Part shown: positions 1 to 32,455 of the stretch, piece after piece
Layout: each line of letters begins with the position of its first letter
How positions within the stretch are numbered: position 1 is the stretch's first letter
Virus record (IMG/VR): IMGVR_UViG_2531839532_000012
Span: 1 to 32,455 of that record
Length of the DNA stretch: 32,455 nucleotides
Direction: 5' to 3' (one strand)
Source: a virus
Lineage: Duplodnaviria > Heunggongvirae > Uroviricota > Caudoviricetes
Program-made: the position numbers and the translations under genes
The notes under the pieces: generated by a model
The model's input: only the letters and a program-made list of their open reading frames with translations
What the model was told of the DNA's origin: nothing
Database searches by the model: none

Positions 1-84
1 ATGGCGGGTTATTTGTCCTGGTTATTCCCCCGTTGTAAAATCTCTCCTAAACTTAACGGTACGGCACCACACTTCGGGGATGAA

Positions 85-276
85 ATGTTCGCGCTGGTAC
101 TTTTTGTTTGCTACCTGGATGGCGGTTGTGAAGATATTGTTGTGGATGTCTACAACACGGAACAGCAGTGTCTTTATTCTATGAGCGATCAACGGATCCG
201 CCAGGGCGGTTGTTTTCCGATTGAGGATTTTATAGATGGTTTCTGGCGACCTGCACAGGAGTACGGTGATTTTTAA
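85..276 (+). CDS. yebW: Small conserved host protein (YebW-like, 63 aa); chromosomal flank
   Basis: ATG at 85 with GGGGA upstream, stop TAA 274-276. Translation MFALVLFVCYLDGG...AQEYGDF matches YebW from memory. Convergent with pphA. Confidence 0.55.
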   Translation: MFALVLFVCYLDGGCEDIVVDVYNTEQQCLYSMSDQRIRQGGCFPIEDFIDGFWRPAQEYGDF

Positions 277-933
277 TTATTGCAATTGCACAAGAGTCAG
301 TTCGCCCCCAAAGACAGCACCGGTATCAATATAATGCAGGTTGCCAATATCCACGCGATGTCGCAACGGTGTATGACCAAACCAGAAATGATCAGCCCCT
401 GTAATTCCCTGCCCTTTTTGGCGTTCACCTAATCGCGAGCGGCTCCACAAGACCTGATGCAAATCAACGTCCTTTTGCCATTCATAAACATCATCTGGAT
501 AATCGGCATGAGCAATAACATGCTTGCTGGTGCGACTGTGTACTTCAAGAATAAAGGGCAAATGCTGACATTTTTCCAGCGCCGTTTTCGCTTGTTTCTG
601 TTGATTATCTGCCAGCGCAATAAACCAGTCGCCGCCATTCATCAACCACAAAGACATCTGCTGGGATGCCAGCGCATCCATCGCCATCTGTTCATGATTG
701 CCTCTTACCGCACAAACCCAATGTTGTTCCAGTAACTGCAGACAACGTAAACTTTGCGGCCCACGATCGATAACGTCTCCCACTGAGATAAGTAAATCTC
801 GCCACGGATCAAAACGACAATGCCATAATTTGCGGCGCAACTGCTCAAGACAACCGTGTATATCGCCAGAAAGCCAGATATGTCGCCATTGATGACCCGC
901 AATTCTCTGATAAACGGGCGCAGGCTGTTTCAT
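277..933 (-). CDS. pphA: Serine/threonine protein phosphatase 1 (PrpA/PphA), 218 aa
   Basis: ORF MKQPAPVYQRIAGHQW...GDIHGC...GNHE carries metallophosphatase motifs. Second ATG (933) chosen, preceded by GGGAGG. Host gene of normal GC content. Confidence 0.85.
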   Translation of the reverse strand: MKQPAPVYQRIAGHQWRHIWLSGDIHGCLEQLRRKLWHCRFDPWRDLLISVGDVIDRGPQSLRCLQLLEQHWVCAVRGNHEQMAMDALASQQMSLWLMNGGDWFIALADNQQKQAKTALEKCQHLPFILEVHSRTSKHVIAHADYPDDVYEWQKDVDLHQVLWSRSRLGERQKGQGITGADHFWFGHTPLRHRVDIGNLHYIDTGAVFGGELTLVQLQ

Positions 934-1066
934 CAATATTTTCCTCCCGCGCTAAAGATCACATAATCTTAACAAGAATGTTAAAAAACGCTGGACTCAG
1001 ACAGTAGAGTGTGTGTTATGGTTGACTATAAAGTCAGCGAAGGAAATGCTTCTGGCTTTTAACAGA

Positions 1067-1094
1067 TAAAAAGAGACCGAACACGATTCCTGTT
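1067..1094 (-). ncRNA. sdsR: 3'-terminal fragment of sRNA SdsR (RyeB): loop, 3' stem and U-tail only; body replaced by prophage DNA
   Basis: Plus strand aaaaagagaccgaacacgattcctg is the reverse complement of the recalled SdsR 3' end (CAGGAAUCGUAUUCGGUCUCUUUUU) with one mismatch. Similarity is lost immediately beyond it. Confidence 0.4.
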
Positions 1095-1397
1095 TTCGCC
1101 AACAAATAACAAAATCTTTTAGAATTAATGTGTTAAATAAATTCATGCTCATCTTTTAATCCCTAACACATACCATTACATATTAATACATTCAATTAGT
1201 TACCATTTTTTTCGAGTTTTTTAGAGAAATTTTCGGGAATATTTCAGGTCAATCCATGCATACACAAGCAATTCCTGTATTGAATAATTCCGTAGCAATT
1301 ATGTAAAATCATCTCCGGCTGATTTTCATTCAAACTCGCGCTATCGAACGTCCATCAGCCAGCCGTGGCACGTTCTTGCATACGACATGCTACGGTT

Positions 1398-1952
1398 TCA
1401 TTTATCTCCCACCGGAAACCTCTTATACAAAGTCGATATGCCAACATCATAGATGATCGCTACCTTCAGGCGAGGAACTCCTGATGCAATTAATCGTCCG
1501 GCCTGTGCCCATTGTTCTGGTGTAAGTTTGGGACGACGTCCACCAATTCGTCCCTGTGCGCGAGCAGCTTCCAGTCCAGCTTTTGTTCGTTCAACAATCA
1601 GTTCTCGTTCCATTTCAGCCAGGGCCCCCATCACATGAAAGAAAAAACGCCCCATCGGTGTGCTGGTATCAATAGCATCCGTCAGGCTGCGAAAATTAAC
1701 GCCACGTTCGCGCAACTCCTCAACCAGAATGACCAGATGCCGCATACTACGCCCCAGCCGATCCAGCTTCCAGACAACCAGAGTGCCCCCTGCCGATAAT
1801 GTCCTGAGCAGTTTTTTCAGTCCCGGCCTTTCGGACTTTGTACCGCTTATCTTGTCTTCAAAAATCAGCTCGCATCCTGCACAGTTCAACGCATTACGTT
1901 GTAGATCGGTATTCTGGTCATTTGTTGATACGCGTACATAGCCAATAAGCAT
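1398..1952 (-). CDS. pin: Serine-recombinase DNA invertase (Pin/Gin/Hin/Cin family), 184 aa
   Basis: N-terminus MLIGYVRVSTNDQNTDLQRNAL with catalytic Ser, and C-terminal HTH (GRPPKLT...STLYK). ATG 1952 preceded by GGGAG. The track ORF's 12 extra N-terminal codons were rejected. Confidence 0.9.
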   Translation of the reverse strand: MLIGYVRVSTNDQNTDLQRNALNCAGCELIFEDKISGTKSERPGLKKLLRTLSAGGTLVVWKLDRLGRSMRHLVILVEELRERGVNFRSLTDAIDTSTPMGRFFFHVMGALAEMERELIVERTKAGLEAARAQGRIGGRRPKLTPEQWAQAGRLIASGVPRLKVAIIYDVGISTLYKRFPVGDK

Positions 1953-1978
1953 GGTAGATCTCCCTGACAAAAGCAGGA

Positions 1979-2371
1979 ATGATGCCATTTGCTCGTTATT
2001 TCTGCATTTTCATAAACGTTGGTTTGGGAGAAGCGGCTAAAAGGAATGTAGGGACAGGGGCGAATCAGATACCTGATATGGGTAGCTTCACGCTTTCTGT
2101 TTCAGGTACTGGATATCAAAAATTACCATCAGGTTTTATTCTTCAGTGGGGCTCAATCGGCGCACCAGGCATTGCACAGGATGTAGTAACCCATTTCCCG
2201 ATTGCATTTCCAAACAGATGTCTGCGTGTTTTGGTCTCACAAGACTACACACCAGATAGCGGGGATGTTGGTTATATTGCCTGTGCAGGTTTTAGTCCCG
2301 ACCCGGTTAAATTTATATCCAGAGCCAGTACTCCTGGCCTCGGCGCTTCATTTTTAGCGTTAGGCTGTTAA
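1979..2371 (+). pseudogene. Orphan alternative tail-fibre C-terminal segment (Sv'-like); no own start codon
   Basis: Open frame ...[24 protein letters not shown]... typical of tail-fibre variable parts. It starts inside the crossover site, on the strand opposite the active tail-fibre gene and facing away from pin. Confidence 0.5.
2007..2032. other. Hin/Gin/Pin-type recombination (crossover) site: TTTTCATAAACG-TT-GGTTTGGGAGAA
   Basis: 26-bp imperfect palindrome with AAAC/GGTTT cores around a central TT, 55 bp from the pin start. It lies at the 5' end of the orphan tail-fibre segment, as gix/hix sites do. Confidence 0.5.
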
Positions 2372-2392
2372 TTTAGCTATATGGAGTTAAAA

Positions 2393-2614
2393 ATGAATTA
2401 CATATATTCCGCGACTACAAACTCTTTCTATCCGCTGGAGATGAAAGAGGATTACACTCAAGCTGACTCATGGCCAGATGATGCTGTTGAAGTGCAACTG
2501 GCACATGCCAACGGCGGATCTGTGCGTGGGATTTACAACCATGCTCAGTATCTTGATAAACGCAGAGAAATGATGCAGTGGTGGGCGGATTGGCTTGATG
2601 AAAAGGTGGAGTGA
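2393..2614 (+). CDS. Tail-fibre assembly (Tfa)-like protein, probably truncated (73 aa)
   Basis: GGAG then ATG 2393. N-terminus MNYIYSATTNSFYPLEMKEDY...DDAVEV resembles Tfa N-termini, but the protein ends after 73 aa where the AT-rich island begins. Confidence 0.4.
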   Translation: MNYIYSATTNSFYPLEMKEDYTQADSWPDDAVEVQLAHANGGSVRGIYNHAQYLDKRREMMQWWADWLDEKVE

Positions 2615-3003
2615 TCCACCTTAACCACTATCGAATAGAACAAAGCCTTGCAATCCAGTGCAAAGCTTTGTGTGTATGAGTTTTTTCTCACATCACCAGG
2701 CAATCATCAAACTCCGTATTCCTGGCGTCATTAATTATGTAAGTGATCACCACGAATATAGCCAGTGCAGAACTGTAACCATCATCATCTTCTGGCAGCG
2801 CTTCCCTTCTCCCGTTATCCAGATTAACCGGGTGGTGCTGAGGATGAGTCCGATATCGCTTGATCCTGAATTCCACATCTATAGCAAAGCGGAAGGATGT
2901 CTCAATGTCGTGGACACACAGTGTTACAGCCACAAATCTATAGCCTAAGAAAGGTTTATTTTGTAATTAAAGAAGATTTTAAAAACCAGATTACTCATTC
3001 ATA

Positions 3004-3032
3004 TAGACACCAATCCCCTACAGTCATAAAAT
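3004..3032 (+). promoter_or_regulatory. Candidate sigma70 promoter for the acyltransferase (TAGACA-N17-TAAAAT)
   Basis: Hexamers read directly in AT-rich DNA about 45 bp upstream of the ATG at 3075. Unverified. Confidence 0.3.
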
Positions 3033-3074
3033 GCCTCTTTTGAATTGCTTTATCTTCATAACAAGAGGTTATTG

Positions 3075-4150
3075 ATGCTTCGCCACTTAACAGGACTCAG
3101 ATTTATAGCTGCATTAATGGTTTATTTATGCCATTTAAATACAGACTATTTTGGTGTTTTTGTAAAAGAAATGTTTTCCCAGGGATTTATTGGCGTTTCC
3201 TTTTTCTTTATTTTATCTGGCTTCATTCTTTCATATTCATATGAAGACAAGCTAAAAAATGAAGTAACAAGTAAAAGACAGTTTATTCTTTTAAGATTGG
3301 CAAGAATTGTTCCAATGCATCTATTATTAGCCATGCCATTTATTTTACTAACCATTCACTTAAAGAACTTTGATTTTTCAAAAACCTTAACAAATATTTT
3401 ATTAATGCAAAGTTGGATACCAAAGGAGGATTACTACTTCTCATTAAATGGTGTATCATGGTCTTTGTCTGATGAGCTGTTTTTTTATTTAATGTTTATT
3501 CCGTTGATTTATACATCAATTACAAAGAAAGTAATCACTGCAATATCAATTATAACTCTACTATTAACTATATATTTTTTAAAAATTATACAAACAGAAG
3601 AACTTAATCACTGGTTATATTATATATTCCCAGTAAGCCGCTTGGTAGAATTTATTTGCGGCATGATTATTTACGCTTGCTGGAAAAACAGCCGACAGCA
3701 GACAGTCGACAGTCGACAGTCGACAGTCGACAGTCGACAGTCGACAGTCGACAGTCGACAGTCGACAGCCTTTTGTTTTTAATTTCACTATTACCTCTGC
3801 TAATAGCTATATATTATAGCAACAACATAAATAATAGTCTACGTTATTCGTTATATTATTTACTCCCCATGGTAATATTCTTTACTTCATGCATCTATCT
3901 AAGAAATGGAGTCATTCATACTATCCTCAGTTCAAAAACCCTAGAGCTATTAGGGAAATCATCATTTATTTTTTATTTAATTCATCAACCCATTATATTA
4001 TTTTGCTTTAAAATCTTTGGACATAACCCCGGACCACTCTATTTAATAGCGCTCCTTGTTATAATAACCATAGTCTCAATCATACTTTATAAATTAGTTG
4101 AGGAGCCTTTAGAGCTGATGCTAAGAAAACGAATTTTAGCAGTAAAATAA
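3075..4150 (+). pseudogene. Acyltransferase-3 family membrane protein (O-acetyltransferase-like), split by frameshift at a heptamer repeat
   Basis: AAGAGG then ATG 3075. N-terminus MLRHLTGLRFIAALMVYLCHL fits acyltransferase_3 proteins and the product is multi-pass hydrophobic. Frame 1 stops at 3782; a second frame continues from the repeat to 4150. Low GC. Confidence 0.7.
3701..3763. repeat. Perfect tandem heptanucleotide repeat (GACAGTC) x9, with degenerate copies at 3694-3700 and 3764-3770
   Basis: Counted directly in the sequence. The unit contains a SalI site (GTCGAC). It sits inside the acyltransferase coding region. Confidence 0.95.
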
Positions 4151-4152
4151 AT

Positions 4153-4178
4153 AAAACCGCGCTATTGCGCGGTTTTAT
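4153..4178. terminator. Bidirectional rho-independent terminator (AAAACCGCGC-tatt-GCGCGGTTTT)
   Basis: Perfect GC-rich hairpin flanked by A-run and T-run, between the convergent acyltransferase gene and the tail-fibre operon. Confidence 0.55.
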
Positions 4179-4341
4179 CTTCAGGCTTGATGAATTTTTT
4201 ACCGTCATATGACCAGCCAATACCAACATCTCCAACACATTTAACTATATCCGCTTTTTCTGGCTTAAACTCTGACTTACCACCCCATACAACAAGATTT
4301 GTAACGACACCATTTTGTACGACTGCATAAATATCGCTCAT
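4162..4341 (-). CDS. Small protein (59 aa) translationally coupled to the tail-fibre gene; possible fibre chaperone
   Basis: ATG overlaps the tail-fibre TAA stop (TAATG). MSDIYAVVQNGVVTNLVVWGG.... Function not recognised. Confidence 0.45.
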   Translation of the reverse strand: MSDIYAVVQNGVVTNLVVWGGKSEFKPEKADIVKCVGDVGIGWSYDGKKFIKPEDKTAQ

Positions 4342-5489
4342 TACTGATACTCCCACACAAGAATATATCCATGATTTCCATTATTTCCTGTCGCTGGGCC
4401 TGATGACGCCTTATTGTATTTCCCTGTCCCGCCAATACCGTATGTCCCAAGCATAGTAGTGGTTATACTTTCAACGCCAATCGCCTGATCATCACCAAAT
4501 CCAAGTGCCCCACATAAATTTGATCGTGAAACTGAATGGAACAGAATCCCTTGCCCTGTAGGAATTGGTGCTTCTGTTGCACTTCCCCCTGAAAATGGAG
4601 GTACCTGCTGAACTTGAGTTGATCCCCTTCCTCCCGGGCATACAAGCAAATCACCAAAGCTTGTATTCCCGCCGTCCCCTCCAGAGCCTCCTGGTCCTGT
4701 TCCTGCTACACCACCGCTTCCAATAGTTACTTGCACGGATTCAGGTATAGACTGATAAAAAAATGCTTTAGCATATGCCCCGTTGGAACCGGCAGCACTT
4801 ACACCACAGTTATTTGAGGCTGTTGCTGATAAATTGCCACTGGCACCACCACCGCCAACGGCTTCCACTATAATTTTCGTTACACCAGGTGATTTGTGAT
4901 AAGTCCCAGATGATCCAAATACCTGAACCCCCAAAAGCCTTCCTGTTCCATCACCAAGTGTTAAATATTGTAGAGTTTCCGATACGTTTTTTTTACTTAA
5001 AATTTCCCTACCATTTCGAGTCAGCGCTGTCATATCCATTGTTCCAGCACCTGTAAAAAATGCCAGCCCATCCGGTATTCCTGTTAAGCTCGACAATGAT
5101 GTCAGATTATCATTTTTATCCTGTTTATCATTCAGAATGTCTGTCATTCCCAGGTTTTCGAGAGCCGTTTGCACAGTGCCATCCGATTTGATATCACCAA
5201 ACGGATTCTTGCGGCTCAGGTATTCAACAGCAAACCCCGATCCCAGCAATTCAACAAAACCGGGCAGATCACCATTATCAAGCACATCCCGTTGCGTTTT
5301 GTCACTTACAAACTGGGCCAGAGCTGCAGCAATAAAGCTGGCCTGCCGAATAACCTTATTGACTTGCGCACTGGATGCTTTCCCTGCTGTAAATCCGGAT
5401 AAAAGCGCAGGCAACGCTTCCCATTCCTCCTGCGACATAACATTGGCATTCCGATCCGTTGCAAACGCTTTAAAGTCATTTTTCGCCAT
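4341..5489 (-). CDS. Phage tail-fibre protein (382 aa from ATG 5489; alternative ATG at 5507)
   Basis: Central motif TALTRNGREILSKKNVSETLQYL resembles the conserved region of lambda Stf and P2 H fibres. Gly-rich C-terminal tip. GC content drops 3' of about 5150. Confidence 0.65.
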   Translation of the reverse strand: MAKNDFKAFATDRNANVMSQEEWEALPALLSGFTAGKASSAQVNKVIRQASFIAAALAQFVSDKTQRDVLDNGDLPGFVELLGSGFAVEYLSRKNPFGDIKSDGTVQTALENLGMTDILNDKQDKNDNLTSLSSLTGIPDGLAFFTGAGTMDMTALTRNGREILSKKNVSETLQYLTLGDGTGRLLGVQVFGSSGTYHKSPGVTKIIVEAVGGGGASGNLSATASNNCGVSAAGSNGAYAKAFFYQSIPESVQVTIGSGGVAGTGPGGSGGDGGNTSFGDLLVCPGGRGSTQVQQVPPFSGGSATEAPIPTGQGILFHSVSRSNLCGALGFGDDQAIGVESITTTMLGTYGIGGTGKYNKASSGPATGNNGNHGYILVWEYQ

Positions 5490-5628
5490 CAGAGTAATAC
5501 TCCCCATGCCCCTACATCAAAACCACTGATGAATTCGTTATCCATATCAAAACCAAAAAATTTTGAACCTTCCGATGGAGTTTCCACCGAAGGTGTTTCA
5601 ATGCCACCCGCCCATACCCCGGCGGCTT

Positions 5629-6000
5629 TTACTGTGAGATAATGGTCATGTAACGCCTGACGCCATTAACGGCCAGCGTTCCGGCACGGTTGAGTGCACT
5701 TTCTGCTCCCGCAGCATTACCATCAAGTGCAGCCTGCGCCGCGGCTTTAAGCTGCGGCACCGTCTGCTCTTCTGCCGATTTAACGCCGGGGACCAGGTGA
5801 GGTCGTGGCGGGATGTTCTGCTCTGGTGAGCCGTATTCGTTGAGGTAACCGATGCCCGCATTACCAAACGGAACATCATCCCGTTCGCTGTCTTCCGAAG
5901 GGATGCCGACCAGCACATCTTTTTTGGTTAACGACCTGAGCGCATCCAGAATGGCCTTAGCGTTATCCACCCTCGTTGTTACACCGCTTTTGAAACTCAT
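5629..6000 (-). CDS. Hypothetical phage structural-module protein (123 aa)
   Basis: ATG overlaps the upstream stop (ATGA). Lies in the head gene cluster. Family not recognised. Confidence 0.5.
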
Positions 6001-6404
6001 AGCTGGCGACCGCCTGCACCGAACATCGTGATCAACTGATAAAATTCAGCGCCATATCGGGTGTTATTCCAGAAACCTGCATCAGGATTCAGCGTCGCGC
6101 TGGTGTCATAGCTGACGCTTACCTTATCCACGGACTTTGAGGACTGAACACCATTGGTTGAACCGCCCGGACCCCCAGCCAGCATCGCTCTGCTGTCAGC
6201 CGCCCAGAGCGTCATGTAGTGAGCAACGAACAACCCGGCAAAGTACGGAAACAACTTTTTGCCGGTGACATTTTCGCTCAGCAGTTCATCGGCCAGATTC
6301 AGACGGAACCCGATTTGGGCGTCGGGATATTTTGCCGGGTCAGCAAACTGCGGGAAGTCGCGGCGAAAATCACTTACCGCTGGCAGACTTTGATTCTTTG
6401 ACAT
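5997..6404 (-). CDS. Phage protein, DUF4054-like (135 aa)
   Basis: Start [13 protein letters not shown] chosen by context. Overlaps the upstream gene by 35 nt. Family assignment from memory only. Confidence 0.45.
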
Positions 6405-6738
6405 CTTTAGCCCCATTACCGCCAGTCCGGGCGGCAGTAATCTGCGCCTGCAGGCTGTCGTTCTGCTCCTGCAGTTTGAGCAATGCATCTTTAAGATCGG
6501 CAATCAGCTTATCTTTGTCGGCAATCTGCGCTTGCAGGCCGTCGATAATGGGTTGCAGATCATCGGTGTCGCTAATCACGCTTTCGGAAAGCTCAGAGTG
6601 CGCCTGGGTGAACCAGTGCGACGCGACCTCTTCCGGTACGTTATGCCGTCCCCGGCCAAACTCCTGTTTTGACTGATCGCCGAGCGTCAGCGTAAACGGG
6701 GTGTGAACATGGATGGTAACCAGCTTTTCTTTCGCCAT
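6370..6738 (-). CDS. Hypothetical coiled-coil phage protein (122 aa)
   Basis: AGGAA then ATG 6738 ([12 protein letters not shown]...). The track ORF's N-terminal extension overlaps the capsid gene and was rejected. Confidence 0.55.
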
Positions 6739-6752
6739 TTCAGTTTCCTTCA

Positions 6753-6768
6753 GGCCCCTTTCGGGGCC
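6753..6768 (-). other. Intercistronic GC hairpin with GNRA loop (GGCCCC-GAAA-GGGGCC) just after the capsid gene
   Basis: Perfect 6-bp all-GC stem, 10 nt after the capsid stop. No U-run follows. Confidence 0.4.
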
Positions 6769-6778
6769 ATTCTGGTTA

Positions 6779-7720
6779 TCAGATACCGTCCACATAGGAC
6801 AGAGTTTCTTTATACACTGGCTCGACTGCACCCAGCTTGCCGTAGTAAGTGACGATCTGATACAGGCCGCGATACTGCACCGGCACGCTCTGAAGCGGAA
6901 CCAGCGGGTAGCGGACGTATTTTTTATCGTTGGTGTACGCAACCATGCGATCCTTATTCCCCACACCACGGCCTTTCAGCCATTTAACCGCGCGGATATT
7001 CAGCGGAACACCGTTCTGGTGATAGCTGATGGTGTTGGTCTGAAGGTACGTCAACAGGGACTGGTTACCCGCAGATGAAACGATGATGCTGGACAACAGA
7101 GCAAACTGTTCAGGCGGGATCAGCAAATCACGCGGGACCACAGAGTAACCAGAAGCGGCCCACGCATCAGACAGCACCTGGTTAATGCTTGCGCGGATTT
7201 CGTCCGGTGTTGAGGTTGCCCACGTTTTGGCAGCGTTGTTGACAGGCACGCCGTCCAGGGTAACAAGGCCTTTCAGGTTTAATGCGGAATCGCCAACATA
7301 TACCTGTTCATCGTTATCCATCTGCCATTTCAGTTGCATCCCGTCATACTTCTGCGTATCAATCGGGCGGCCGACCTGCTGAGCAGCCTGCAATTCTATG
7401 ACCGTCCAGCCAAGTTCCATCCCCCACAGGTTCAGCGGGTTACCGGATTTGCCGGTATCCACGTTCACGCCAGCAATAGCGGTTGAGTCTTTGCCTACCC
7501 AGTTTTTGCCATTCGGATTTGCACCAGTACCCGCAGCGGCGAAGCTGGTATTCGTCCAGCTGGAAATGTCATCTGCGATAGAGACATCTTCACGCAACTG
7601 AATATCGCGGGTCCAGGTGTACCCCACCAGTGGCAGGTTCAGCGTCTGGTCGAGTCGCTCCAGCTCCCCGATGAGAAAGGCACCAGAGCTGTCAACGGTT
7701 GCCTGATCAAAAGTAATCAT
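6779..7720 (-). CDS. Major capsid protein (313 aa; DUF2184-type, assigned from memory)
   Basis: AGGAA upstream of ATG 7720. Position after scaffold and decoration-like genes, and size, typical of a major capsid protein. Confidence 0.65.
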   Translation of the reverse strand: MITFDQATVDSSGAFLIGELERLDQTLNLPLVGYTWTRDIQLREDVSIADDISSWTNTSFAAAGTGANPNGKNWVGKDSTAIAGVNVDTGKSGNPLNLWGMELGWTVIELQAAQQVGRPIDTQKYDGMQLKWQMDNDEQVYVGDSALNLKGLVTLDGVPVNNAAKTWATSTPDEIRASINQVLSDAWAASGYSVVPRDLLIPPEQFALLSSIIVSSAGNQSLLTYLQTNTISYHQNGVPLNIRAVKWLKGRGVGNKDRMVAYTNDKKYVRYPLVPLQSVPVQYRGLYQIVTYYGKLGAVEPVYKETLSYVDGI

Positions 7721-7731
7721 TCGTCTGTTCC

Positions 7732-8238
7732 TTAAATCTTCCAGGAAATTTCTGCATTGCCGTTAGCATCACCGGCACCTGTGAATTCAGCGTTGGTCAG
7801 CACCACATTTTTGCCACTGACTGACGTGGACATGAATCCACCCAGCGGCACTTTCATGGATTCATCAGTGGAGACGACAACGTATACCGGGTCGCCTTTT
7901 TTGATAGTGCTGGCATCAAAATCAGAACCGAGATTAACGGTCACGTAGCCACGCTTCATGGCGTCGCCCGGGAAGTTCTTGCCTGTTCCCACCTGGCGAA
8001 CCATGTCCGGCTGCGACGTGGTCGGATAAGGGCGCACGTAGATCCCCTTCACCTTGTCTGCGGTATCACCATCTGCCAGCGGCACGAAAAAACCGTCATC
8101 ATCGTATTTACCAGCCAGCCCATAGGCAGCGAAGGCGTTATCGGATTTAAGGACCACCGGTTCGACGGTTAAGTCCTGCGGGCGAGAGACAGCCCCGGCA
8201 ATACCAACAGGCATCCGGTACAGAAATACATTATTCAT
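7732..8238 (-). CDS. Phage head structural protein (168 aa; decoration/cement-like)
   Basis: ORF with AGGG upstream, between the scaffold and capsid genes. Confidence 0.55.
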   Translation of the reverse strand: MNNVFLYRMPVGIAGAVSRPQDLTVEPVVLKSDNAFAAYGLAGKYDDDGFFVPLADGDTADKVKGIYVRPYPTTSQPDMVRQVGTGKNFPGDAMKRGYVTVNLGSDFDASTIKKGDPVYVVVSTDESMKVPLGGFMSTSVSGKNVVLTNAEFTGAGDANGNAEISWKI

Positions 8239-8241
8239 TTT

Positions 8242-9462
8242 TTACCCTTTACGGTTTGCCCAGAATTCAGCGTTTTGTTTGTTCAGGGAAGCGATACTGG
8301 TCATGCCCATGTTTAGGCGCTGTGCATCGCCGGTGGTGGCGCGGGTGTTTCGCCCTTTGGCAATCTCAGACACGGCATTAAACGCCATGTCGACCGATTG
8401 TTTCGGCAATTTGCGGATATCCGCATCACCAACTATCTGGCGAACCAGCGTTTTGTCAGCGGAAGCCAGAACCTCGCGTTTGAACGCGGTCGGTTTCATC
8501 TTACGGCTCAGATCGATACCCGGAACAATAACTTCGGCACGCCAGGCTGAGTCACCAGTAATCGTGGTTTCCTCTTCATCGTCCTCGCCGTCACCGGTCG
8601 GATTATCGTCAGGCTTATTATCGTTATCGCCCGTGGCATTTCCTTCCAGCTTAGCCAGCAGGGCTTTCAGTAATGTTTTGAGGTCATCATCACTGTCGCC
8701 GGTTGGGCCTCCCCCCATCTCTGGTGCTTTGTCCGGTAGTGGTTGCTGCGGGGACAGGTTGATATTGAGATTAACGCCCTGCGGCAAATCCCCCTCATCT
8801 CCTGTAACCGATGCGGGAGCCGACTCCACCAGTTCGTTCATGGTGTCGGCATCTCCTGTCTTGATGGCCGCACGCATGCGGTTCCACCAGTTTTTCTTTT
8901 GATTTGCCATTGTGTCTCTGTCTCCAATTGCACAACGATTTCCGGCTCTGCCTTTAGGGACAAGAGCCACATGGTTTCCGGTAATATCGACCTGCTCAGC
9001 TTTACCTGGCTCGGTCTGCTCGTACTCCGCGTCATAGCCGCACGACACTTCGCGCAGGCCATCTTCGATAAGCTGAATGGCGTTTTCGTCTTTGACGATA
9101 AGGTCAGCCAGCATCAAATCAGACTGCTCACCCATCCCGCGCCGGACATTCTGGAGGTGCCCGACAGCAAGCTCTTTCCAGTTCTCGGGATTTACCAGCC
9201 GCACATTCCCGTTTTCATCTTCAGGATGCAGAATCGTGATGCTCATCCCTTCGAATGAGGCAAGCGTGGCCGGATGGAATACCTGCTCAGGAGAACGCGT
9301 GACGACTATTTCACCGAACTTATCGGGTTTCAGTTTTGGCAGGTCATCAGCACCATAGAGCTGCTTACCTGTTCGTCCTATCGGCACGTCTCTGCACAGC
9401 AACGAGCCGTCAGCCAGCTGATAGCGGGTTTCCCCCAGCCGGGTATTGAAAAAATATTTCAT
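8242..9462 (-). CDS. Head maturation protease/scaffold-like protein (406 aa; DUF2213-type)
   Basis: N-terminal domain followed by a long acidic low-complexity linker (GDSDDD...GDGEDDEEE) and a C-terminal domain, the layout of protease-scaffold fusions. Confidence 0.6.
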   Translation of the reverse strand: MKYFFNTRLGETRYQLADGSLLCRDVPIGRTGKQLYGADDLPKLKPDKFGEIVVTRSPEQVFHPATLASFEGMSITILHPEDENGNVRLVNPENWKELAVGHLQNVRRGMGEQSDLMLADLIVKDENAIQLIEDGLREVSCGYDAEYEQTEPGKAEQVDITGNHVALVPKGRAGNRCAIGDRDTMANQKKNWWNRMRAAIKTGDADTMNELVESAPASVTGDEGDLPQGVNLNINLSPQQPLPDKAPEMGGGPTGDSDDDLKTLLKALLAKLEGNATGDNDNKPDDNPTGDGEDDEEETTITGDSAWRAEVIVPGIDLSRKMKPTAFKREVLASADKTLVRQIVGDADIRKLPKQSVDMAFNAVSEIAKGRNTRATTGDAQRLNMGMTSIASLNKQNAEFWANRKG

Positions 9463-9476
9463 GTGTTACCTGCGAT

Positions 9477-10250
9477 TCAGGCGGGATAAGATTGGGAGGT
9501 GGGAAAAACGATTTCTTTATAACAGCGACAATTCGGGAGCTCGCCAGCGTGACCTGTCATGCCGTCAAGCGTTGGAGGTTTGCCCCATTCGACAAATTTA
9601 CCTTCCATTTCCCGATGAGAATGCCTGACGTCACCATCTTCGGCTGTACGCCAGATATAACCATTCGAACCAATTGACAGCGCACGCGCCTGATCCAGCG
9701 CGCCGGTTGCACGTCCAAGTTCAGTACGGGCAATCAGGTCAGCTCTGGACTTTGCTATATCACCCGATGCGGCTATTTCTTTAGCAAAATATTCTGCTCT
9801 CCCACCGGTCACAACAGCTTCTGTCGCCCGATTCTGGATGTCGTACACCCTGTCAGCCGCCTCGAGGGGGAGCGATTTGATGTACTTGACCTGTTCGGCG
9901 ATGATGGATTGCATCACCTGGCCCACAGGAGCGCTTTCCACAAGATTGCGGAGCTCGCGACTGATGTTCTTGCTGTGTTGCCGCCAAACTTTCTCGTTCT
10001 GCCGGGTTAGGTCCGCAGTAAAGTTTTCCGCGACCTTTGTCGCCCAGGGGGTGATGATTTCACTGTAGCGTTCCAGCGCCTCAATAATTTCCGTGATACT
10101 GTCATTTGAACCATCGTAGCGACCATTTACGATGTCTCCGACCGCCCGCGCTATCCTGCGTAGGCTGGTTCGATAGCGGATTTCCGCCTGACGGTTCCTG
10201 CGGTTCGTCATCAGATTCGCCGATGCCGGGCGGCGCTTCATCTTCGGCAT
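9477..10250 (-). CDS. Phage head morphogenesis protein (Mu F / SPP1 gp7-like, 257 aa)
   Basis: Position directly after the portal gene. The start is ambiguous because it overlaps the portal 3' end by 110-149 nt. Confidence 0.55.
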   Translation of the reverse strand: MPKMKRRPASANLMTNRRNRQAEIRYRTSLRRIARAVGDIVNGRYDGSNDSITEIIEALERYSEIITPWATKVAENFTADLTRQNEKVWRQHSKNISRELRNLVESAPVGQVMQSIIAEQVKYIKSLPLEAADRVYDIQNRATEAVVTGGRAEYFAKEIAASGDIAKSRADLIARTELGRATGALDQARALSIGSNGYIWRTAEDGDVRHSHREMEGKFVEWGKPPTLDGMTGHAGELPNCRCYKEIVFPTSQSYPA

Positions 10251-11568
10251 TCTCGATGTCCTCGTCGGTAATGGATGCCCCGATGCCGGTTACGTCAGAA
10301 TTTTCGCGCAAATCAGTCATAGCGGCTTTCAGTGTCATCAGACCATCACCCAGCGCCGTACTGATTGCGTTGGTAGTGTTTAACGCCACCGTTGAGCGAT
10401 CGACATCAGACATTTGCCAGAGCGGGTTAAACTCAAACGTGAAATCATCCGGGAGCGGCTTGCCAAGTTCCGAACGATGCATGATGTCCAGTATCCGACG
10501 CACCGGAAGACGTAAACGCCTCTCCTGCAACGAACTGATGCGGTCGTAATAGTTGGCAAGATCTGCATCACCGGTAGAAAATCCTTTCGGGGACTGTCCG
10601 AACAACCGCACCAGTGGAATACCAACAGCGCCACTAATCTGTTCTGCAAACTGCGATAGGATGTCATCCAGACCACTGAAGCTGTACTGATGCGTTTCAA
10701 ACTTATCCCGCGAGTCCATGAGCGTCATGCCTTCATTGCTCTGGAACTGTCGAATCAGGTCGATATTCTTCAGCAACGCTTCATACGCAGGACCACCAAG
10801 TGCGATAAGCTCGCGTAGCTTCTCCACGCTGTAGGTACGCAAATGCGCCTTGTAGACCAGCTGCGCCGCGCCGACAGTAGCGCTGTCGAACGCGGTAAGA
10901 CGATCCCAGATACGCTCTACAACCGACATTCCCCATTCGTTCTCGGTCATCTTCTGCTGAAATGGCAGCGTGACGCCATCAAAGCGAATCAGGCGACTGT
11001 GATGAATGCGCCAGGCAGGAATTCCCGTTGCTGTGGTCACCACATCGTAAAACTCAGGTTTACCCAGGTCCGGCCCCATATCTTTAATGCGGCGGGTCAG
11101 TACCGGGTCGATCATCCAGCGGTCGAGCGGGAGAATCCCCTTAAACTTGCCCTTACAGATGGTTTCGGGTCGCAGCGGGGTCATTGGTGCCTGCCCCTCA
11201 ATCATGATGAAACCCACCGCGCCGCCGTAGAGGCGCGACCATTTCAGCACGTCATTCAGCGCATCCCAGATTTGCAACTCATCCAGTTGTGATTCGAGAA
11301 TGCCACGATCTTTTGCATCAATTTCCGAAGTGATGCGAATGCCTTTGCGGGTCATATCATCCGGGATAGCATCGACTGCTTCACCGATGATCCAGGATGA
11401 ACGATAGGACCATTCCACCAGCATGCGGTTACGACTGGTGAAATTAGCCCGGTAGGTGGATGCTGAGTGCTGGTTAGGTGTCTGCATCCCTACGCGGGCA
11501 ATAAAATTCTCATAACCATCAGCTGTAGCCTGCGCAGTTCGCCGCAGGGCTTGTTTGTTTCGTGCCAT
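10102..11568 (-). CDS. Portal protein (488 aa)
   Basis: ATG overlaps the large-terminase stop (ATGA). Size and position after the large terminase. Confidence 0.7.
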   Translation of the reverse strand: MARNKQALRRTAQATADGYENFIARVGMQTPNQHSASTYRANFTSRNRMLVEWSYRSSWIIGEAVDAIPDDMTRKGIRITSEIDAKDRGILESQLDELQIWDALNDVLKWSRLYGGAVGFIMIEGQAPMTPLRPETICKGKFKGILPLDRWMIDPVLTRRIKDMGPDLGKPEFYDVVTTATGIPAWRIHHSRLIRFDGVTLPFQQKMTENEWGMSVVERIWDRLTAFDSATVGAAQLVYKAHLRTYSVEKLRELIALGGPAYEALLKNIDLIRQFQSNEGMTLMDSRDKFETHQYSFSGLDDILSQFAEQISGAVGIPLVRLFGQSPKGFSTGDADLANYYDRISSLQERRLRLPVRRILDIMHRSELGKPLPDDFTFEFNPLWQMSDVDRSTVALNTTNAISTALGDGLMTLKAAMTDLRENSDVTGIGASITDEDIENAEDEAPPGIGESDDEPQEPSGGNPLSNQPTQDSAGGRRHRKWSLRWFK

Positions 11569-13190
11569 CAGGCCTGTCTCCCTAGCAGCTCCCAGATGTT
11601 CAGGGCTGAATTCATTGGGGCATAGTTGATCATCACCGAGTCGGCAAGGTTTGGCGACCGGGTTCCATCAGGCTGTTTATCAATAACGATTTTTCCCACA
11701 CTATTAATGGAATAGGTCGGCTGCGAAAGCTCGATGATGAGTTTATCTTTGAGTGCCATGCTACTGCTGATTGAGATGATCTCGTCCGGGTTGTAAGCCA
11801 TACCTTCAACCACGGCGCGCCAGGTATTCTGAAAAAGTTTACGTAACCGCCACCAGCTCTGGGCTTTGGCGTTAGCGAAGAAGTCCTTGTTCAGACGTGC
11901 GGCTTGCCCGTTGTCCCCGCGAACAGCTTCATCATCCGGATCAAATACCGCGCCACTACCTCGAAACGGTGTGGCAAGTATTGACGGTCGACGCGCAGCG
12001 TTACGCAGTTCGTTGATAGCGCGTGCATCGCCGCGAACGCCAGCGCCCAGCCCGTCCTCGTCAAAGCGAAACTCTTCGAGGTTGTCCTGTTCGCAAAAGC
12101 CGAAAACCTTCTCAACGGACTGATAAATGTCGCTGCCCACACCGGACCATTCCCGCACATTCTCCAGGAGGAAGCCATGACGGGTGGAAAAGGCATTTTT
12201 GTCCCTGCCTTCGTCGGCGACATCCATCGCGCCAAGTCGTTTGCCTGTTGGCTGGATACCCAGTTTGATATGCGCATCAACTGCAGCCTGTACCCATTCG
12301 GATGGAATCAGGACGCCTTCCGCTGATGCGCTGTAGTTCAGATCAAGTTCCTGTGCCACCACCACCGGATTATCGATTTTCTCGCATTCCCTGCGATACC
12401 ACTCTTCATCCTTGCGAAGATCATCTCGCCAGTGGAATGTGAATACCGGTATCTTCCCGCCATGACGCTTCTGAGCGAACGGGTTCGCCATGCCGTTAAC
12501 TGAACTCAGGTCAATACGGCAACGCGTCGTTTGTGACAACGCCGCATCAATCAGCAGAGGACGCTGAAGGAATGCAGCCTCATCAACCAGATAAAGCGTG
12601 GTACGGTCACCACGACCAATATTATCGCCAGCCTCGCCTTTGATAACGGCACCAGTTTCAGGAAACTCAACACGCATATATGGCGCGTGCTTCTTCTCGC
12701 TCCACGAACCGCGAAACTCTACAGGTAGCGTTTCCACGAACTTGCGCGCCTTCCAGAACAATGCTTTCGGGTCACCAGTGCTGTCGACGTATTCCTCTTT
12801 ACGGGAGCCGAAACCGATAACCATTTCTTTGTTGAAGAGACAAAGCGAGCAGGCCAGTCCGATCGCGGTCCAACTGAGCCCCATTTCACGGGATTTTTCG
12901 GTAATACCATTCTCCCGATTGCTCCAGCGTTCCATAATCCAGTGGATCCACTCCTCCTGCTTAGGGAAGAGTAAAAACGGAATGGTCCCCGGCAGGCCAT
13001 AATCAATATTACGCGGGTCCGTTGTCATGCCCCAGTCGATGATGAACTGAGCCGGATTAGTTCGGTAAAACTGTTTTAGTGCAGGCAATATTTCAGGATT
13101 CTGGCGAATGCGCTGTAGGCGTTCCATCCGCCATTCAAAAACCATCTGGTAATCAGGATGTTTAAAATCGAAGGGGAATGGTAACGGCAT
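11568..13190 (-). CDS. Terminase large subunit (540 aa)
   Basis: N-terminal ATPase region and C-terminal nuclease region (...LYLVDEAAF...). Follows the small subunit by 2 nt. Confidence 0.85.
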
Positions 13191-13192
13191 AC

Positions 13193-13744
13193 TTAGCCCA
13201 TTATTTTTCTATACGCCTCTGCAGCCTGCTCCGGCGTTAAGTTGGTAATTTCTGTTCTGACTGGTCCTCCATCAGCGCCAGTCACTTCATTTTTGACGTT
13301 GTCTTTAAACGCCTGAACAGAAACATGACGCCCAAGCAACTCAAGGTTTTTAACCTTATCAGGCCATTTGATTTTCTTCAGAAGTGCGGCGCTATCTGCG
13401 GATACCATCTCCACGACATCCATTCCTGATAGCGTTGTGCGCCATACCTTAGGCCAGTCTTTAATGGGCTTTAGCTCACCGTTTTGCAGGAGAATGTCGA
13501 GCACATCCATCTGGTCGATTTCAATAAGGCGATTAAGTACATATTCTGCATTAATACCAACAAGATCATTGCGTTGCGCTTTCAGTTCGGCGATTCTTAA
13601 CTTGATGTCAGGTTTTGACAGGTTTTCGGATGCGGTACGGTTAGCTGTCTTTGCGCTGTCCCCCGCCCGAATAGCCGCTTGCGTGGCGTTTAAATCGATG
13701 AGGTACTCGCGACAGAACATCTCTTGTTTGTCGGTGAGTGCCAT
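13193..13744 (-). CDS. Terminase small subunit (183 aa)
   Basis: N-terminus [28 protein letters not shown] is the HTH signature of small terminase subunits. Confidence 0.7.
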
Positions 13745-13768
13745 GACAAAGTCTCAATTGGATTGAAA

Positions 13769-14041
13769 ATGAGTGATTTATTACTAATTAAAAACTGGTT
13801 AATTGACCATCATGCACTATCGATTTTCTTTGGGTTTTTATCGGCTGGGTTATGGATCAAATCAGCAACAGCCAAAGTCAAAACAGGTAGAAGCACCGTT
13901 GTAGCAATTACATTTGATGATCCCAAAAAAAATGTAGATCTTCACGAATTTTTCTTAACTGCGCGGTTACAGTCTAAATATAACTCATATGCAGCTTTCG
14001 CTGCTGCTGTAACTGTGATTTTGCAAATGGCTGGCTATTAG
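13769..14041 (+). CDS. Small two-TM membrane protein (90 aa), opposite-strand moron
   Basis: ATG 13769 (MSDLLLIKNWLIDHHALSIFFGFLSAGLWI...). Two hydrophobic segments, AT-rich, on the strand opposite the late operon. Confidence 0.4.
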   Translation: MSDLLLIKNWLIDHHALSIFFGFLSAGLWIKSATAKVKTGRSTVVAITFDDPKKNVDLHEFFLTARLQSKYNSYAAFAAAVTVILQMAGY

Positions 14042-14129
14042 AAAACCTTAACCAGGATATTATTTACCTTTATCAATATCAGTTAACGGCTCAAAGTGTA
14101 ATGGTTCCACATTCTCCTAATGGAGTTAT

Positions 14130-14243
14130 TTACTCGCCCGTCTCGGTAGCCAGCTGCATAAAGCCATTAACCAGCTCAGGCTGACGTCGTGACGTCTTGC
14201 CCGTAAAGGTTTCGCCTGTTTGGGTTTGGTAGATGTCGGACAT
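14130..14243 (-). CDS. Small ORF (37 aa) with good SD
   Basis: AGAGG 5 nt before the ATG. MSDIYQTQTGETFTGKTSRRQPELVNGFMQLATETGE. Below the track size cut-off. Confidence 0.3.
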   Translation of the reverse strand: MSDIYQTQTGETFTGKTSRRQPELVNGFMQLATETGE

Positions 14244-14507
14244 TGAGAGCCTCTTTATCTGCTTGTGGGGATATATGGTTAATTATCCTCTGTAGGGGAT
14301 ACTGCCATCACAATGGGGAGAATCATCGTAATGGCAATAAAAACCGCCCATAGGCAGTTAATCTGAAAGACCAAATTTCTTTTTTGCGTAGGATTTTAGA
14401 AGCTCTACACCAACATCTTTCAATACCGATAATGGTTGATCGCTAATTGTTTTTAGCTTCTTAAAAACATCCTTTTGTTGAAGGGTTTCTGCAAACTCTT
14501 GGCCTGA

Positions 14508-14765
14508 TTACGTGAGTCTTACATTGGCTGGCCATTCACGGATTTCATTAAGCCCAATAGTAAGTCCTAATTTCTTAGGATCGCCTATTTCTAGAAAATG
14601 GTTACTGATATAACCTCTCTCAATCAATTGGTAGTAATGAAAGAGTCCTTTATCGCTGCTTATTTCGTATCCAGCTTTTTTAAGGTCATTAGCTGATATC
14701 AATGGTCCGCCAGCCTTAATAAAGACCCCTAACATTCCCTTCAAGTATTCCAGATCGGTCTGCAT
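14508..14765 (-). CDS. Hypothetical protein (85 aa), AT-rich moron downstream of Rz
   Basis: Strong SD GGAGG 6 nt before ATG 14765. About 40 percent GC against about 52 percent for phage core genes. Confidence 0.55.
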   Translation of the reverse strand: MQTDLEYLKGMLGVFIKAGGPLISANDLKKAGYEISSDKGLFHYYQLIERGYISNHFLEIGDPKKLGLTIGLNEIREWPANVRLT

Positions 14766-14823
14766 AAATTACCTCCATCCTGAGAAATAGAGATAATATT
14801 ACCCTTAAAATTCTTCATTAACA

Positions 14824-15285
14824 CTAATTTGAACACTGCTCTTTGATGTAGTCCTGCAAGTAGCCGACCTGCTTCGTCACTGTGACGATTCGCTCTCTGA
14901 GGGTGAAATAATCCCGTTCAGCGGAGTCAGTAAGTCCGGGGCTGGAAGCATCGCCCAAGCTGCCGGTGCCGGTCTTTCCGCTCGCTGGACATCGGGCATT
15001 GAAGTGCAGCCCACACTTGCCAGTGCGAACACAACGCTGCAGATCATCAAGCTGCTTTTTCGCATCAGCTAGTTCTCCGGTGTATTTAGCATCGAGTGCA
15101 TCAGCATCACGCTGGCGCTGCTGCATGTCAGTAATTGCCGCGTTCGCCAGCTTCAGTTCTCTGGCATTTTTGTCGCGCTGGGCTTTGTAGGTAATGGCGT
15201 TATCACGGTAATGATTAACAGCCCATGACAGGCAGACGATGATGCAGATAACCAAAGCGGAGATAATCGCGGTGACTCTGCTCAT
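14824..15285 (-). CDS. Spanin inner-membrane subunit Rz (153 aa)
   Basis: N-terminal TM helix, coiled-coil body, overlaps the endolysin stop, embedded Rz1 frame. Confidence 0.8.
14877..15065 (-). CDS. Spanin outer-membrane lipoprotein Rz1 (62 aa), embedded in Rz
   Basis: Lipobox LASVGC and Pro-rich [11 protein letters not shown]...[11 protein letters not shown], closely resembling lambda Rz1. Confidence 0.75.
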
Positions 15286-15758
15286 ACCTCAATCTCTCTG
15301 ACCGTTCCGCCAGCTTTTTTAAATCGGGCAATCAGGTCACCGATTTTATGTTCATACTGACCGTAACCTGCACCAGGTAACGACGCCCAGATATTGCTGC
15401 AACGGTCGATTGCCTGACGAATACTGCCGCGGTCAATCATCGGTAAAGCACCACGTTCTTGAATCTGCTGCAGAGCTACAGCGTCCTGACTTTCTGGAGA
15501 AAAATCTTTCAGGCCAAGCTGTTTACGGTAAGCATCCCACCAGCGTGAAAGAAGCTGGTAACGTCCGGCGGCTGTTGATTTGAGTTTGGGGTTTAGCGTG
15601 ACAAGTTTGCGGGGGTGATCGGAGTAATCAGTGAACAGTTCGCCACCAACAATAACATCATAACCGTGGTTACGTGTCGGTTGTCGCCCGTTATCCGTTC
15701 CTTCTGACCATGCCACCATATCCAGGAAAGCTTTACGCTGTGAATTTAGTGCCTGCAT
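15282..15758 (-). CDS. Endolysin, lambda R-type lytic transglycosylase (158 aa)
   Basis: Near-identity to recalled lambda R ([21 protein letters not shown]...[20 protein letters not shown]...). Confidence 0.9.
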
Positions 15759-15761
15759 AAA

Positions 15762-16103
15762 TTACTCCTTCGATCTACCAAATTTGTTACCGATTACTCG
15801 CATTGCAGCCCCACGAATAGCATCGACACCGATCAGCCCCACGCCACCACCAATGGCAACAGAAAGCGATTTAGGCCATCCGACATACTCAAGAGCGGAT
15901 GCAAAGGTCAGCGTCAGAGCGCCACATAGCAAAATCTCGAGCGTTTTTCGCTTCCAGCCACCACCACCGCCAAAATAGGCGATGCGCAACCCAGCCATAA
16001 CGATCGACATAATCACTGCGCCCAGCGGTGTGTCTCCACGCCACCAACTTTGTAAGAGTTCCAGTAAGTCAGGCCAGGAATGAGGGACATTGTGCATTTT
16101 CAT
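15762..16103 (-). CDS. Holin with dual-start motif (Met-Lys-Met)
   Basis: ATGs at 16103 and 16097 give MKMHNV..., the lambda S antiholin/holin arrangement. GGAGG upstream. Hydrophobic helices. Directly upstream of the endolysin. Confidence 0.65.
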   Translation of the reverse strand: MKMHNVPHSWPDLLELLQSWWRGDTPLGAVIMSIVMAGLRIAYFGGGGGWKRKTLEILLCGALTLTFASALEYVGWPKSLSVAIGGGVGLIGVDAIRGAAMRVIGNKFGRSKE

Positions 16104-16320
16104 AAGCCTCACCTCCGAAAGTTCGGATGGTGCTAAATGTAAGATTCAGGCTCTCTGGCTTGCTCACAAGAAGTCGAGGATGTTTCCGGAGCCTAACAAC
16201 GAAAAAGCCCCGGGACATGCCAGGGCCAGATGGAGTACCAGATTAAGCTTCTGGCGGTATATCCTCGTGTTTGATATCGTTAAATCGCCAAAAGTAACCA
16301 TATCAATTAAAGGAGTATAT

Positions 16321-16599
16321 ATGGCTAGTTTTACTGTCCGCGTTGAGCTTGTGGGTGCATCATCCGATGACTACGCTCGCCTTCATGAGGCGATGGAATC
16401 CCGAAGATACTTTCGCGAAATTCAAGATGGAGCAGGAAACTGGTTTTATCTTCCAGACGCTGAGTACACAGCCGAAAAAAACGCATCTGCTCGCGCAGTC
16501 CGAGAAGAAGTTGTAGCCATCGCTGGGACAATAAAAAAGAACCCTCGGGTGCTAGTCACTCAAGCGGCAGATCGCTCATGGCATTTAATCAAGAAGTGA
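16321..16599 (+). CDS. Hypothetical 92-aa protein; opposite-strand moron between late promoter region and lysis cassette
   Basis: Strong SD AGGAG 5 nt before ATG 16321. Candidate terminator hairpin about 40 nt downstream. Family not recognised. Confidence 0.5.
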   Translation: MASFTVRVELVGASSDDYARLHEAMESRRYFREIQDGAGNWFYLPDAEYTAEKNASARAVREEVVAIAGTIKKNPRVLVTQAADRSWHLIKK

Positions 16600-16815
16600 G
16601 TTTTGATCGCCATTAACGGGTATTCCGTTCCCGCTACGCCCCTCACCAACCTCAGGGGCGCTTTCATAGCGCTCCATCGCAATAAACGCGGCAGCGATGC
16701 AATGCCCCAAATTTTCAAAATCATCCCCCCCCGGGTTAGCCCGAGCCACAATGAACTGACCCAGTGTGATTTTGGCCTGAGATCGGGAATCAGAAGATAA
16801 TTCATAAAATTTCAT
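16585..16815 (-). CDS. Hypothetical 76-aa protein, 3' end overlapping the convergent moron by 15 nt
   Basis: GGAG 8 nt before ATG 16815. Reality uncertain because a plus-strand terminator hairpin lies inside it. Confidence 0.3.
   Translation of the reverse strand: MKFYELSSDSRSQAKITLGQFIVARANPGGDDFENLGHCIAAAFIAMERYESAPEVGEGRSGNGIPVNGDQNSLLD
16637..16666 (+). terminator. Candidate terminator for the 16321-16599 moron (CGCCCCT-loop-AGGGGCG + CTTTC)
   Basis: Perfect 7-bp GC-rich stem with 10-nt loop and a short T-rich tail. Confidence 0.35.
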
Positions 16816-16952
16816 GGGTGTTCTCCAGAAACAACAAAACCCGCTCAATGGCGGGTTCTGGTAAAGTTCATGCGCTTGGTTCGCCTCGCGATACAGCTTT
16901 GCGAAGCGTACCGGGATTGAAGCAGTTTATGTGCAAAAATGCAAGAACTTTT

Positions 16953-17510
16953 TTAAAGCTGCATCAACCTTTCCACCAGTTTATCTCTGCGAACAACAAA
17001 CCAACCATTGGCTCTCGCCAGTTCCAGCCATGACTCAAGGGAAATAACAATATCATCATCCCGTAACTGAATTGTGGAAACAGTGACACCGCCTCTCTGA
17101 TAACAGAGAACTCGCGTGTCGTAACTTTTCTGGCATGAAACTGGCGTTGACGGATCCTTTTGACTGAAATAGCAGTCTTCCAGTTTTTCGAACACATCCC
17201 ATGCCTGATCGGTTTCGAGCATTTTGGCGTGGCGTGCTGCGCCTCGTTCTGTCCAGAGGATGAGGGAGCGGGCTTTGGGTGAAACTGGATTTTGTGAGTA
17301 GTTTAAAGCGACCCGCAATTCTTTAAGGTCATTACCAACAACTTTGAAAAAGTGTTTCCCTTCAACGAAGCGTACTTTGTTCTCATGATGATTCTGGCGA
17401 ATACGCACCGGCTCAGTGCCGTAAAGCTGCGCCAAAAGTTCGGTGGTAATAACAGGAATCTGGTTATGGGTGATCGGGGAGAGAGTTTCAACAGAGATTT
17501 GAGTGGTCAT
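16953..17510 (-). CDS. Antirepressor-like protein (185 aa)
   Basis: N-terminus MTTQISVETLSPITHNQIPVITTELLAQLYG...FVEGKHFF resembles the N-terminal domain of phage antirepressors. GGAG upstream. Confidence 0.5.
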   Translation of the reverse strand: MTTQISVETLSPITHNQIPVITTELLAQLYGTEPVRIRQNHHENKVRFVEGKHFFKVVGNDLKELRVALNYSQNPVSPKARSLILWTERGAARHAKMLETDQAWDVFEKLEDCYFSQKDPSTPVSCQKSYDTRVLCYQRGGVTVSTIQLRDDDIVISLESWLELARANGWFVVRRDKLVERLMQL

Positions 17511-17673
17511 AACGATAACTCCGTACATTTGGACATTATCGCCACCGTCAGGTGCTAATCATCGTGGTGGCGAACTGTGCGGGGTTAGCACTACCGGGTA
17601 CGGAACCCGGCGAGCCTTTCGGCTCCCCCACACAGCCCGCCATAAATCGCGAATGTGACTGTGCAAACGATAT

Positions 17674-17697
17674 GAAAAAAAGACGCGGGCGCGTCTC
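17674..17697 (-). terminator. Rho-independent terminator downstream of the late promoter (tR'-like)
   Basis: Minus strand GAGACGCGCCCGCGTCT followed by TTTTTTT, about 90 nt downstream of the Q stop. Confidence 0.55.
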
Positions 17698-17751
17698 ATA
17701 TCGCTCCGTAAACATCCGGGGTGCTAATCCCGACGCCAGATTTTGCTGGCG

Positions 17752-17790
17752 CGTGAGGAATATAGCCCCGGATAACAGATTGAGTCAACA
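17752..17790 (-). promoter_or_regulatory. Candidate late promoter PR' (TTGACT-N18-TATATT) with adjacent hairpin (possible qut/pause region)
   Basis: Hexamers read on the minus strand overlapping the Q stop codon. Followed by hairpin CGCCAG-caaaat-CTGGCG and then the terminator. Confidence 0.45.
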
Positions 17791-18339
17791 GACGGTTTTT
17801 AGATCCCCGGAAGAGAATGCATCACGCATCGGTAGATAGAGCATATATTCAGCAAGATTTAGCCATACATCTACCCGACTGCAGCACGTCCGGAAACACC
17901 ACTCGGGGTGTGCATCATTCAACAGTTCAGCCATTTTGCGCTTGGTCATCCCCCTCCCTTCATAGCGTTGCCGGAGAATGCAAATCAATCCTGGATGCTC
18001 TGCCAGCACCTCACTTATGACTCGATCAATACATAACGCCTCTGCATCAGTACAATGCGCCAGCCAGCTCTTTTGCTTGCCGTTGATCATCTCTCTCAAA
18101 AACGCTTCCAGCTCAGCTTTCTCTATTCCCGCTTTTTTCATTCTGCGCAGGGCTTCATTGATGGCTGTTTTCGTCAATTTTTTGGATGCCAACAACTGAT
18201 TGAACATATTTCCTGACCTGCCACCGCCAATATACGACCAGCGCCCCCACATACGCAGTTTGCCCCGAATCCAGACACTTTCCAGCGTGGTGAGACGAAG
18301 GTGTTCTCCGCTTTTTCCTGTATTCGTTGGGTAAATCAC
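17785..18339 (-). CDS. Late-gene antiterminator Q (184 aa from GTG; longer 224-aa ATG-initiated frame also possible)
   Basis: Motif LRMWGRW near the N-terminus, position upstream of PR' and lysis genes. GTG 18339 has strong SD AAGGAGG and overlaps the upstream stop (GTGA). Confidence 0.55.
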   Translation of the reverse strand: MIYPTNTGKSGEHLRLTTLESVWIRGKLRMWGRWSYIGGGRSGNMFNQLLASKKLTKTAINEALRRMKKAGIEKAELEAFLREMINGKQKSWLAHCTDAEALCIDRVISEVLAEHPGLICILRQRYEGRGMTKRKMAELLNDAHPEWCFRTCCSRVDVWLNLAEYMLYLPMRDAFSSGDLKTVC

Positions 18340-18626
18340 AAATATCCCTCCTTTCTCCAGATTTCTTGTGTGCGAAAAACACCTTCTGCATGCATCAGGC
18401 GTAATTCTTCTTTGGTGTAATCGCTGGTTTTTACCCGCCCGTCGATTAAATCGTGGCATGAGCTACAGGCAATCGCTGCCTGCATATCGTGTGGTTTTGT
18501 CGCTGTTCCGCACGTCCCCGCCAGCCTGTAATGCGCCAGCACAGACGTTTCGGGATTGTGATTGCAGTAGCCAGGGATTCTGACCTGGCACATCTGGCCC
18601 CGCGCCGCTTTACGTAAATCCACCAT
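18336..18626 (-). CDS. Cys-rich nin-region protein (YbcO/DUF1364-like, 96 aa)
   Basis: MVDLRKAARGQMCQVRIPGYCNHNPETSVLAHYRLAGTCG...CSSCHDLIDG matches recalled DLP12 YbcO. ATG overlaps the upstream stop. Confidence 0.6.
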   Translation of the reverse strand: MVDLRKAARGQMCQVRIPGYCNHNPETSVLAHYRLAGTCGTATKPHDMQAAIACSSCHDLIDGRVKTSDYTKEELRLMHAEGVFRTQEIWRKEGYL

Positions 18627-19225
18627 TACGCAAACTCCAGCAGCTGCACGGCCACATTTTCGACTTCCTCCGGAGAGGAAAATTTACGGAACAGGATCCA
18701 GTTCCACAGCACATTCAGTACAGATTTATAAACCTGCTGAAACTCGGTTTCGTCCATGTTCGCAAATGCGATAGATTTTGCCCTGCGCCCACGACTACCA
18801 TCAGGATAAATATGCTCGGTGTAAAATCCGGCCTGAATGGTTACCCACTCGCGGAAAGCGTCAAACGACTTTAGCAATGCCGTATCCCGGGTTCTGCATG
18901 TCGCAACTGTATTAAGGTATTGCTCTGCGGCATCACTCAGGGCTGGAGTGTGTTCCCGACCTACTGATTCGCACAGGTAATCAACGAAGCCTGATACCAG
19001 TTTTCGTTCGCGAGGCGTGATCGCCCCACCGACCGGAGTCCAGTAATCGAATCCCAGTTGCAGGAGTTTGAAAAAACGCTTGTGAAATGCGTAGTTACGC
19101 ACACGCTTAAAGTCTGCGTGTATCCACTCCCCTATTTTGATTTGATGCAAAAAATCGCAACTCTCCGGCGTCGCCGGGAGAAGTAATCCGGAAGAGGTTT
19201 GTTTGACCAGTTGTATATGCGCCAT
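18626..19225 (-). CDS. nin-region protein (DUF1367-like, 199 aa)
   Basis: GGAG then ATG 19225. Family assignment from memory of lambdoid nin-region proteins. Confidence 0.55.
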   Translation of the reverse strand: MAHIQLVKQTSSGLLLPATPESCDFLHQIKIGEWIHADFKRVRNYAFHKRFFKLLQLGFDYWTPVGGAITPRERKLVSGFVDYLCESVGREHTPALSDAAEQYLNTVATCRTRDTALLKSFDAFREWVTIQAGFYTEHIYPDGSRGRRAKSIAFANMDETEFQQVYKSVLNVLWNWILFRKFSSPEEVENVAVQLLEFA

Positions 19226-19296
19226 CGTAGTTCTCCGCTGGCGCAGTAGAATGGGTGTTCAGCCCGTTATGTAGTATACCAGAATTAATGCCAATA

Positions 19297-19548
19297 CTAA
19301 CATGATGCTCTGACTCGCAATTCATCCAGCAGTTTATCATTTCCCATAATGTCACTTACCCTCATCGGTAAAAAAATTGCCTTTCGACCATTACGATACA
19401 TCATTGATTTTGGGGTTTCAGGGAAGTAATCCATTTCGACTATAACTGACAGGTCATCACGACGTATGACTGCGTATTTGCTACTAAATAGTCTCTTTAT
19501 TTTTTCCACGATGCTTCCAGGTTTATAAGTACAAACGGTTATATCCAC
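19297..19548 (-). CDS. Hypothetical ORF (83 aa, GTG start; 45 aa if ATG 19434)
   Basis: Open frame without convincing SD. Low confidence. Confidence 0.3.
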   Translation of the reverse strand: MDITVCTYKPGSIVEKIKRLFSSKYAVIRRDDLSVIVEMDYFPETPKSMMYRNGRKAIFLPMRVSDIMGNDKLLDELRVRASC

Positions 19549-19690
19549 ATAGAGACAAAAATATTAATCTGAAAAATATTTATTTCACGCCGTATATTTG
19601 ATTGTTTAATGTGCAGGTACAATGACTTTTATTTTTTGTTGTGTATATAATCAAATATATGGTTATTTTTCACCCTGCGCATTCAGCGCG

Positions 19691-19717
19691 CAACAAAAAA
19701 CCCGCCGAAGCGGGTTT
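19691..19717 (-). terminator. Terminator at the 3' end of hok mRNA (AAACCCGC-ttcg-GCGGGTTT + U-run)
   Basis: Perfect hairpin with TTCG loop followed by TTTTTTG on the minus strand, about 70 nt past the hok stop. Confidence 0.5.
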
Positions 19718-19784
19718 AGTGCGGGTGCGTTGAGGATGCCTGACACATGAGAGGTGGCGAGGGATTTCTCCCCCGCCTGGTCTC

Positions 19785-19940
19785 TTACTCCTCAGATTCG
19801 TAAGCTGTGAAGACAGCAACCTCCGTCTGGCCGGTACGGATTCGTACCTCGCAGAGGTCTTTCCTCGTTACCAGTGCCGTCACTATGACGGTTAAACAGA
19901 TGACGATCAGGGCGATTAACATCGCCTTTTGCTGCTTCAT
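19785..19940 (-). CDS. hok: Hok/Gef-family type I toxin (51 aa)
   Basis: MKQQKAMLIALIVICLTVIVTALVTRKDLCEVRIRTGQTEVAVFTAYESEE, near-identical to recalled HokD/RelF. SD GGAGAAG. Confidence 0.85.
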   Translation of the reverse strand: MKQQKAMLIALIVICLTVIVTALVTRKDLCEVRIRTGQTEVAVFTAYESEE

Positions 19941-19996
19941 AGCCTGCTTCTCCTTGACCTTTCGGTCCGTAAGAGGCTAATCTCTATGTGTCGCAT
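19937..19996 (-). CDS. mok-like leader ORF (19 aa) whose stop overlaps the hok start
   Basis: ATG 19996, stop TGA overlapping hok ATG (ATGA). Analogous to mok coupling in hok/sok loci. Confidence 0.4.
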   Translation of the reverse strand: MRHIEISLLRTERSRRSRL

Positions 19997-20055
19997 AGAT
20001 ATGGCCTCAGATTAATGTTAAGCGTCTTGCAGGACGCGTAATGTTAACTGGGGCT
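19954..20055 (+). ncRNA. sok: Candidate Sok antisense RNA with promoter (TTGACC-N18-TAATCT), antisense to the hok leader
   Basis: Strong promoter hexamers on the plus strand opposite the hok translation-initiation region. RNA ends are inferred. Confidence 0.4.
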
Positions 20056-20150
20056 TTTCTCTATCTGCCGTTGGTGTTCATGCCCGAGGCAGATAGCCTC
20101 AAGCACCCGCAGCAATTCTACTTAACTCCCGTCACCTCGCCAATATGAAA

Positions 20151-20240
20151 TCAATCAGAAAGGCGATCCATAAGAACAACAGCAAGACAATAAATTGCCA
20201 TTACAGCCGCAATAGCCAGCGCACATTTCAGAACCAGCAC
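20151..20240 (-). CDS. Candidate small hydrophobic peptide (29 aa, GTG start)
   Basis: GGAGG 5 nt before GTG. MLVLKCALAIAAVMAIYCLAVVLMDRLSD is a single TM helix. Lies just upstream of the hok locus. Confidence 0.25.
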   Translation of the reverse strand: MLVLKCALAIAAVMAIYCLAVVLMDRLSD

Positions 20241-20401
20241 GATGACCTCCCATATTTGACGTACACGCGCATGATTCAATATGCAGCAACCTATTTCCTG
20301 CTTCAATATAAAATCAGGTATTGTTGTATAACTATTTAACTAACTCCCTATCCCCACATCTCAGGCGCTCAACGTCTGTGTGCGGGGCGTTTTTTAATAC
20401 C

Positions 20402-20485
20402 TTACCCCCAGCGGCAAATCGCATACACCACCAGCGCCACCGCCATTGCAATTCCTACCGTTGTGAATGCTTCAGGCCATGTCAT
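20402..20485 (-). CDS. Candidate small hydrophobic peptide (27 aa)
   Basis: GGAGG 10 nt before ATG. MTWPEAFTTVGIAMAVALVVYAICRWG. Confidence 0.25.
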   Translation of the reverse strand: MTWPEAFTTVGIAMAVALVVYAICRWG

Positions 20486-20606
20486 CGTAAAACATCCTCC
20501 ACACCAACCAGTCCGTTCTGCTTCAGATATTCCATCGCATTATCAGGTAGATTGCTTGATTTATTGACGCTTTTTAACGAACTGGCTAATCGCTTAACCA
20601 ACATTG

Positions 20607-21017
20607 TTAATTCGTTAACCTGTTTTCCGGATGCTTGTGGATTGTCAGTTTACCAGAAGTGGCGGTACAGTCGGCGTTCCCACTCTTATCCTCCTGCGAC
20701 GGTTTTGCTGCCAACTGACTGGCATATTTGTTAATGGTAACGATAAGCTCTTGCTCGGCCTCATCCAGACAATCACCGATACCTCGCCTGTCACCGTCAA
20801 AATCATCGAAATCGGCACGAATCCTGGCAACCTCCCGGATTGCGGACAACACTTCACCAGGAATAAGCGGAGAGTTGCCCGATAGTGCATTCTGCTCCAG
20901 TGATGCCAGTGCAATCCGTGCCAGCTCACGAATCTCACCGCCGTCTATATCGTCAATGTCATCACGGCCAGAAATGTTAGCCAGCCATTGCAGTCGCTCT
21001 TTGGTAATAGTGGTCAT
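20607..21017 (-). CDS. Hypothetical acidic phage early protein (136 aa)
   Basis: GGAG 7 nt before ATG 21017. Confidence 0.5.
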   Translation of the reverse strand: MTTITKERLQWLANISGRDDIDDIDGGEIRELARIALASLEQNALSGNSPLIPGEVLSAIREVARIRADFDDFDGDRRGIGDCLDEAEQELIVTINKYASQLAAKPSQEDKSGNADCTATSGKLTIHKHPENRLTN

Positions 21018-21027
21018 GTGTTACTCC

Positions 21028-21291
21028 TTAACCCGCTGTGCTTTCAACTGACGAGGGGAACAAAATCTTTTCTTCAAATCCGGCATTCATATCATGGACA
21101 GCAACACACCAATCCATTGACGAACGATTATCAAGAGCCTCCATGATTTCATCCATGCGGCGTAGGTCATACAGGTAAATGTTTTTATCGCCAATGGTGT
21201 AAAAACCAATTTTTTTCGGTGACGGGCAGCGATCAAGAACGTTCTGTAATTCGCTCAACCATGCCTGTTCCTTTTTTGTCAAAGTTGCCAT
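21028..21291 (-). CDS. Hypothetical phage early protein (87 aa)
   Basis: AGGAG 7 nt before ATG 21291 (MATLTKKEQAWLSELQ...). Confidence 0.55.
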   Translation of the reverse strand: MATLTKKEQAWLSELQNVLDRCPSPKKIGFYTIGDKNIYLYDLRRMDEIMEALDNRSSMDWCVAVHDMNAGFEEKILFPSSVESTAG

Positions 21292-21348
21292 ATCACTCTC
21301 CTTTGATGCGAATGCCAGCGGCAATTGAAGCCTGATAGTTAATCTCGC

Positions 21349-21639
21349 TCACTGCGCCACCTCCTGAAAAATCACCTGATGCCCCAGTTTCTCCGCCAGC
21401 GCCAGTTCCGCCCTCGCCCCCGCTGACTGGTACCAGTTTCTCAGCATGTAAACCGCCTCCACGCTGCGAATCATCGCCATGCAGATATCCATGTAGTGCG
21501 ACTGTGTCAGCCCGTCCGGGAGCACTGCCGGGTTTAAGACGGTGTGCCCTTCCCGTTTCAGTTCCTCTTCCGCCTTGTGAAATGCTTCACGGTTAAAGTT
21601 TTCATAACCGGTCATCGGCCCTGCGACATAAACCTTCAT
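21349..21639 (-). CDS. DUF4406-like protein (nucleoside 2-deoxyribosyltransferase-like fold, 96 aa)
   Basis: MKVYVAGPMTGYENFNREAFHKAEEELKREGHTVLNP motif. ATG overlaps the upstream stop. Confidence 0.6.
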   Translation of the reverse strand: MKVYVAGPMTGYENFNREAFHKAEEELKREGHTVLNPAVLPDGLTQSHYMDICMAMIRSVEAVYMLRNWYQSAGARAELALAEKLGHQVIFQEVAQ

Positions 21640-22061
21640 ATCGTTTTTACTGACCCTTTATTGCCCCTGTAAAACATCAAAACTCGCTGCATAACATCGC
21701 TATTCCGGCACTCGCTACAGATTATGTTCTGACGCCTGTCGTAGCGGCGTATTTCTCCGTCTGGTAATGACCAGATAAGGTCCGGATCAACTACAGATGG
21801 TTTCTTCAGATTTGCCCTTGAGAGTTTTTTACGGGCGTTTTGCCAGTCCTTACGCGCCTGTTCAGACGGGAATAACCCGTAACCAGAGTTGTATACATCG
21901 CCACTGGCAACCAACTCTCTGGCGAGAACACTCATCAGATATCTTGTCGTACCTGTCTTGGCTTCCAGTTGCCGTAACGTCTCGCGACCGCTCAGACGTA
22001 CAAGTTCAACAACCTGCCCTTTAATTTTTTCCCGCTCTTCTGGTGTAAATACTTTTGCCAT
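21636..22061 (-). CDS. Hypothetical phage early protein (141 aa)
   Basis: GGAGG 5 nt before ATG 22061 (MAKVFTPEEREKIKGQ...). Confidence 0.55.
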   Translation of the reverse strand: MAKVFTPEEREKIKGQVVELVRLSGRETLRQLEAKTGTTRYLMSVLARELVASGDVYNSGYGLFPSEQARKDWQNARKKLSRANLKKPSVVDPDLIWSLPDGEIRRYDRRQNIICSECRNSDVMQRVLMFYRGNKGSVKTI

Positions 22062-22076
22062 AAGCGCCTCCGGCAA

Positions 22077-22838
22077 TCACTTTTCCGATGCAACACAGCG
22101 AGAAGAATCAGTAATCTGTCGAACAATATCCCGGTGCTTGTTCAGTTCCCGCAGCGCAGCACAGACTCGTTCCCACTTCTGGACATGACTTTTCGCCCGA
22201 CGCAGTTCGCGGTTTGCCATATGCAGCGATGGTAAAACCAGGTCATCCGCTCGCGTTTCAGTAAACGATGGCAGCGACTGCACAATGTCCGCCACAGTTT
22301 CTGTTTTAATATCTTCCTGTGTTGCAGCCTCACGTACTGGTAACGCAACACCTGCGGGCTGAGGAAAGGCCTTACCATCAGTTTCCGCTACCGATGCTGC
22401 TTTCGGCTCTGCTGGTAAATTATCGCCCGGTATGCAGTAACGAAATTTACCGCCCTGATTTACGCGAATCAGACGACCTTTGCTGATTGCCATTGCCAGC
22501 GTTGAAGCCACTTTGCGTGATGTGGTACCAAACAATGTAGCCAGCTCATCAGCCGTTTGTGGTCCGCGTTGTTCAATCGTCGCGGTTAAATCGCACTCTG
22601 AGATTTTCGCTACTGTTGCTGTGGTGGTTTCTTCCGGCAGTTCTGCCTGCGCTGGCTGTTCCTGCTGAACGTTGTTATCAGCCACACGCCAGGTGTACGC
22701 GCTTTTATCAACAAAACCAGCCTTTTTCAGTTCCCATAGTTCGTTCAGCACTTCTTCACGACTGATATCAAGTCGCGCAGCCAGTTCTACCGACGTGGCT
22801 TTTCCCATTGCTTTCAGTGCGTCAAAAACAGTCTCCAT
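22077..22838 (-). CDS. Winged-helix-like phage protein (253 aa)
   Basis: GGGAGG 8 nt before ATG 22838 ([43 protein letters not shown]). Confidence 0.5.
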
Positions 22839-22860
22839 TAAAATTTCCTCCCGGTAAAAA

Positions 22861-23607
22861 TCACTTCGCAATTCCTGGCTGGACGACATTCGGACGCCAG
22901 CTCTCCCAGTTAAAATTCCCCCATCGCCCGCCGTTCATGGTCATGCGATCCATAATCCTCTCGCCGAGCAATGTTTTCATGGCCTCATAGTTCAGGTTTG
23001 TCAGCATCCCCACGCTGCGCATCGACGCTGTCCGGCGATCAACAATCTGGTGCAGCACCACCTGCTCGTTTTTTGTCTCGCGCTGAATGCCAATTTCATC
23101 AAGAACCAGCAGATCCACTTCGCACAGCTCCCGCAAAAATTTTTCGCCTGACTGCCCGTCGTCATAGCTGGCGTGCAGGGCGCTCATAACATCAGCCACG
23201 GTAACCACAATCACTGTCTGACCGTCTTTCAGCAGGCGATTCCCGATAGCTGCCGCTAAGTGATTCTTCCCGGTACCAGGTTTTCCGCTGAACGCAAAAT
23301 TTGTACACCCGGTCATCAGTTCATCGGTGATGGATTTCGCCTGGCTTAACGCGTATCGCTGGCCGTCGTTCTGCACCTGGTAATTCGCAAACGAGCATTT
23401 ACGGTGCAACGGCTGGATGCCAGAGCGATTCAGAATTTTTTCCACCCGCAACTGACGATTCAGGCGGTTGATCTCCTCGCAACGTTTCTGGCCTTCAGCA
23501 AGTTGCCACTCACGCCACTCCGCAACCGTTCTGAATGGGGCGGTTACATGTGGTGGGGTCAGTCTGCGGATACGCTCCAGAACGCCGCCTGTCGCAATAT
23601 TTTTCAT
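22861..23607 (-). CDS. DnaC/IstB-like helicase-loader ATPase (replication protein, 248 aa)
   Basis: Walker [16 protein letters not shown] and Walker B LLVLDEIG. Immediately downstream of the O-like gene. Confidence 0.8.
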
Positions 23608-23613
23608 GGTCTG

Positions 23614-24402
23614 TTACCCCCTGAAGCCTGGCGGGATCGCACTGTCCGGCAACGAGACGGTGTTAACCTGTCGGAGCAACGTCTCAGGCCGAACACCTTT
23701 CGGTGCGAACAAGCCCTGGTATTCATTGGCGATGCTGTGTCGAATCACCTGCTCAGGTGTAAAACCCTGCTGACGGAATTTTTCCAGTTCCCGTATCGCC
23801 CCGTTAGCGCCCTGCTCCGTTCGAATCGGTTTTCGCAATGCCTGTCTGAACCGGACCCACTCATGCCAGAGTGTTTCCGGCAACCAATCAGGCAGCTCAA
23901 TAGCCTCCGGCTCGAATTTTTTAGACGCTCGTTTTTGGCGAGGGGGATTTAGGGGGAGATCAGTATTTAGATCTTCCTCTTCCTCTTCCTCTGGTAACGC
24001 TTTTTGATCCGTTTGTGTAACGCTGGCAGCGTTACCTTTTCGTTTCAGTTCGCGTATTTTTGTAACTCGCTCGTTTGTAACCGCCCGTTTTTTAGAGCTT
24101 TTTCCGTTATGACGTTCAAAGTTAGGTAGAGAAAGCCCAACGTCATTTTCGACCAGCCATCCAACCTGAATTAACGCATCAGCAAACCCAGCCATAAAAG
24201 TGATGCGATCTATTGCACTTTTTGTAACGCCGCGAGCGTTACAATCTGCATTACCGTCTATCATTTGTTGATCCGCCCATGCCCAGAAGCGAATAACCTT
24301 CCCTAATGCGGCATCTGGATCAATATTCAGAATCTCAGCAAGCCTGAATATTTCCGGCTTATCCGGCGTAATAACCTCGAGCTTTATCCAGTTTGAAGCC
24401 AT
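23614..24402 (-). CDS. Replication initiator / replisome organiser (lambda O-like N-terminal domain, 262 aa)
   Basis: Position between the cro-side genes and the DnaC-like gene. Acidic linker EEEEEED. Palindromic repeats inside its 5' half. Confidence 0.65.
   Translation of the reverse strand: MASNWIKLEVITPDKPEIFRLAEILNIDPDAALGKVIRFWAWADQQMIDGNADCNARGVTKSAIDRITFMAGFADALIQVGWLVENDVGLSLPNFERHNGKSSKKRAVTNERVTKIRELKRKGNAASVTQTDQKALPEEEEEEDLNTDLPLNPPRQKRASKKFEPEAIELPDWLPETLWHEWVRFRQALRKPIRTEQGANGAIRELEKFRQQGFTPEQVIRHSIANEYQGLFAPKGVRPETLLRQVNTVSLPDSAIPPGFRG
24016..24036. repeat. Palindrome TGTAACGC-N5-GCGTTACC (candidate ori iteron 1)
   Basis: Read directly. Inside the O-like gene. Confidence 0.55.
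24223..24243. repeat. Palindrome TGTAACGC-N5-GCGTTACA (candidate ori iteron 2)
   Basis: Read directly. Inside the O-like gene. Confidence 0.55.
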
Positions 24403-24414
24403 TTGTTTTCACCT

Positions 24415-24435
24415 TGTAACGCTCGCAGCGTTACA
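24415..24435. repeat. Palindrome TGTAACGC-N5-GCGTTACA (candidate ori iteron 3)
   Basis: Read directly. In the intergenic region upstream of the O-like gene. Confidence 0.55.
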
Positions 24436-24479
24436 TTTAACTGATACCGAACAAAACAATCCGGCACGATTAATTTCAA

Positions 24480-24902
24480 TCAATGCACTACGACAGAATC
24501 GCCGGGCGACCCACCACCGCTGAAATGTGCTTTCCGGTAAACGGCCTGGACTGCATCATCATGCGCATCAATTGCCGTACTCAACGCTTCCTGCGCCGCC
24601 AGTAATGCACGGCGCTCCAGGGTATCGAAGATGCAGATTCGGTGACGCAGCTCGCGCGGAAGAATTGCCAGAACCGCAGGGATCAGTTTCTGAATTTTTT
24701 CCCTTTGCGCTTTCGTTTCACCTTTCAACCAACGGTGATAGATATTCTGCTGATTGTTCCAGTCCTTGCCTGGTACAAGGGGCAATTCGCCTCCCCCCTG
24801 GCGCAGATATTCTTCAGTAATTGCGTTAGCGACCCACGCCTGCCCTTTTTCGGCTGCCAGGGCTAACAACACTGATTCGATGTGCTCATGCCTGATTTTC
24901 AT
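24480..24902 (-). CDS. ydaT: YdaT-like protein (140 aa), CII-position regulator
   Basis: MKIRHEHIESVLLALAAEKGQAWVANAITEEYLRQGGGELPLVPG matches recalled Rac YdaT. ATG overlaps the cro-like stop. Confidence 0.65.
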   Translation of the reverse strand: MKIRHEHIESVLLALAAEKGQAWVANAITEEYLRQGGGELPLVPGKDWNNQQNIYHRWLKGETKAQREKIQKLIPAVLAILPRELRHRICIFDTLERRALLAAQEALSTAIDAHDDAVQAVYRKAHFSGGGSPGDSVVVH

Positions 24903-25141
24903 GAATCAACCGCTCCTATGCTGTTTTCGCTATGCTTACCGCCTGGGGGGAATACATCGTCAAGTCCACAATGAGCGCCAAGCCGATTAAGGGTAGAAAC
25001 AATTTTTCTGCACTCCTCTAGTCCAGGGGTACGAAAATTTGCTTCGTAATTTGCCAGTCGGCTTTGTATCCACCCTAACTGAACAGCAAGTTGTCTTTGA
25101 GACAGCCCAAGCTGTTTTCGATATGTTGAAATTTTGTTCAT
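24899..25141 (-). CDS. Cro-like HTH regulator (XRE family, 80 aa)
   Basis: HTH QLGLSQRQLAVQLGWIQSRLANYE. Divergent from the repressor gene across an operator-containing intergenic region. Confidence 0.7.
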   Translation of the reverse strand: MNKISTYRKQLGLSQRQLAVQLGWIQSRLANYEANFRTPGLEECRKIVSTLNRLGAHCGLDDVFPPGGKHSENSIGAVDS

Positions 25142-25165
25142 TGAAAACCTCCGATGACAATTTTA

Positions 25166-25180
25166 AACACATCTTGTGTT
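25166..25180. promoter_or_regulatory. Operator palindrome AACACATCTTGTGTT in the cro/cI intergenic region
   Basis: Dyad with CAC-N5-GTG half-sites, within the spacer of a candidate minus-strand promoter (TTGACC at 25185-25190). Confidence 0.5.
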
Positions 25181-25211
25181 ATATGGTCAAGCTGTTTTGT
25201 GTTTTATGTAA

Positions 25212-25226
25212 ATCACGATTCGTGAT
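25212..25226. promoter_or_regulatory. Operator palindrome ATCACGATTCGTGAT upstream of the repressor gene
   Basis: Perfect 7-bp arms, 12 bp upstream of the repressor ATG. Confidence 0.5.
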
Positions 25227-25237
25227 ACAAGGATGCA

Positions 25238-25657
25238 ATGGAAAAAGAAAACGAAAAAATTGCCGCTAGTAGGCTCAATGACAAAATTGCAATGCGTCTT
25301 AAAGAGCGCAGGCAGAAGCTTGGTTTATCTCAAGGAAAACTTGCTGAAATCTGCGGATGGACGCAATCGCGTATAGGTAACTATGAGGCGGGCAGCAGAA
25401 ATGTTGGAGTGCATGACGCTGTCGTATTGGGAAAGGCTCTTGGCATATCTCCTCCTGAGCTCCTCTTTGGAGAACAGGAATCTTCTGAATTGTGGTTAAA
25501 TGAATCCCAACGAAAACTTCTTGAGTTGTTTAACCAGCTACCGGGCTCAGAACAACAACGAATGATTGAGCTATTTGAAGTCCGGCTAAAAGAAATCGAT
25601 GAGTATGTAGAAAAATATTTGAGAGGCAGGCTTAAAGATAATCCCCCACCGGAGTAA
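25238..25657 (+). CDS. CI-type prophage repressor (DicA-like, XRE HTH, 139 aa)
   Basis: HTH LGLSQGKLAEICGWTQSRIGNYE. C-terminal ...LLELFNQLPGSEQQRMIELFE resembles DicA. AAGGA upstream of the ATG. Confidence 0.8.
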   Translation: MEKENEKIAASRLNDKIAMRLKERRQKLGLSQGKLAEICGWTQSRIGNYEAGSRNVGVHDAVVLGKALGISPPELLFGEQESSELWLNESQRKLLELFNQLPGSEQQRMIELFEVRLKEIDEYVEKYLRGRLKDNPPPE

Positions 25658-25687
25658 TGATCTTGCTATCACAGTAATATGCCAATC

Positions 25688-25712
25688 AGCCCGCTATCAG
25701 CGGGCTTTTTTT
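25688..25712 (+). terminator. Rho-independent terminator after the repressor gene
   Basis: AGCCCGCT-atc-AGCGGGCT followed by TTTTTTT. Confidence 0.6.
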
Positions 25713-25741
25713 GTACCATCATCATATGACACCCACCACAA

Positions 25742-25783
25742 AACACATTTCGTGTTGACACAAGAAAACACATTGTGTTTAAT
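25742..25783 (+). promoter_or_regulatory. PL-like early promoter (TTGACA-N17-TTTAAT) overlapped by operator palindromes
   Basis: Palindromes AACACATTTCGTGTT (25742-25756) and AACACATTGTGTT (25767-25779) overlap the -35 and spacer. Points toward kilR-recET. Confidence 0.5.
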
Positions 25784-25957
25784 AAGCATATCCAAACAAC
25801 GCCCCACCAGAGAACGGCAGGACAATACCTCGAGTTATCCAGCCACTGAACAGGGCTAAGTAGCCAGCCTGAGGCATACGAACATGACGGCAGTTGTTGA
25901 TTGATACAAAGCGCAGTAGATAAAACGTTCCGCCACCCGGCGTTAAGGGGAAAAAAG

Positions 25958-26176
25958 ATGGTTGGTGAAGATCTGGTTGTTATTAACGGTCAATTGTGCA
26001 GCAAAGATGTGGCAGCCATGCTTATTAGCAAGGTTCTTCCAACTGTGCTGGATGTCATTGCAGAAAAAGTAAAGGCTGGTCGTCCAGACAAGGAAGTTGA
26101 AGAGGCGGCAAAAACAGTTGTTCATGCCGCTACAGAAGCAATTATTTTGAAGAGCCTAGTTTCGCCCAAGCCTTAA
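25958..26176 (+). CDS. Hypothetical small early protein (72 aa)
   Basis: GGGG then ATG 25958. First ORF downstream of the PL-like promoter. Confidence 0.4.
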   Translation: MVGEDLVVINGQLCSKDVAAMLISKVLPTVLDVIAEKVKAGRPDKEVEEAAKTVVHAATEAIILKSLVSPKP

Positions 26177-26731
26177 GTGAATCGGCGCTTTTTTTAGCAT
26201 CACGTTCATTGAGTAGTGACAAAAACTCATTCTCAGCATTCTCGATTTCCGAGAAAAATTCTTGATGAGTTGTTTCTCGCTGCGATCTGATGCTGAAAGC
26301 TAAAGCAAGTAGCCAGGCTTTGTCTTTATTATCCATCGGAATACCTTATTACTGGTTGTGTGAGAACTCCAGTATACCACCGAGCCTGAAGTGGTAAAAA
26401 GACAGGCGCACAACACGAAGGCGCATTTCCGGTATTCATAAAGAGTCGGTCTTGTCTGTTAAATTTAAATGGTGGGAGTGCGCCTCCGGTTGTAAATAAC
26501 GACATTGCTATGTGTAGTCTTTGGCGGCATCAGTTCTACTCCGTGGCTGCCCTGTCGCCCCTTTTTAAAGTGAATTTTGTGATGCGGTGAATGCGGCTAA
26601 GCGCACGCGGCACAGTTAAAAGCATCAGTGTTATGGGTGGATTATCCGGCGTTAATTGTTAACTGGTTAACGTCACCTGGAGGCACCAGGCACCGCATCG
26701 ACAAAATTCATTTGTAAAAATGGAGATAATT

Positions 26732-26953
26732 ATGATTGCTCATCACTTCGGAACTGATGAAATACCACGTCAGTGTGTGACCCCTGGCGATTATGTTCTT
26801 CATGAAGGTCGGACATATATCGCCTCGGCAAACAATATTAAAAAGCGAAAACTTTATATTCGTAGCCTGACTACAAAAACATGCATTTCTGACTGCATGA
26901 TTAAAGTCTTCCTCGGTCGTGATGGTTTACCTGTAAAGGCGGAGTCATGGTAA
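26732..26953 (+). CDS. kilR: KilR, FtsZ-targeting cell-division inhibitor (73 aa)
   Basis: [29 protein letters not shown]... matches recalled Rac KilR. GGAG 7 nt upstream. Confidence 0.7.
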
Positions 26954-27123
26954 TGACTAAGAAAATAAAATGTGCTTATCACCTTTGCAATAAAGAAATT
27001 GAAGAAAGCAAAATCATTACAAGACCACTTCATTTCATGCGTGGAGTTATACCAACGACGGAAATGAAAAAATATTGTAGTGAAATCTGTGCCGAAAAAG
27101 ACCAGATGGCACACGAACTTTAA
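26953..27123 (+). CDS. ydaE: YdaE, small zinc-ribbon protein (56 aa)
   Basis: ATG overlaps the kilR stop (TAATG). Cys pairs CAYHLC...CSEIC. Matches recalled Rac YdaE. Confidence 0.7.
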   Translation: MTKKIKCAYHLCNKEIEESKIITRPLHFMRGVIPTTEMKKYCSEICAEKDQMAHEL

Positions 27124-27197
27124 TTAACTGACTATCCGAAACTGAATTTATGCCAGCAATGGCAGGGATTCGCTCAACCTTAATTAAGGAGAAAAAC

Positions 27198-27473
27198 ATG
27201 ATTACCAGTTATGAAGCCACTGTTGTTACTACTGATGACATTGTTCACGAAGTCAGCCTGGAAGGAAAGCGTATTGGCTACGTGATTAAAACAGAAAATA
27301 AAGAAGCCCCTTTCACTGTGGTTGATATCGACGGTCCATCAGGCAACGTTAAAACACTTAACGAAGGCGTCAAAAAAATGTGCCTAGTGCATATCGGAAA
27401 GAATCTGCCCGCAGAAAAAAAAGCCGAATTTCTGGCAACTCTGATTGCAATGAAATTAAAAGGTGAAATCTGA
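27198..27473 (+). CDS. racC: RacC (91 aa)
   Basis: AAGGAG then ATG. MITSYEATVVTTDDIVHEV... matches recalled Rac RacC. Confidence 0.7.
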   Translation: MITSYEATVVTTDDIVHEVSLEGKRIGYVIKTENKEAPFTVVDIDGPSGNVKTLNEGVKKMCLVHIGKNLPAEKKAEFLATLIAMKLKGEI

Positions 27474-27572
27474 AGAAATAGCCTGCGTATGACGCAGGCT
27501 ATGAACAGTGTGTATCCGGCAAGATTATTCACTGAACAAACGAATTTTAATCTGAGTTGAGGTTAAAAAACA

Positions 27573-30206
27573 ATGAGCACCGATAAACAAGTTTACCCAC
27601 TGTATTACGAAGCAAAAAATGACAAAGTAAGAAAACGTCTCGGTATTAAAGGCGGTTTTTACTGGGCTGAAGCGAAAAAATTATCCATTGCCATCTCCCG
27701 TGGTGCTGTTGCGATTGACGATGCTGGCTACGATGAAGATGACTTCAAAAAACCTGTTCGCGTCAATTTGCCCGTTGTTGATGACCTCCCGCCAGAAGGC
27801 GTATTTGATACGGAATTCTGCAACCGTTACGAAAAAGGCGGGGAAGATGGCATCACAATGGTATTTATCGCGCCCTCACCCTCTGCGCAGGGCAAACCAG
27901 CCAGCACTGACAACACCAATGTTAATGGCGAAGACATGACGGAGATTGAGGAGAATATGCTACTCCCGATTTCTGGCCAGGAGCTGCCCATTCGCTGGCT
28001 TGCTCAACACGGCAGCGAAAAACCGGTAACGCACGTTTCACGCGACGAACTCCAGGCATTACACATTGCACGGGCTGAGGAACTACCAGCTGTTACTGCC
28101 CTGGCTGTTTCCCACAAAACCAGCCTGCTCGATCCGCTGGAAATTCGCGATCTCCACAAACTGGTGCGTGATACTGACAGAGTTTTCCCTAATCCAGGCA
28201 ATTCAAGCCTGGGGCTGATGACTGCTTTTTTCGAAGCATACATGGACGCAGACTACACCGATCGCGGTCTGCTGACAAAAGAGTGGATGAAAGGAAATCG
28301 TGTTTCACGCATCACGCGCACGGCTTCCGGCGCTAATGCTGGCGGCGGGAACCTCACCGATCGCGGCGAAGGTTTCGTTCACGATCTGACGTCACTGGCG
28401 CGCGACGTAGCCACTGGCGTACTGGCCCGTTCAATGGACGTGGACATTTATAACCTTCATCCGGCACACGCTAAACGTGTCGAGGAAATTATCGCTGAAA
28501 ATAAACCGCCCTTTTCTGTTTTCCGCGACAAATTCATCACCATGCCTGGCGGGCTGGATTATTCCCGTGCCATCGTGGTTGCGTCCGTAAAAGAAGCACC
28601 AATTGGGATCGAGGTTATCCCCGCACACGTCACTGAATATCTGAACAAAGTACTGACTGAAACTGATCATGCCAACCCTGATCCAGAAATCGTGGATATT
28701 GCCTGCGGTCGTTCCTCTGCCCCGATGCCGCAGCGTGTAACAGAAGAAGAAAAACAGGATGATGAAGAAAAACTGCAACCATCTTGCGCAATGGCAGATG
28801 AACAGGCAACGGCTGAAACAGTGGAACCGGATGCAACTGAACATCATCAGGACCCGCAGCCGCTGGATGCTCAGTCACAGGTAAATTCTGTTGATGCGAA
28901 ATATCAGAAACTGCGGGCAGAACTCCATGAAGCCCGGAAAAACATTCCGCCCAAAAATCCTGTCGATGCAGACAAATTACTGGCTGCCTCTCGCGGAGAA
29001 TTTGTTGAAGGGATTAGCGACCCGAACGATCCGAAATGGGTTAAGGGGATCCAGACTCGCGATTCTGTGTACCAGAACCAGCCAGAAACGGAAAAAATCA
29101 GCCCGGATGCGAAACAACCTGAGCCAGTAGTGCAACAGGAACCGGAAATAGTCTGCAATGCCTGCGGTCAGACTGGCGGGGGTAACTGCCCTGACTGTGG
29201 TGCGGTGATGGGCGACGCAACATACCAGGAAACATTCGGTGAAGAGAATCAGGTTGAAGCTAAGGAAAAAGATCCGGAGGAAATGGAAGGCGCTGAACAT
29301 CCGCACAATGAGAATGCTGGCAGCGATCCGCATCGCGATTGCAGTGATGAAACTGGCGAAGTCGCAGATCCCGTAATCGTAGAAGACATAGAGCCAGGTA
29401 TTTATTACGGAATTTCGAATGAGAATTACCACGCGGGTCCCGGTGTCAGTAAGTCTCAGCTCGATGACATTGCTGATACTCCGGCACTGTATTTGTGGCG
29501 TAAAAATGCCCCCGTGGACACTACAAAGACAAAAACGCTCGATTTAGGAACCGCTTTCCACTGCCGGGTACTTGAACCGGAAGAATTCAGTAACCGCTTT
29601 ATCGTAGCACCTGAATTTAACCGCCGTACAAACGCCGGAAAAGAAGAAGAGAAAGCGTTTCTGATGGAATGCGCAAGCACAGGAAAAACGGTTATCACTG
29701 CGGAAGAAGGCCGGAAAATTGAACTCATGTATCAAAGCGTTATGGCTTTGCCGCTGGGGCAATGGCTTGTTGAAAGCGCCGGACACGCTGAATCATCAAT
29801 TTACTGGGAAGATCCGGAAACAGGAATTTTGTGTCGGTGCCGTCCGGACAAAATTATTCCTGAATTTCACTGGATCATGGACGTGAAAACCACAGCGGAT
29901 ATTCAACGATTCAAAACGGCTTATTACGACCACCGCTATCACGTTCAGGATGCATTCTACAGTGACGGTTATGAAGCACAGTTTGGCGTGCTGCCAACTT
30001 TCGTTTTTCTGGTTGCCAGCACAACTGTTGAATGCGGACGTTACCCGGTTGAGATTTTCATGATGGGCGAAGAAGCAAAACTGGCAGGCCAGCAGGAATA
30101 TCACCGCAATCTGAGGACCCTGGCTGACTGCCTGAATACCGATGAATGGCCAGCTATTAAAACGTTATCACTGCCCCGCTGGGCTAAGGAGTATGCAAAT
30201 GACTAA
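27573..30206 (+). CDS. recE: Exodeoxyribonuclease VIII, RecE (877 aa)
   Basis: Near-identity over long stretches to recalled K-12 RecE, including the C-terminal nuclease domain. Confidence 0.9.
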
Positions 30207-31008
30207 GCAACCACCTATCGCAAAAGCCGATCTGCAAAAAACCCAGGGAAACCGTGCACCAGCAGCAGTAAAAAATAACGACGTGATCAGCTTTATTAAT
30301 CAGCCATCAATGAAAGAGCAACTGGCAGCAGCTCTCCCACGCCATATGACGGCTGAACGAATGATACGTATCGCCACCACAGAAATTCGTAAGGTTCCGG
30401 CGCTAGGAAACTGTGACACCATGAGTTTTGTCAGTGCGATCGTTCAGTGTTCACAGCTCGGCCTTGAGCCAGGTAGCGCCCTCGGCCACGCATATTTACT
30501 GCCTTTTGGTAATAAAAACGAAAAGAGCGGTAAAAAGAACGTTCAGCTAATCATTGGTTATCGCGGCATGATTGATCTGGCTCGCCGTTCTGGTCAAATC
30601 GCCAGCCTGTCAGCCCGTGTTGTCCGTGAAGGTGACGAGTTTAGTTTTGAATTTGGCCTTGATGAAAAGTTAATACACCGCCCGGGAGAAAACGAAGATG
30701 CACCAGTGACCCACGTCTATGCTGTCGCAAGACTGAAAGACGGAGGGACTCAGTTTGAAGTTATGACGCGCAAACAGATTGAACTGGTGCGCAGCCAGAG
30801 TAAGGCTGGTAATAACGGGCCATGGGTAACTCACTGGGAAGAAATGGCAAAAAAAACGGCTATTCGTCGCCTGTTTAAATACCTGCCTGTCTCAATTGAA
30901 ATCCAGCGTGCAGTATCAATGGATGAAAAGGAACCACTGACAATCGATCCGGCAGACTCCTCTGTATTAACCGGGGAATACAGTGTAATCGATAATTCAG
31001 AAGAATAA
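30199..31008 (+). CDS. recT: Recombinase RecT, ssDNA annealing protein (269 aa)
   Basis: [26 protein letters not shown]... matches recalled RecT. Start overlaps the recE stop. Confidence 0.9.
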
Positions 31009-31064
31009 TTCAGCCTGGCGGTGTAATGCACCGCCAACGTGAGACAGTTTTTATGACAAAAATT

Positions 31065-31259
31065 ATGAGATATGACGATGTTAAACCATGTCCGTTTTGT
31101 GGTTGTCCATCTGTTACGGTGAAAGCAATTTCAGGATATTACCGGGCAAAATGCAACGGATGCGAATCCCGAACTGGCTATGGTGGAAGTGAAAAAGAAG
31201 CACTCGAAAGATGGAATAAACGAACTACTGGAAATAATAATGGAGGTGTTCATGTATAA
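31065..31259 (+). CDS. ralR: RalR/Lar-like restriction-alleviation protein / type I toxin (64 aa)
   Basis: MRYDDVKPCPFCGCPSVTVKAISGYYRAKCNGCESRTGYGG... zinc-finger-like Cys pairs. Matches recalled Rac RalR length and sequence. Confidence 0.55.
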   Translation: MRYDDVKPCPFCGCPSVTVKAISGYYRAKCNGCESRTGYGGSEKEALERWNKRTTGNNNGGVHV

Positions 31260-31440
31260 AATAACTGCCACTATTGAAAAAGAAGGTGGCACTCCTACTA
31301 ACTGGACAAGATATTCAAAATCTAAATTAACGAAATCAGAATGCGAAAAAATGCTCTCAGGGAAAAAAGAAGCAGGCGTGTCCAGAGAGCAGAAAGTAAA
31401 GCTGATAAATTTTAATTGCGAGAAACTTCTGTCCTCGTGA
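31252..31440 (+). CDS. YdaC-like small protein (62 aa)
   Basis: GGAGG 5 nt before an ATG that overlaps the ralR stop. MYKITATIEKEGGTPTNW.... Confidence 0.5.
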   Translation: MYKITATIEKEGGTPTNWTRYSKSKLTKSECEKMLSGKKEAGVSREQKVKLINFNCEKLLSS

Positions 31441-31546
31441 GTTGCATTATATACAAATTAGAACTTCATAGCTGATTATTAAAAATCAACCACACCCGCC
31501 AGTATTCTGTATATTTACTGGCGGTCATATCGTAAGAGGTATGGCA

Positions 31547-31828
31547 ATGAATCTTGTGACACTCAAAACGTGGGGAAAACTCAGATATCCGGATAACCCC
31601 CCATCAATATCAACGCTGAGACGATGGGCAAGGAATGGAAACATTTATCCTGCACCTGAACTACACGGGAGGAGTTACAGGGTGGTTCCGGAAGCTTTCT
31701 ATATCAACCCAAATAAGGTTGATACCGATATAACACACCATCAGCCTAATGGGCGACAAGGGAGAGACAGTCCGTTACTGGAGAAGTTAAAACATGCAGC
31801 GGAAAAAATACGATCCCAATTTGCCTAA
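31547..31828 (+). CDS. xis: Excisionase (Xis-like)
   Basis: MNLVTLKTWGKLRYPDNPPSISTLRRWARNGNIYPAPELHGRSYRV resembles lambda Xis. 3' end overlaps the int start. Confidence 0.55.
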   Translation: MNLVTLKTWGKLRYPDNPPSISTLRRWARNGNIYPAPELHGRSYRVVPEAFYINPNKVDTDITHHQPNGRQGRDSPLLEKLKHAAEKIRSQFA

Positions 31829-32080
31829 AAACTTAACATATCGAAGGAGGGACAAAGCATATTACTGGCGCAACCCTCTGACGAAAGAAGAATTTACACT
31901 AGGTAAAATTTCAAGAAGAGATGCAGTAGCGCAGGCAATTGAAGCAAATCATTATATATACAAAAACTACTCTCCTGCTGCCTTAATTGAAAAACTAAAA
32001 GGGTTCGACTCATTTACTATGGCAGACTGGATTGAACGTTACAAAACGATTCTTATAAGGAGAAAAGTGTCCAGAAATAC
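31794..32080 (+). pseudogene. int: Tyrosine integrase, N-terminal arm-binding domain only; truncated by IS1 after about 95 codons
   Basis: ...NLTYRRRDKAYYWRNPLTKEEFTLGKISRRDAVAQAIEAN aligns with the lambda Int N-terminus. The frame runs into the IS1 terminal repeat at 32081 and stops. Confidence 0.7.
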
Positions 32081-32455
32081 GGTAATGACTCCAACTTATT
32101 GATAGTGTTTTATGTTCAGATAATGCCCGATGACTTTGTCATGCAGCTCCACCGATTTTGAGAACGACAGCGACTTCCGTCCCAGCCGTGCCAGGTGCTG
32201 CCTCAGATTCAGGTTATGCCGCTCAATTCGCTGCGTATATCGCTTGCTGATTACGTGCAGCTTTCCCTTCAGGCGGGATTCATACAGCGGCCAGCCATCC
32301 GTCATCCATATCACCACGTCAAAGGGTGACAGCAGGCTCATAAGATGCCCCAGCGTCGCCATAGTGCGTTCACCGAATACGTGCGCAACAACCGTCTTCC
32401 GGAGCCTGTCATACGCGTAAAACAGCCAGCGCTGGCGCGATTTAGCCCCGACATA
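32081..32455 (-). mobile_element. IS1 insertion sequence (partial; continues beyond window end)
   Basis: Terminal inverted repeat GGTAATGACTCCAACTTATTGATAGTG at 32081, followed by the InsB coding sequence on the minus strand. Confidence 0.85.
32096..32455 (-). CDS. insB: IS1 transposase InsB (C-terminal part; 5' end outside window)
   Basis: ...[16 protein letters not shown]...[88 protein letters not shown]. Confidence 0.8.

Follow-up and report, generated by a model that had tools for sequence, protein, structure and literature searches.

A probable lambdoid prophage attachment site in the sdsR (ryeB) terminator of Escherichia coli: the junction beside pphA and the fate of sdsR, ryeA and pphA

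The window analyzed here (the whole stretch of viral DNA, 32,455 nt) begins in chromosomal sequence, and the prophage end that lies next to pphA contains a piece of sdsR, the gene of the small RNA SdsR (RyeB). Is this piece all that integration has left of the gene, as was initially supposed, or is it the by-product of an insertion that has kept sdsR elsewhere? We are highly confident that the interval 937-1397 is the int-distal junction (attR by the lambda convention, on the left side in the window) of a lambdoid prophage. The integration itself was very probably of the Campbell type, Int-mediated and site-specific, into the Rho-independent terminator of sdsR. The features on which the argument is built are listed in Table 1.

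The sdsR stub and its chromosomal flank

Positions 1-1093 of the window differ from E. coli K-12 MG1655 by just two bases, at 397 and 528, and this chromosomal flank is collinear with genomes in which the site is unoccupied until a sharp breakpoint at 1093/1098: position 1094 is a T in the window and an A in K-12, positions 1095-1098 (TTCG) agree, and similarity is gone afterwards. The first-pass annotation had already placed the end of the similarity right past 1093 and pin about 300 bp further on, which agrees with what we found, the pin stop codon lying 304 bp beyond 1093. The last 26 nt of the flank (AAAAAGAGACCGAACACGATTCCTGT) are the reverse complement of the 3' end of K-12 sdsR (NC_000913.3, 1923104-1923207, minus strand); the match is exact and unique in the window, with the 3' end of SdsR falling on window position 1068. 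The overlapping gene ryeA of K-12 (1923066-1923337, plus strand) starts at 1923066, which corresponds to window position 1030. The likeness to the sdsR end, as it had been described, thus holds, while the single mismatch reported with it does not: C1082 differs from the Rfam consensus and from the phage-type sequence, and it is also present in K-12, so that the match is exact; the mismatch reflects the version of SdsR used for that comparison.

What remains of the gene at this place does not behave as a terminator in any of our predictions. Indeed, folding of the stub yields -4.9 kcal/mol (z 0.28) and no hairpin, versus -15.8 kcal/mol for the K-12 terminator, and the terminator scan returned no terminator-like site at 1068-1093. 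The Rfam SdsR model (RF00111) gives 20.5 bits at the stub (E 0.36, for a gathering threshold of 38), with only about the 3' 31 nt aligning meaningfully. Judged from its sequence, the stub is a fragment of the sdsR gene that lacks a predicted functional terminator and that the SdsR family model does not recognize as a member.

The remainder of the gene was searched for as well. The 5' part of sdsR has no match in the whole 32-kb window, and no gathering-level Rfam match to SdsR or RyeA occurs anywhere in it; an intact sdsR is, therefore, not in the window, be it by Rfam or by sequence search, which is what had been anticipated for the interval around the junction. A 34-mer covering the whole K-12 terminator likewise has no match in the window at up to three mismatches, which fits a break at 1094. 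The statement that only a stub of sdsR remains is, thus, right for the junction and for the window, and it fails for the genome, as described below. A 51-aa ORF that runs across the junction (997-1152, minus strand) was set aside as a presumed chance ORF.

Table 1. Features of the prophage junction and of the opposite end of the window (window coordinates).
Feature	Position	Strand	Basis or remark
yebW, chromosomal flank	85..276	+	Annotated at the matching position in strain 300709; identical to K-12 here
pphA, serine/threonine phosphatase 1	277..933	-	K-12 and 300709 annotation; Pfam Metallophos, E 1e-15
ryeA -10 hexamer TATGGT	1017..1022	+	Intact, beside pphA; identical to K-12
First 64 nt of RyeA (272 nt in K-12)	1030..1093	+	K-12 annotation mapped to the window
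Displaced sdsR 3' stub: U-tail, 3' half of the terminator stem, loop	1068..1093	-	Exact, unique 26-mer
attP/attB similarity block, 31 bp	1068..1098		Alignment; 3 mismatches between phage and K-12
Crossover segment of the att core, ACGATTCCTGT	1083..1093		Four-way alignment
Phage att arm, int-distal side of attP	1094..1397		84% identical to PP818812.1 45978-46274
pin-type serine DNA invertase, first prophage gene, toward pphA	1398..1952	-	Pfam Resolvase, 1.2e-50, and HTH_7
Excisionase gene, same prophage	31547..31828	+	300709 annotation; Pfam Exc on the called gene in L005
Tyrosine integrase, 5' part, lambda/HK022 family	31794..32081	+	Cut after about 96 codons
IS1 end inserted in int	32082..32455		Window stops inside IS1

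Crossover, attP and the other prophage end

The second junction lies outside the window; its counterpart was found in E. coli strain 300709 (NZ_CP025903.1), which is 99.9% identical to the window over 1-25000 and 31000-32080, with one large difference, a 56-bp change in repeat number; its prophage continues to xis and an intact int of 358 aa, followed by yebY about 390 bp later. A four-way alignment was then built from K-12 attB (...ATAAAAAGAGACCGAACACGATTCCTGTATTCGGTCC...), the attP of the phage genome PP818812.1 (...TTAAAAAAAGACCGAATACGATTCCTGTTTTCGTCAAC...), the window junction, and the int-side junction of 300709. In this alignment, the window junction is made of a bacterial left part and a phage right part, and the 300709 int-side junction of a phage left part and a bacterial right part. 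Because C1082 is of the bacterial type (T in the phage) and T1094 of the phage type (A in the bacterium), the crossover is confined to the 11 positions between them.

In sdsR, this segment takes in the terminator loop together with the first part of the 3' stem half, and lies 15-26 nt away from the 3' end of SdsR and 53-64 nt inside RyeA, whereas the longer block of similarity between attP and attB spans the last 31 nt of sdsR, its limit at 1098 being also where the megablast matches of empty-site genomes end. The earlier suggestion that the att core includes the sdsR terminator is, thus, supported, and the other junction and its direct repeat, which it had been proposed to look for, both exist in 300709: the core, ...GACCGAA(C/T)ACGATTCCTGT, is present at both junctions of that genome, and as a single copy in the window, which ends before the second junction.

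The two arms are contiguous in PP818812.1, where the last base of the int-side arm is 46271 and the first base of the pin-side arm is 46274, and where 45978-46274 directly abuts the int-side arm; this attP adjoins an integrase 98% identical to that of the prophage. The same core (GACCGAATACGATTCCTGT) and the same arrangement of arms are found in Salmonella phage OK490361.1, with an integrase 72.6% identical. The window arm contains the repeats AAATTTTCGGG and AATATTTCAGG at 1227-1248, of a family (AAATTTCGGG) found in both attP arms, and we regard such repeats as candidate arm-type binding sites of Int. As a side remark, PP818812.1 (compared region 43271-47508) is named "Actinobacillus phage vB_Apl-pPE4", with A. 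pleuropneumoniae as its stated host. This statement looks doubtful, or the phage may come from an enterobacterial contaminant, because its integrase is 98% identical to that of an E. coli prophage and its attP copies the end of an enterobacterial sdsR; our literature search found no paper on phage pPE4.

These elements suggest the following course of events. The phage attP carries its own version of the final ~31 nt of sdsR; strand exchange within ACGATTCCTGT would leave the original 26-nt end of sdsR as a dead stub beside pphA, and the body of sdsR, displaced some 32 kb away next to yebY, would be joined to the phage half of the terminator to give a complete gene. At the int-proximal junction of 300709, we indeed found a full-length sdsR about 130 bp past int, the terminal part of which differs from K-12 at two bases; the last ~15-26 nt of this chimeric gene are phage-derived. 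Rfam scores it at 118.1 bits for SdsR over model positions 1-100, and at 179 bits for RyeA, and this copy, which lies outside the window, is above the SdsR gathering score and has both the hairpin and the U-tail. Its terminator has the same folding energy as that of K-12 (-15.8 kcal/mol), with an A-U pair in place of the K-12 G-U pair and a tail of seven U's, and is flagged by the terminator scan. Of the two fates that had been considered for sdsR in the lysogen, chimeric or disrupted, it is then the chimeric one that is seen in 300709. To judge from this sibling genome and from the population data below, the strain from which the window comes presumably carries a chimeric sdsR too. Beyond the IS1, one would expect the remainder of int, AAAAAAAGACCGAATACGATTCCTGTATTCGGTCC, and the sdsR body; the far junction is predicted to consist of the phage arm, AAAAAAAGACCGAATACGATTCCTGT joined to ATTCGGTCCAGGG..., the sdsR body, and then yebY.

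We surveyed 5426 complete E. coli genomes for this arrangement. Window positions 1-1098 are matched in every one of them (5426/5426); the junction is crossed continuously in 224 and the site is uninterrupted (empty) in 5189. A place covering at least 80% of sdsR is kept in all 5426 genomes. The 95-99% identity band for sdsR, which is the one expected for a phage-type end with two mismatches, holds 217 genomes, about the number of lysogens (224), and the lysogen that was checked, MFDS1022581, stands at 98.1%. The site is, thus, occupied in about 4% of complete E. coli genomes, nearly always by this one arm sequence, and in this species there is little sign of a hot spot used by diverse elements. 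The description of the locus as a hot spot for acquired DNA matches the literature, but that literature concerns Salmonella. One genome stands apart: in E. coli FDAARGOS_944 (NZ_CP065613.1, about 423782-424000), the match to the K-12 locus extends only to position 1698 of L001, some 10 nt before the 5' end of sdsR is reached, with a second place elsewhere in the genome, which suggests a different interruption near the start of sdsR, away from the att core.

Two other readings of the stub have to be weighed against this scheme. One is that the 26-nt likeness to sdsR is coincidental, or the phage's own, and has no bearing on the att site; nothing speaks for it except the short length of the match, and we give it practically no credence, as the match is exact and unique and had no counterpart in 100 shuffles, sits at the syntenic place (135 bp from pphA, as in K-12), and prolongs an identity with the chromosome that is unbroken from position 1. 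The K-12 alignment, the four-way att alignment, and the shuffles refute it. The other reading takes the stub at face value: sdsR would be truly lost or disrupted here, for example by an IS1-mediated deletion of the int-proximal junction or by a non-conservative insertion. It would agree with the lack of an sdsR body anywhere in the 32-kb window, with the presence of IS1 in int precisely at the window end, and with the far junction of this strain, which lies beyond the window and was not recovered in our genome and contig searches. We nevertheless consider it very unlikely, since a sibling that is 99.9% identical has a complete chimeric sdsR, since every complete E. coli genome, all the lysogens included, keeps at least 80% of sdsR, and since the junction shows the precise recombinant structure of Int-mediated integration. 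We, thus, retain conservative Int-mediated integration, and annotators should not take the 26-nt stub for an sdsR that has been lost or turned into a pseudogene, since a complete, chimeric copy is kept by lysogens at the opposite end of the prophage.

State of the prophage and consequences for ryeA and pphA

The prophage is lambdoid, with a Rac-like early region (recET/kilR/ralR), a head module, and a pin invertase, annotated pinE in 300709; an acyltransferase insert is also present. Full-length Int of 300709 contains the Pfam domains Arm-DNA-bind_1, Phage_int_M, and Phage_integrase and is 41% identical to HK022 Int, and the window match to its intact gene ends at 32080. The sequence that follows opens with GGTAATGACTCCAACTTATTGATAG..., which we take to be the IS1 terminal repeat, and is highly multicopy in E. 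coli genomes (median of 10 places per genome for 32082-32455); the IS1 end that the first-pass annotation had implied at the window end is, thus, there, inside int. The int::IS1 junction itself is absent from all 5426 complete E. coli genomes by megablast of the window end, and an exact-pattern scan of genome contigs gave 0 matches. Draft contigs that carry the truncated int break at IS1, and an exact look-up of the truncated Int of 102 aa gave, among the matches listed, three contigs that all (3/3) end at IS1.

Comparisons of the whole prophage rest on BLAST tables and annotation. In related prophages of other genomes, the stretch that measures 25 kb here is about 34-36 kb long and is annotated with baseplate and DUF3383 proteins, among others, whereas the annotation of 300709 has no tail or baseplate genes and shows, in the corresponding interval, a tail-fibre fragment, partial integrase and repressor genes, and the acyltransferase. 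Because int is broken by IS1 and because the tail genes of the relatives are not annotated in the sibling, the prophage has, from its gene content, most likely become defective and lost the ability to excise, and the lineage will probably keep the split locus for good.

Several other observations were made along the prophage. At 2471-2885 (L002 22471-22885), the 300709 annotation places a partial integrase gene and a partial LexA-family repressor gene, adjoining the acyltransferase; this piece sits between the tail-fibre fragment and the head genes, and looks like part of another prophage, at the place where relatives annotate tail and baseplate genes. The acyltransferase gene (Acyl_transf_3, about 3075-4150, plus strand) contains 11.6 tandem copies of the heptanucleotide ACAGTCG at 3688-3768, exactly 8 copies (56 bp) more in the window than in 300709. 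It is an intact ORF of 339 aa in 300709, and is split over two frames in the window (ORFs 3045-3782 and 3656-4150). This change in length looks like slipped-strand phase variation of the prophage acyltransferase, which is possibly an O-antigen modifier. Closer to the junction, across the pin stop codon (1364-1403, minus strand), the sequence resembles, below the Rfam threshold, the hairpin that terminates the 3' end of CssrB, an sRNA of the Shigella chromosome (27.6 bits and E 0.0011, for a gathering threshold of 76); pPE4 shows a perfect inverted repeat of 13 bp at the equivalent position, and the invertase gene may end in a conserved hairpin. Finally, regulatory RNAs with gathering-level scores lie at 17563-17765 (-), 19938-20108 (-), 26509-26560 (+), and 31258-31436 (-); the prophage RNAs comprise C4 antisense RNA with its a1/b1 targets, isrK, sok (hokD is annotated nearby in 300709), DicF, and RalA (with ralR), a set that is ordinary for lambdoid or Rac-like prophages.

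The gene that the integration actually splits is ryeA, which had been left out of the earlier account. The ryeA sigma-70 promoter and the first 64 nt remain on the pphA side, and the other ~208 nt would travel with sdsR; the -10 element, intact here, could be recognized because Choi et al. 2019 (PMC6610125) designed primers that change it to CTCGAG in order to mutate the ryeA promoter. RyeA would, thus, be truncated or chimeric at this junction, its transcript entering phage DNA. The same study reports that transcribing ryeA interferes with sdsR in K-12, and that most pphA transcription comes from read-through that starts at the sdsR promoter (PMC6610125). Because of this interference and read-through, SdsR should be relieved in lysogens of convergent ryeA transcription and of most RyeA antisense pairing, and pphA should be deprived of the sdsR promoter, which is its main one. 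One has to keep in mind that all the expression consequences considered here are extrapolated from K-12 and Salmonella work. The expected relief of SdsR matches what is reported for Salmonella lysogens of phage phiW104, in which the 5' part of ryeA is altered, RyeA falls, and RyeB rises (PMC7380047).

Could the junction beside pphA be functional in itself? The intact ryeA promoter might make a chimeric RNA, RyeA', composed of 64 nt of RyeA (26 nt of which are antisense to the SdsR terminator) followed by the phage arm and running antisense into pin, with possible effects on SdsR (in trans) or on pin (in cis). The -10 element and the start site of ryeA are unchanged, the plus strand shows no terminator-like site from 1030 to about 1900, and the 26-nt complementarity to SdsR is kept. 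This complementarity, however, covers just the 3' half of the stem, the loop, and the U-tail of SdsR, all of which are structured. The Rho-independent terminator end is also the usual Hfq-binding part of an sRNA, and it is to this region of SdsR that RyeA' would be complementary. The drop of RyeA and rise of RyeB in the Salmonella lysogens also speak against an effective antagonism in trans (PMC7380047). We, therefore, hold a functional RyeA' to be unlikely; it adds to integration at the sdsR terminator as the main explanation and does not replace it.

Somewhat more credible, if still short of probable in our eyes, is that integration rewires a three-part host circuit (SdsR, RyeA, and pphA) in the ~4% of E. 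coli that carry this prophage family. SdsR would gain a phage-made terminator, with A-U for G-U and an uninterrupted run of U's, and would lose the convergent ryeA promoter together with nearly all of the RyeA antisense, the reported antitoxin. It would then face a weak promoter-like element in the phage arm (TTTGCA-16-TACAAT), while pphA would be severed from the sdsR promoter and placed downstream of pin. This element (L003 11682-11709, plus strand) lies just upstream of the int-proximal core of 300709 and scores 9/12; shuffled sequences give as many promoter-like hits as would be needed to account for those in the phage arm. The element faces sdsR, reading in the same direction as RyeA, and could take over from the lost ryeA promoter in lysogens, which we mention as a weak lead. 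If true, such a rewiring would shift both sigma-S-dependent SdsR regulation and the level of PphA in a heritable way, a shift that the IS1 in int would fix in this strain. Lysogens and non-lysogens that otherwise share a similar background would form a simple natural experiment for the SdsR/RyeA "toxin-antitoxin" and pphA co-transcription models.

Comparison with known integration systems

The sdsR/ryeB gene is an established phage attachment site, and the phenomenon is already known from Salmonella. In Salmonella enterica, the ryeA/ryeB (sraC/sdsR) locus is occupied by phage phiW104 and by older islands (Balbontin et al. 2008, J Bacteriol 190:4075, as summarized in review PMC7380047 and in citing papers); Bobay et al. 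(2013) list ryeB among sRNA targets, and Frohlich et al. are among those treating sdsR/ryeB as a phage attachment site. Island catalogues use "RyeB" as a target name. Our literature searches found no paper on prophages between pphA and yebY in E. coli, nor one describing this E. coli prophage family at the sdsR site. The earlier inference is refined here in that the limits of the crossover are given, attP is demonstrated, a complete chimeric sdsR is located at the opposite prophage end, and ryeA and the sdsR-pphA link are identified as what is really broken; the proposed uncoupling of pphA and the possible phage-borne replacement promoter are, as far as we found, not reported for Salmonella. 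The analysis, thus, fixes the att coordinates precisely and delimits the crossover in a prophage family present in 224 of the 5426 complete E. coli genomes, the integration of which breaks ryeA and the sdsR-to-pphA read-through.

The closest parallel is phiW104, whose site in Salmonella is described as falling in the terminal 23 bp of ryeB and, at the same time, inside ryeA (Balbontin et al. 2008, as summarized in PMC7380047). The crossover at 1083-1093 agrees with this placement. Target gene and position are the same, sdsR is kept, and the 5' part of ryeA is replaced; the differences are the E. coli host and another mosaic (recET/kilR/ralR, pin, and acyltransferase, without tail genes in the annotation of the sibling). 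The likeness to phiW104 drawn here is one of site and outcome.

With lambda and HK022, the prophage shares an Int with arm-binding, central, and catalytic domains, an xis upstream of int, and an attP located between int and the tail-fibre end, with repeats in both arms that fit arm-type sites. It differs from them in that attB lies in an sRNA terminator, not between gal and bio, and in that attP holds a 31-bp copy of the target end, by which the target is rebuilt.

This last trait brings it close to integration at tRNA or tmRNA 3' ends or in icd (e14), where the element also brings a surrogate 3' end, where an intact gene is likewise found next to int and a displaced 3' fragment at the far junction, and where the target includes a hairpin. 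Prophage e14 also carries a pin invertase near its end. Unlike these targets, sdsR encodes an Hfq-dependent regulatory sRNA that is overlapped by an antisense sRNA, so that integration here spares one gene and necessarily splits the other.

Follow-up and report, generated by a model that had tools for sequence, protein, structure and literature searches.

Known invertible tail-fiber switches

The P segment of prophage e14 in Escherichia coli K-12, together with its invertase PinE, was reportedly described by Plasterk and van de Putte in 1985. This comparison system (PMC12529663; PMC4272514) resembles the locus analyzed here in having an invertase of ~184 amino acids beside a fiber tip that starts at a recombination site, and both reside in defective prophages. 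In contrast to e14, which has two inverted sites and measurable inversion, our locus has one full site and only half of another, lacks a second tfa or Sv, and gives no indication of inverting. Mu G/Gin, P1 C/Cin, and Salmonella Hin share a Gin-type invertase with it, and its ancestral form followed their Sc-[Sv U/U' Sv']-invertase plan, yet it is not a functional member of that group because the two-site and matching-core requirements fail. Its direct relatives are Pin switches that remain intact in myovirus prophages with a DUF2612 baseplate (ETEC-2264/E2980, BH100/BH100N, DEC5E, and CM2010-0578/1; phages, e.g., vB_EcoM-611R5): pin, site A, the gp53-like tip, the 5' end of tfa', and Sc are 97 to 99% identical, and some of these prophages occupy the same pphA site. 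Unlike our locus, these relatives have retained tfa'/tfa/Sv together with a complete site B and the tail module, and both orientations occur among them.

Prophages carry lysogenic-conversion modules between the tail-fiber or tailspike gene and int-att, as with oac of Sf6 and gtr of P22. Donor-type prophages of the argW-IntS (CPS-53-type) kind likewise have an AT3 O-acetyltransferase-like gene between the fiber gene and intS beside tRNA-Arg. The corresponding module here differs in being off its att site, in retaining only 40 integrase codons, joined to tfa', and in having an acyltransferase that is frameshifted in this assembly.

The locus lies in a viral sequence of 32,455 nucleotides (IMG/VR record IMGVR_UViG_2531839532_000012; here, the window). 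It forms the end nearest pin of a lambdoid/myovirus-type prophage that is in decay and occupies the interval between pphA and yebY. Its architecture is known from three public records: the window, strain 300709, and IMG/VR UViG_2531839530_000005. The original prediction had seen a fossil Mu G-type switch with an AT-rich island at its center. A fossil of the Gin/Pin type it is, but the foreign DNA replaced part of the segment instead of being inserted into its middle.

An intact invertase frame, one complete site, and an orphan tip

1398 to 1952, minus strand: pin, serine DNA invertase of 184 amino acids, reading frame intact (Pfam Resolvase, 1.2e-50, and HTH_7, 7.6e-11; Gin structures 3UJ3/4M6F)
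2007 to 2032: site A, pix-type recombination site with all parts present, outer half TTTTCATAAACG, core TT, inner half GGTTTGGGAGAA (sequence comparison)
2019 to 2371, plus strand: orphan variable fiber tip Sv', a gp53-like C-terminal domain, intact and predicted to be unexpressed (PF21882, Gp53-like_C, 3.7e-15)

The proposed Pin-type invertase was upheld by its Resolvase and HTH_7 domains and by alignment of residues 1 to 181 with the Mu Gin structures (E = 6e-92 and about 1e-91), with Ser9 present. The pin reading frame was uninterrupted in all three records (3/3). Compared with Pin of six other loci, a D56G substitution (bases 1786/1788) was private to the window, seen in the draft assembly only, and affected a residue conserved from Gin to gamma-delta resolvase.

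Site A, 54 bp from the pin start, had been recognized as a gix/hix-like 26-bp site and proved to be a perfect pix site: the sequence occurred once in the window (0 expected by chance) and recurred unchanged as the site nearest pin in six intact E. coli switches (L003, L009 to L013). Its inner half and core, TTGGTTTGGGAGAAG, matched the published e14 inverted repeat, TTGGTTTGGGAGAAGG, at 15 of 16 positions (repeat from PMC12529663). The open reading frame annotated at 1979 to 2371 (plus strand) has a start codon upstream of site A only by chance, and its assignment as an orphan tail-fiber C-terminal segment agrees with the Gp53-like_C match. Inversion is predicted to create an in-frame Sc-Sv' fusion, and this very fusion was found in 17 complete genomes (e.g., L011, 99.5%).

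A foreign block between tfa' and site B

2393 to 2493, plus strand: tfa' (U'), 5' fragment of a tail-fiber assembly gene, 34 codons (phrog_188; tfa of L003/L011)
2487 to 2493: recombination joint with 7-nt microhomology TTGAAGT (three-way alignment of window, L003, and L002; homology limits)
2494 to 2614, plus strand: intS 3' end, final 40 codons of a tyrosine integrase of the IntS (argW) type, in frame with tfa' (NCBIfam PRK09692, positions 350 to 393 of 413)
2688 to 2933, minus strand: UmuD/HumD-like S24 peptidase fragment, pseudogene (NCBIfam HumD, 4e-23, positions 65 to 129 of 129)
3004 to 3032, plus strand: promoter-like site TAGACA-17-TAAAAT 5' of the acyltransferase (consensus match only)
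3075 to 4150, plus strand: AT3-family O-acetyltransferase-like gene, GC about 0.28, frameshifted in the window (PF01757 on both halves)
3688 to 3768: heptamer tract, 7-nt unit, +56 nt (TRF, 11.6 copies; about 9.7 copies in the GACAGTC register; elsewhere about 1.7)
4149 to 4180: hairpin rich in G+C where the acyltransferase and small ORF converge, resembling a minus-strand terminator
4162 to 4341, minus strand: small ORF, 59 amino acids, with a TAATG overlap (translational coupling) with the fiber gene (phrog_14370, 1.5e-27, unknown function)
4341 to 5489, minus strand: tail-fiber gene, Sc (constant N-terminal part) at 5153 to 5489 plus a glycine-rich tip (PF21722, Gly_rich_2; tail-fiber PHROGs)

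The supposed truncated Tfa-like gene at 2393 to 2614 was Tfa-like only in codons 1 to 34, which were 97 to 99% identical to tfa of the intact switches L003/L011 as far as 2493; the remainder was the C terminus of an IntS-type integrase (also the PGAP annotation), 98% identical to the intS 3' end adjoining tRNA-Arg in L002/L008. An intS-bearing block has replaced tfa' from codon 35 onward, so this open reading frame is a tfa::integrase chimera. Both parental genes are whole elsewhere (tfa, 146 amino acids; intS, 385 amino acids) and are fragmented together in one open reading frame here, which makes the window the derived form. The joint sits in a 24-nt patch (2470 to 2493) in which tfa and intS are identical at 20 of 24 positions (83%).

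The window derives from a draft assembly (AQED01000116.1) and terminates in IS1, as might be expected of a misassembled contig with a chimeric joint. This explanation is exceedingly improbable and was refuted by two other copies: strain 300709, whose genome is closed, had the joint with 100% identity across 269 nt, and so did IMG/VR UViG_2531839530_000005, a contig from another genome that contains the joint and keeps baseplate genes and an intact acyltransferase. The joint is thus no assembly artifact and is older than the other lesions; the heptamer expansion and D56G occur in the draft only.

Positions 2470 to 5641 were collinear, at 98%, with the tRNA-Arg-intS-S24'-acyltransferase-small ORF-fiber region of the pin-less prophages L002 and L008. 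The cassette was found next to intS/argW in these two and at the ends of the Mu-like prophages L006 and L007, and the S24 fragment accompanied it in every context examined (annotated by PGAP as "S24 family peptidase, incomplete" in L001, L002, and L006 to L008). GC content was 0.26 to 0.30 in the acyltransferase region versus 0.42 to 0.55 in its flanks. The small ORF and glycine-rich tip, found together in 12 of 12 genomes, came with the acyltransferase as one collinear block. The intact acyltransferase (phrog_3333 O-acetyltransferase, 2e-50; 35% identity with the phage TL-2011b O-acetyltransferase) had 339 amino acids in every other record and 1,020 bp in 7/7 genomes; in the window it was split into ORFs 3075 to 3782 and 3773 to 4150 because the heptamer tract had expanded by 56 nt. 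The expanded tract was not found in the other records searched, and the window copy is known from the draft assembly only.

The opposite side of the locus was likewise composite. Homology limits with L003, L002, L006, and L008 separated Sc, common to invertible switches, from a non-invertible glycine-rich tip running from about 5131 down to 4341. An active fiber and a coupled small gene had been predicted to converge on the orphan tip: the reading frames and their TAATG overlap are real, but this fiber tip and small gene were not originally paired with the orphan tip, and "active" does not fit a prophage without tail or baseplate genes.

These limits bear on the earlier model in which a 1.6-kb AT-rich acyltransferase island was inserted between two convergent gene pairs and inversion may still occur. 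Consistent with it, foreign AT-rich DNA does disrupt the segment, the acyltransferase does lie between the convergent 3' ends, and Pin and site A are intact. However, the foreign block measures ~2.7 kb (2494 to 5148) and takes in the small ORF and fiber tip, which pin-less prophages show in one collinear stretch with the acyltransferase and the end of intS. At the left flank of the block, tfa' runs into a piece of integrase. Missing altogether are tfa and Sv, which the active side should carry; tfa' has lost its second half, and site B both its core and its inner half. Island insertion is therefore very unlikely: this part of the segment was replaced.

A relic second site and the capacity to invert

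5139 to 5164: site B relic, outer half (5153 to 5164) perfect, core TG not TT, inner half matching TTCTCCCAAACC at 7 of 12 positions

Where the same pphA site was occupied by a prophage in other strains, the layout was intact: pin, site, Sv'-tfa'/tfa-Sv, site, Sc. Among intact switches, L012 and L013, at the same chromosomal site, matched the window at 1 to 2033/2080 and 5149 to 5641, and L003 and L011, with the same tip, at 1354 to 2493 and 5149 to 5641 (97 to 99%). Each of the six intact loci had a pair of sites in inverted orientation, in which the core was TT and the inner half read GGTTT(G/A)GGAGA(A/G). The sibling strains BH100 and BH100N carried the intact switch in opposite orientations, and an inner-half SNP swaps partners between these isomers, which places the exchange at the core.

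The best partner-site candidate proposed for site A, 5139 to 5164, is a true remnant of the second site, but in its outer half only. That half, GGTTTTCGAGAG, had the same sequence as in the Sc-side site of intact switches, and homology to these switches ends at 5149, i.e., at the site B core; the inner half had 5/12 mismatches, two of them inside the AAAC tract invariant in all half-sites of the six intact loci. Site A and the site B outer half were the only candidates in the 32-kb window.

Canonical inversion should be impossible and the switch locked, because the inner arm and core dinucleotide of site B no longer match those of site A; this rests on site sequence and on rules set for Hin and Gin, not Pin. 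For Hin, one changed core position is enough to keep the ends from being ligated in inverted orientation (PMC4817059). The three public records (3/3) shared the parental orientation, which is weak evidence because intact switches are skewed too (147 versus 17 genomes). The predicted inverted junction, TTCATAAACGT(T/G)GGAATGACAG, was not found in metagenome, genome, or viral collections. The suggestion that inversion might swap tips and flip the acyltransferase thus fares poorly against the inner-half mismatches, the TG versus TT core, and the single orientation. A non-canonical working switch, in which Pin recombines site A with 5139 to 5164 at low frequency, so that the gp53-like tip becomes joined to Sc and the acyltransferase changes orientation, could draw on the rank of the relic (second-best 26-mer in the window, above all shuffles), its perfect outer half, and the in-frame predicted fusion; against the same mismatches, the core rule, the missing junction, and the uniform orientation, it is highly improbable.

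Compatible with a local fossil, though unlikely, is retention of Pin because it works in trans, either on phage DNA entering the cell or on invertible segments that other prophages in the same cell carry, in which case the local site would be irrelevant. The unbroken pin frame and the near identity of site A to the e14 repeat fit such a role, and Pin-family enzymes do cross-act: the e14 P segment is a substrate of both PinQ and PinE, and its inversion blocks phage T2, a defense phenotype (PMC12529663). On the other side, at megablast sensitivity, strain 300709 had no further location similar to pin, Sv', or Sc, the window copy bears D56G at a conserved residue, and the prophage is visibly decaying.

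Proposed history and decay

5629 to 6000, minus strand: truncated neck/tail-completion gene (phrog_222, positions 109 to 228 of 276)

The locus as a whole is very probably best explained by a Pin switch disabled by recombination with an argW/intS-type prophage end and then decayed. Sequence comparison shows the homology limits, the joints, the sites, the inversion of intact relatives, and the succession of lesions directly; the mode of recombination and the loss of inversion are deduced. The ancestor would have been a working switch of the Mu G/e14 P kind: pin, site A, [Sv'(gp53-like)-tfa'/tfa-Sv], site B, Sc. An argW/intS-type relative with the same Sc and structural genes then probably recombined with it, replacing everything from tfa' codon 35 to the site B core with its own att-proximal end: the intS 3' end, the UmuD-like relic, the AT3 O-acetyltransferase lysogenic-conversion gene, the small ORF, and the fixed glycine-rich tip. 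The left crossover probably used TTGAAGT inside the 83% identical patch; for the right one, ordinary homology in Sc or beyond would be enough. RecE/RecT are encoded in the window and a Rad52-family protein in the argW-type relative, and phage recombinases of such types build mosaics on short diverged homology (PMC3945230). The 7-nt exact microhomology is itself far under the pairing lengths discussed for phage recombinases.

Decay followed the replacement. Relative to the intact prophages (L005/L002), the joint at 5640/5641 is a deletion of ~10.8 kb that removed adaptor, sheath, tube, tape measure, and baseplate genes and is common to the window and strain 300709. The frameshifted acyltransferase, Pin D56G, and IS1 in the prophage integrase are lesions of this assembly only and came last. 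This history leaves Pin, one complete site, and one intact, unexpressible tip opposite a mismatched half-site. Having lost one of its two flip sites to the recombined-in end of another prophage, the locus is therefore an ordinary relic of an E. coli prophage tail-fiber-tip flip switch, fully explainable, and neither a working system nor a new one.

A remnant Pin-type switch beside pphA

What lies at the pphA end of this E. coli prophage was once an inversion switch of the Gin/Hin/Cin/Pin family; the remnant now works like nothing. Its closest kin are the e14 P segment and the intact switches that DUF2612-type myovirus prophages carry. As a switch, it lacks three defining properties: two sites, matching cores, and paired sets of fiber tips and chaperones. 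All features of the original prediction were recovered at their coordinates, and the main ones are listed here with those of the surrounding prophage.

Features of the locus and of the prophage that carries it
1398-1952, minus strand: Pin, 184 aa, with Resolvase (PF00239) and HTH_7 (PF02796) domains
1979-2371: fiber tip by Gp53-like_C domain match, the orphan alternative tip (Sv')
2007-2032: site A, the 26-mer TTTTCATAAACG TT GGTTTGGGAGAA, unique in the window (chance expectation, 0)
2688-2933: UmuD/HumD-like S24 peptidase fragment with its N-terminus missing, a pseudogene
4341-5489, minus strand: fiber gene with a Gly_rich_2 domain
5629-6000: remnant of a neck/tail-completion gene, 123 aa
Starting at 31794: the prophage's own tyrosine integrase, of a type that differs from IntS

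Pin has the makeup of a small serine recombinase (a family of ~185 to 190 aa), with a resolvase catalytic domain, the active-site Ser9 within VRVSTNDQ, and a C-terminal helix-turn-helix, and its residues 1-181 align with the Mu Gin crystal structures (E = 6e-92). Across pin and its upstream spacer (1398-2033), the window differs from the closed genome of strain 300709 (NZ_CP025903.1) at 1786 and 1788 only. These adjacent private substitutions in codons 55-56 create a C run and turn Asp56, which is conserved in Gin (3UJ3) and gamma-delta resolvase and kept in 300709 and the related viral record L016, into Gly. In this family, the 5' part of the invertase gene contains a Fis-dependent recombinational enhancer; over 1700-2033, which takes in the 5' part of pin, 3 positions separate the window from DEC5E and 9 separate it from BH100N, the switch of which inverts. 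Site A includes the published e14 inverted repeat TTGGTTTGGGAGAAGG at 15 of 16 positions. The tail-fiber kinship proposed for 1979-2371 held up, both by its domain and by the occurrence in genomes of a fusion to Sc, the constant N-terminal part of the fiber. This Sc-Sv' fusion, predicted from the window sequence, is in frame, and the two parts are contiguous in 17 complete genomes versus 147 with the pin-site-Sv' arrangement; the frame and the 17 genomes argue that the orphan is a real alternative tip. In the window, Sv' is intact, the assembly gene tfa' breaks off past codon 34, and neither tfa nor Sv is present.

Intact switches in relatives

The switch of ETEC-2264 runs in the order pinE, gp53-like tip, tfa, tfa (minus), fiber (minus), DUF2612, and baseplate J; it matches the window at 97% over 1354-2493 and at 99% over 5149-5641, with no match in the interval between. 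At this very pphA locus, DEC5E and CM2010-0578/1 have an intact switch together with a complete baseplate module; they match window positions 1-2080 and 1-2033, respectively, and both also match 5149-5641. Two inverted sites were present in all six intact loci examined, TTTTCATAAACG TT GGTTTGGGAGAA on the pin side and CTCTCGAAAACC TT GGTTT(G/A)GGAGA(A/G) on the Sc side; the pix/gix consensus was taken from these loci and from PMC12529663. The intact switch works in nature: in the sibling substrains BH100 and BH100N, the encoded proteins are the same but the segment points in opposite directions, and an inner-half SNP (GAGAG/GAGAA) switches partner between them, which fits exchange at the central TT.

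Half of the second site

A partner site had been proposed at 5139-5164, and the place was right, but only half of a site remains there. On the plus strand, this relic reads GTCTGTCATTCC CA GGTTTTCGAGAG; restored to a full site, it would read CTCTCGAAAACCTTGGTTTGGGAGAA. Its outer half is identical (0 mismatches) to the Sc-side site of the intact switches, and homology of the window to those switches ends at 5149. Read from outer to inner, the core is TG versus TT in site A, and the inner half matches TTCTCCCAAACC at 7 of 12 positions, with two of its 5 mismatches hitting AAAC, a tract that the half-sites of the six loci share without exception. The window contains, in sum, one full site (2007-2032) and one half-site. 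Searches for a second site with the exact site (≤3 mismatches), the e14 repeat (≤3 mismatches), and an AAACC-N3-GGTTT motif yielded only the half-site relic, as did a dimer scan of the whole window and of shuffled sequences with all half-site variants of the six intact loci; generic inverted repeats over 1300-6000 stayed at chance level. The relic ranked second among the 26-mers of the window and above all 20 shuffles. Part of this ranking is built in, its outer half being among the reference half-sites, so the limits of homology weigh more. The same relic occurs in pin-less argW prophages (L002) and in a Mu-like prophage (L006), which makes it older than the joint between tfa and intS.

In Hin, a change of one base pair in the core stops ligation in the inverted orientation (PMC4817059). 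Given the core mismatch and the poor inner arm, productive inversion would not be expected here. The predicted inverted junction, ...TTCATAAACGT(T/G)GGAATGACAG..., turned up nowhere in the metagenome, genome, and viral collections, which is weak evidence; in the viral collection, a search for the parental joint gave one occurrence. Orientation was identical in the window source, 300709, and L016, again weak evidence with so few records. The proposal of a fossil inversion switch was largely right, but the idea that it may still be inverting fares poorly against the half-site, the TG core, and the single orientation, and the switch should be considered dead.

Replacement through a tfa::intS joint

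The gene at 2393-2614, first read as a truncated Tfa-like gene, is instead a tfa::integrase chimera of 73 aa in which tfa supplies residues 1-34 and the remainder covers integrase profile positions 350-393 of 413. An IntS/P4-type integrase has ~385 to 413 aa and a complete catalytic domain and lies beside a tRNA att site; the piece found here is this short segment, with no tRNA near it. Three-way alignment placed the crossover in TTGAAGT (2487-2493), in a 24-nt patch (2470-2493) where tfa (WPDDAVEV) and intS (WPADAIEV) are identical at 20 of 24 positions. Since both parental genes are complete elsewhere, the window is a recombinant. The joint was found in 1 of 5,426 complete genomes (300709, 100% identical) and in L016 (IMGVR_UViG_2531839530_000005, contig 1535-12517), which keeps DUF2612, baseplate J, and spike genes together with an intact acyltransferase and shares site A and the half-site relic with the window. 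Its presence in 300709, and in L016 with baseplate genes, argues that the joint is real and older than the other lesions. Judging from the gene content of L016, the recombinant may at one time have belonged to a viable phage, and in the L016 host it may even now be a complete one; no sequenced phage with the chimeric architecture was found in the phage collection.

The island had been thought to be inserted into the invertible segment; what happened is instead replacement through this microhomology joint. Window positions 2470-5641 align collinearly (98%) with the terminal part of prophages integrated at argW (L002 and L008), which run in the order tRNA-Arg, intS, S24 peptidase fragment, acyltransferase, 180-bp ORF, fiber, and DUF2612. 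Exchange between a phage and a prophage would have produced the joint. RecE and RecT are encoded in the window, and a Rad52-family protein is encoded by the argW-type relative; such phage recombinases use short, diverged homology to form mosaics with defective prophages (PMC3945230). An origin by intrachromosomal deletion between pphA and argW prophages was also considered and was rejected by inference, because the prophages would lie ~0.5 Mb apart as direct repeats and the chromosome between them is retained.

The incoming cassette and its glycine-rich tip

The cassette from the S24 fragment to the glycine-rich tip also terminates Mu-like (YmfQ/StfP) prophages at other loci (L006 and L007), where its seam falls within the conserved block 5165-5216. 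Its collinearity in argW-type and Mu-like prophages means that the fiber tip and the small gene coupled to it, which had been taken for the ancestral partner of the orphan tip, came with the island. The fiber, which had been called "active," sits in a prophage without tail genes. The fiber stop overlaps the start of the 59-aa ORF as TAATG. Tip and small ORF occur together in 12 of 5,426 complete genomes, 7 of which have this acyltransferase too. In all contexts that were examined, namely, argW-type, Mu-like, and pin-chimera prophages, the same S24 pseudogene lies beside the acyltransferase; it is an older scar marking a common origin of the cassette.

The glycine-rich tip was seen on three N-terminal fiber modules, namely, DUF2612-type Sc, Mu-like StfP, and the unrelated N-terminus of TW10590, with graft seams at about 5216, 5149, and 5131 (window, 5132-5216; L006, 6484-6547; L008, 6589-6689). 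The exchange zone is marked by a conserved "DIKSDGTVQTALENLG" block and the pix site. Capture of the tip by Pin at a pseudo-site (the 7/12 inner-half match) was considered as well, as a possible route. The core and the start of the shared tip module are 21 nt apart (5132-5152), and the match comes in part from a conserved Gly codon.

The acyltransferase region has a GC content of 0.26 to 0.30 versus 0.42 to 0.55 around it. The gene can be named at the family level (phrog_3333 and phrog_6705; 35% identity to a TL-2011b gene) as an AT3 (PF01757) O-acetyltransferase, the putative substrate of which would be O-antigen or another surface glycan, and from its sequence and position the cargo appears to be a standard AT3 lysogenic-conversion module, in the donor at the usual place between fiber gene and int/att. 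It is intact at 339 aa (family, ~330 to 370 aa) in 7 genomes and L016. In the window, PF01757 is split over two frames (positions 4-207 and 217-325 of 326), the gene being frameshifted by 56 extra nucleotides in a heptamer tract (3688-3768). This tract holds 11.6 copies of the 7-nt unit by TRF and ~9.7 in the GACAGTC register; all 7 complete E. coli genomes with the gene and L016 hold ~1.7 copies, in frame. The frame would return with one unit gained or two lost. No further expanded tract was found in the metagenome, viral, or genome collections, and a general contingency locus was dropped as an explanation, the short form everywhere else pointing to a private lesion. The tract could be a newly born hypermutable one or an error of the draft assembly.

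Decay of the host prophage

The prophage sits between pphA (277-936) and yebY. The source of the window is draft contig AQED01000116.1 (GCA_000356145.2), and identity to 300709 is 99.8 to 99.9%. The PGAP annotation of 300709 already names every piece of the locus correctly; it places pin at one end and further lists a Rac-like early region (recE, recT, ralR, and kilR), lambdoid lysis genes, a head module, and the prophage's own xis/int adjoining yebY, with no sheath, tube, tape-measure, or baseplate genes in the prophage. Rfam matches at the gathering threshold (17563-17765, 19938-20108, 26509-26560, and 31258-31436) were to C4 antisense RNA with its a1/b1 targets and isrK, sok (adjoining hokD), DicF, and RalA, the antitoxin of RalR, elsewhere in the prophage.

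Compared with an intact relative, ~10.8 kb is gone at 5640/5641, with a 2-nt overlap at the joint; the missing stretch begins within the neck/tail-completion gene and ends shortly upstream of the fiber gene. This deletion, common to the window and 300709, took the head-tail adaptor, neck terminator, sheath, tube, chaperone, tape measure, and baseplate. Three lesions were found in the window assembly alone: the heptamer expansion, Pin D56G, and an IS1 in the integrase. The last breaks the gene at 32080/32081, the final 375 bases (32081-32455) being one end of an IS1; the integrase of 300709 is uninterrupted at 358 aa.

Pin, site A, and the silent gp53-like tip could conceivably amount to half of a switch acting in trans, a reading to which we give very little credence. 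Pin would then recombine site A with a pix site on a relative, either resident in the same cell or superinfecting it, and the stored tip would be donated to the other phage or the fiber gene of that phage scrambled. If true, the locus would be a tip reservoir or defense element, as for PinQ/PinE on e14, and the intact pin, site, and tip amid the decay of the remaining prophage would be explained.

Read as a dead switch, the locus is of modest importance and makes no open question of the field testable; it is a clean, base-resolved case of a programmed tail-fiber inversion switch dying. Through a single microhomology joint to the integrase end of another prophage, one half-site and the core are lost, and the phage is locked onto a fixed glycine-rich tip that arrives along with a putative surface-modifying acyltransferase. 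For annotators, a "pinE plus gp53-like" pair need not mean a phase-variable locus. The conserved block and the crossover site at the Sc/Sv boundary form a seam for tip exchange among unrelated prophage backbones.

Follow-up and report, generated by a model that had tools for sequence, protein, structure and literature searches.

A heptanucleotide tract with extreme copy-number polymorphism as a candidate phase-variation switch of an acyltransferase-3 cargo gene in Escherichia prophages

The acyltransferase gene and its prophage setting

The window (the whole 32,455-nt stretch of DNA analysed here) was originally predicted to belong to a prophage, and its surroundings bear this out: the region is a lambdoid prophage located between pphA and yebY. 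This prophage is defective, with its tail genes deleted and an IS1 element inside the integrase gene. Among its genes is an acyltransferase-3 (AT3) gene that is interrupted by a heptanucleotide repeat and faces two genes on the opposite strand. The features of the locus are as follows:

3004-3032, plus strand: sigma-70-like promoter candidate upstream of the acyltransferase gene (TAGACA-17-TAAAAT, 10 of 12 consensus positions)
3063-3068, plus strand: ribosome-binding site AAGAGG, read from the sequence, 6 nt before ATG 3075
3075-3782, plus strand: N-terminal frame of the AT3 gene, 235 aa ending in ...STAFCF at a premature stop; probably helices 1-6, by a count on the structural model, plus the tract-encoded residues
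3690-3770, plus strand: heptanucleotide tract, AGCCGAC, AGCAGAC, 9 x AGTCGAC, then AGCC; 81 nt, equal to 11 whole units
3771-4150, plus strand: C-terminal part of the acyltransferase gene, at present out of frame; the last four helices by the same probable count
4149-4180, no strand assigned: GC-rich hairpin AAAACCGCGC-loop-GCGCGGTTTT with a 14-pair stem, reported on the minus strand, and T-runs on both sides
4162-4341, minus strand: conserved 59-aa gene with no assigned function, which always accompanies the acyltransferase gene
4341-5507, minus strand: glycine-rich tail-fibre-like gene (382-388 aa), convergent with the acyltransferase gene

The start codon ATG 3075 is also the one used in the NCBI annotation of the orthologue (E. 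coli KSC1031, 300709). The promoter candidate is a consensus match only, in a region that contains fewer such sites than shuffled sequence. The hairpin lies between the convergent acyltransferase and 59-aa genes and is likely to be a bidirectional terminator. Possession of its own promoter-like site, ribosome-binding site and terminator hairpin is the usual layout of lysogenic-conversion cargo.

The glycine-rich tail-fibre-like gene marks a phage tail-fibre module that carries the acyltransferase as cargo. In related loci, this gene adjoins Baseplate_J plus Phage_Wedge1 or Mu Gp48 genes; its 366-aa E. coli and 211-aa Citrobacter counterparts weakly match PF21722 (Gly_rich_2), and the window's own product yields no such match. 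The three-gene module, consisting of the acyltransferase, 59-aa and tail-fibre-like genes, is found in other strains in a Mu-like tail module beside the pao operon. A Pin invertase is located near the module; no convincing inverted repeat of at least 14 nt, of the kind expected around a Pin-invertible tail-fibre segment containing the gene, turned up in a search. The module is also present in a prophage remnant of Citrobacter portucalensis, where a 61-aa counterpart occupies the position of the 59-aa gene. The acyltransferase orthologue in this remnant is of equal length and 83% identical at the protein level, and it shows no 7-nt periodicity at the tract site.

Tract, reading frame and encoded protein

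Re-reading of the sequence, a pattern count and Tandem Repeats Finder all recovered the originally reported run of nine perfect GACAGTC copies at 3701-3763 and the degenerate copies around it, namely, AACAGCC and GACAGCA (3687-3700) and GACAGCC (3764-3770). The repeat is delimited by Tandem Repeats Finder at 3688-3768 (period 7, 11.6 copies, 95% matches, score 141). GACAGTC occurs 10 times in the whole 32-kb window, and nine of these copies are clustered inside the tract, so the repeat is not a product of chance. The tract occupies codons 206-232 of the 235-codon N-terminal frame and is thus located mid-gene, not at the 5' end.

As predicted, the frame that starts at ATG 3075 runs into a stop at 3782, and the other frame remains open through 4150 (from 3656 in the ORF listing of the window). 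The gene is in frame when the tract length modulo 3 equals 1, which corresponds to a unit count divisible by three; the window tract has 11 units, and therefore this copy of the gene is OFF. The exact 235-aa protein is present in NCBI (ENA53731.1 / WP_001737233.1), encoded by E. coli 2726950 on contig AQED01000116.1.

We rebuilt the window allele in silico with one unit and with 4-14 units, and obtained a single full-length ORF only with 1, 4, 7, 10 and 13 copies of GACAGTC. The gain of one unit or the loss of two fuses the two parts, as had been proposed, into full-length AT3 proteins that are also real database proteins: the +1 variant (10 GACAGTC, 360 aa from ATG 3075) exactly matches P0125, and the -2 variant (7 GACAGTC, 353 aa) exactly matches P0121. 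The expected size of about 370 aa holds only for translation from the upstream TTG 3045, not from ATG 3075. For 1-7, 9 and 10 GACAGTC units, the protein built from the window has an exact counterpart in the database, and an exact look-up found no pure GACAGTC allele of 8 or 11-16 units in the collection. Longer natural tracts are mosaics or consist of other unit variants.

In single-stranded form, the tract folds into a quasi-palindromic hairpin (dG -26.3 kcal/mol, z = -7.2); the quasi-palindromic nature of the GACAGTC array stems from the GTCGAC in each unit. We considered this hairpin as a necessary cause of instability and rejected it, given that non-palindromic arrays of AGCCGAC and AGCAGAC expand as far. 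Rescue of the OFF allele by programmed ribosomal frameshifting or transcriptional slippage was rejected as well: no slippery site or homopolymer was seen.

The identification of the product as an acyltransferase-3 was confirmed by the in silico 10-unit fusion, which matches PF01757 (Acyl_transf_3) end to end (residues 5-341, profile positions 4-325 of 326, E=1.1e-30, 107.3 bits, with a curated cut-off of 31 bits). The two fragments are complementary on this profile, with the N part covering positions 4-207 (E=3.5e-18) and the C part positions 219-325 (E=4.9e-10). PF01757 is the sole Pfam family matched by the protein; there is also a match to PHROG 3333, annotated 'O-acetyltransferase' (E=6e-51), and the NCBIfam search matched no family. 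The product of the intact 339-aa allele consists of AT3 alone and has no SGNH domain.

Two AT3 motifs are described in PMC9833829, R-X10-H within the first transmembrane helix and RXXR where helix 3 meets the cytoplasm. In a 76-sequence alignment of homologues, R9 and H20 of the first motif and R74 of the second are invariant, R77 is conserved in at least 90% of the sequences, and the C-terminal residues L274, G275, S278, F279, Y282 and H285 (339-aa numbering) are conserved or invariant. The OFF product of 235 aa is devoid of the last four helices, as counted on the model, and of the invariant C-terminal residues.

The AlphaFold2 model of the intact 339-aa allele (pLDDT 94.8, pTM 0.92) has a helix pattern compatible with 10 membrane helices and a long segment, 96-125, after helix 3. 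Residues 206-212, which are encoded by the tract, form the loop between helices 186-205 and 213-228, and the corresponding stretch in homologues is a short basic loop. The N-terminus of Oac is cytoplasmic (PMC9833829); counting from a cytoplasmic N-terminus as in Oac, residues 206-212 would connect helices 6 and 7 on the cytoplasmic side. A natural 9-unit in-frame allele (353 aa) is modelled with pLDDT 94.0 and pTM 0.92, and the enlarged loop alone falls to about 66.

The PDB sequence search returned nothing meaningful, and the PDB fold search gave no significant match, only a weak one to HGSNAT (probability 0.72). In a tblastn search against 50,697 phage records, there were only six matches, the best of these to the O-acetyltransferase of TL-2011b at 35% identity, and megablast of the gene against the same 50,697 records gave no match. 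The gene is known from prophages and IMG/VR contigs only.

Tract alleles in other genomes

The gene is present in only seven of 5,426 complete E. coli genomes, all of which have a three-unit tract and an intact 339-aa frame. This 3-unit tract, the commonest allele, consists of the imperfect units AGCCGAC AGCAGAC AGTCGAC followed by AGCC, and the 339-aa protein, likewise the commonest, is found on 499 contigs in a large protein collection. The ancestral tract length of 25 nt is also seen at eight of the nine IMG/VR loci and at both metagenome loci, the only two that the metagenome scan recovered. An exact-pattern scan of species-representative genomes produced no matches. Evidently, the 3-unit imperfect tract is the common, ancestral state. 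It is also apparently stable, and the switch would therefore be restricted to lineages with an expanded tract.

Copy number across strains, whose invariance would have counted against the original prediction, is far from invariant: among public assemblies of E. coli and E. albertii it ranges from 2 to 23 units (2-12, 15-18 and 23), although the flanking sequence is otherwise the same. The 38 loci for which DNA was in hand have 3, 4, 5, 7, 8, 9, 10, 11, 15, 16, 17 or 23 whole units. Three unit variants, AGTCGAC, AGCAGAC and AGCCGAC, make up the tracts, either as pure runs or as mosaics. In these 38 loci and in the database proteins, the gene is in frame exactly at unit multiples of three and truncated at other counts. 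Differences in tract length come in whole 7-nt units, with a fixed effect on the reading frame; ON and OFF alleles one unit apart are both found in nature, and copy number is extremely polymorphic on DNA that is otherwise identical.

The protein collection reflects both states. Full-length alleles of 346, 353, 360 and 374 aa are present beside the 339-aa form, and a 367-aa protein is predicted for one further locus (L008) with a 109-nt tract. There are also N-terminal fragments of 214-263 aa and a separate 125-aa C-terminal product (P0132) on 24 contigs. The graded lengths of the in-frame alleles would fit an alternative role of the repeat, in which it chiefly tunes the protein, with 7-residue steps in one loop modulating activity; such modulation has been reported for NeuO, where repeat length raises catalytic activity according to earlier work as cited in PMC13001214. 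The model of the 353-aa allele, which retains the fold with a longer loop, points in the same direction. However, about half or more of the expanded alleles are out of frame, so that ON/OFF would be the dominant effect over tuning. We regard tuning as quite improbable as the chief role of the repeat, with which a switch would in any case be compatible.

The source of the window is a draft assembly, and the 9-unit run might in principle have arisen through an error of assembly or sequencing. The chance of this is negligible: the tract is only 81 nt long, an identical 11-unit tract is present at another locus (L021) in an unrelated assembly and prophage setting, and the alleles form a graded series that spans dozens of independent assemblies, one of them a complete E. 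albertii chromosome.

Comparison of the tract with its flanks gives a measure of its instability. Ten independent loci that share identical 1,370-nt flanks carry five tract alleles, and 14 loci that share a second identical flank, one substitution away, carry ten; the latter include the E. albertii chromosome. The window is 99.9% identical over 25 kb to E. coli strain 300709, from human stool in Mozambique; over about 32 kb, there are 22 substitutions between the two, and the sole indel, of 56 bp, corresponds to eight repeat units. The presence of many tracts on identical flanks implies that the tract mutates recurrently and orders of magnitude faster than the surrounding DNA.

Such a hotspot could in principle be neutral, that is, reflect the instability of a decaying cargo gene in the absence of selection for switching, with the OFF alleles being young pseudogenes in degraded prophages. 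Between roughly one third and one half of the distinct expanded alleles are in frame, close to the one third that random slippage without selection would give, and in a sample of loci that was blind to state, all four distinct expanded alleles are OFF. The defective state of the window prophage and the prevalence of the non-expanded allele among carriers are also in line with neutrality. Nevertheless, expansion has taken place separately for three unit variants, across two species and two prophage settings; long alleles that are in frame (12, 15 and 18 units) persist without any other lesion; and the OFF alleles retain an identical C-terminal frame on the 24 contigs. Moreover, neuO, an accepted switch, has a similar near-random ON share, and the tract would mechanically toggle expression, whether selected or not. 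We consider purely neutral instability unlikely.

Proposed switch and known systems

We propose that the tract is a hypermutable slipped-strand switch that toggles a prophage AT3 cargo gene and is OFF in the window copy, and assign this reading a probability of roughly 0.75. The phase-variation switch of the original prediction is thus upheld as a candidate, with the qualification that only some lineages appear to be switch-prone.

In this reading, temperate phages of Escherichia carry the gene of a stand-alone AT3 membrane protein as cargo beside the tail-fibre genes, and the 7-nt units lie in the codons of a short loop, presumably the cytoplasmic one that joins helices 6 and 7. Replication slippage (slipped-strand mispairing) would add or remove units and, 7 not being a multiple of 3, every gain or loss shifts the frame. 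The gene is ON at 3, 6, 9, 12, 15 and 18 whole units and OFF at other counts. The 11-unit window copy can yield only the 235-aa fragment, and the gain of one unit or the loss of two restores the full-length protein. Loops longer than about 4 nt, and hence 7-nt loops, should escape E. coli mismatch repair. Slippage within a clone, including slippage of the nine-perfect-unit run, is probably frequent, because neuO behaves in this manner in the same species. The enzyme would be expected to O-acylate a surface glycan and thereby alter phage or immune recognition. The O-antigen appears to be the leading candidate target, given the analogy with phage Oac proteins and the location of the gene beside tail-fibre genes.

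ON/OFF switching by repeats is characteristic of Haemophilus, Neisseria and Campylobacter. To our knowledge, few repeat switches have been described in E. coli, neuO being the example that we found in the literature. NeuO is a soluble left-handed beta-helix (hexapeptide-repeat) enzyme, whereas the gene described here, with PF01757 as its only Pfam match, encodes an integral membrane protein of the AT3 family, and there is no homology between the two. The claim that a contingency locus of this kind is unusual for Enterobacteriaceae went too far, as there is an established precedent in neuO, which is carried by prophage CUS-3 of E. coli K1 and encodes a phase-variable polysialic acid O-acetyltransferase with a 5'-AAGACTC-3' heptanucleotide repeat (PMC13001214).

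The likeness to neuO is extensive. Both genes are E. coli prophage cargo with a 7-nt coding repeat and encode an O-acyl/O-acetyl transferase of a surface glycan (here by prediction); both are ON at every third copy number only, with a wide spread of copy numbers among genomes and about one third ON; and in both, in-frame alleles tolerate the extra peptide encoded by the repeat (PMC13001214; PMC3046976). For neuO, 65.6% of 64 complete genomes are OFF, and in a single strain with 21 repeats, 7% of cells were one unit off the main allele (fragment analysis, four colonies; PMC13001214). The neuO repeat is located at the 5' end and has 3-53 copies in essentially all carriers. Here, in contrast, the distinctive features are the mid-gene position in an inter-helix loop, the three unit variants, and the coexistence of an apparently stable proto-repeat, the short 3-unit imperfect tract of most carriers, with expanded unstable alleles.

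Within the AT3 family, the closest parallel for a repeat is oafA of Haemophilus influenzae, which encodes the O-acetyltransferase of LOS heptose III and is phase-variable through a tetranucleotide repeat (PMC9558356). Both are AT3 genes with a simple sequence repeat in the gene, and the surface glycolipid modified by the oafA product is established. However, the oafA repeat is of 4 nt rather than 7, the gene is chromosomal rather than prophage cargo and belongs to another genus, and its substrate and serum-resistance phenotype are both established. The locus described here works like neuO, with a protein of the same family as H. influenzae oafA and distinct from the neuO family.

In protein architecture, the gene resembles OacA of Shigella phage Sf6, OacB/C/D and Oac of the E. 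coli O157 phage PhiV10, all of which are stand-alone AT3 proteins of about 330-340 aa, with R-X10-H and RXXR, carried as lysogenic-conversion cargo by temperate phages (PMC9558356). No close sequence relation to the group was seen, the best phage match being that to TL-2011b at 35% identity. The gene also differs in having a repeat, and no repeat switch has been reported for the Oac genes. In Salmonella, oafB (gtrC family II) is subject to Dam-dependent epigenetic phase variation of O-antigen rhamnose acetylation (PMC9558356). This too is a prophage-associated AT3 gene of Enterobacteriaceae, with phase-variable O-antigen acetylation, but oafB depends on promoter DNA methylation rather than a coding repeat and encodes an AT3-SGNH fusion rather than a stand-alone AT3 protein. 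Reading of the sequence by eye showed no GATC sites upstream of the acyltransferase gene.

A further, more tentative reading, with the odds somewhat against it, is that a contingency locus has been caught at birth. Three imperfect 7-mers, absent from the Citrobacter orthologue, would have arisen in the Escherichia version of the gene, and separate amplifications of three unit variants would have followed in several lineages of E. coli and E. albertii. With neuO as the earlier case, this would be a sign of convergent selection for the stochastic masking and unmasking of a surface glycan recognised by phages or antibodies. The locus illustrates how an unstable repeat can develop from a stable proto-repeat, with the intermediates present in public genomes.

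A full-text literature search found no published description of the locus. If the slipped-strand reading is correct, this would be the second heptanucleotide switch on an E. coli prophage O-acyltransferase after neuO, in an unrelated protein family, and would speak for the repeated evolution, in temperate phages of E. coli, of receptor-masking genes under stochastic control. If the O-antigen is the target, members of a single clone of diarrhoeal E. coli or E. albertii could differ in serotype-relevant O-acetylation, with a bearing on glycoconjugate vaccines as well as on serotyping and phage therapy. The finding is tidy and open to testing, and involves no new principle. It also has a practical side for annotation: pipelines split or truncate the gene into 'acyltransferase family protein' entries of 125-263 aa, so that both its presence and its state are misread.

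Surroundings of the acyltransferase gene

The split acyltransferase gene is surrounded by the following features:

1398-2371, Pin-type invertase, together with a fragment of a tail-fibre tip (gp53-like), on one flank of the acyltransferase gene
2381-2614, 77-aa chimeric ORF joining the N-terminus of a tail-fibre-assembly protein to the C-terminus of an integrase
4341-5507, tail-fibre gene, on the opposite flank

These flanks resemble the host-range switch of the Mu G-segment or the e14 P-segment, with the acyltransferase gene inserted within it; no convincing crossover-site inverted repeats of at least 14 nt were found. The chimeric ORF, for which the annotation of E. coli 300709 gives a pair of partial pseudogenes, marks the boundary between two prophage remnants immediately upstream of the module formed by the acyltransferase gene, a 59-aa gene and the glycine-rich tail-fibre-like gene. 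The acyltransferase gene (window 3000-4150) has a G+C content of about 31%, compared with 47-54% in the adjacent phage genes, and the repeat tract forms a local G+C-rich island inside it.

Degradation of the prophage

In the window, the tail-fibre gene directly adjoins the head-completion genes (5500-7000), whereas in five related loci (L029, L032, L033, L035 and L037) the corresponding position is occupied by the genes for baseplate J and wedge proteins. The tail, sheath and baseplate block is deleted from this prophage. The integrase gene is broken after about 100 codons by an insertion sequence:

32081-32455 (and 31794-32102), IS1 end within the prophage integrase gene, marked by the inverted repeat GGTAATGACTCCAACTTATTGATAGTG and by a minus-strand reading frame for the C-terminus of InsB

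The same integrase gene is intact in E. coli 300709. Because of the IS1-interrupted integrase and the missing tail genes, the prophage in the window looks locked in place.

The module in other strains and species

An identical 1,370-nt flank of the tract is shared by a chromosomal locus of E. albertii (L025, CP117654.1) and several E. coli loci (L001, L005, L024 and others), which implies that phages have recently carried the module from one species to the other. The 11-unit tract of the window, with its 9 AGTCGAC units, is also present in a Mu-like prophage setting (L021; GCA_005396905.1, BGIH01000062.1), a case of either independent convergence or recombination. The N-terminal ORF of this locus is shorter still (159 aa), so a second lesion is present there.

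Two protein database entries carry the label 'Escherichia coli 2726950': P0160 (ENA53731.1), which is the 235-aa OFF fragment of the window, and P0121 (ENA60232.1), an in-frame allele of 353 aa with 9 whole tract units. This strain may harbor a second, ON-state copy of the acyltransferase gene.

Follow-up and report, generated by a model that had tools for sequence, protein, structure and literature searches.

The window analysed here, a 32,455-nucleotide stretch of viral DNA (IMG/VR record IMGVR_UViG_2531839532_000012), most probably carries a decaying Escherichia coli prophage from which a single deletion of about 11 kb took the tail block of a SEN34-like contractile-tailed phage; on the sequence comparisons described below, we put the probability of this reading at about 0.92. 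The event is a real but unremarkable case of prophage decay. The element is a chromosomal prophage of ~31 kb located between pphA and yebY: in the annotation of a near-identical strain, pphA forms the left host flank, and xis-int followed by yebY lies on the right. No tube, sheath, tape-measure or whole baseplate gene was found anywhere in the window, and the annotation of the 99.9%-identical region of strain 300709 lists none for a tube, sheath, tape measure or baseplate, in agreement with the first-pass annotation, which had described the tail module as missing.

The head module is complete and runs on the minus strand from the small terminase to a head-to-tail adaptor (13744–5997), after which the tail-fibre gene follows nearly at once; Pfam and PHROGs searches confirmed the proposed gene order from the small terminase through the capsid gene and three small genes to the fibre. 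The small terminase subunit (13193–13744, 183 aa; Pfam Terminase_2, E = 5.9e-38) is intact and carries the same name in the annotation of strain 300709. It is followed by an intact large terminase subunit (11568–13190, 540 aa; phrog_2, terminase large subunit, E = 6e-31), equal in length to its counterparts in vB_EcoM-606R2, SEN34, E41 and H10407, and by the portal protein (10102–11568, 488 aa; Pfam Phage_portal_3, E = 2e-105). The next gene encodes a Mu-F-like head morphogenesis (minor head) protein (9477–10250; Pfam Phage_Mu_F, E = 2e-17), for which RefSeq gives the bounds 9477–10211 in window coordinates and the same protein accession as in H10407. A DUF2213 head maturation protease/scaffold (8242–9462, 406 aa; Pfam DUF2213, E = 3e-42, with matches to PHROGs head maturation protease families) precedes a capsid cement/decoration protein (7732–8238, 168 aa) matching Pfam XM1_gp53_minor_capsid and Phage_cement, the family of E217 gp24 and Pam3 gp6; in E217, gp24 forms a trimer that decorates the capsid (PMC10329688). 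The major capsid protein (6779–7720, 313 aa; Pfam Major_capside, E = 4e-87) is followed by a small STY1053-family protein of no assigned role (6370–6738, 122 aa; phrog_2619), whose position is conserved across relatives and whose RefSeq accession, WP_001040697.1, is common to strains 300709 and H10407. The module closes with an intact 135-aa head-to-tail adaptor (5997–6404; Pfam DUF4054 (E217_gp27), E = 1e-27), a family in which E217 gp27 is the dodecameric adaptor sitting on the portal (PMC10329688). The element thus possesses its own capsid and packaging set (terS, terL, portal, protease and capsid).

The deletion junction lies at 5640–5641, where the two nucleotides “TA” are common to both flanks. 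It was placed from BLAST endpoints and base-by-base comparison with loci L001 and L004, and from BLAST endpoints with L015. The search for deletion endpoints by comparison with intact relatives, as the first-pass annotation had proposed, thus resolved the junction to the base and found both ends inside genes. Site-specific recombination, by Pin or at att sites, was considered as the cause of the junction and rejected, with just 2 nt shared and no evident recombinase site.

On the head side, the junction cuts a neck gene (5629–6000, minus strand): codons 1–120 (5641–6000) of a 184-aa connector are followed by three foreign codons (ISQ) and a stop. The first 120 residues of the resulting 123-aa stump are identical to the 184-aa protein of ETEC H10407, and RefSeq treats the stump as a pseudogene with a missing C-terminus. 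Of the three small genes reported between the capsid gene and the fibre, the adaptor and the STY1053-family gene therefore stand, and the third is not an intact gene but this chimeric stump. The full-length 184-aa protein matches the connector family phrog_222 (E = 7e-48; label “tail completion or Neck1”), and its neck/connector role is assigned from this match together with its place in the gene order, after the adaptor and before the neck terminator. It has no Pfam match; phmmer and a 29-sequence profile run against PDB sequences returned only spurious low-complexity matches to alpha-synuclein, and a Foldseek search of the PDB with an AlphaFold2 model (mean pLDDT 68) gave nothing with E < 1.

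On the fibre side, the interval 5489–5641 (minus strand) comprises the last 50 codons and the stop of a DUF2612 baseplate gene, with no 5′ part. Its translation, YLTVKAAG...GAWGVLL*, is identical to the C-terminal end of the 226-aa DUF2612 protein encoded in strain E41 (WP_000049950.1), an accession shared by E41 and H10407; the full-length protein matches Pfam DUF2612 with E = 4e-47. The 121-bp “gap” described before the fibre is consequently not intergenic DNA. An out-of-frame reading frame of 58 codons (5489–5665) had been taken for the 3′ remnant of a deleted gene, and this was right for its last 50 codons (5489–5641), which are real coding sequence; the rest is no remnant, the whole being a stop-to-stop open frame in which no ORF of at least 50 aa is listed. 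Comparison with intact relatives also places the fibre start most likely at the ATG at 5489–5487, overlapping the TGA of the upstream gene (TGATG), and not at 5507.

Intact relatives reveal what lay between the two stumps. Window positions 5640–13375 are 99.3% identical to the prophage of ETEC H10407, and positions 5149–5641 match the same prophage at 96.8% identity, 11,265 bp away from the head-side match. The corresponding interval, absent here, measures 11,018 bp in phage vB_EcoM-606R2 and 11,786 bp in the prophage of strain E41, and in every intact relative examined, both breakpoint genes reside in one genome, in the same orientation, 11.0–11.8 kb apart. With collinear flanks on either side of 5640/5641 and truncated genes at both ends, the earlier suggestion that a deletion removed the tail module is borne out.

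Relative to the intact relatives, 16 whole genes are lost. Pfam families of the missing interval in these relatives include Phage_tail_terminator_9, DUF3383, KPP10_Orf10/DUF3277 and Phage_TAC_15, alongside a 662-aa tape measure, a Dit-like protein, a Pam3_gp18 plug, an E217_GP41-like hub, a spike protein, Baseplate_J and DUF2612. The DUF3383 position is occupied by a protein annotated as tail sheath in SEN34, and gene order suggests that KPP10_Orf10/DUF3277 holds that of the tube protein. According to Pfam and the annotations of the relatives, the interval encodes functions essential for virions.

The temperate myophages SEN34 (Brunovirus) and vB_EcoM-606R2 and the H10407 and E41 prophages share the head module of the window at 85–99% DNA identity and in the same order: terS, terL, portal, Mu-F, DUF2213, cement, major capsid protein, STY1053, DUF4054 adaptor and 184-aa connector. 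The fibre N-terminus is also of the type found in the SEN34/vB_EcoM-606R2 group, and the fibre and acyltransferase arm recurs in E41. Unlike these phages, the window lacks the 11.0–11.8 kb block from neck to baseplate, and its early region is Rac-like (kilR, recET, ralR, xis, int), whereas that of vB_EcoM-606R2 differs. More distantly, the simple myophages of the E217, Pam3 and XM1 type share Pfam families with the window for the cement protein and the adaptor (E217 gp27), and with its relatives for the plug (Pam3 gp18) and the hub (E217 gp41). This likeness holds at the family level only, the 184-aa connector having no detectable match to a solved structure by sequence or fold. A literature search for described SEN34-like E. 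coli prophages gave nothing directly relevant.

The deletion is real and inherited, as the same chimeric protein and the same junction recur in independent material. The exact chimeric 123-aa protein is present on 21 contigs from independent samples and adjoins pphA wherever a contig extends into the host flank, and an identical 60-mer across the junction occurs in ten assemblies, namely strain 300709 and nine other fetched loci (L003 and L005–L013; NCBI and Logan). The junction is rare: among 5426 complete E. coli genomes, it is spanned in only one, although 1163 carry parts of the query. In some of the assemblies that share it, more of the head, terminase or lysis genes are gone: in L007 and L011, window position 8028 is joined to about 13637, removing the cement gene through terS; in L008, position 8028 is joined to 15099; and in L010, position 6533 is joined to 22010. 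Together with the IS1 insertion in the integrase of the window, these secondary deletions in sister isolates point to an ongoing drift towards loss.

Three other explanations of the head-fibre juxtaposition were weighed against a deletion within one prophage. The junction might have arisen by recombination between two phages, one donating the head and the other the fibre-acyltransferase arm. The best relatives of the two flanks do differ: H10407, the best head-side match (99.3%), has a different fibre C-terminus, and E41, the best match on the fibre side (98.8%), shows just 91–95% identity on the head side. These phages are also clearly mosaic; the STY1053 gene, for example, is variable, as is the C-terminal part of the fibre. 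None of the relatives compared matches both flanks at 99% identity or more, so the exact sequence and length of the deleted segment are deduced from mosaics. However, the mosaic boundary on the fibre side falls inside the fibre gene, near window position 5149, and not at the junction, and the co-residence of the co-oriented breakpoint genes in every intact relative means that a simple intramolecular deletion explains the junction, leaving recombination between two phages highly improbable. Whichever route was taken, the result is the same: no tail module, and two genes cut short.

An assembly artefact, in the form of a collapsed or mis-joined contig, could be invoked given that just one of the complete E. 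coli genomes has the junction, but it is extremely unlikely: the ten assemblies sharing the junction are independent and derive from different sequencing runs, and the window differs elsewhere from strain 300709, with a short tandem array of a 7-nt repeat that is of another length and with the IS1 inserted in int. The proposal that the three small genes after the capsid gene form a minimal short tail, making the phage complete, has nothing but their position in its favour and has practically no probability. Homology identified the genes at 5629–6404 as a head-to-tail adaptor of the E217 gp27 type and the stump of a neck connector, the STY1053-family gene precedes a complete tail module in relatives too, and these relatives, which have contractile tails, carry about 16 tail genes more.

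The first-pass annotation had also raised a helper-dependent, head-making element, and a capsid-forming satellite, established or incipient, that makes DNA-filled heads and is adapted to the tails of a helper was considered. All its head and packaging genes are present at full length, it retains the head-to-tail adaptor, and by analogy with classical head-tail complementation, a related superinfecting phage could supply the neck and tail in trans. Like capsid-forming PICIs (cfPICIs) such as EcCIEDL933, the window encodes terS, terL, portal, protease, capsid and a head-tail adaptor, and no tube, sheath or tape-measure protein. In the SatelliteFinder definition of cfPICIs, however, holins and tail proteins are “forbidden” components (PMC10085698), and the window contains a lambda-family holin (15762–16103), the fibre (4341–5489) and the DUF2612 stump (5489–5641). 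Further unlike cfPICIs, the element measures ~31 kb, has a holin-endolysin-Rz cassette, which marks it as a phage and not a satellite, and carries genes near-identical to those of an ordinary phage. Its head-tail connection is incomplete, with the adaptor intact, the next connector truncated and the following neck gene deleted. A PICI-type left arm (integrase, AlpA/MerR-type regulator, primase-replicase) was not recognised in the annotation of the near-identical strain, which lists no AlpA-type regulator or primase-replicase module and describes a lambdoid/Rac-type early region instead.

The history of the element speaks against such an adaptation as well. Both deletion endpoints are intragenic, and the connector needed for head-tail joining is cut mid-gene. 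The 99.3% identity of the head side to an ordinary prophage indicates that there is no distinct satellite lineage. Same-junction carriers have shed the protease/scaffold, Mu-F, portal and terL genes, with pieces of cement and terS gone as well, which indicates that head production is not being maintained, and the single place in strain 300709 that matches an adaptor/neck/fibre probe indicates no closely related resident helper there. We consequently regard the satellite reading as highly unlikely, and the earlier proposal of helper dependence is not upheld. There is a slim chance that heads with DNA still form and are completed in trans when a SEN34-like phage superinfects and provides the neck and tail, in which case carriers with an IS1-broken int could package in situ. 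If so, the element would be a satellite in the making, and such carriers would act as an in-situ headful packaging engine mobilising neighbouring chromosomal DNA when given helper tails. For satellite hunting, the case carries a caution: head genes without tail genes are insufficient for calling a capsid-forming satellite, and a broken prophage is indicated by gene stumps at the boundaries, by the presence of lysis genes and by a sequence almost identical to that of an intact phage.

Under the deletion reading, the prophage combines a late region of the contractile-tail type of SEN34 and vB_EcoM-606R2 (Brunovirus-like) with a Rac-like early region. One illegitimate-recombination event at the 2-nt microhomology removed about 11 kb, beginning with codon 121 in the gene of the 184-aa neck protein and ending with codon 176 in the DUF2612 gene. 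This deletion took the second neck protein, the neck terminator, sheath, tube, tail assembly chaperone and tape measure, together with the hub, plug, spike and wedge proteins of the baseplate and baseplate J, and placed the head module beside the tail-fibre gene. Whereas the deletion is read directly from the comparison, its consequences we infer: the prophage would be unable to build tails or a complete neck, and the most it could do is lyse its host and set free heads that have no tail and cannot infect. Nothing in the sequence of the window suggests that head production has ceased, since every head, terminase and lysis gene in it is full length. The prophage would now be drifting towards loss.

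Classical cryptic prophages such as Rac, DLP12, Qin and e14 in E. coli K-12 are lambdoid remnants fixed in the chromosome; deletions and IS insertions have stripped them of structural modules, and scattered fibre, pin-invertase, lysis and recombination genes survive. The prophage described here resembles them in the Rac-type genes of its early region. Compared with them, it stands at a much earlier stage of decay, with full-length head, packaging, lysis and regulatory sets, and its single causal deletion is readable at base resolution. It is a clear illustration, resolved to the base, of how prophage decay begins, of little importance beyond annotation. Within one E. coli lineage, the microhomology deletion of the tail module was followed by separate losses among the head, terminase and lysis genes and by the insertion of IS1 in the integrase.

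The lysis cassette (14824–16112, minus strand), taken from the RefSeq annotation of strain 300709, comprises the holin, an endolysin and an Rz-like protein, and the early region annotated in that strain contains an HTH repressor pair, ydaT, ydaV, a gene for a DUF1133 family protein and recET. The window matches strain 300709 only up to position 32080. Bases 32081–32455 match IS1 in thousands of E. coli records and interrupt the prophage integrase, which starts at 31794, after about 96 codons; in strain 300709, int is intact and encodes 359 aa.

The tail-fibre gene (4341–5489, minus strand; 382 aa from the ATG at 5489) matches phrog_11303, phrog_1396 and other fibre families, as well as Pfam Gly_rich_2, and combines a SEN34-type N-terminal attachment region with a glycine-rich C-terminal domain. 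The acyltransferase gene of the fibre-acyltransferase arm is frameshifted; a literature search for a described 7-bp repeat switch in prophage acyltransferases gave nothing directly relevant. In strain E41, the same fibre gene, at 98.8% identity, lies downstream of a full tail module. A 59-aa gene of no assigned function (4162–4341, minus strand; phrog_14370) follows the fibre and is annotated in both 300709 and E41, its linkage to the fibre being seen in E41 as well.

The window shares 99.9% identity with the chromosome of E. coli strain 300709 (NZ_CP025903.1). RefSeq annotates this region as a prophage flanked by pphA and yebY, in which the head module is accompanied by a holin-endolysin-Rz cassette, lambdoid regulators and an early region of Rac-like type (kilR, recE, recT, ralR, xis, int). 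The head and fibre genes under study all lie on the minus strand, and Pfam and PHROGs identified a small terminase (13193-13744), a large terminase (11568-13190), a portal (10102-11568), a Mu-F-like morphogenesis protein (9477-10250), a DUF2213 protease/scaffold (8242-9462), a cement/decoration protein (7732-8238) and a major capsid protein (6779-7720). Three small ORFs follow the capsid gene, and then a 382/388-aa protein matching many tail-fibre families in both databases. The first-pass annotation had described a head module without a tail module, placed directly before the fibre; this gene order is correct, because the RefSeq annotation of the matching 300709 region contains no tube, sheath, tape-measure or baseplate genes either.

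Four relatives retain the tail module, and their identity to the head module is 96-98% for Escherichia phage vB_EcoM-606R2, 85% for Salmonella phage SEN34 (Brunovirus), 99.3% for the ETEC H10407 prophage and 91-95% for the E. coli E41 prophage. Downstream of the capsid gene, all four carry a small STY1053-family gene, a DUF4054 protein and a 184-aa protein; the DUF4054 family includes E217 gp27, the dodecameric head-to-tail adaptor seated on the portal (PMC10329688). These are followed by a 129-aa protein, a neck terminator, a sheath (DUF3383), a DUF3277/KPP10_Orf10 protein in the tube position, a tail assembly chaperone and a ~660-aa tape measure, and the last stretch encodes a Dit-like baseplate protein, a Pam3-gp18-type plug, an E217-gp41-like hub, a spike, baseplate J, a DUF2612 protein and finally the tail fibre.

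BLAST alignment of the window to these relatives yielded two blocks with a single meeting point: 5149-5641 pairs with the end of DUF2612 plus the beginning of the fibre gene, and the sequence from 5640 on with the head module and the gene for the 184-aa protein. The proposed comparison with intact prophages thus placed the deletion endpoints at 5640/5641, where the two flanks overlap by only 2 nt, "TA" (5640-5641). The interval absent from the window measures 11,018 bp in vB_EcoM-606R2, 11,265 bp in H10407 and 11,786 bp in E41, and in the latter two it holds 16 complete genes and two partial ones. On one side, the ORF at 5629-6000 encodes residues 1-120 of the H10407 184-aa protein without change, followed by ISQ and a stop. 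PHROGs places the 184-aa protein in phrog_222 ("tail completion or Neck1 protein", connector category; E=7e-48), and neither its sequence profile nor its predicted fold matched a virion component of solved structure. On the other side, translation of 5489-5641 exactly reproduces the C-terminal 50 residues of the DUF2612 protein (226 aa), so the open frame ending at the fibre TGATG is indeed the gene remnant it had been taken for. According to the intact relatives, the fibre starts at the ATG at 5489, overlapping the DUF2612 stop, and not at 5507.

These data show that one deletion, at a microhomology of 2 nt, truncated a connector gene and a baseplate gene and removed all tail and baseplate genes except the fibre. 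Tail-module deletion, the first of two explanations originally offered, is thereby established at base resolution; the event itself would have been an illegitimate recombination inside one prophage. Upon induction, the element may still be able to replicate, package DNA into heads and lyse the cell, and the product would be only tailless heads with incomplete necks.

Could the juxtaposition be an assembly artefact? Independent assemblies in NCBI and Logan encode the exact chimeric 123-aa protein on 21 contigs, a 60-mer over the junction is identical in all nine loci retrieved and in 300709, and the window is not 300709 itself: its 7-nt repeat array has another length, and its int carries an IS1 insertion. 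Because the identical junction recurs in independent assemblies and the window is distinct from 300709, an artefact is excluded and the deletion arose once, within one lineage. The deletion is inherited and rare: the junction is spanned in just one of 5426 complete E. coli genomes (parts of the query are found in 1163), and the pphA site is the same on every contig with the 123-aa protein that is long enough to include host flank.

The other original explanation was a satellite that makes heads and takes tails from a helper. What defines capsid-forming PICIs (cfPICIs) is a left arm of PICI type together with capsid, portal, protease, terS, terL and head-tail adaptor/connector genes of their own; holins and tail genes exclude an element from the group (PMC10085698). 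The likeness is limited to the absence of tail genes: the element carries holin and endolysin genes as well as a tail fibre and the stump of a baseplate gene, its connector gene is broken, its regulatory and replication genes are lambdoid/Rac-like, and its DNA is near-identical to an ordinary prophage. For these reasons it does not belong to the cfPICIs, and the satellite reading was rejected; the element is a normal early-stage defective prophage. As with any such prophage, trans-complementation by a related superinfecting phage is possible in principle; nothing points to an adaptation to it, and strain 300709 has no second site matching the adaptor/neck/fibre probe.

Decay has continued in loci sharing the junction. 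In L007 and L011, an extra deletion joins the cement gene (8028) to terS (~13637), removing the protease/scaffold, Mu-F, portal and terL genes; in L008, 8028 is joined to 15099, inside an Rz-like gene, and in L010, 6533 is joined to 22010. Two different secondary deletions, with right endpoints at ~13637 and 15099, share exactly the left endpoint 8028 (…GGTCGGATA|), possibly reflecting a deletion hotspot, a lost mobile element or stepwise events. The L007, L011 and L008 contigs all stop at window position 15150. At 31794-32455 of the window, the prophage integrase is cut at 32080/32081, after ~96 codons, by an IS1; int is intact in 300709 (359 aa); the prophage is thus probably locked into the chromosome of the window's strain, where excision would probably be impossible. 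The secondary deletions and the IS1 hit are later than the tail deletion, and these losses argue that selection is not maintaining head production.

In E41, the fibre, a 59-aa gene and the acyltransferase arm, 98.8% identical to the window, lie downstream of a full tail module. Because the same fibre arm follows that module, the fibre is native to this type of phage. RefSeq labels the fibre (4341-5489) a pseudogene "missing C-terminus" in 300709 and E41; its frame is open over 382 aa and ends in a C-terminal glycine-rich domain (Pfam Gly_rich_2), and the fibre is more likely intact, with a receptor-binding end of an unusual kind, than a pseudogene. In E41 (L004 1-17200), the intact relative, a myophage prophage, directly adjoins a P4-like satellite that encodes a tyrosine integrase, an Icd-like protein and a primase of the P4 family.

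Toxin-like and Rac-type cargo lies at 19785-19940 and 24480-31260 (hokD, a ydaT-family toxin, kilR, recE/recT, ralR); given this early cargo, the prophage is a mosaic in which a Rac-like early arm is combined with a late arm of SEN34-like type. The left arm at 1398-2950 is a patchwork of remnants, namely a Pin-type DNA invertase, a gp53-like fibre-tip domain, a tail-fibre assembly gene fragment, a 3' fragment of an HK620/IntS-type integrase and a LexA/S24-type repressor fragment, which appear to be leftovers from an invertible fibre segment and another phage.

Within the prophage acyltransferase gene (3075-4150, plus strand), tandem 7-nt units (ACAGTCG/ACAGCAG) occupy 3688-3768. The 11.6 units in the window frameshift the gene into two ORFs; among loci otherwise 99.9% identical, 3.6 units, in 300709, E41, L005 and L008, keep it in frame (339 aa). 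The expanded arrays, including 8.6 units in L007 and L010 and 23.6 in L006, are all out of frame, and the array looks like a slipped-strand on/off switch of a surface-polysaccharide-modifying enzyme.

Follow-up and report, generated by a model that had tools for sequence, protein, structure and literature searches.

In bacteriophage lambda, bor is located in the interval from Rz/Rz1 to the packaging genes, runs antisense to the late operon and is expressed by the prophage. As defined by Juhala and Hendrix, morons are genes that deviate in base composition, are present in some phages and absent from their relatives, possess their own promoter and terminator, and are expressed from the prophage (PMC3594210). 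The HK97 moron protein gp15 is a small inner-membrane protein that confers superinfection exclusion by blocking genome injection (PMC3594210).

Judged by comparison with related prophages, positions 13745-14823 of the window (the whole stretch of 32,455 nucleotides that was analyzed) are, in a lambdoid E. coli prophage with its late genes on the minus strand, a hypervariable accessory slot that separates the lysis cassette from the packaging genes. Pfam confirms the two flanks proposed in an earlier sequence-only reading: the small terminase subunit gene terS (13193-13744, minus strand; Terminase_2, 6e-38) on one side, and on the other the spanin genes, with the Rz i-spanin (14824-15285, minus strand; Phage_lysis, 3e-37) and the Rz1 gene embedded in it (14877-15065). 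The PGAP label for Rz in an identical locus is "lysis protein". The three ORFs placed in the slot by that reading are all found in the ORF list, namely a 90-residue ORF on the plus strand (13769-14041) and, on the minus strand, a 37-residue ORF (14130-14243) with an AGAGG Shine-Dalgarno sequence upstream and an 85-residue ORF (14508-14765) preceded at 7 nt by a strong one, GGAGG. Homologues were found for 3/3 of them, and therefore none is a chance ORF. The same reading recognized no family among them; all three do match PHROGs, every one of these families being of unknown function.

The slot has a GC content of 0.387, as compared with a window mean of 0.479 (sd 0.05, 1079-bp windows), 0.471 for terS and 0.528 for Rz. 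Its description as AT-rich is thus right for the region as a whole, although the 37-residue ORF stands at 0.535 and lower values are reached elsewhere in the window, down to 0.31 within positions 2050-4050. The 90-residue gene (0.366) and the spacer that follows it at 14042-14129 (0.33) are both AT-rich. An Rfam scan of positions 13400-15100 (E<=1) returned no match, nor did the PADLOC models. Packaging homology, named beforehand as a finding that would speak against accessory cargo, was searched for, and no packaging family matched the slot ORFs in Pfam or PHROG, so that this objection does not arise. The proposal of accessory cargo in a bor-like moron position stands in part: the slot is variable, as S1 and HZ13 differ there, and the 90-residue gene has the position and orientation expected, but two of the three ORFs are broken and the analogy does not extend to them.

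Modular architecture of the slot

Comparison with the S1, HZ13, M10, 210205630, M37H and K. aerogenes loci places homology breakpoints at 13744/5, 14131/2, 14301/2, ~14360 and 14824, which divide the slot into three modules. Module A (13745-14131) is the exchangeable segment with the 90-residue gene, module B (14132-14301) comprises the leader and the first 37 codons of a phrog_6581 gene, and module C (14302-14823) contains the gene of 135 codons to which the 85-residue ORF belongs, a terminator and a second hairpin. The boundaries of module A are set at 13744/13745 by S1 and at 14131/14132 by M10, 210205630 and M37H. The E. coli S1 prophage shares the portal-TerL-TerS DNA at 92% identity as far as the terS start codon (13744) and has unrelated genes beyond it, while in HZ13 the common sequence ends at 14301 and a Rha gene replaces the 85/135-residue gene. 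Module A is rare: among 5426 complete genomes of E. coli, 11 contain it. The module B block (14132/14137-14301) is found by blastn at 77-85% identity in four of the loci compared (L002, L003, L005 and L006) and occurs in ~25 further E. coli genomes. In two K. aerogenes loci (L011 and L012), the blastn block corresponds to window positions 13506-14355 and their real terS is located elsewhere, the first 240 bp of terS having been transferred together with the 90-residue gene. The comparison of the same slot in related prophages, which the sequence-only reading had suggested, thus reveals different cargo behind the same terS, as befits a mosaic accessory slot. The slot consists of three modules, each swapped independently. 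We are highly confident of this anatomy, together with the decay of two of the ORFs described below.

Two interrupted late-strand genes

The 85-residue ORF, previously taken for a whole gene, makes up the first 63% of a DUF2513-like winged-helix gene of 135 codons (14358-14765, minus strand) that matches phrog_585 over its full length (1e-26). Codon comparison identifies a premature TAA at codon 86 (14508-14510, minus strand), where four intact alleles have TCA (Ser86), a difference of one base. Beyond this in-frame stop, translation of the 135 codons shows that the frame stays open to 14358, and the gene is full-length in 4/4 near-identical E. coli prophages (R1, KSC64, WAT and MS 119-7). Homologues of the phrog_585 type form 39 clusters, nearly all of 134-140 residues, two being mere fragments with 83 and 98 residues, and their conservation is highest in the C-terminal part, which is absent from the 85-residue product. 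The dN/dS of the 135-codon gene is 0.09 relative to M10, and the sequence after the stop has hardly diverged, indicating that the loss of the gene is recent. On the strength of these alignments, the gene is inactivated in this prophage, the 85-residue ORF being an allele truncated by a nonsense change.

The AF2 model of an intact homologue (pLDDT 85.5) comprises helices at residues 5-16, 25-30 and 38-49, strands within residues 53-84 and helices within residues 86-131, so that the 85-residue product corresponds to the winged-helix part alone, devoid of the three C-terminal helices. At most, a winged-helix stub of 85 residues lacking the conserved C-terminal helices would be produced, and this stub is presumably non-functional. 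The repaired 135-residue sequence scores 15.9 bits against DUF2513 (PF10711; E 0.017), below the Pfam gathering cut-off of 29.6, and several of its homologues are named DUF2513 by NCBI. Foldseek reports PecS, MepR, MarR and PadR as the best PDB matches of this AF2 model (E>=3.8e-3, TM-scores 0.35-0.45), while a PDB sequence search with the family profile gave no match and a literature search returned no paper mentioning DUF2513. The protein resembles DUF2513 and MarR/PadR winged-helix proteins in its predicted winged helix followed by C-terminal helices and in its weak DUF2513 score, and differs from them in that the copy in the window is truncated, that this score remains below the cut-off and that its Foldseek matches get no better than E ~4e-3 at TM-scores of 0.40-0.45.

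Immediately downstream of the stop that ends the 135-residue frame, the terminator scan and RNA folding identify a hairpin with a T-run resembling an intrinsic terminator (14342-14359, minus strand), of which M10 carries a clearer version (CCGCC-TCC-GGGCGG-T6). Folding of the late-strand transcript also yields a 16-bp stem-loop at 14300-14339 (minus strand), the loop of which is inverted as compared with E. coli M10 (reverse-orientation blastn match, L003 4220-4181). The RNA fold of positions 14236-14365 reaches -36.7 kcal/mol (z = -3.3).

The 37-residue ORF is not a cargo gene in its own right either, as had been supposed, and is the 5' remnant of a phage gene of 66-72 residues: its phrog_6581 match (2.7e-14) spans only profile positions 1-41 of 66. 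Full-length homologues of 67-72 residues exist in M10, 210205630 and M37H. As compared with them, the ORF bears a 12-bp in-frame deletion and loses homology exactly at GGCGAG|TAA (14131/14132), a truncation junction that is common to HZ13 and K. aerogenes. Aligned in this way, the ORF is a recombination remnant, the 3' half of which has been replaced by module A. In the matched Enterobacter, Erwinia, Cronobacter and Hafnia phages, the phrog_6581 gene is the last of the late operon before the terminase. The copy in the window resembles it in its 37 N-terminal residues and leader (77-85% DNA identity) and in its position ahead of the packaging genes, and differs in that the first half alone survives, in a family without known function.

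The leader of the phrog_6581 gene (14244-14301, minus strand) is conserved, many of its columns being invariant across six loci, and contains a direct repeat of 19 nt (copies at 14255-14273 and 14283-14301) that reads TATCCCC..N..GGATAA/AGATAA on the late strand. Module B was accordingly considered as a conserved RNA or protein-binding site. The repeats and hairpins are real; however, substitutions among the full-length homologues are mostly synonymous, so that most of the conservation is explained by constraint on the coding sequence and by a role as linker in recombination. Module B is a dead remnant, probably kept as a homologous linker for recombination. Otherwise unrelated phages have this linker in common.

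The 90-residue protein and its family

The 90-residue gene is intact and matches phrog_14357 (4e-62). Its homologues comprise four close clusters, 16 representatives and, from a profile search, 129 hits with lengths of 46-161 residues, nearly all of them 82-134. The family, which amounts to ~130 clusters at 90% identity, reaches from the Enterobacteriaceae as far as Pseudomonas and Bradyrhizobium, most often within prophages or other mobile DNA, and includes neither a Pfam domain nor a characterized member. Residues W29, Q68, N72, A75 and A76 are nearly invariant. The AF2 model (pLDDT 80) is a helical hairpin with helices at residues 2-13, 16-34 and 58-88. Kyte-Doolittle profiles reveal two hydrophobic helices throughout phrog_14357, with 19-residue maxima of 1.34 and 1.09 in the protein studied here, as compared with family medians of 1.96 and 1.79. 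The two transmembrane segments assigned to this protein by the sequence-only reading are thus clear for the family and weak for this member, the least hydrophobic of all. From the model and these profiles, it is probably a small, membrane-embedded and uncharacterized protein.

Outside PHROG, the family searches gave nothing beyond sub-threshold noise. None of 121 family members scores above threshold in Pfam and NCBIfam, Foldseek comparison of the 90-residue model with BFVD and PDB gives no hit with E <= 0.001 (best 0.15 and 1.7, respectively), a PDB sequence search with the family profile finds no match, and neither does tblastn of the protein against 50,697 phage records. Several identities suggested by weaker matches were rejected. 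Alignment of 27/121 members with residues ~85-157 of NF011352 raised that of LspA, and is dismissed because the scores are below 20 bits against a cut-off of 223, the FNxAD of LspA corresponds to WNS(R)AA in the family, so that the catalytic Asp motif is missing, and none of the solved LspA chains was matched, even at E<=10. A SLATT two-transmembrane effector, suggested by 3/121 members matching NF033632 SLATT_4 (best E 0.006), is unsupported, and the Pfam SLATT family is not among the matches listed for the 121 members. As for a holin, the Pfam matches listed include no holin family, transcription of the gene runs counter to the late operon, and positions 15762-16112 already encode a holin of the lambda family. 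A positive-inside topology was also tried; the loop between the helices is net positive in this protein but the family median is 0, and owing to this inconsistency no topology is proposed.

The 90-residue gene is divergent from terS across a 24-bp spacer. It occupies the same slot in the same orientation in the K. aerogenes prophages and in phage or prophage loci that bear the homologue P0063 (L018-L020), which is 47% identical to the 90-residue protein. The two phage lineages in which the gene adjoins the start of terS have terS genes that are only 65-72% identical. The family recurs at a divergent position beside Terminase_2 small-terminase genes. The P0063 gene follows a 78-bp AT-rich spacer with a promoter-like site (TTCAAT-17-TATGCT) and a strong Shine-Dalgarno sequence, and is followed by a terminator made of a GC hairpin and a T-run. 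In the window, scans in which the number of matches did not exceed that of shuffled sequences predict neither a sigma-70 promoter of usable geometry upstream of 13769, the sole consensus match (13743-13770) overlapping the start codon, nor a plus-strand terminator after 14041. No partner gene recurs across ten genomic contexts of the family, the majority of which lie in prophages or other mobile elements. Some members are far from any terminase, and one distant member adjoins a ParE toxin gene.

The ORF is intact in 8/8 alleles read (the window, 300709, HZ13, R1, KSC64, WAT, MS 119-7 and K. aerogenes), with up to 13% DNA divergence. E. coli alleles differ by 1-3 nonsynonymous and 0 synonymous changes, while dN/dS relative to K. 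aerogenes is 0.27-0.45. As far as these few differences tell, little constraint is discernible among the close alleles.

Candidate roles of the 90-residue protein

Among described systems, lambda bor resembles the 90-residue gene in its genomic slot, its antisense orientation and its small envelope-directed product (predicted for the 90-residue protein), as well as in a GC content deviating from the flanks and in presence or absence among related phages. With respect to the moron definition, the gene deviates in base composition from terS, Rz and the window mean, and its presence is variable, given the divergence of S1 past 13744 and the few E. coli genomes with module A. It differs from bor in that the protein is unrelated, no Bor family being among the Pfam matches listed (E<=1), in that it contains no cysteine and hence no lipobox, and in that a promoter and terminator of its own, the latter of which its P0063 homologue has, are not detectable in the window. 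The exclusion proteins HK97 gp15/YebO-like, T4 Imm and P22 SieA share with it the form of a short, stand-alone, prophage-borne hydrophobic protein without a partner gene, but no similarity in sequence or fold; moreover, gp15 is encoded in the tail operon whereas the 90-residue gene lies next to terS. More generally, PADLOC, Pfam, NCBIfam and Foldseek searches of BFVD and PDB detect no similarity to known exclusion or defence proteins, and the matches listed in Pfam and NCBIfam for the 121 family members include none to T4 Imm, YebO/gp15, SieA/B or Bor.

We consider it somewhat probable that the 90-residue gene encodes a functional membrane protein expressed from the prophage. It would act as a moron, like lambda bor in the same position, and a weak promoter in or beside the 5' end of terS may drive it in the repressed prophage. 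Inserted in the inner membrane, the product would form a helical hairpin, might oligomerize via the conserved W29, Q68, N72 and Q86, and would alter a membrane property to the benefit of the lysogen. The likeliest effect would be to block genome entry of superinfecting phages. Superinfection exclusion, which among the three slot ORFs could concern this protein alone, is a tentative assignment, and it is rather doubtful that the family represents a new single-gene determinant of superinfection exclusion or defence, which would consist of undescribed, Pfam-less, stand-alone two-helix membrane proteins.

Since two of the three slot genes have decayed, the whole slot may be eroding, in which case the 90-residue ORF would be part of functionless hitch-hiker DNA and still be open because too little time has elapsed. 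The absence of a predicted promoter or terminator, the unusually low hydrophobicity for the family, the rarity of the gene among E. coli genomes and the purely nonsynonymous differences between close alleles all agree with such decay. Against it, conservation of the family extends from E. coli to Pseudomonas and Bradyrhizobium, including near-invariant residues and constant length, the ORF has remained intact in every allele despite their divergence, and dN/dS relative to K. aerogenes is below 0.5, which makes us regard decay of the entire slot as unlikely. A membrane toxin, abortive-infection effector or lysis-timing modulator that kills or permeabilizes the cell on a phage cue would also be a small hydrophobic two-helix protein, the conserved polar residues Q68, N72 and Q86 of which could line a pore, and the neighbouring lysis cassette, the ParE gene beside one distant member and weak matches to SLATT_4 (3/121, best 0.006) and Cap15_TM (1/121) point the same way. 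Yet these matches are far below threshold and concern less than 3% of the members, the gene contexts reveal no conserved sensor or antitoxin partner, the gene runs opposite to the late lysis genes, and holin, endolysin and spanins are already encoded in full by the phage; a killing or lytic role is thus improbable.

Packaging is the remaining function to be weighed, either because module A contains pac or regulatory DNA by the terS start, or because the 90-residue or the DUF2513-like protein assists or regulates it. SPP1-type pac sites span the upstream region and the 5' end of the small-terminase gene, and here the 90-residue gene abuts the terS start in both lineages and, in K. aerogenes, was transferred along with the 5'-terminal 240 bp of terS. 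In prophages of Serratia and E. coli, furthermore, terS or ParB_N-type packaging genes are immediately preceded by DUF2513-like genes. However, the same terS is found in S1 and other prophages, at 92% identity as far as the ATG, and the DNA past it is entirely different, implying that nothing essential for packaging resides in 13745-14131. Other family members are distant from any terminase, a packaging factor is unlikely to be a membrane protein, and no packaging family was matched, so that we give this possibility very little credence. Taken as a whole, a mosaic slot with two broken genes and one moron-like membrane protein gene is the best explanation, and the one towards which we lean.

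The value of these results is mainly corrective, as an apparent cargo of three genes becomes one candidate gene, one recent pseudogene and one recombination scar. They stay within existing knowledge of morons and mosaic junctions, and the slot is an ordinary one. Given the precedents for phage exclusion among small membrane proteins of prophages, the 90-residue family is a reasonable target for a cheap plaque screen. For lambdoid prophages, the locus illustrates how the slot between lysis and terminase genes is rebuilt via module exchange at short conserved linkers.

Mosaic slot between the lysis and terminase genes

In the window, a lambdoid E. coli prophage, the late operon runs on the minus strand, along which holin (15762-16112), endolysin (15282-15758), Rz (14824-15285, with Rz1 embedded at 14877-15065), the stretch 13745-14823, the Terminase_2 small terminase gene terS (13193-13744), TerL (11568-13190), and portal (10102-11568) follow one another. 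PGAP annotation of a matching 13-kb stretch of E. coli 300709, which differs at 6 of 13,079 positions and at none across 13745-14823, is consistent with these assignments. The three ORFs that the sequence-only reading had placed there, an 85-aa ORF (14508-14765, minus strand), a 37-aa ORF (14130-14243, minus strand), and a 90-aa ORF (13769-14041, plus strand), were confirmed together with their Shine-Dalgarno sites. The GC content of 13745-14823 is 0.387, versus a window mean of 0.479 (sd 0.05, same-size windows) and 0.47-0.53 for terS, Rz, endolysin, and holin; the contributors are the 90-aa gene (0.366), the spacer 3' of it (0.33), and a 135-codon frame containing the 85-aa ORF (0.375), the 37-aa ORF itself being at 0.535.

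Comparison by blastn of positions 10000-17000 with the fetched loci returned breakpoints at 13744/13745, where E. coli S1 is 92% identical as far as the terS ATG and unrelated beyond, at 14131/14132, at 14301/14302, up to which HZ13 is 95% identical before continuing into a Rha gene, at ~14360, and at 14824. The entire 1,079-bp arrangement occurs in 10 of 5,426 complete E. coli genomes, and its terS-proximal module (13745-14131), carrying the 90-aa gene, in 11. This makes the stretch a variable accessory slot, one more instance of the moron or mosaic slots already known from lambdoid phages. The proposal of accessory cargo was right in kind, but the cargo amounts to a single small-protein gene, flanked by a recent pseudogene and an old recombination scar.

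The lowest-GC stretch of the window (2050-4050, GC 0.31) lies outside this slot. ORFs there are found at 3045-3782 (plus), 1979-2371 (plus), and 1398-1988 (minus); an Acyl_transf_3 ORF of 245 residues matches only profile positions 4-207 out of 326 and may thus be truncated. It adjoins a resolvase-type DNA invertase and a Gp53-like tail-fibre C-terminal fragment, and the ensemble resembles a conversion gene of the O-antigen-acetyltransferase type next to a tail-fibre segment that can invert. Three other accessory genes, all on the minus strand, are a 51-aa hokD type I toxin (19785-19940, PGAP name from a near-identical locus), a YdaT_toxin-domain ORF (24480-24902), and an ORF6N antirepressor-like gene (16953-17528) just upstream of holin.

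Truncated 135-codon gene and conserved linker

The 85-aa ORF is a nonsense-truncated allele of a 135-codon gene. Its homologue in E. coli M10 comprises 135 residues, and the window frame continues past the stop to 14358 (...RLT*SGQEFAETLQQKDVF...KKKFGLSD), thus covering 14358-14765. Codon 86 is TAA in the window and TCA in all four of the other prophages compared (R1, KSC64, WAT, and MS 119-7; 99% identity to the window over the region), in each of which PGAP annotates a 408-bp gene. An E. coli protein cluster (P0005) provides a full-length, 98% identical homologue, and 37 of 39 homologue clusters span 134-140 residues, the other two being short fragments of 83 and 98 residues. The segment lost 3' of the premature stop is the best-conserved part of the family, and comparison of the window with M10 gives a dN/dS of 0.09 for the whole frame and 0.03 beyond the stop, indicating strong constraint on the family and a recent truncation in the window.

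The repaired 135-aa sequence is covered end to end by its phrog_585 match (1e-26) and scores below threshold on DUF2513 (15.9 bits versus 29.6); no mention of DUF2513 was found in the literature searched. The AlphaFold model of an intact homologue (pLDDT 85.5) exhibits a winged helix with three helices after it, and its top Foldseek matches in the PDB are all MarR/PecS/MepR/PadR regulators, albeit weak (E ~4e-3, TM 0.35-0.45). Because the helical part serves dimerisation in MarR/PadR proteins, the 85-aa stub, which would keep the winged helix without it, is predicted to be inactive. In other genomes the gene is always co-oriented with the late operon, often directly upstream of terS or ParB_N-type genes. 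The KSC64 prophage is rearranged directly beyond Rz1 (L008 2633-3584), antitermination protein N and Ral genes replacing endolysin and holin; this copy has thus been deleted or recombined and is probably defective, and it retains intact 135-aa and 90-aa genes.

The 37-aa ORF is the remnant of a longer phage gene. Its match with phrog_6581 is limited to profile positions 1-41 out of 66, and full-length genes of this type (67-72 aa) are found in M10, 210205630, M37H, and matched Enterobacter, Erwinia, Cronobacter, and Hafnia phages, typically as the final gene ahead of the terminase or of the end of the genome. They differ from one another mostly at synonymous sites, hence the parent gene is protein-coding. 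Aligned to them, the window copy has a 12-bp in-frame deletion, and homology stops exactly at GGCGAG|TAA (14131/14132). HZ13 and two K. aerogenes prophages have the same junction, so the truncation arrived with the neighbouring module and predates the window prophage. In S1 (L002 4001-4183) and ~20 further E. coli genomes, the phrog_6581 gene contains in-frame stops (MSDIYIIKLNTNDGGE*...) and is unannotated, its DNA still being ~80% identical to intact copies; the explanation is either a pseudogene allele that has become widespread or conservation at the level of the DNA.

The remnant and its 58-bp leader form a linker (14132-14301) that is 77-85% identical among prophages with otherwise unrelated lysis and terminase cassettes, suggesting a short conserved junction where lambdoid modules recombine. 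The leader contains a 19-nt direct repeat (14255-14273 and 14283-14301; TATCCCC-N-GGATAA/AGATAA on the late, minus, strand), a candidate protein-binding site or RNA element. In six prophages that differ in the genes next to it, the promoter-proximal copy (14255-14273) is unchanged at most positions; the other copy varies more. On the late strand two hairpins precede the linker: a terminator-like one (14342-14359) and, immediately past this terminator of the DUF2513-like gene, a 16-bp stem-loop (14300-14339, minus strand). Compared with M10 (L003 4181-4220), the stems of the stem-loop are kept and its 16-nt loop is in reverse orientation, a small hairpin-associated inversion. Rfam returned no match at the linker or hairpins.

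The 90-aa gene and its family

The sole intact gene of the slot encodes the 90-aa protein, which matches phrog_14357 (4e-62). It has four close clusters; 16 relatives emerged from an exhaustive search across 1.84 billion representatives, and a profile search extends the family to 129 clusters, nearly all of 82-134 residues with few outside (46-161). Members are all unnamed or generically named, and no Pfam domain was found in them. Near-invariant positions are W29, Q68, N72, A75, and A76. The AlphaFold model (pLDDT 80) comprises helices 2-13, 16-34, and 58-88; both long helices are clearly hydrophobic in the family as a whole (median Kyte-Doolittle values over 19 residues, 1.96 and 1.79), with the window member at the weak extreme (1.34 and 1.09). 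We infer a small membrane protein; as loop charge is not consistently positive across the family, no topology is assigned.

A 24-bp spacer separates the gene from the terS start, and its orientation opposes that of the late operon. A 92% identical K. aerogenes allele occupies the same slot and orientation in prophages whose lysis and terminase cassettes are different. In these prophages (L011, L012 4738-4976), the gene adjoins a 240-bp fragment of a Terminase_2 terS 5' end, and the two evidently moved together; the fragment lies far from the prophages' real terS. No usable promoter or terminator was predicted for the gene in the window; its promoter would have to lie within the 5' part of the terS coding sequence, a location consistent with this co-transfer. 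A 47%-identical homologue (P0063), from an uncultured Caudovirales phage, a metagenome contig, and a 4.0-Mb bacterial genome, is also divergent from a Terminase_2 terS (65-72% DNA identity). Its loci display a textbook moron layout, with a 78-bp AT-rich spacer bearing a TTCAAT-17-TATGCT site, a strong Shine-Dalgarno sequence, and a GC hairpin plus T-run downstream. The more distant members come from prophages of Pectobacterium and Pseudomonas (early regions in the latter), an ICE-like element, a Bradyrhizobium island with an integrase nearby, and small islets on chromosomes; among the contexts examined no partner gene is conserved.

Possible functions of the 90-aa protein

Family searches offered two candidates, neither retained. 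Weak matches to positions ~85-157 of the LspA model NF011352 (NCBIfam) concern 27 of 121 members (best E 1.9e-5) at under 20 bits versus a cut-off of 223; the family is devoid of the catalytic Asp motif and its profile matches no solved LspA, and the resemblance is probably compositional or topological. SLATT_4 is matched by 3 of 121 members, below threshold, and gained no support from further tests. The listed Pfam and NCBIfam matches include no Bor, Imm, YebO, Sie, or holin family, PADLOC returned no match, and Foldseek of the 90-aa model against BFVD and PDB was uninformative.

A packaging-linked role is a rival explanation to which the proximity to terS and the travelling terS fragment are relevant; nothing essential for packaging by the window terS can lie in 13745-14131. 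The gene might also be without any function; of the few alleles available, those of E. coli are separated by 1-3 nonsynonymous but zero synonymous differences, as that reading would allow, whereas a dN/dS of 0.27-0.45 versus K. aerogenes points the other way. A hydrophobic helical product could alternatively be a membrane toxin or an abortive-infection effector. A precedent of another kind is HK97 gp15, the small inner-membrane product of a moron, which stops genome injection (PMC3594210). The 90-aa gene would be expressed from the prophage, its product acting in the inner membrane. Given these expected properties, the gp15 precedent, and the analogy with lambda bor, which we take to be its positional counterpart, a function benefiting the lysogen is our best guess. 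Superinfection exclusion would be the likeliest such function, though as a tentative suggestion that could well prove wrong, and the slot would be of wider interest only if the 90-aa family proves to be an exclusion determinant.

Follow-up and report, generated by a model that had tools for sequence, protein, structure and literature searches.

A conserved convergent gene pair at the late-operon head of an Escherichia coli lambdoid prophage and its possible role as an antisense-controlled switch

Genes and signals at the head of the late operon

The window analyzed here is a 32,455-nucleotide stretch of tailed-phage DNA (IMG/VR record IMGVR_UViG_2531839532_000012). Two convergent genes lie between its late promoter region and the holin gene (15762-16112, minus strand). 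ORF1 (16321-16599, plus strand) was read from the sequence as a 92-aa gene with its ATG at 16321, its TGA at 16597-16599, and the Shine-Dalgarno sequence AAGGAG (16310-16315) placed 5 nt upstream of the start codon. ORF2 (16585-16815, minus strand), a 76-aa gene from the open reading frame listing, starts with ATG at 16815 and ends with TAA at 16587-16585; its Shine-Dalgarno sequence, GGAG (16826-16823), lies 7 nt upstream of the ATG, within the conserved motif TTTCTGGAG. The two genes overlap by 15 nt at their 3' ends (16585-16599), confirming the frames, the strong ribosome-binding site of ORF1 and the overlap that had been described in an earlier, sequence-only reading of this DNA. Since the Q gene (17785-18339) and the holin, lysozyme and Rz genes are all encoded on the minus strand, ORF1 is antisense to late read-through transcription, as that reading had also proposed. 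Both ORFs are annotated in RefSeq at an identical locus, and no Rfam family was found within 16113-16950.

The flanks of this region were present in 1,121 of 5,426 complete E. coli genomes, while the cassette containing ORF1 was present in only 18, and other prophages carried different genes at the same position. The cassette is thus present or absent at one locus among similar phages, which is the mark of a moron. The view of ORF1 as cargo on the opposite strand, in a slot of variable content bounded by the late promoter/terminator region and the holin gene, was borne out. The setting is a cargo slot at the late-operon head of an E. coli lambdoid prophage, occupied here by a conserved two-gene convergent cassette. 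Examples of cargo between Q/pR'-tR' and the lysis genes are stx in Stx phages and nmpC in the DLP12 prophage. ORF1 shares with these morons its position and its presence in few relatives, and with nmpC its opposite orientation; unlike them, it has no identifiable autonomous promoter or terminator, and its partner ORF2 is an integral late gene.

On the late strand, a putative pR' promoter (TTGCAT-17 nt-TTCAAT; 16916-16944, minus strand) was found; this sequence also comes right after the Q gene of phage vB_EcoS-473R12, which is 87% identical to the Q gene of the window. Immediately ahead of ORF2, a terminator scan placed a tR'-like intrinsic terminator (16835-16860, minus strand) with a 10-bp stem and a U-run after it. 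Judged from their positions, promoter and terminator would yield a short RNA of ~80 nt (about 16909 to 16828), which is predicted to fold with z = -3.4. Hairpins at the tR'-like position showed compensatory changes in eight loci, and also in loci L074, L077 and L079; the TTTCTGGAG motif, located past the terminator and before the ORF2 ATG, was conserved and was likewise present in the latter three. The conservation of terminator, TTTCTGGAG and ATG together with the compensatory stem changes indicates that ORF2 depends on terminator read-through. Only ~20 nt separate this strong terminator from the start of ORF2, too few to hold a separate promoter, which makes ORF2 the leading gene of the Q-dependent late operon and not a second moron. 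The same scan identified a second hairpin resembling a terminator (16206-16227, minus strand) that separates the cargo slot from the holin gene and whose position was conserved, with changed stems, in L002, L003, L006, L008 and many IMG/VR loci. Between ORF1 and ORF2, no U-tract terminator was found on either strand.

A candidate promoter previously suggested for ORF1 was not recovered. The tool scan returned no plus-strand promoter upstream of the gene, and the best candidate in a laxer scan matched at 8 of 12 positions and had a spacer of 19 nt, which falls short of a sigma-70 consensus. No credible sigma-70 promoter was found for ORF1, so that its expression in lysogens is presumed. Instead, a platform of hairpin and Shine-Dalgarno sequence precedes the gene: alignments revealed a conserved hairpin with a 14-bp stem and a 12-nt loop (16269-16308) immediately upstream of the ORF1 Shine-Dalgarno sequence, which in plus-strand RNA is predicted to pair with CCUC (16263-16266) at the hairpin base. 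In the covariation analysis of this hairpin, the share of paired cells was 87.9% for the late strand and 82.1% for the plus strand, and a literature search with its sequence returned no papers. A 45-aa late-strand ORF (16301-16164), with an ATG/GTG start in the conserved hairpin, was rejected as a protein, having only 11 or 20 codons in other loci and no Shine-Dalgarno sequence. As for the hairpin reported downstream of ORF1, the structure exists on the plus strand (16654-16675; 8-bp G+C-rich stem) but, lacking a U-tract and lying inside the ORF2 coding sequence, it is no canonical terminator. It coincides with the codons for MER(Y/H)(E/D)SAP at the junction of the conserved domain and the variable tail of ORF2; the 86-nt stretch that contains it folds with z = -2.2, and the region was folded in eight loci.

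Properties of the two proteins

ORF1 matched phrog_8894 over its full length (E 3e-38), and a dN/dS of 0.06-0.23, with third codon positions the most variable, showed that it is under purifying selection. The protein has the ferredoxin-like beta-alpha-beta-beta-alpha-beta fold of GhoS and Cas2, and its top structural match was GhoS (E. coli YjdK, PDB 2LLZ), at 14% identity. While BLASTP found nothing between ORF1 and YmfI, profiles did link the two: hhalign against K-12 YmfI gave a probability of 94%, and the NCBIfam model YmfI_phage (NF051477) was matched over the full length with 59 bits (E 4.8e-16). Since the cut-off of this model is 140 bits (K-12 YmfI scores 161.5 bits), ORF1 belongs to the same superfamily as YmfI but to a sister family, and is no equivalog. 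ORF1 is a small soluble YmfI-superfamily protein with a GhoS/Cas2-like ferredoxin fold, which improves on the sequence-only reading, in which neither protein had been recognized. The family comprises at least 2,387 clusters at 50% identity, spread over many phyla. A 499-aa protein containing the ORF1 domain (P0048) was considered as a fusion and set aside, because it looks like integrase read-through into a separate ORF1 gene.

Pfam GhoS (PF11080) was matched by 11 of 19 ORF1 family members at E <= 1 (best E 8.7e-5), and the ORF1-family partner from Photorhabdus carries a precomputed hit to it; ORF1 of the window had no match to this model at E <= 1 and did not reach the curated threshold. A direct hhalign comparison with E. 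coli GhoS gave a probability of only 19%, a profile search of PDB sequences with ORF1 returned nothing relevant and left GhoS undetected, and in a Foldseek search of the viral structures of BFVD no match had an E below 0.007. Two ORF1 relatives are named GhoS and DUF2622 by NCBI, and a literature search on DUF2622 returned no papers. GhoS is a non-toxic RNase with the catalytic residue R28 that cleaves the mRNA of GhoT, whose over-production leads to ghost-like cells (PMC4010927). In a low-confidence in-register hhalign alignment, H22 and E9 of ORF1 lie opposite R28 and D15 of GhoS; H22 is conserved in 94% of 149 ORF1 representatives, so that by this alignment the ORF1 family has a histidine where GhoS has its catalytic arginine. 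The type V GhoT/GhoS system also differs in its partner, which is co-directional with GhoS, whereas the partner of ORF1 is convergent, soluble and helical, and no gene for a GhoT-like small membrane peptide was found in 16113-16950. With Cas2, a CRISPR adaptation protein and reported endoribonuclease, ORF1 has the fold in common without detectable sequence similarity, and no cas genes, including cas1, are annotated within 6 kb of the identical RefSeq locus. From this fold family, ORF1 may be expected to bind or cleave RNA.

ORF2 matched phrog_26625 over its full length (E 5e-49) and is likewise under purifying selection (dN/dS 0.2-0.45), with variation greatest at third codon positions. Its family is confined to Enterobacterales (89 clusters), and no match to ORF2 was found in Pfam, NCBIfam, PADLOC or the PDB. 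AlphaFold2 predicted a hairpin of two helices (residues 8-25 and 33-49) with a disordered tail behind it, at a pLDDT of 67 overall and a mean of ~79 over residues 1-50 (74-86 per 10-residue block). Antisense to ORF2, a plus-strand ORF of 65 aa (16603-16800) was discarded as a true gene, since the substitutions fit the ORF2 frame instead.

Convergent pairing and its possible regulatory meaning

Across genomes, the convergent partner of ORF1 proved to be real and to be conserved together with it. An ORF1-family gene was convergent with ORF2 in 13 of the 14 ORF2 clusters examined, the arrangement extending from 11 nt of overlap to genes that abut, and for this reason the 15-nt convergent overlap is not incidental. 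Homologous pairs ranged from a 15-nt overlap to directly abutting genes (L005, L006, L008, L018-L024, L028, L074-L079). ORF2 homologues followed by a convergent ORF1-family gene were found in Enterobacter, Kluyvera, Silvania, Klebsiella (two species) and Salmonella, and likewise in Serratia, Photorhabdus, Rahnella and Xenorhabdus; the pairing was kept behind four antiterminator families (DUF1133, PF06323, PF06530 and PF03589), and the Xenorhabdus pair (L005) lies inside a tail operon, with ORF2 in the operon orientation. In E. coli, ORF2 accompanied ORF1 in each of the 18 genomes that carry the latter.

A related arrangement is known from the e14 prophage of E. coli K-12, where ymfI and ymfJ are convergent and overlap by 63 nt. 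This pair was scored as a convergent excludon from RNA-seq (PMC12288877), and ymfJ is strongly induced late in the SOS response (log2 fold change 4.8), with ymfI little changed (PMC11002266). Taking the e14 arrangement as our yardstick, ORF1 likewise resides in a prophage and has a convergent partner that overlaps its 3' end, and in both pairs this partner is on the strand induced at prophage derepression. The two pairs differ in that YmfJ is unrelated to ORF2 (BLASTP between them found nothing) and in that the e14 pair adjoins int/xis and repressor genes, not the late operon. ORF1 and ORF2 also resemble excludons in general, being opposite-strand neighbors whose transcription units, given the 15-nt coding overlap, must overlap, here as read from the DNA alone; a difference is that one arm is an antiterminated phage late operon, so that interference would be strongly one-sided. 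The antisense control suggested earlier for this pair is therefore plausible by analogy with e14.

We favor, at a probability of roughly 0.45 and thus tentatively, a lysogeny-versus-lysis switch of the excludon type, in which late transcription, possibly assisted by the ORF2 protein, shuts off an RNA-targeting ORF1. ORF1, presumably the lysogen-side component, would be made in the quiet prophage, and RNA polymerase would need Q antitermination, or read-through of the terminator, to reach ORF2. The geometry implies that late transcription past ORF2 would cross all of ORF1, including its translation start, in the antisense direction. The firing of Q could in this way silence ORF1 through colliding polymerases and antisense RNA; in addition, ORF2 protein may contact and neutralize ORF1 protein that is already present. 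On this reading ORF1 would act as an RNase, and the benefit may be either defence or self-control. If this reading is true, GhoS-type RNases, excludon-type antisense control and Q antitermination are joined in one compact module, and YmfI, an uncharacterized E. coli K-12 gene product, gains a first functional handle together with a large and widespread family of small proteins.

A more detailed version of the switch is speculative, and we consider it unlikely to hold in full: the ORF1 family would be uncharacterized metal-independent RNA endonucleases of the GhoS/Cas2 fold with the catalytic set R7/Y18/H22/E48/Y49, active in the quiet prophage against invading phage RNA or leaky lytic transcripts, shut off by Q-antiterminated antisense transcription together with ORF2 as a late-made inhibitor, and wired into a lysogeny-specific switch by temperate Enterobacterales phages. 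This would amount to a new two-component prophage system with its "antidote" under transcription antitermination.

Alternative explanations and the cargo slot

Several observations count against the switch, besides the failure to find a sigma-70-quality promoter for ORF1 or a Pfam GhoS match for the ORF1 protein of the window. In five E. coli genomes ORF2 occurs without ORF1 (locus L002), with the break exactly after the ORF1 stop codon; ORF1-family members outside Enterobacterales mostly have no ORF2-like partner; and three YmfI-type genes have unrelated convergent partners, namely YmfJ and the partners in L030 and L007, in none of which hhalign detected homology to ORF2. The best-placed alternative, though a doubtful one, is that the two genes are independent occupants of a crowded slot, ORF2 being an accessory late protein and ORF1 an unrelated opposite-strand moron, with the overlap a by-product of packing that entails no mutual control. 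The break in L002 fits this explanation, as does the far wider distribution of the ORF1 family (2,387 clusters against 89). ORF2 variants 61-84% identical to that of the window pair with three different ORF1 subtypes, and this shuffling of the conserved domain argues against tight protein-protein co-evolution, the variable tail being a possible exception. Other cargo in the slot also consists of convergent overlapping pairs (a P/Q-rich ORF of ~50 aa with a 189-aa ORF, and a 179-aa DUF2441 ORF with a 74-aa ORF), so part of the geometry may belong to the slot rather than to ORF1 and ORF2. What speaks against independence is that the pairing in 13 of 14 clusters persists despite different Q, holin and endolysin families, that the pair remains a unit outside the Q-holin slot, in the Xenorhabdus tail operon, and that at other prophage positions, in e14 and Serratia, YmfI-type genes likewise overlap a convergent partner. 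If the genes are nevertheless independent, the locus comes down to a moron hotspot of known type that encodes two hypothetical proteins.

Anti-phage defence or superinfection exclusion, in which ORF1 would target RNA as an effector or sensor directed at incoming phages and ORF2 would serve as the resident phage's antidote during the lytic cycle, appears improbable. The rarity of the cassette and its variable slot are consistent with such a role, and in Klebsiella the slot neighbor is a KAP NTPase that matches the PADLOC candidate PDC-S20 (E 5e-176). Distant ORF1 homologues were found between a DndB-like gene and a nucleotidyltransferase-Cap15 pair, beside a multiubiquitin-E1 pair, and after an AAA_16 ATPase gene; this neighborhood evidence comes from a handful of loci, however, and no model of PADLOC-DB 2.0 was matched by ORF1, ORF2 or two ORF1 relatives.

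We give slightly less credence still to a guard of the lysis cassette resembling type V systems, in which ORF1 would prevent the accidental lysis of lysogens by cutting late or holin mRNA that leaks through, until Q-driven antisense transcription and ORF2 lift the block. The top structural match of ORF1 is, after all, an RNase that acts on GhoT mRNA (PMC4010927), and the pair is immediately upstream of the holin gene in the window, L006, L008, L028, L074-L077 and L079, and within the Q-to-lysis interval in L018-L024. That two terminators insulate the holin gene suggests that leakage matters. Yet the pair or its homologues also occur away from any holin, inside the tail operon of L005 and on the pL side in L030 and e14, and distant ORF1 homologues reside in non-phage operons of the defence type. 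The holins adjoining the pair belong to several unrelated families, which makes a shared RNA target sequence unlikely, and a GhoT-like peptide gene was not found adjacent to ORF1. A classical protein-protein toxin-antitoxin system of the VapD-VapX kind, whose toxin has a Cas2 fold, is very improbable. In its favor are the Cas2-like fold of ORF1, the build of ORF2, which like many antitoxins is a small protein whose N-terminal part is folded and whose tail is disordered, and the finding that ORF1 is always accompanied by ORF2 in E. coli. Against it, the genes are convergent and not co-transcribed, ORF1 relatives are solitary in most loci outside Enterobacterales, and ORF2, behind its terminator, would be silent in the lysogen, the opposite of what an antitoxin requires.

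The comparison also defines a cargo slot at the late-operon head of many enterobacterial prophages, marked on the late strand by a terminator with a Shine-Dalgarno sequence and on the opposite strand by a hairpin with one, and these platforms could be used for finding more cargo. The hairpin at 16269-16308 also precedes unrelated plus-strand cargo genes in other prophages, and exact copies of its 21-nt core occurred in 40 IMG/VR contigs, where genes of at least six cargo families follow it.

The convergent gene pair and its late-strand signals

The window is a lambdoid prophage of E. coli, with 99.9% identity to strain 300709 across the region that holds ORF1 (92 aa; 16321-16599, + strand) and ORF2 (76 aa; 16585-16815, − strand), and its late genes are all on the − strand. 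This region sits between the genes of an ORF6N antirepressor (16953-17528, − strand) and a lambda-family holin (15762-16112, − strand), the latter followed downstream by lysozyme and then Rz; a Q-like antiterminator (DUF1133) is encoded at 17785-18339 on the − strand. Between Q and the antirepressor gene, Rfam detected an isrK sRNA (74 bits), a C4 antisense RNA (77 bits) and its a1/b1 target sites (50 bits; 17563-17765, − strand), a P1 immI-like/Gifsy-1 IsrK-AnrP module whose layout is the antQ-isrK-orf45-anrP arrangement of Gifsy-1 (PMC4825925). At 17788-17759, across the end of the Q gene, there is a sigma-70-like promoter (TTGACT-18 nt-TATATT). At 19695-19782 and 19938-20000, a weak isrK-like match (30.6 bits, sub-threshold) and a partial match to sok antitoxin RNA adjoin hokD, as annotated in the identical RefSeq locus.

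ORF1, ORF2 and the Shine-Dalgarno sequence of each were found in the sequence as the sequence-only reading had described them, and so was the overlap of 15 nt between their 3' ends. Both genes are annotated in RefSeq, each matches one PHROG family end to end (families without an assigned function), and homologue substitutions indicated purifying selection in both frames (dN/dS of 0.06-0.23 for ORF1 and 0.2-0.45 for ORF2). Judged by these sequence measures, ORF1 and ORF2 are genuine genes; both proteins were previously catalogued, as hypothetical families. The candidate promoter that had been proposed for ORF1 did not hold up, as a + strand scan returned none and the best site of a relaxed scan had 8/12 matches with a 19-nt spacer. 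The proposed downstream hairpin is present, but it lacks a U-tract and is located within ORF2.

On the − strand, a strong intrinsic terminator (16860-16835) ends ~10 nt before the Shine-Dalgarno of ORF2, and the ATG lies within roughly another 10 nt. This unit of hairpin, U-run, TTTCTGGAG and ATG AAA TT was also found upstream of ORF2 homologues in other phages, where the terminator stems differ in sequence yet still pair. In phage vB_EcoS-473R12 (Q 87% identical), the equivalent of window 16826-16950 comes straight after the Q gene. Since this counterpart directly follows Q and contains TTGCAT-17 nt-TTCAAT, a pR'-like promoter located at 16944-16916 (− strand) in the window, the 16828-16944 stretch appears to be a pR'/tR' region yielding a short RNA of ~80 nt. 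The putative RNA is similar to the short transcripts made from pR' in lambda (6S RNA) and in Stx phages. It is predicted to fold well (z = −3.4), and its position is that of isrJ in Gifsy-1 (PMC4825925). Because ORF2 lies directly behind the putative pR'/tR', these signals mark it as first in the Q-dependent late operon rather than as a moron. Late transcription must cross all of ORF1 in antisense, after which it meets a second terminator-like hairpin (16227-16206, − strand), situated between the slot (the variable cargo position between the late promoter/terminator region and the holin gene) and the holin gene. The position of this second hairpin is kept in many prophages, with altered stems; in other prophages tRNA genes come next at this place, as in Stx phages.

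ORF1 as a relative of YmfI and GhoS

The AlphaFold2 model of ORF1, built from 19 homologues, showed a beta-alpha-beta-beta-alpha-beta ferredoxin-like fold (pLDDT 94.8). The sequence evidence for a link with GhoS is weak and agrees with this fold: 11/19 ORF1 relatives touched Pfam GhoS (best E 8.7e-5), two relatives are named GhoS and DUF2622 by NCBI, and a Photorhabdus member of the family has a precomputed Pfam GhoS match. By sequence, ORF1 is most clearly related to YmfI, from the K-12 prophage e14 (hhalign probability 94%; NCBIfam YmfI_phage E 4.8e-16, under the cut-off). An exhaustive profile search at E <= 0.001 collected 2,387 representative clusters, nearly all of them stand-alone proteins of 92-100 aa, with genome matches in Gamma- and Alphaproteobacteria, Acidobacteriota, a deltaproteobacterial MAG, a Binataceae MAG and Longimicrobium. 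Among 149 family representatives, several polar residues are near-invariant, namely R7 (100%), Y18 (99%), Y49 (99%), E48 (97%), H22 (94%) and E9 (87%). An in-register but low-confidence alignment with GhoS places H22 on R28 and E9 on D15, R28 having been reported as the most important residue for GhoS activity (PMC4010927). We infer that ORF1 may bind or cleave RNA. ORF1 is a sister of YmfI and a distant relative of GhoS that may act in a similar way, but it lies outside the GhoT/GhoS system, as the window protein did not match the GhoS profile in the Pfam search, GhoT is absent and R28 is not kept. Both the fold assignment of ORF1 and the link between GhoS, YmfI and the ORF1 family are new.

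In the loci examined, no ORF2-like partner was evident for ORF1 homologues outside Enterobacterales, which sit in operon-like, same-strand gene rows. One distant homologue is flanked by a DndB-like gene on one side and by a nucleotidyltransferase and then a Cap15-type cyclic-dinucleotide receptor on the other (comparison locus L015, 2794-5826); another adjoins a pair made up of a multiubiquitin protein and an E1 of the ThiF type (L016, 1201-3185), and a third is downstream of an AAA_16 ATPase (L011, 2754-4300).

Conservation of the pair and a proposed switch

The ORF2 family comprised 89 clusters in the profile search, exclusively from Enterobacterales. The model of ORF2 was of moderate quality (pLDDT 67), with two helices (residues 8-25 and 33-49) and then a variable, disordered tail. 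Among complete E. coli genomes, 18/5,426 carried ORF1 and 23 carried ORF2, including all 18 with ORF1; the five with ORF2 alone break exactly past the ORF1 stop codon, where a 189-aa gene is substituted. We compared 14 ORF2 cluster neighbourhoods, from E. coli (two), Enterobacter (two), Kluyvera (two), Silvania, Klebsiella aerogenes, K. pneumoniae, Salmonella, Serratia, Photorhabdus, Rahnella and Xenorhabdus. A convergent ORF1-family gene stood beside ORF2 in 13/14, the two overlapping by at most 15 nt or abutting directly, and the pairing was kept with four antiterminator families upstream and with holins and endolysins of several families alongside. The Xenorhabdus pair lies within a tail operon and is flanked there by the tail chaperone and tape-measure genes, with ORF2 co-oriented with the operon and ORF1 opposed. 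Both the 13/14 co-occurrence and this transposition of the pair speak against ORF1 and ORF2 being functionally independent genes, an explanation that is weakened by them. Two further points are new: a conserved convergent module in which one partner belongs to the late operon, and the two-sided cargo platform.

The best-supported reading is an excludon-type switch, for which the homologous e14 pair ymfI/ymfJ offers a direct precedent. These genes are convergent with a 63-nt overlap, the partner being unrelated to ORF2, and were classed as a convergent excludon on RNA-seq evidence (PMC12288877); late in the SOS response ymfJ, the induced-strand arm, had risen ~30-fold, with ymfI little changed (PMC11002266). 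ORF1 would be made while the prophage is quiet, and Q-driven antisense transcription would silence it and simultaneously yield ORF2, whose protein possibly inhibits ORF1 too. The role of ORF1 could be to guard against other phages or to restrain leaky lytic transcripts of its own prophage.

Three ORF1 subtypes, one close to YmfI, combine with the conserved domain of ORF2, the exchange point being the start of the ORF2 tail. A G+C-rich hairpin within ORF2 (16654-16675) coincides with the codons of the conserved motif MER(Y/H)(E/D)SAP, and also with the junction joining this domain to differing tails and ORF1 subtypes. A YmfI-type gene in a Serratia prophage shows the same convergent layout with an unrelated partner, beside a cI-like repressor. 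In the Serratia convergent partner (L030, 3276-3494), the N-terminal part is unrelated to ORF2 and the C-terminal end, GNGIPIPGG, resembles GNGIPVNGD in the window ORF2 tail; both are partnered by the same ORF1 subtype. In a Klebsiella aerogenes prophage, the interval between Q and the pair contains a KAP-family NTPase gene (L028, 3687-5021), oriented against the late genes, that matches the PADLOC candidate system PDC-S20 (E 5e-176).

The hairpin upstream of ORF1 and the cargo of the slot

The 40 nt preceding the Shine-Dalgarno of ORF1 (16269-16308; core 16279-16299) form a hairpin whose 14-bp stem carries a 12-nt loop (AATCGCCAAAAG on the + strand); Rfam and literature searches returned no family and no matching paper for it. 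Its 21-nt core had exact matches in 40 IMG/VR contigs, and lay 20-25 nt upstream of a + strand start codon wherever an ORF was callable. At least six unrelated families are represented among the ORFs behind it: ORF1, YmfI-like, a 179-aa DUF2441, a 67-aa zinc-ribbon, P/Q-rich peptides of ~50 aa and a 165-aa protein. The way the search was built makes the inner part invariant, which leaves the outer stem alone as informative; two pairs covary there (C-G with U-A; A-U with G-C). At one strand-discriminating stem position, the late strand pairs in 20/20 (G-U or A-U) and the + strand in 6/20, the rest being A-C mismatches. These G-U wobbles favour an RNA of the late (minus) strand, whereas the + strand fold, predicted in ~19/26 variants to pair the Shine-Dalgarno with a pyrimidine tract (CCUC) lying upstream at the hairpin base, points otherwise. 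More distant relatives keep just the left arm and loop.

A 45-aa ORF (16164-16301, − strand), whose start ATG (GTG in many relatives) is inside the conserved hairpin and which runs through the pre-holin terminator, is probably no gene, its first 11 codons alone being conserved and its length elsewhere ranging from 11 to 45 codons. An alternative slot cassette was found in three comparison loci (L002, 3336-3905 and about 3150-3300; L003, 3155-3370 and 3339-3908; L025, 2839-3408), in which an ORF on the + strand (P/Q-rich, ~47-71 aa), preceded by the hairpin that also precedes ORF1, is convergent and overlapping with a 189-aa minus-strand protein without a Pfam match.

Follow-up and report, generated by a model that had tools for sequence, protein, structure and literature searches.

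The region between positions 19690 and 20500 of the window (the whole stretch of 32,455 nucleotides that was analyzed) likely consists of three mosaic modules independent of one another: a hok/sok locus, a 29-codon gene, and a 27-codon gene, all of which would share their strand with the rightward early operon of a lambdoid prophage (Table 1). We are all but certain that the first of these modules is a type I toxin-antitoxin locus of the hokD/hokW type. The 27-aa open reading frame (ORF) is very likely a real gene, and the 29-aa ORF probably is one, judging from how both are conserved. The window DNA is 100% identical to the chromosome of Escherichia coli 300709, where the part holding it is a lambdoid prophage; the hok/sok locus is located downstream of the replication genes, and a rem-like gene lies downstream of hok. 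The modest value of the region resides in the two mini-genes, the 27-aa one found in 1634 of 5426 complete E. coli genomes (30%, with up to 7 copies per genome and roughly 3,100 in total) and also in the Shiga-toxin phages, and the 29-aa one in 1927 of 5426 (36%, roughly 2,200 copies).

Table 1. Features of the hok/sok locus and the adjoining small ORFs (positions are those of the window)
Feature	Position	Strand	Basis or remark
hok/sok type I toxin-antitoxin locus, complete	19696-20143	-	
hok toxin gene, 51 aa	19785-19940	-	ORF list; RefSeq WP_000813255.1, named HokD
mok-like leader ORF, 19 codons	19937-19996	-	Three-frame translation
Full-length hok mRNA, predicted start 20108 to terminator end	19696-20108	-	Start of the RF01794 model and predicted fold
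5' element of hok mRNA, tac-like, GGGUGCUUGAGG	20097-20108	-	Predicted pairing with 19723-19735
Fold-back element, fbi-like, CCUCAACGCACCC, in the hok 3' UTR	19723-19735	-	Can pair with the mRNA 5' end, leaving one C bulged
hok promoter, TTGGCG-17-TAGAAT	20115-20143	-	Promoter scan, 9/12 matches; same site in L006
hok mRNA intrinsic terminator	19698-19717	-	Terminator scan: 8-bp stem and T run
Sok promoter, TTGACC-18-TAATCT	19954-19983	+	Read directly; TTGACC 19954-19959, TAATCT 19978-19983
Predicted Sok antisense RNA, ~71 nt	19988-20058	+	Similarity to 933W SokW; hairpin fold
Conserved 131-bp cassette: ribosome-binding site, 29-aa ORF, hok -35 region	20136-20266	-	Sharp homology ends
29-aa ORF, MLVLKCALAIAAVMAIYCLAVVLMDRLSD, GTG 20240 to TGA 20151	20151-20240	-	Probable single-pass membrane peptide
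Terminator-like hairpin and T6 between the two small ORFs	20352-20395	+	Terminator scan; fold -18.1 kcal/mol, z = -3.2
27-aa ORF, MTWPEAFTTVGIAMAVALVVYAICRWG, ATG 20485 to TAA 20402	20402-20485	-	Phage small peptide family M-x-WPEAF...RWG
GGAGG ribosome-binding site of the 27-aa ORF	20496-20500	-	10 nt upstream of the ATG, within the end of the preceding reading frame
40-codon ORF, out-of-frame C-terminal remnant of an upstream accessory gene	20482-20604	-	Stop overlaps the 27-aa ATG (ATGA)

The hok/sok locus and its relatives

A sequence-only reading of this DNA had described a hok/sok architecture with a 51-aa Hok gene, a coupled 19-aa leader ORF, a 3' terminator hairpin, and an antisense promoter. 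All the elements that it listed were found at the positions given, and the architecture holds for the toxin domain, the leader covariance model, the coupled leader ORF, the antisense Sok, the 5'-3' fold-back, and the terminator. The 51-aa protein matched the Pfam family HOK_GEF (PF01848) over 42 of 42 model positions (82.9 bits, cut-off 22, E = 1.2e-23) and PHROG 251, “MokW-like host killing” (E = 6e-33); against the NCBIfam Hok subfamily NF007279, it scored 51.4 bits, under the strict cut-off of 73, and its RefSeq name is still HokD. The covariance-model search for hok mRNA that had been proposed as a check returned the Rfam family RF01794 (hok mRNA leader) at 101.3 bits, vs a gathering score of 59, far above chance, with the full model (1-157) aligned to the hok-sense strand from 20108 to 19938, ending at the hok AUG. 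The predicted fold of the 413-nt hok mRNA (-176 kcal/mol, z = -8.7) pairs the 5' end of the molecule with its 3' end, the tac-like and fbi-like elements being paired to each other in both the minimum-free-energy and the centroid structures. The terminator hairpin folds at -17.2 kcal/mol.

The UGA of the leader ORF overlaps the hok AUG (AUGA; ATGA in the DNA), and this stop/start overlap suggests that hok translation is coupled to the leader. The 19-codon form of the leader is in the minority (7 of 133 sampled hok loci); in ~120 of these 133 loci, hok shares its frame with an upstream ATG at a distance of 57 nt, which yields a 70-aa “MokW” product. The antisense promoter had been characterized as strong and positioned for Sok. 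Its sequence and position stand, as it occupies the site of TTGCCT-17-TAACCT, the sokW promoter in Stx2 phage I/933W, but “strong” was an overstatement for a promoter with a weak -10 hexamer, TAATCT, that matches the consensus at only three of six positions. The + strand RNA of the Sok region (19985-20065) was predicted to fold at -32.2 kcal/mol (z = -6.1). The 3' 55 nt of the predicted Sok RNA (20004-20058) are identical at 54 of 55 positions to the 3' part of the 71-nt SokW misc_RNA annotated in 933W; the 5' 16 nt differ from SokW, and the leader segment that pairs with them differs too. The promoter, the stem-loop, and the identity to SokW jointly point to an antisense Sok gene that overlaps the start of leader translation.

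In the mechanism proposed for this locus, the stable hok mRNA (20108 to ~19696) would be untranslatable as long as its 5' end is paired with the 3' fold-back element, and the unstable Sok RNA (~19988-20058, + strand) would pair with the start region of the 19-codon leader ORF. Translation of Hok would depend on the leader via the AUGA overlap, and the block of Hok by Sok would therefore be indirect. Once Sok decays, Hok would be made and would damage the inner membrane. For hokW-sokW, the 933W/Sp5 orthologue, Sok decay has been reported to follow prophage induction, and the toxicity of HokW along with its rescue by sokW has been demonstrated experimentally for the Sp5 locus (Takada et al. 2021, PMC8621323).

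The hokW-sokW locus of Stx2 phage 933W/Sakai prophage 5 likewise sits in a lambdoid prophage and shows 92.98% DNA identity to the window locus over 413 aligned columns. The two have in common the promoter -10, the leader structure, the Sok 3' stem-loop, and the fold-back element, and HokW of Stx2 phage I matches the window Hok at 48 of 51 residues, as read from the two sequences. They differ in the leader, where an upstream ATG in frame with hok results in the annotated 70-aa MokW in 933W, whereas a net 1-nt difference leaves a separate 19-codon leader in the window. The surroundings differ as well: the 933W locus follows ead/Ea22-like genes, has a member of the 27-aa family directly upstream, and lacks the 29-aa cassette, whereas the window locus follows replication genes and has such a cassette.

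The hokD gene (relF) of the K-12 cryptic prophage Qin is 97.3% identical to positions 19696-19954 of the window, with a rem-like gene located downstream of both; RefSeq also names the two alike. However, K-12 hokD retains only the coding region and the 3' UTR: 14 nt ahead of the hok ATG, the homology gives way to relBE, so that K-12 has no leader, Sok gene, or hok promoter, nor either of the small ORFs of the window. By sequence comparison, the window locus is the intact ancestral form of the locus that was left truncated in K-12 as hokD. In plasmid R1, mok and hok are in different frames and overlap over most of hok, whereas the window leader consists of 19 codons ending at the hok start. The R1 system resides on a plasmid and the window system in a chromosomal prophage; what they share is the toxin fold family, antisense control via a leader ORF, and a full-length mRNA with 5'-3' fold-back. 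R1 hok/sok is the founding system (Thisted and Gerdes 1992, cited in PMC8621323), and HokW is 44% identical to R1 Hok (PMC8621323). The hok/sok part of the window is an ordinary complete cassette of already known biology and adds nothing new: it is closely related to the validated hokW-sokW and is the intact form of the truncated K-12 hokD.

The 27-codon reading frame, a very probable gene

The search patterns used to gather copies of both small ORFs were degenerate but kept part of each peptide constant, so that the codons concerned are biased. For the 27-aa ORF, the homology block coincides with the reading frame exactly, starting at the ATG and ending at the stop codon in unrelated contexts. 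A non-coding explanation would take this block for a recombination linker and the block of the 29-aa ORF for a cis-element of the hok promoter, both conserved with incidental reading frames. The location of both blocks exactly at mosaic junctions is compatible with such an explanation, as is the fact that annotation pipelines almost never call either ORF and that a scan found a promoter for neither. We nevertheless consider it unlikely, given the substitution pattern of the 27-aa ORF. Compared to Av-05, pS is 0.50-0.69 vs a pN of 0.08-0.15, and stop codons occur in the other frames only; the pN/pS is 0.13-0.3 here and about 0.1-0.3 for the family. The length of 27 codons is constant in 933W, VT1-Sakai, ArgO145, and Av-05, through amino-acid divergence of up to 45%; 17 distinct DNA alleles encode one identical 27-aa peptide; and variants in repeat length remain in frame. 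Of 35 distinct mutations in the main clade, 16 are synonymous (28% expected, p = 0.019). A count of mutations pooled over all matches showed no signal, but this pool was contaminated by chance hits of the pattern in unrelated bacteria, and the count was discarded. The pN/pS relative to Av-05, the fixed length, and the synonymous excess argue for purifying selection on the 27-codon reading frame.

The translation signals speak against a mere linker as well. A GGAGG-like motif precedes the ATG in nearly all upstream contexts found, and this ribosome-binding site, embedded in unrelated upstream coding sequences, is retained together with the ATGA overlap. In the window, the stop codon in this overlap belongs to a 40-codon ORF that matches the last 40 positions of PHROG 660 (E = 1e-14) and PHROG 924 (E = 8e-13) and is homologous to the C-terminus of a 171-aa protein of L002, in a frame different from that of the 136-aa ORF at 20607-21017. 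The 27-aa gene would usually be translated by coupling to the end of a preceding accessory gene of the Ea22/EaA/DUF551 type. The upstream partner is frame-disrupted in the window, and the 27-aa ORF would therefore have to rely on its own GGAGG; with the normal partner gene out of frame, it may be poorly translated here.

The predicted product is a single-pass membrane peptide composed of an M-x-WPEAF motif, a hydrophobic helix, and RWG. Members of the family were detected in Stx and other lambdoid phages, in the rV5-like phage Av-05, and in plasmid records of ~96-98 kb; in a scan of contigs from one genome per species, the WPEAF pattern was restricted, chance matches aside, to E. coli, Shigella flexneri, and a single Escherichia sp. 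The gene would mark the end of the block of accessory genes, with variable cargo after it. As a side observation, it marks a recurrent site of insertion for cargo such as hok/sok, ParDE, and a KilA-N-domain gene.

A probable 29-codon gene and its cassette

The 29-aa ORF is embedded in a cassette, the homology of which begins sharply at 20266 in about 90 loci. A GGGAGG motif (20246-20251) is located 5 nt upstream of the GTG start. Of 98 copies sampled, 96 have an intact open frame; a frameshift interrupts one of the remaining two, and the other has lost its stop codon. Diversity at codon positions 1/2/3 is 0.034/0.028/0.093 (permutation p = 0.012), a third-position signal that falls to p = 0.054 without the codons fixed by the search pattern; the synonymous excess (p = 0.1) is not significant alone. 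Protein identity among the known copies never falls below 82%, and the pairwise pN/pS was estimated at ~0.24 to 0.8, the divergence being too low for a firm dN/dS. A few genomes have the ORF annotated as WP_000960667.1, and on 650 contigs it is annotated as P0044.

A cis-element of the hok promoter would be in line with the moderate coding signal of this block, its extension into the hok -35 region, and its position next to hok in 87 of 98 copies. Even so, the periodicity is in the right frame; the GGAG core of the ribosome-binding site and the GTG start are kept in three upstream contexts, whereas the spacer between them varies; and the block outlasts the loss of hok, as in 11 loci the cassette homology stops at 20136, with the 29-aa ORF kept and no hok downstream. 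The reading that we favor is that of a 29-aa gene that would encode a second hydrophobic peptide, within a 131-bp cassette usually placed immediately upstream of the hok promoter.

The same linkage could be taken to mean that hokD-type loci include a functional third component in the form of the 29-aa ORF, acting, for example, either as a Hok-modulating peptide or by transcription into the hok promoter that alters the mRNA 5' end and the fold-back control. The stop codon lies 8 nt from the -35 in the 87 copies directly upstream of the hok promoter, and the block is present in about one third of E. coli genomes. However, the linkage is explicable by shared descent of a Qin-like module, the ORF survives in the 11 loci that lost hok, and the validated hokW-sokW of 933W/Sp5 has no such ORF, the 27-aa ORF there abutting the promoter directly. 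A third component of this kind therefore seems very improbable to us. A broader proposal joins a functional partnership of the 29-aa ORF with the hokD locus to host-directed activity of the 27-aa peptide; the latter would be an unrecognised, widespread phage membrane protein, always coupled to the ends of Ea22/EaA/DUF551-type genes, that would, for example, modulate a host inner-membrane protein or exclude other phages. We regard this proposal as speculative and rather doubtful.

Possible roles of the two peptides

Both small ORFs, described in the sequence-only reading as SD-preceded and hydrophobic, indeed have such sites (GGGAGG for the 29-aa ORF, GGAGG for the 27-aa ORF) and carry one hydrophobic segment each, long enough to span a membrane, with best 15-residue Kyte-Doolittle averages of 2.76 (29 aa) and 2.63 (27 aa), vs 3.29 for Hok. 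The same reading had offered two interpretations. That the ORFs encode membrane-active peptides holds in part: a membrane peptide is plausible, with strong comparative evidence for the 27-aa ORF and moderate evidence for the 29-aa ORF, but this evidence does not extend to toxicity. That they are remnants of a second toxin copy has to be abandoned. Neither ORF matched a Pfam or NCBIfam Hok model at E <= 1, BLASTP against Hok produced no alignment at E <= 100, and no DNA repeat beyond a chance 12-mer links the small ORFs to the hok locus; furthermore, both are widespread without an adjoining hok.

A role as further type I toxins, either degenerate hok copies or members of another family, each with its own antisense or divergent small RNA, would be in line with the location of the ORFs next to a type I system and with their size and hydrophobicity, which resemble those of TisB and ZorO. 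The candidate small RNA in this case would be one ending at the + strand hairpin between the two ORFs (20352-20395), in which a T-to-C change in L014 is compensatory, turning the bulged stem into a perfect 7-bp one. We nevertheless deem such toxins very improbable. The hairpin is limited to the window-type lineage, which is rare: in 27 of 5426 genomes, 80% or more of 20109-20500 is covered. A + strand promoter feeding it was found by scan neither in the window nor in the commoner L006-type context, and inspection by eye gave only weak matches. Searches of NCBIfam, Pfam, PHROGs (E < 0.01), and PADLOC detected no family match for either ORF, toxin families included; Rfam detected no family in 20109-20500, either at the gathering threshold or at E <= 1; and neither Rfam nor the promoter scan of the window and L006 revealed a cognate antisense RNA or a conserved antisense promoter. 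The same scan found no convincing promoter for either ORF. A structured long 5' UTR of the 29-aa ORF, as in some type I toxins, was considered and rejected, the commoner L006-type leader showing no unusual structure (z = -0.9). Finally, the 27-aa gene is also present in Av-05, a member of the Vequintavirinae, which we take to be virulent, and in a virulent phage a post-segregational toxin makes little sense.

Our best guess is that the small ORFs encode phage accessory peptides that would act on or in the host inner membrane, rather than components of a toxin-antitoxin system. The sequence itself establishes the anatomy, the homology, the patterns of conservation, and the predicted folds; that the two peptides are expressed, insert into the membrane, or have any activity is an inference. 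TisB and ZorO, small type I toxins of ~29 aa each, and the small prophage proteins YnfS, YnfT, and YnaM of K-12 resemble the small ORFs in having 27-29 aa, a single hydrophobic helix, a location in prophage accessory regions, and, often, no annotation. However, the window ORFs match no library family, and a cognate small RNA was not found.

The earlier statement that both ORFs are unannotated was borne out by the RefSeq record of the genome to which the window belongs, and the same applies to nearly all records examined. Two longer sequences served as protein queries, namely, the natural frame of 51 aa that begins at a TTG and an artificial one in which the 27-mer is repeated in tandem; E-values for the latter are not meaningful as such. 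All that these queries matched was a scattering of Escherichia and Shigella proteins called “hypothetical” or “membrane protein.” Neither peptide sequence occurs in the literature searched, in which we found nothing relevant on small-protein profiling in EPEC or prophages. The ribosome-profiling supplements for Sakai contain neither peptide, but that EHEC study considered only ORFs of at least 30 aa, and both mini-genes are shorter than this and than the length cut-offs of gene callers. The K-12 prophages Qin, Rac, and DLP12 encode no homologue of either peptide, nor are their small proteins similar to them; K-12 small-protein screens therefore probably missed both. If translated, the two ORFs would supply two more phage-borne membrane peptides during lysogeny or induction, beside a membrane toxin.

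The hok/sok locus and its leader

The type I toxin-antitoxin locus recognized in the sequence-only reading is real and complete, and is already known and annotated. Its assignment is borne out by the HOK_GEF and RF01794 matches, the promoter, the terminator, a 5'-3' fold-back and a Sok hairpin (see the table). The covariance-model search proposed in that reading detected RF01794 on the hok-sense strand, with the match ending at the hok AUG; the match therefore describes the hok mRNA leader, and Sok is located within its complement. The transcript start set by the hok promoter coincides with the first position of the RF01794 model. The 413-nt transcript has a fold z-score of -8.7, and the predicted structure joins its 5'-terminal 12 nt (GGGUGCUUGAGG) to CCUCAACGCACCC (19735-19723). 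In the R1 system, 5'-3' fold-back holds full-length hok mRNAs inert. The hok 3' UTR (19695-19776, minus strand) additionally gave a sub-threshold isrK match (30.6 bits against a gathering score of 50; E = 2e-4), probably a generic hairpin-plus-terminator resemblance.

Features of the hok/sok region and other RNA elements in the window
Feature	Position	Strand	Evidence or details
C4 antisense RNA, isrK, c4 a1/b1 target element	17563-17765 and 16953-17528	-	Rfam; 77, 74 and 50 bits
rem-like gene	19297-19548	-	PHROG 1813, E = 2e-34
Intrinsic terminator of hok mRNA	19717..19698	-	Terminator scan
hok ORF, 51 aa	19785-19940	-	Pfam HOK_GEF, whole model, 82.9 bits (cut-off 22); PHROG 251
Leader ORF, 19 codons	19937-19996	-	ATG at 19996; UGA overlaps hok AUG as AUGA
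hok mRNA leader	20108-19938	-	Rfam RF01794, 101.3 bits (gathering score 59)
Sok promoter TTGACC-18-TAATCT	TTGACC 19954-19959, TAATCT 19978-19983	+	Sequence
hok promoter TTGGCG-17-TAGAAT	20143..20115	-	Promoter scan
29-aa ORF (probable gene), GTG start	20240..20151	-	In 131-bp block 20266-20136
Terminator-like hairpin + T6, between the small ORFs	20352-20395	+ (opposite to all neighbouring genes)	Terminator scan, fold
27-aa ORF	20485..20402	-	Comparative
DicF small RNA	26509-26560	+ (opposite to hok)	55 bits
RalA antitoxin RNA, full-length	31258-31436	-	Rfam RF02694, 219 bits

Downstream of the Sok promoter is a very stable hairpin (-32.2 kcal/mol, z = -6.1) that ends in a U tail. The final 55 nt of the annotated, 71-nt SokW of phage 933W match window positions 20004-20058 at 54 of 55 positions, and this alignment places Sok at approximately 19988-20058. 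The first 16 nt of SokW differ from the window, as does the leader segment paired with those nucleotides. Among promoter-like matches in the region, the best one (ATGACT-18-TATAAT, 10/12; 19622-19651, plus strand) points antisense into the hok locus from an AT-rich spacer and may be a chance occurrence.

The coupled 19-aa leader was also described correctly in the sequence-only reading. In Stx2 phage I/933W, by contrast, the equivalent ATG is located 57 nt from hok and in frame with it, giving the annotated 70-aa MokW (19 aa plus Hok). This in-frame form predominates among the 133 prophage hok loci (about 120), and the separate 19-codon form, found in 7 including the window, is a minority variant. 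Slight length differences in two leader hairpins, both with stems still paired, account for the two forms. Two distinct coupling architectures thus coexist inside one close hok family (L002, L003, L128, L256 and other related loci).

The 933W locus is 92.98% identical to the window hok/sok across 413 aligned columns. For the copy in Sakai prophage 5 (Sp5), toxicity of HokW, rescue by sokW, and dependence on RNase III and Hfq have been demonstrated experimentally (PMC8621323). K-12 hokD is the counterpart of window positions 19696-19954 only (97.3% identity), with everything upstream replaced by relBE; the window locus represents the intact ancestor of this truncated gene. We adopted the established hok/sok model for the window locus. 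Under this model, Sok would pair with the start region of the leader, blocking translation of the leader and hence that of Hok; once Sok decays, the processed hok mRNA would be translated, and Hok would damage the membrane. The sequence elements and predicted folds are present in the window itself, and expression and killing would be expected by analogy with the orthologue.

The 27-aa family

On comparative grounds, several independent observations mark the 27-aa ORF as a gene. Homology in E. coli genomes often spans exactly query positions 294-377, matching the ORF end to end (stop codon through ATG), with unrelated flanks on both sides. The upstream genes vary (DUF551, ead/Ea22-like, EaA and PHROG 660-type hypotheticals), and each has a TGA overlapping the ATG of the 27-aa ORF and, within its own coding sequence, a GGAGG-like motif 7-10 nt upstream. 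What follows the ORF is variable as well and may be ParDE, a KilA-N-domain gene, xis-int or, as in 933W, the hok promoter at a distance of 41 nt. The stop codon is a recurrent cargo junction (related loci L004, L005, L007, L256, L257 and L258), where the adjoining cargo is hok/sok, ParD/ParE (a pair encoded on the other strand), the KilA-N-domain gene or xis-int.

Scanning viral contigs with a degenerate pattern yielded 122 intact copies with 48 distinct DNA sequences, 17 of which encode one identical peptide; clearly diverged members, such as MNWPEAFTAVGVAIAVAFILYSLFRWG and MSWPEAFTTVGIVMAAALGLYSICRWW, all consist of 27 codons. By tBLASTn, the family was found in 93 phage records, among them 933W, VT2-Sakai, VT1-Sakai, BP-4795, large records of ~99-134 kb and the rV5-like phage Av-05; all four phage records inspected leave the ORF without annotation. 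Against Av-05, synonymous differences per site (pS, 0.50-0.69) exceed nonsynonymous ones (pN, 0.08-0.15) in the ORF frame, whereas both alternative frames are interrupted by stops and have pN equal to or above pS. Where relatives in the protein database vary in length, the variation comes from in-frame (Ala-Met)n or (Ala-Val)n repeats. In P0084, P0090-P0093 and P0095, these repeats lie within the hydrophobic helix, as (Ala-Met)2-4 or (Ala-Val)2-3, and in P0056, the N-terminal half is duplicated.

Of 5,426 complete E. coli genomes, 1,634 contain the ORF, with 3,107 occurrences in total (163 on plasmids); in a one-genome-per-species collection, it was confined to Escherichia and Shigella. The predicted product is one hydrophobic helix with a conserved N-terminal WPEAF and a C-terminal Arg-Trp. 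The gene would normally be translated by coupling to the preceding gene. In the window, this upstream partner is damaged: the C-terminal module known from PHROG 660/924-type proteins is present as a 40-codon frame that ends on the ATG, and this frame does not continue that of the preceding 136-aa ORF. Together, the annotated 136-aa 'hypothetical protein' and the 40-codon frame (20482-21017, minus strand) resemble a single mosaic gene in which the conserved C-terminal module is shifted into another frame. This C-terminal module, 53 residues long, can be aligned to the end of a 171-aa protein from strain AVS0193.

The 29-aa frame and the probable nature of the small ORFs

The 131-bp block that carries the 29-aa ORF has a left edge that is sharp in ~90 loci and comprises a ribosome-binding site with a GGAG core, the ORF itself and a further 15 nt reaching into the hok -35. 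Directly after the block comes hok/sok in 87 of 98 sampled copies, and unrelated DNA with a mere -35 vestige in the other 11. The ribosome-binding site and GTG are kept in three different upstream contexts, with a varying intervening spacer, and the frame is open and uninterrupted in 96 of the 98 copies (the exceptions are one 2-nt deletion and one lost stop codon). An alignment of 65 unique sequences, extending from the block as far as the hok terminator, gave nucleotide diversities of 0.034, 0.028 and 0.093 for the first, second and third codon positions, respectively, with 0.05-0.07 in flanking non-coding DNA. The third-position signal has a permutation p of 0.012 (0.054 without codons fixed by the search pattern), and replacements are conservative (Ala/Val/Thr, Val/Ile, Asp/Glu). 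Because the synonymous excess by itself falls short of significance (p = 0.1) and the known copies are all closely related, we consider this ORF a probable rather than a proven gene. Annotations exist in a few genomes (WP_000960667.1; 'MULTISPECIES hypothetical protein' on 650 contigs), but almost none of the 1,927 genomes carrying the ORF have one.

The sequence-only reading had suggested that the two small ORFs might be remnants of a second toxin copy. Neither resembles Hok or the hok locus, and this explanation was therefore rejected. Nor did either match the toxin, defence or small-protein families searched, or resemble the K-12 prophage small proteins of Qin, Rac and DLP12; the searches around them gave no RNA family, no antisense promoter and no leader of unusual structure. 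The peptides are unlikely to be toxin-antitoxin components. The best-supported reading is that the small ORFs are phage accessory genes that encode predicted single-pass peptides of the inner membrane and are transcribed along with the early operon. In the literature searched, we found no description of either. They are ordinary in kind, short prophage membrane peptides overlooked by annotation; their interest lies in their prevalence, including in Shiga-toxin phages, and in the clean comparative evidence for the 27-aa family.

The hairpin between the small ORFs is limited to the window-type arrangement, which is rare: 20109-20500 is covered to at least 80% in 27 genomes. In the related locus L014, a single compensatory change (T to C) removes the bulge and gives a perfect 7-bp stem. 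No plus-strand promoter was found upstream of this hairpin, which may simply stop plus-strand read-through, for example, from Sok.

Prophage setting

The 1,051 bases around the locus match the E. coli 300709 chromosome (NZ_CP025903.1) with 100% identity, and there the RefSeq annotation shows a lambdoid prophage at the matching site. The minus-strand gene order in RefSeq is a Cro-like regulator, ydaT, replication genes (ydaV-like), DUF1627, DUF977, DUF4406, two hypothetical genes, hokD, a rem-like gene, DUF1367, DUF1364, DUF1133, an ORF6N-domain gene and lysis genes; the 666 bp from hokD to the next annotated gene (19941-20606) are annotation-free. RefSeq calls a shorter, 70-aa version of the rem-like gene, the positional counterpart of which, downstream of hokD in the related locus L006, is annotated 'protein Rem'. 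The hok-rem order is the same in the window and in K-12 Qin.

The other Rfam RNAs in the window, RalA, DicF, C4 and isrK, are compatible with a mosaic Rac/Qin-like prophage, and DicF, on the strand opposite to hok, fits a Qin-like leftward early operon. C4, isrK and the c4 target element lie immediately upstream of the ORF6N-domain gene, an arrangement resembling the immI-type RNA-controlled antirepressor module of P1/P7, here within a lambdoid prophage. The RalA RNA implies a second type I toxin-antitoxin system in the same prophage (ralR/ralA, as in K-12 Rac).

Follow-up and report, generated by a model that had tools for sequence, protein, structure and literature searches.

Clustered GTAACGC half-sites in and upstream of an initiator gene mark a candidate replication origin in a Rac-like prophage

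An early-gene block with an unclassified initiator

Positions 23400–25400 of the analysed DNA (the window, a viral stretch of 32,455 nt) form the early-gene block of a Rac-like prophage. A cI-like repressor is encoded on the + strand (25238–25657), and the − strand carries the genes for a cro-like helix–turn–helix (HTH) protein (24899–25141), a YdaT/CII-like protein (24480–24902), a replication initiator of 262 amino acids (23614–24402) and a DnaC-like helicase loader, YdaV (22861–23607), with a gap of 77 bp between the ydaT-like gene and the initiator gene. YdaV matches PF01695 (IstB_IS21), NF009043 and NF005931 (DnaC) and phrog_50 (DnaC-like helicase loader), and is the presumed partner of the C-terminal domain of the initiator.

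The initiator matches phrog_2509 (E = 4e-89) and belongs to no Pfam family. It consists of a putative origin-binding domain at the N terminus (residues ~10–97), with a predicted winged-helix-like fold, an acidic, disordered linker and a helical C-terminal domain that K-12 YdaU also has. The N-terminal domain yielded no Pfam match even at E ≤ 10. Phage_rep_O (PF04492, the lambda O family) did not match the initiator, hhalign of its N-terminal domain against residues 1–138 of lambda O returned a probability of 0.4%, and phrog_678 ('O-like') matched only the linker and C-terminal part (residues 102–236). DUF1376, which is found in the K-12-type protein with E = 2e-26, had no match in the window initiator, and the corresponding hhalign comparison was not significant. 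PGAP labels the family 'hypothetical protein', and we found no description of it or of its sites in the literature on ydaU/ydaV replication, Rac iterons or DnaT-like phage initiators. Of 5,426 complete E. coli genomes, 679 carry the full element, and 6,564 representatives of clusters at 50% identity have a match to the N-terminal domain. In a covariation test of C-terminal domain against loader type, single-linkage clustering lumped together all C-terminal sequences but that of locus L106.

Half-sites form three clusters in and upstream of the gene

A pattern search for TGTAACGC-N5-GCGTTACA returned exactly three matches in the window, at 24016–24036, 24223–24243 and 24415–24435, the same three near-identical dyads that had been picked out in the earlier note; 0.12 matches are expected by chance, and three were reached in 1 of 100 shuffles. 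The gene context agrees with the placement given there, with two dyads in the 5′ half of the initiator gene and one in the gap upstream of it. All share the core GTAACGC-N5-GCGTTAC (7-5-7). The dyad at 24016–24036 (core 24017–24035) carries one mismatch, and that at 24223–24243 (gene offset +160) is perfect. The third, likewise perfect (TGTAACGC-TCGCA-GCGTTACA), lies between the ydaT-like and initiator genes, where its 7-5-7 core begins 32 nt before the initiator ATG and stops just 5′ of the AAGGTGA ribosome-binding site.

Exact GTAACGC/GCGTTAC heptamers number 11 in the whole window, against 3.7 expected, and 7 of the 11 fall within the 441 bp of 23994–24434. One of these is the half-site previously placed near 23993 (GTAACGC, 23994–24000). 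The half-sites proposed at 24061–24082 are also there, but only as the degenerate copies GTAACTC (24062–24068) and GTAACCG (24077–24083), and another degenerate half-site, GCATTAC (24248–24254, gene offset +148), is absent from the earlier note. Although the palindromes themselves are real, the functional unit is better described as a 7-bp half-site that recurs in three clusters than as isolated dyads. Cluster 1 is the upstream cluster around 24415–24435. Cluster 2 (24223–24254), in the region coding for the N-terminal domain, combines a perfect palindrome with the degenerate GCATTAC. Cluster 3 (23994–24093), in the interdomain linker, contains a half-site, a palindrome, GTAACTC and the conserved TGTAACCGCCCGTTTTTT (24076–24093), which on the gene strand holds an A6 tract and a degenerate half-site.

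We compared these clusters across homologous loci from phage records (68–70% nucleotide identity over the N-terminal half), 18 species-representative genomes, 80 close viral contigs and a 41-kb circular phage of the betaproteobacterium Pusillimonas, the N-terminal domain of which is 47% identical. The 18 genomes came from Escherichia/Shigella, Mixta, Erwinia, Yersinia, Serratia, Winslowiella, Samsonia, Rouxiella, Rahnella, Pantoea and Pectobacterium and included metagenome-assembled genomes (MAGs). Every homologous locus, that of Pusillimonas among them, has GTAACGC-N5-GCGTTAC at +148/+160 relative to the initiator ATG, and nearly all full-length genes have a linker palindrome at +357 to +412. 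An upstream palindrome at −32 to −44 was present in nine diverged lineages, often with one or two further direct half-sites 11–12 bp upstream of it. All three sites are retained in 80 of 80 close relatives, in which polymorphism falls mostly in the N5 spacer. Despite the 47% identity of its N-terminal domain, the Pusillimonas phage has an unchanged half-site; its linker cluster lacks a tight 7-5-7 palindrome and has half-sites at 355>, 367> and 390<.

The spacing between half-sites is also constrained. Of 72 pairs of neighbouring exact half-sites, 57 have a spacing of 12 bp and 10 one of 23–24 bp; the pairs are oriented '>>', '><' or '<<', and at 12 bp they are never divergent. From these spacings and orientations, each cluster can be read as a converging array of the form '> > < (<)'.

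Selection acts on the DNA sequence

Across 43 distinct palindrome instances from 18–19 loci, the 7-bp arms are invariant and are combined with 34 different 5-nt spacers, at a mean pairwise nucleotide identity of 0.69 for the N-terminal region and with synonymous sites elsewhere saturated. Codons with their third base in an arm are essentially restricted to a single codon in 6 of 6 cases, compared with 4 of 92 elsewhere (Fisher 2e-7); the four exceptions (A52, K104, K105 and L108), of which K104/K105 are synonymously frozen as AAA and L108 as CTT, adjoin further half-sites. The linker palindrome is translated in two frames, giving xNAxxVT in one lineage and VTxxALQ in another, and '> > <' clusters are likewise seen upstream of the initiator gene, where the DNA is non-coding. 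GTAACGC is the most repeated heptamer of the region, with 117 copies in 17 × 630 nt, compared with 11 in 78.7 kb of flanking DNA, a density enrichment of roughly 80-fold. Because the arms are invariant around a free spacer, arm codons are frozen, two reading frames are used and non-coding copies exist, selection acts on the DNA itself; on this comparative evidence, the sites are functional DNA sites under DNA-level selection and not a by-product of coding.

Where half-sites lie in frame (24000–24036 and 24223–24254 in the window; 3356–3432 in locus L014), they encode (G/S/C)-N-A tripeptides. The linker holds one to three direct half-sites, varying by locus, and this variation gives rise to GNA/SNA/CNA peptide repeats. 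Lineages with more half-sites carry repeats such as SNAKGNAISNAASVT, so that protein repeats appear to arise from expansion of the DNA sites.

The linker cluster is followed by a purine-rich tract

The linker cluster spans +334 to +409 of the gene, codes for residues 112–137 and borders a segment predicted to be disordered (residues 124–161); clusters 1 and 2 lie outside the linker. On the gene strand, the order of elements is conserved: an A6 tract with a degenerate half-site is followed by one to three direct half-sites and the palindrome, then, after about 15 nt, by a final GCGTTAC, which leads into a polypurine run of GAR repeats (83% purine) and then a short, AT-rich stretch with a mean GC of 0.35, before the C-runs. 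In the window, the purine-rich (gene strand), AT-rich tract GAGGAAGAGGAAGAGGAAGATCTAAATACTGATC (23958–23992) lies directly 3′ of the last half-site and is a candidate DNA-unwinding element. Among 17 loci, the interval +40 to +60 from the palindrome centre has a mean GC of 0.35 (minimum 0.20) and a purine fraction of 0.83.

An AT-rich region next to the repeats had been suggested as something to look for. A conserved purine-rich tract does follow the last half-site, but its AT-richness is moderate in the window (GC of about 0.35, the window median being 0.475). The Pusillimonas phage retains the polypurine run as five AGAGAAG units although the peptide there reads REEKRREEK. The segment encoded by the purine tract is predicted to be disordered. 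No DnaA box or IHF consensus was found between 23000 and 25300. GATC sites at 23958, 23970 and 24006 flank the tract (within 23941–24009), and a direct repeat of C-runs, TCCCCCTAAATCCCCCT (gene strand), comes after it. Similar C6-N5-C6 motifs, often beside GATC, are seen in many homologous loci, and their conservation may be at the level of the DNA or of the protein (PPLNPP).

Likeness to oriλ and to K-12 Rac

The arrangement resembles that of oriλ, in which O dimers bind to four inverted repeats of 19 bp inside the O gene, with opening of an adjacent 40-bp A+T-rich region (PMC5043065). In both, dyad-symmetric repeats of about 19–21 bp lie within the gene of the initiator, at the junction of its N- and C-terminal domains (+334 to +409 here; iterons annotated at +348 to +432 of O in the lambda record), and a purine-rich AT tract follows the repeats on the coding strand. 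The two systems also share the gene order of cro-like, CII-like, initiator and loader genes on an early rightward-type transcript, and a modular initiator with an exchangeable N-terminal specificity domain. They differ in that the N-terminal domain described here has no detectable homology to that of lambda O (hhalign probability below 1%), the loader is DnaC-like rather than lambda P, and the AT tract is weaker; moreover, whereas lambda has four adjacent 19-bp iterons, the 7-bp half-sites here, spaced by 12 bp, are spread over three clusters that lie about 200 bp from one another and of which one precedes the gene. The idea of a lambda-style origin is favoured by selection on the DNA, by linkage to the N-terminal domain and by an order and position like those of oriλ, but it does not extend to detectable homology with the O N-terminal domain.

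Evidence for the linkage to the N-terminal domain comes from K-12 Rac, which has been reported to carry an active origin, oriJ (PMC3945230). The K-12 Rac YdaU–YdaV/oriJ system occupies the same genomic position and shares the C-terminal half of the initiator (86% nucleotide identity over 376 bp) and the YdaV loader. It differs in its DUF1376 N-terminal domain, which is accompanied by no GTAACGC sites, and in its linker repeats. The K-12-type ydaU (locus L006) has repeats of its own, five copies of TTGAACATCTG and an inverted pair TGTTCAAACA/TGTTTGAACA, at 2214–2285, 2433–2444 and 2518–2529 of that locus, with most copies in the linker-coding part. Given the same C-terminal half and loader, another N-terminal domain and no such sites in K-12 YdaU, the sites travel only with the N-terminal domain described here, and domain and sites together may be regarded as a specificity module, as in the lambdoid O proteins. 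The L006 repeats may be the cognate sites of the DUF1376-type initiator and therefore an oriJ candidate of K-12 Rac. We found no oriJ coordinates in the literature, and oriJ is not annotated in NC_000913.

Weighing other binders and other functions

The earlier note had also considered that the array might be a set of operators for YdaT or the cro-like protein, and more generally the sites might be bound by a protein other than the initiator, be it a YdaT/CII-like protein, a cro- or cI-like repressor or a host transcription factor. In favour of this, ydaT lies directly upstream, and YdaT binds inverted repeats, as a tetramer (PMC11879457). Its footprinted box, however, is ATGATT-N6-AATCAA, overlapping the ydaT start codon (PMC11879457), and that of CP-933P is TTGATT-N6-AATCAA (PMC9986795); the GTAACGC-N5-GCGTTAC palindromes do not fit the operator (A/T)TGATT-N6-AATCAA. 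The window has its own copy at 24892–24909, over the start codon of the ydaT-like gene (CTGATTTTCATGAATCAA, the reverse complement of TTGATTCATGAAAATCAG), which matches the mapped K-12 Rac box ATGATTCATGAAAATCAA (PMC11879457) and is the only good match near the module; one other match, with one mismatch, lies at 31472–31489. A YdaT/CII-like gene is, furthermore, missing from 6 of 18 loci that retain the palindromes. With a box of a different sequence and a gene absent from a third of these loci, YdaT was rejected as the binder. We likewise rejected cI/cro operators: the cI/cro intergenic region (25160–25215) carries a different motif, a repeated TTGTGTT(A/T)TATG (25174 and 25197) with small dyads ACACATCTTGTGT and TCACGATTCGTGA, and these repeats, unrelated to GTAACGC, presumably serve as the immunity operators. 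Binding by a host factor would require that factor to be conserved from Enterobacterales to Burkholderiales, with its motif still confined to the initiator gene. The only gene common to the 18 diverged loci within about 3 kb is the initiator gene, and we regard binding by another protein as very unlikely. Nor do the sites behave as RNA. Each palindrome folds to a hairpin of 8–10 bp (z-scores of −1.9 to −3.4), as expected if the hairpins governed the stability or translation of the early mRNA, and on the + strand 24017–24035 followed by CTTTTCGTTT scores as terminator-like (24017–24045), antisense to the initiator gene. This T-rich tail is nevertheless confined to one site and to the antisense strand, the other two hairpins having no T-run; the 43 distinct instances show invariant arms and no compensatory change, the few variants break the pairing, and hairpins would not account for unpaired half-sites that keep fixed spacings of 12 and 23 bp. 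A structured RNA or intrinsic terminator, for which there was no Rfam match and which the conservation pattern does not resemble, was accordingly discarded as extremely improbable. Chance, or a by-product of coding for the conserved GNAxSVT peptide, deserves practically no credence. Two sites do encode the conserved GNAxxVT, found in 109 of 147 top-ranked family representatives, but synonymous freezing is confined to the arms, the linker site is read in two frames, the upstream copies are non-coding and the heptamer is enriched roughly 80-fold by density.

It is harder to set aside a purely regulatory role, in which the origin lies elsewhere and the initiator, bound to clusters that loop together, represses its own transcription or translation or acts as a roadblock to them. 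The upstream cluster is always 20–44 nt before the ATG, beside the ribosome-binding site, and the cluster spacing of about 200 bp would suit looping. In iteron plasmids, moreover, inverted repeats that bind initiator dimers act as autorepression operators. Those of pPS10 and pSC101 (RepA), F (RepE) and R6K (pi) resemble the present system in having a winged-helix-type initiator and a short repeated sequence, with direct repeats and an inverted repeat near the start of the initiator gene; they differ in that the sites here are overprinted on coding sequence and no promoter was found overlapping the inverted repeat. In the Bacillus phage SPP1, the replisome-organiser-type protein G38P binds repeats in its own gene (oriL) through its N-terminal domain, a comparable arrangement with different hosts and a different loader type. 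The comparison with iteron-plasmid initiators, which are covered in reviews (PMC5043065, PMC4980987), is not one of homology. Against operators alone, no sigma-70-like promoter was found near the upstream palindrome at a consensus threshold, and half of the lineages have no upstream cluster yet retain both intragenic clusters. The richest cluster lies in the linker and, as in oriλ, has a conserved purine/AT tract after it, and scans of the 32-kb window for the palindrome and for the GTAACGC heptamer revealed no other repeat array. We therefore consider an exclusively regulatory function unlikely.

A candidate origin within the initiator gene

Given selection at the DNA level, sites exclusive to this N-terminal domain and an oriλ-like layout, we think it likely that the three clusters are initiator-binding sites that form the replication origin of the prophage. 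Initiator binding and the start of replication at these sites are what we infer from sequence comparison. The palindromes, which are the cores of the three GTAACGC clusters, would be the cognate sites of the winged-helix-like N-terminal domain, and the clusters would jointly constitute a phage origin contained in the initiator gene, within its 5′ half. Expressed from a pR-type early transcript, the initiator would bind the 7-5-7 palindromes as a dimer, as well as the flanking half-sites, and build a nucleoprotein complex resembling an O-some. This complex would destabilise the purine-rich, AT-rich tract at 23958–23992, 3′ of the linker cluster, and the C-terminal domain would recruit the DnaC-like loader YdaV carrying host DnaB. 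The upstream cluster, beside the ribosome-binding site, may also be autoregulatory, in which case binding there would additionally damp initiator expression.

More tentatively, the locus could be a dispersed hybrid of origin and operator that brings together an undescribed winged-helix domain, three converging half-site arrays, autorepression next to the ribosome-binding site coupled to unwinding at the linker, two-frame overprinting and xNA repeats. With three converging arrays about 200 bp apart, the initiator would then wrap or loop the 5′ half of its own gene. We hold this fuller picture to be possible but doubtful.

If the candidate origin is correct, it would provide both an origin and a recognition sequence for an initiator family that is still annotated as hypothetical, with an N-terminal domain that reaches across thousands of protein clusters in Enterobacterales and beyond. 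The replicon proposed is concrete, with a 7-bp half-site in three clusters and a candidate tract for unwinding, and would allow Rac-like and Uetakevirus-like phages to be typed by replication specificity (ori). It would also be a clean example of putative DNA-binding sites that constrain, and even generate, protein sequence. An iteron-type origin within its own initiator gene is a known arrangement; what would be new is the non-homologous initiator and the unusual dispersed layout of half-sites. The proposal would thus extend the lambda paradigm to a non-homologous initiator and overturn no concept.

Circular and truncated relatives

The Pusillimonas phage (locus L108) is the record NC_015459.1, a 'plasmid' of Pusillimonas sp. 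T7-7 of 41,205 bp with replicon type rep_cluster_1580, which contains a complete temperate phage genome (integrase, capsid, tail and lysis genes) assembled as a circle. Its initiator homologue and a DnaC-like ATPase are its only annotated initiator and helicase-loader genes. Only two plasmid records carry the N-terminal domain, this one and E. coli CP088505.1, which has no known plasmid replicon type and was inspected over a stretch of 5 kb.

Truncated initiator copies were seen in Shigella flexneri and E. coli (loci L007 and L008, 3001–3633, 210 amino acids, with an altered EEEE tract) and in a MAG (locus L024, 3001–3201, 66 amino acids), and many Shigella database entries of the initiator are marked 'partial'. 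The truncated copies are probably those of decaying prophages, with the palindromes still retained.
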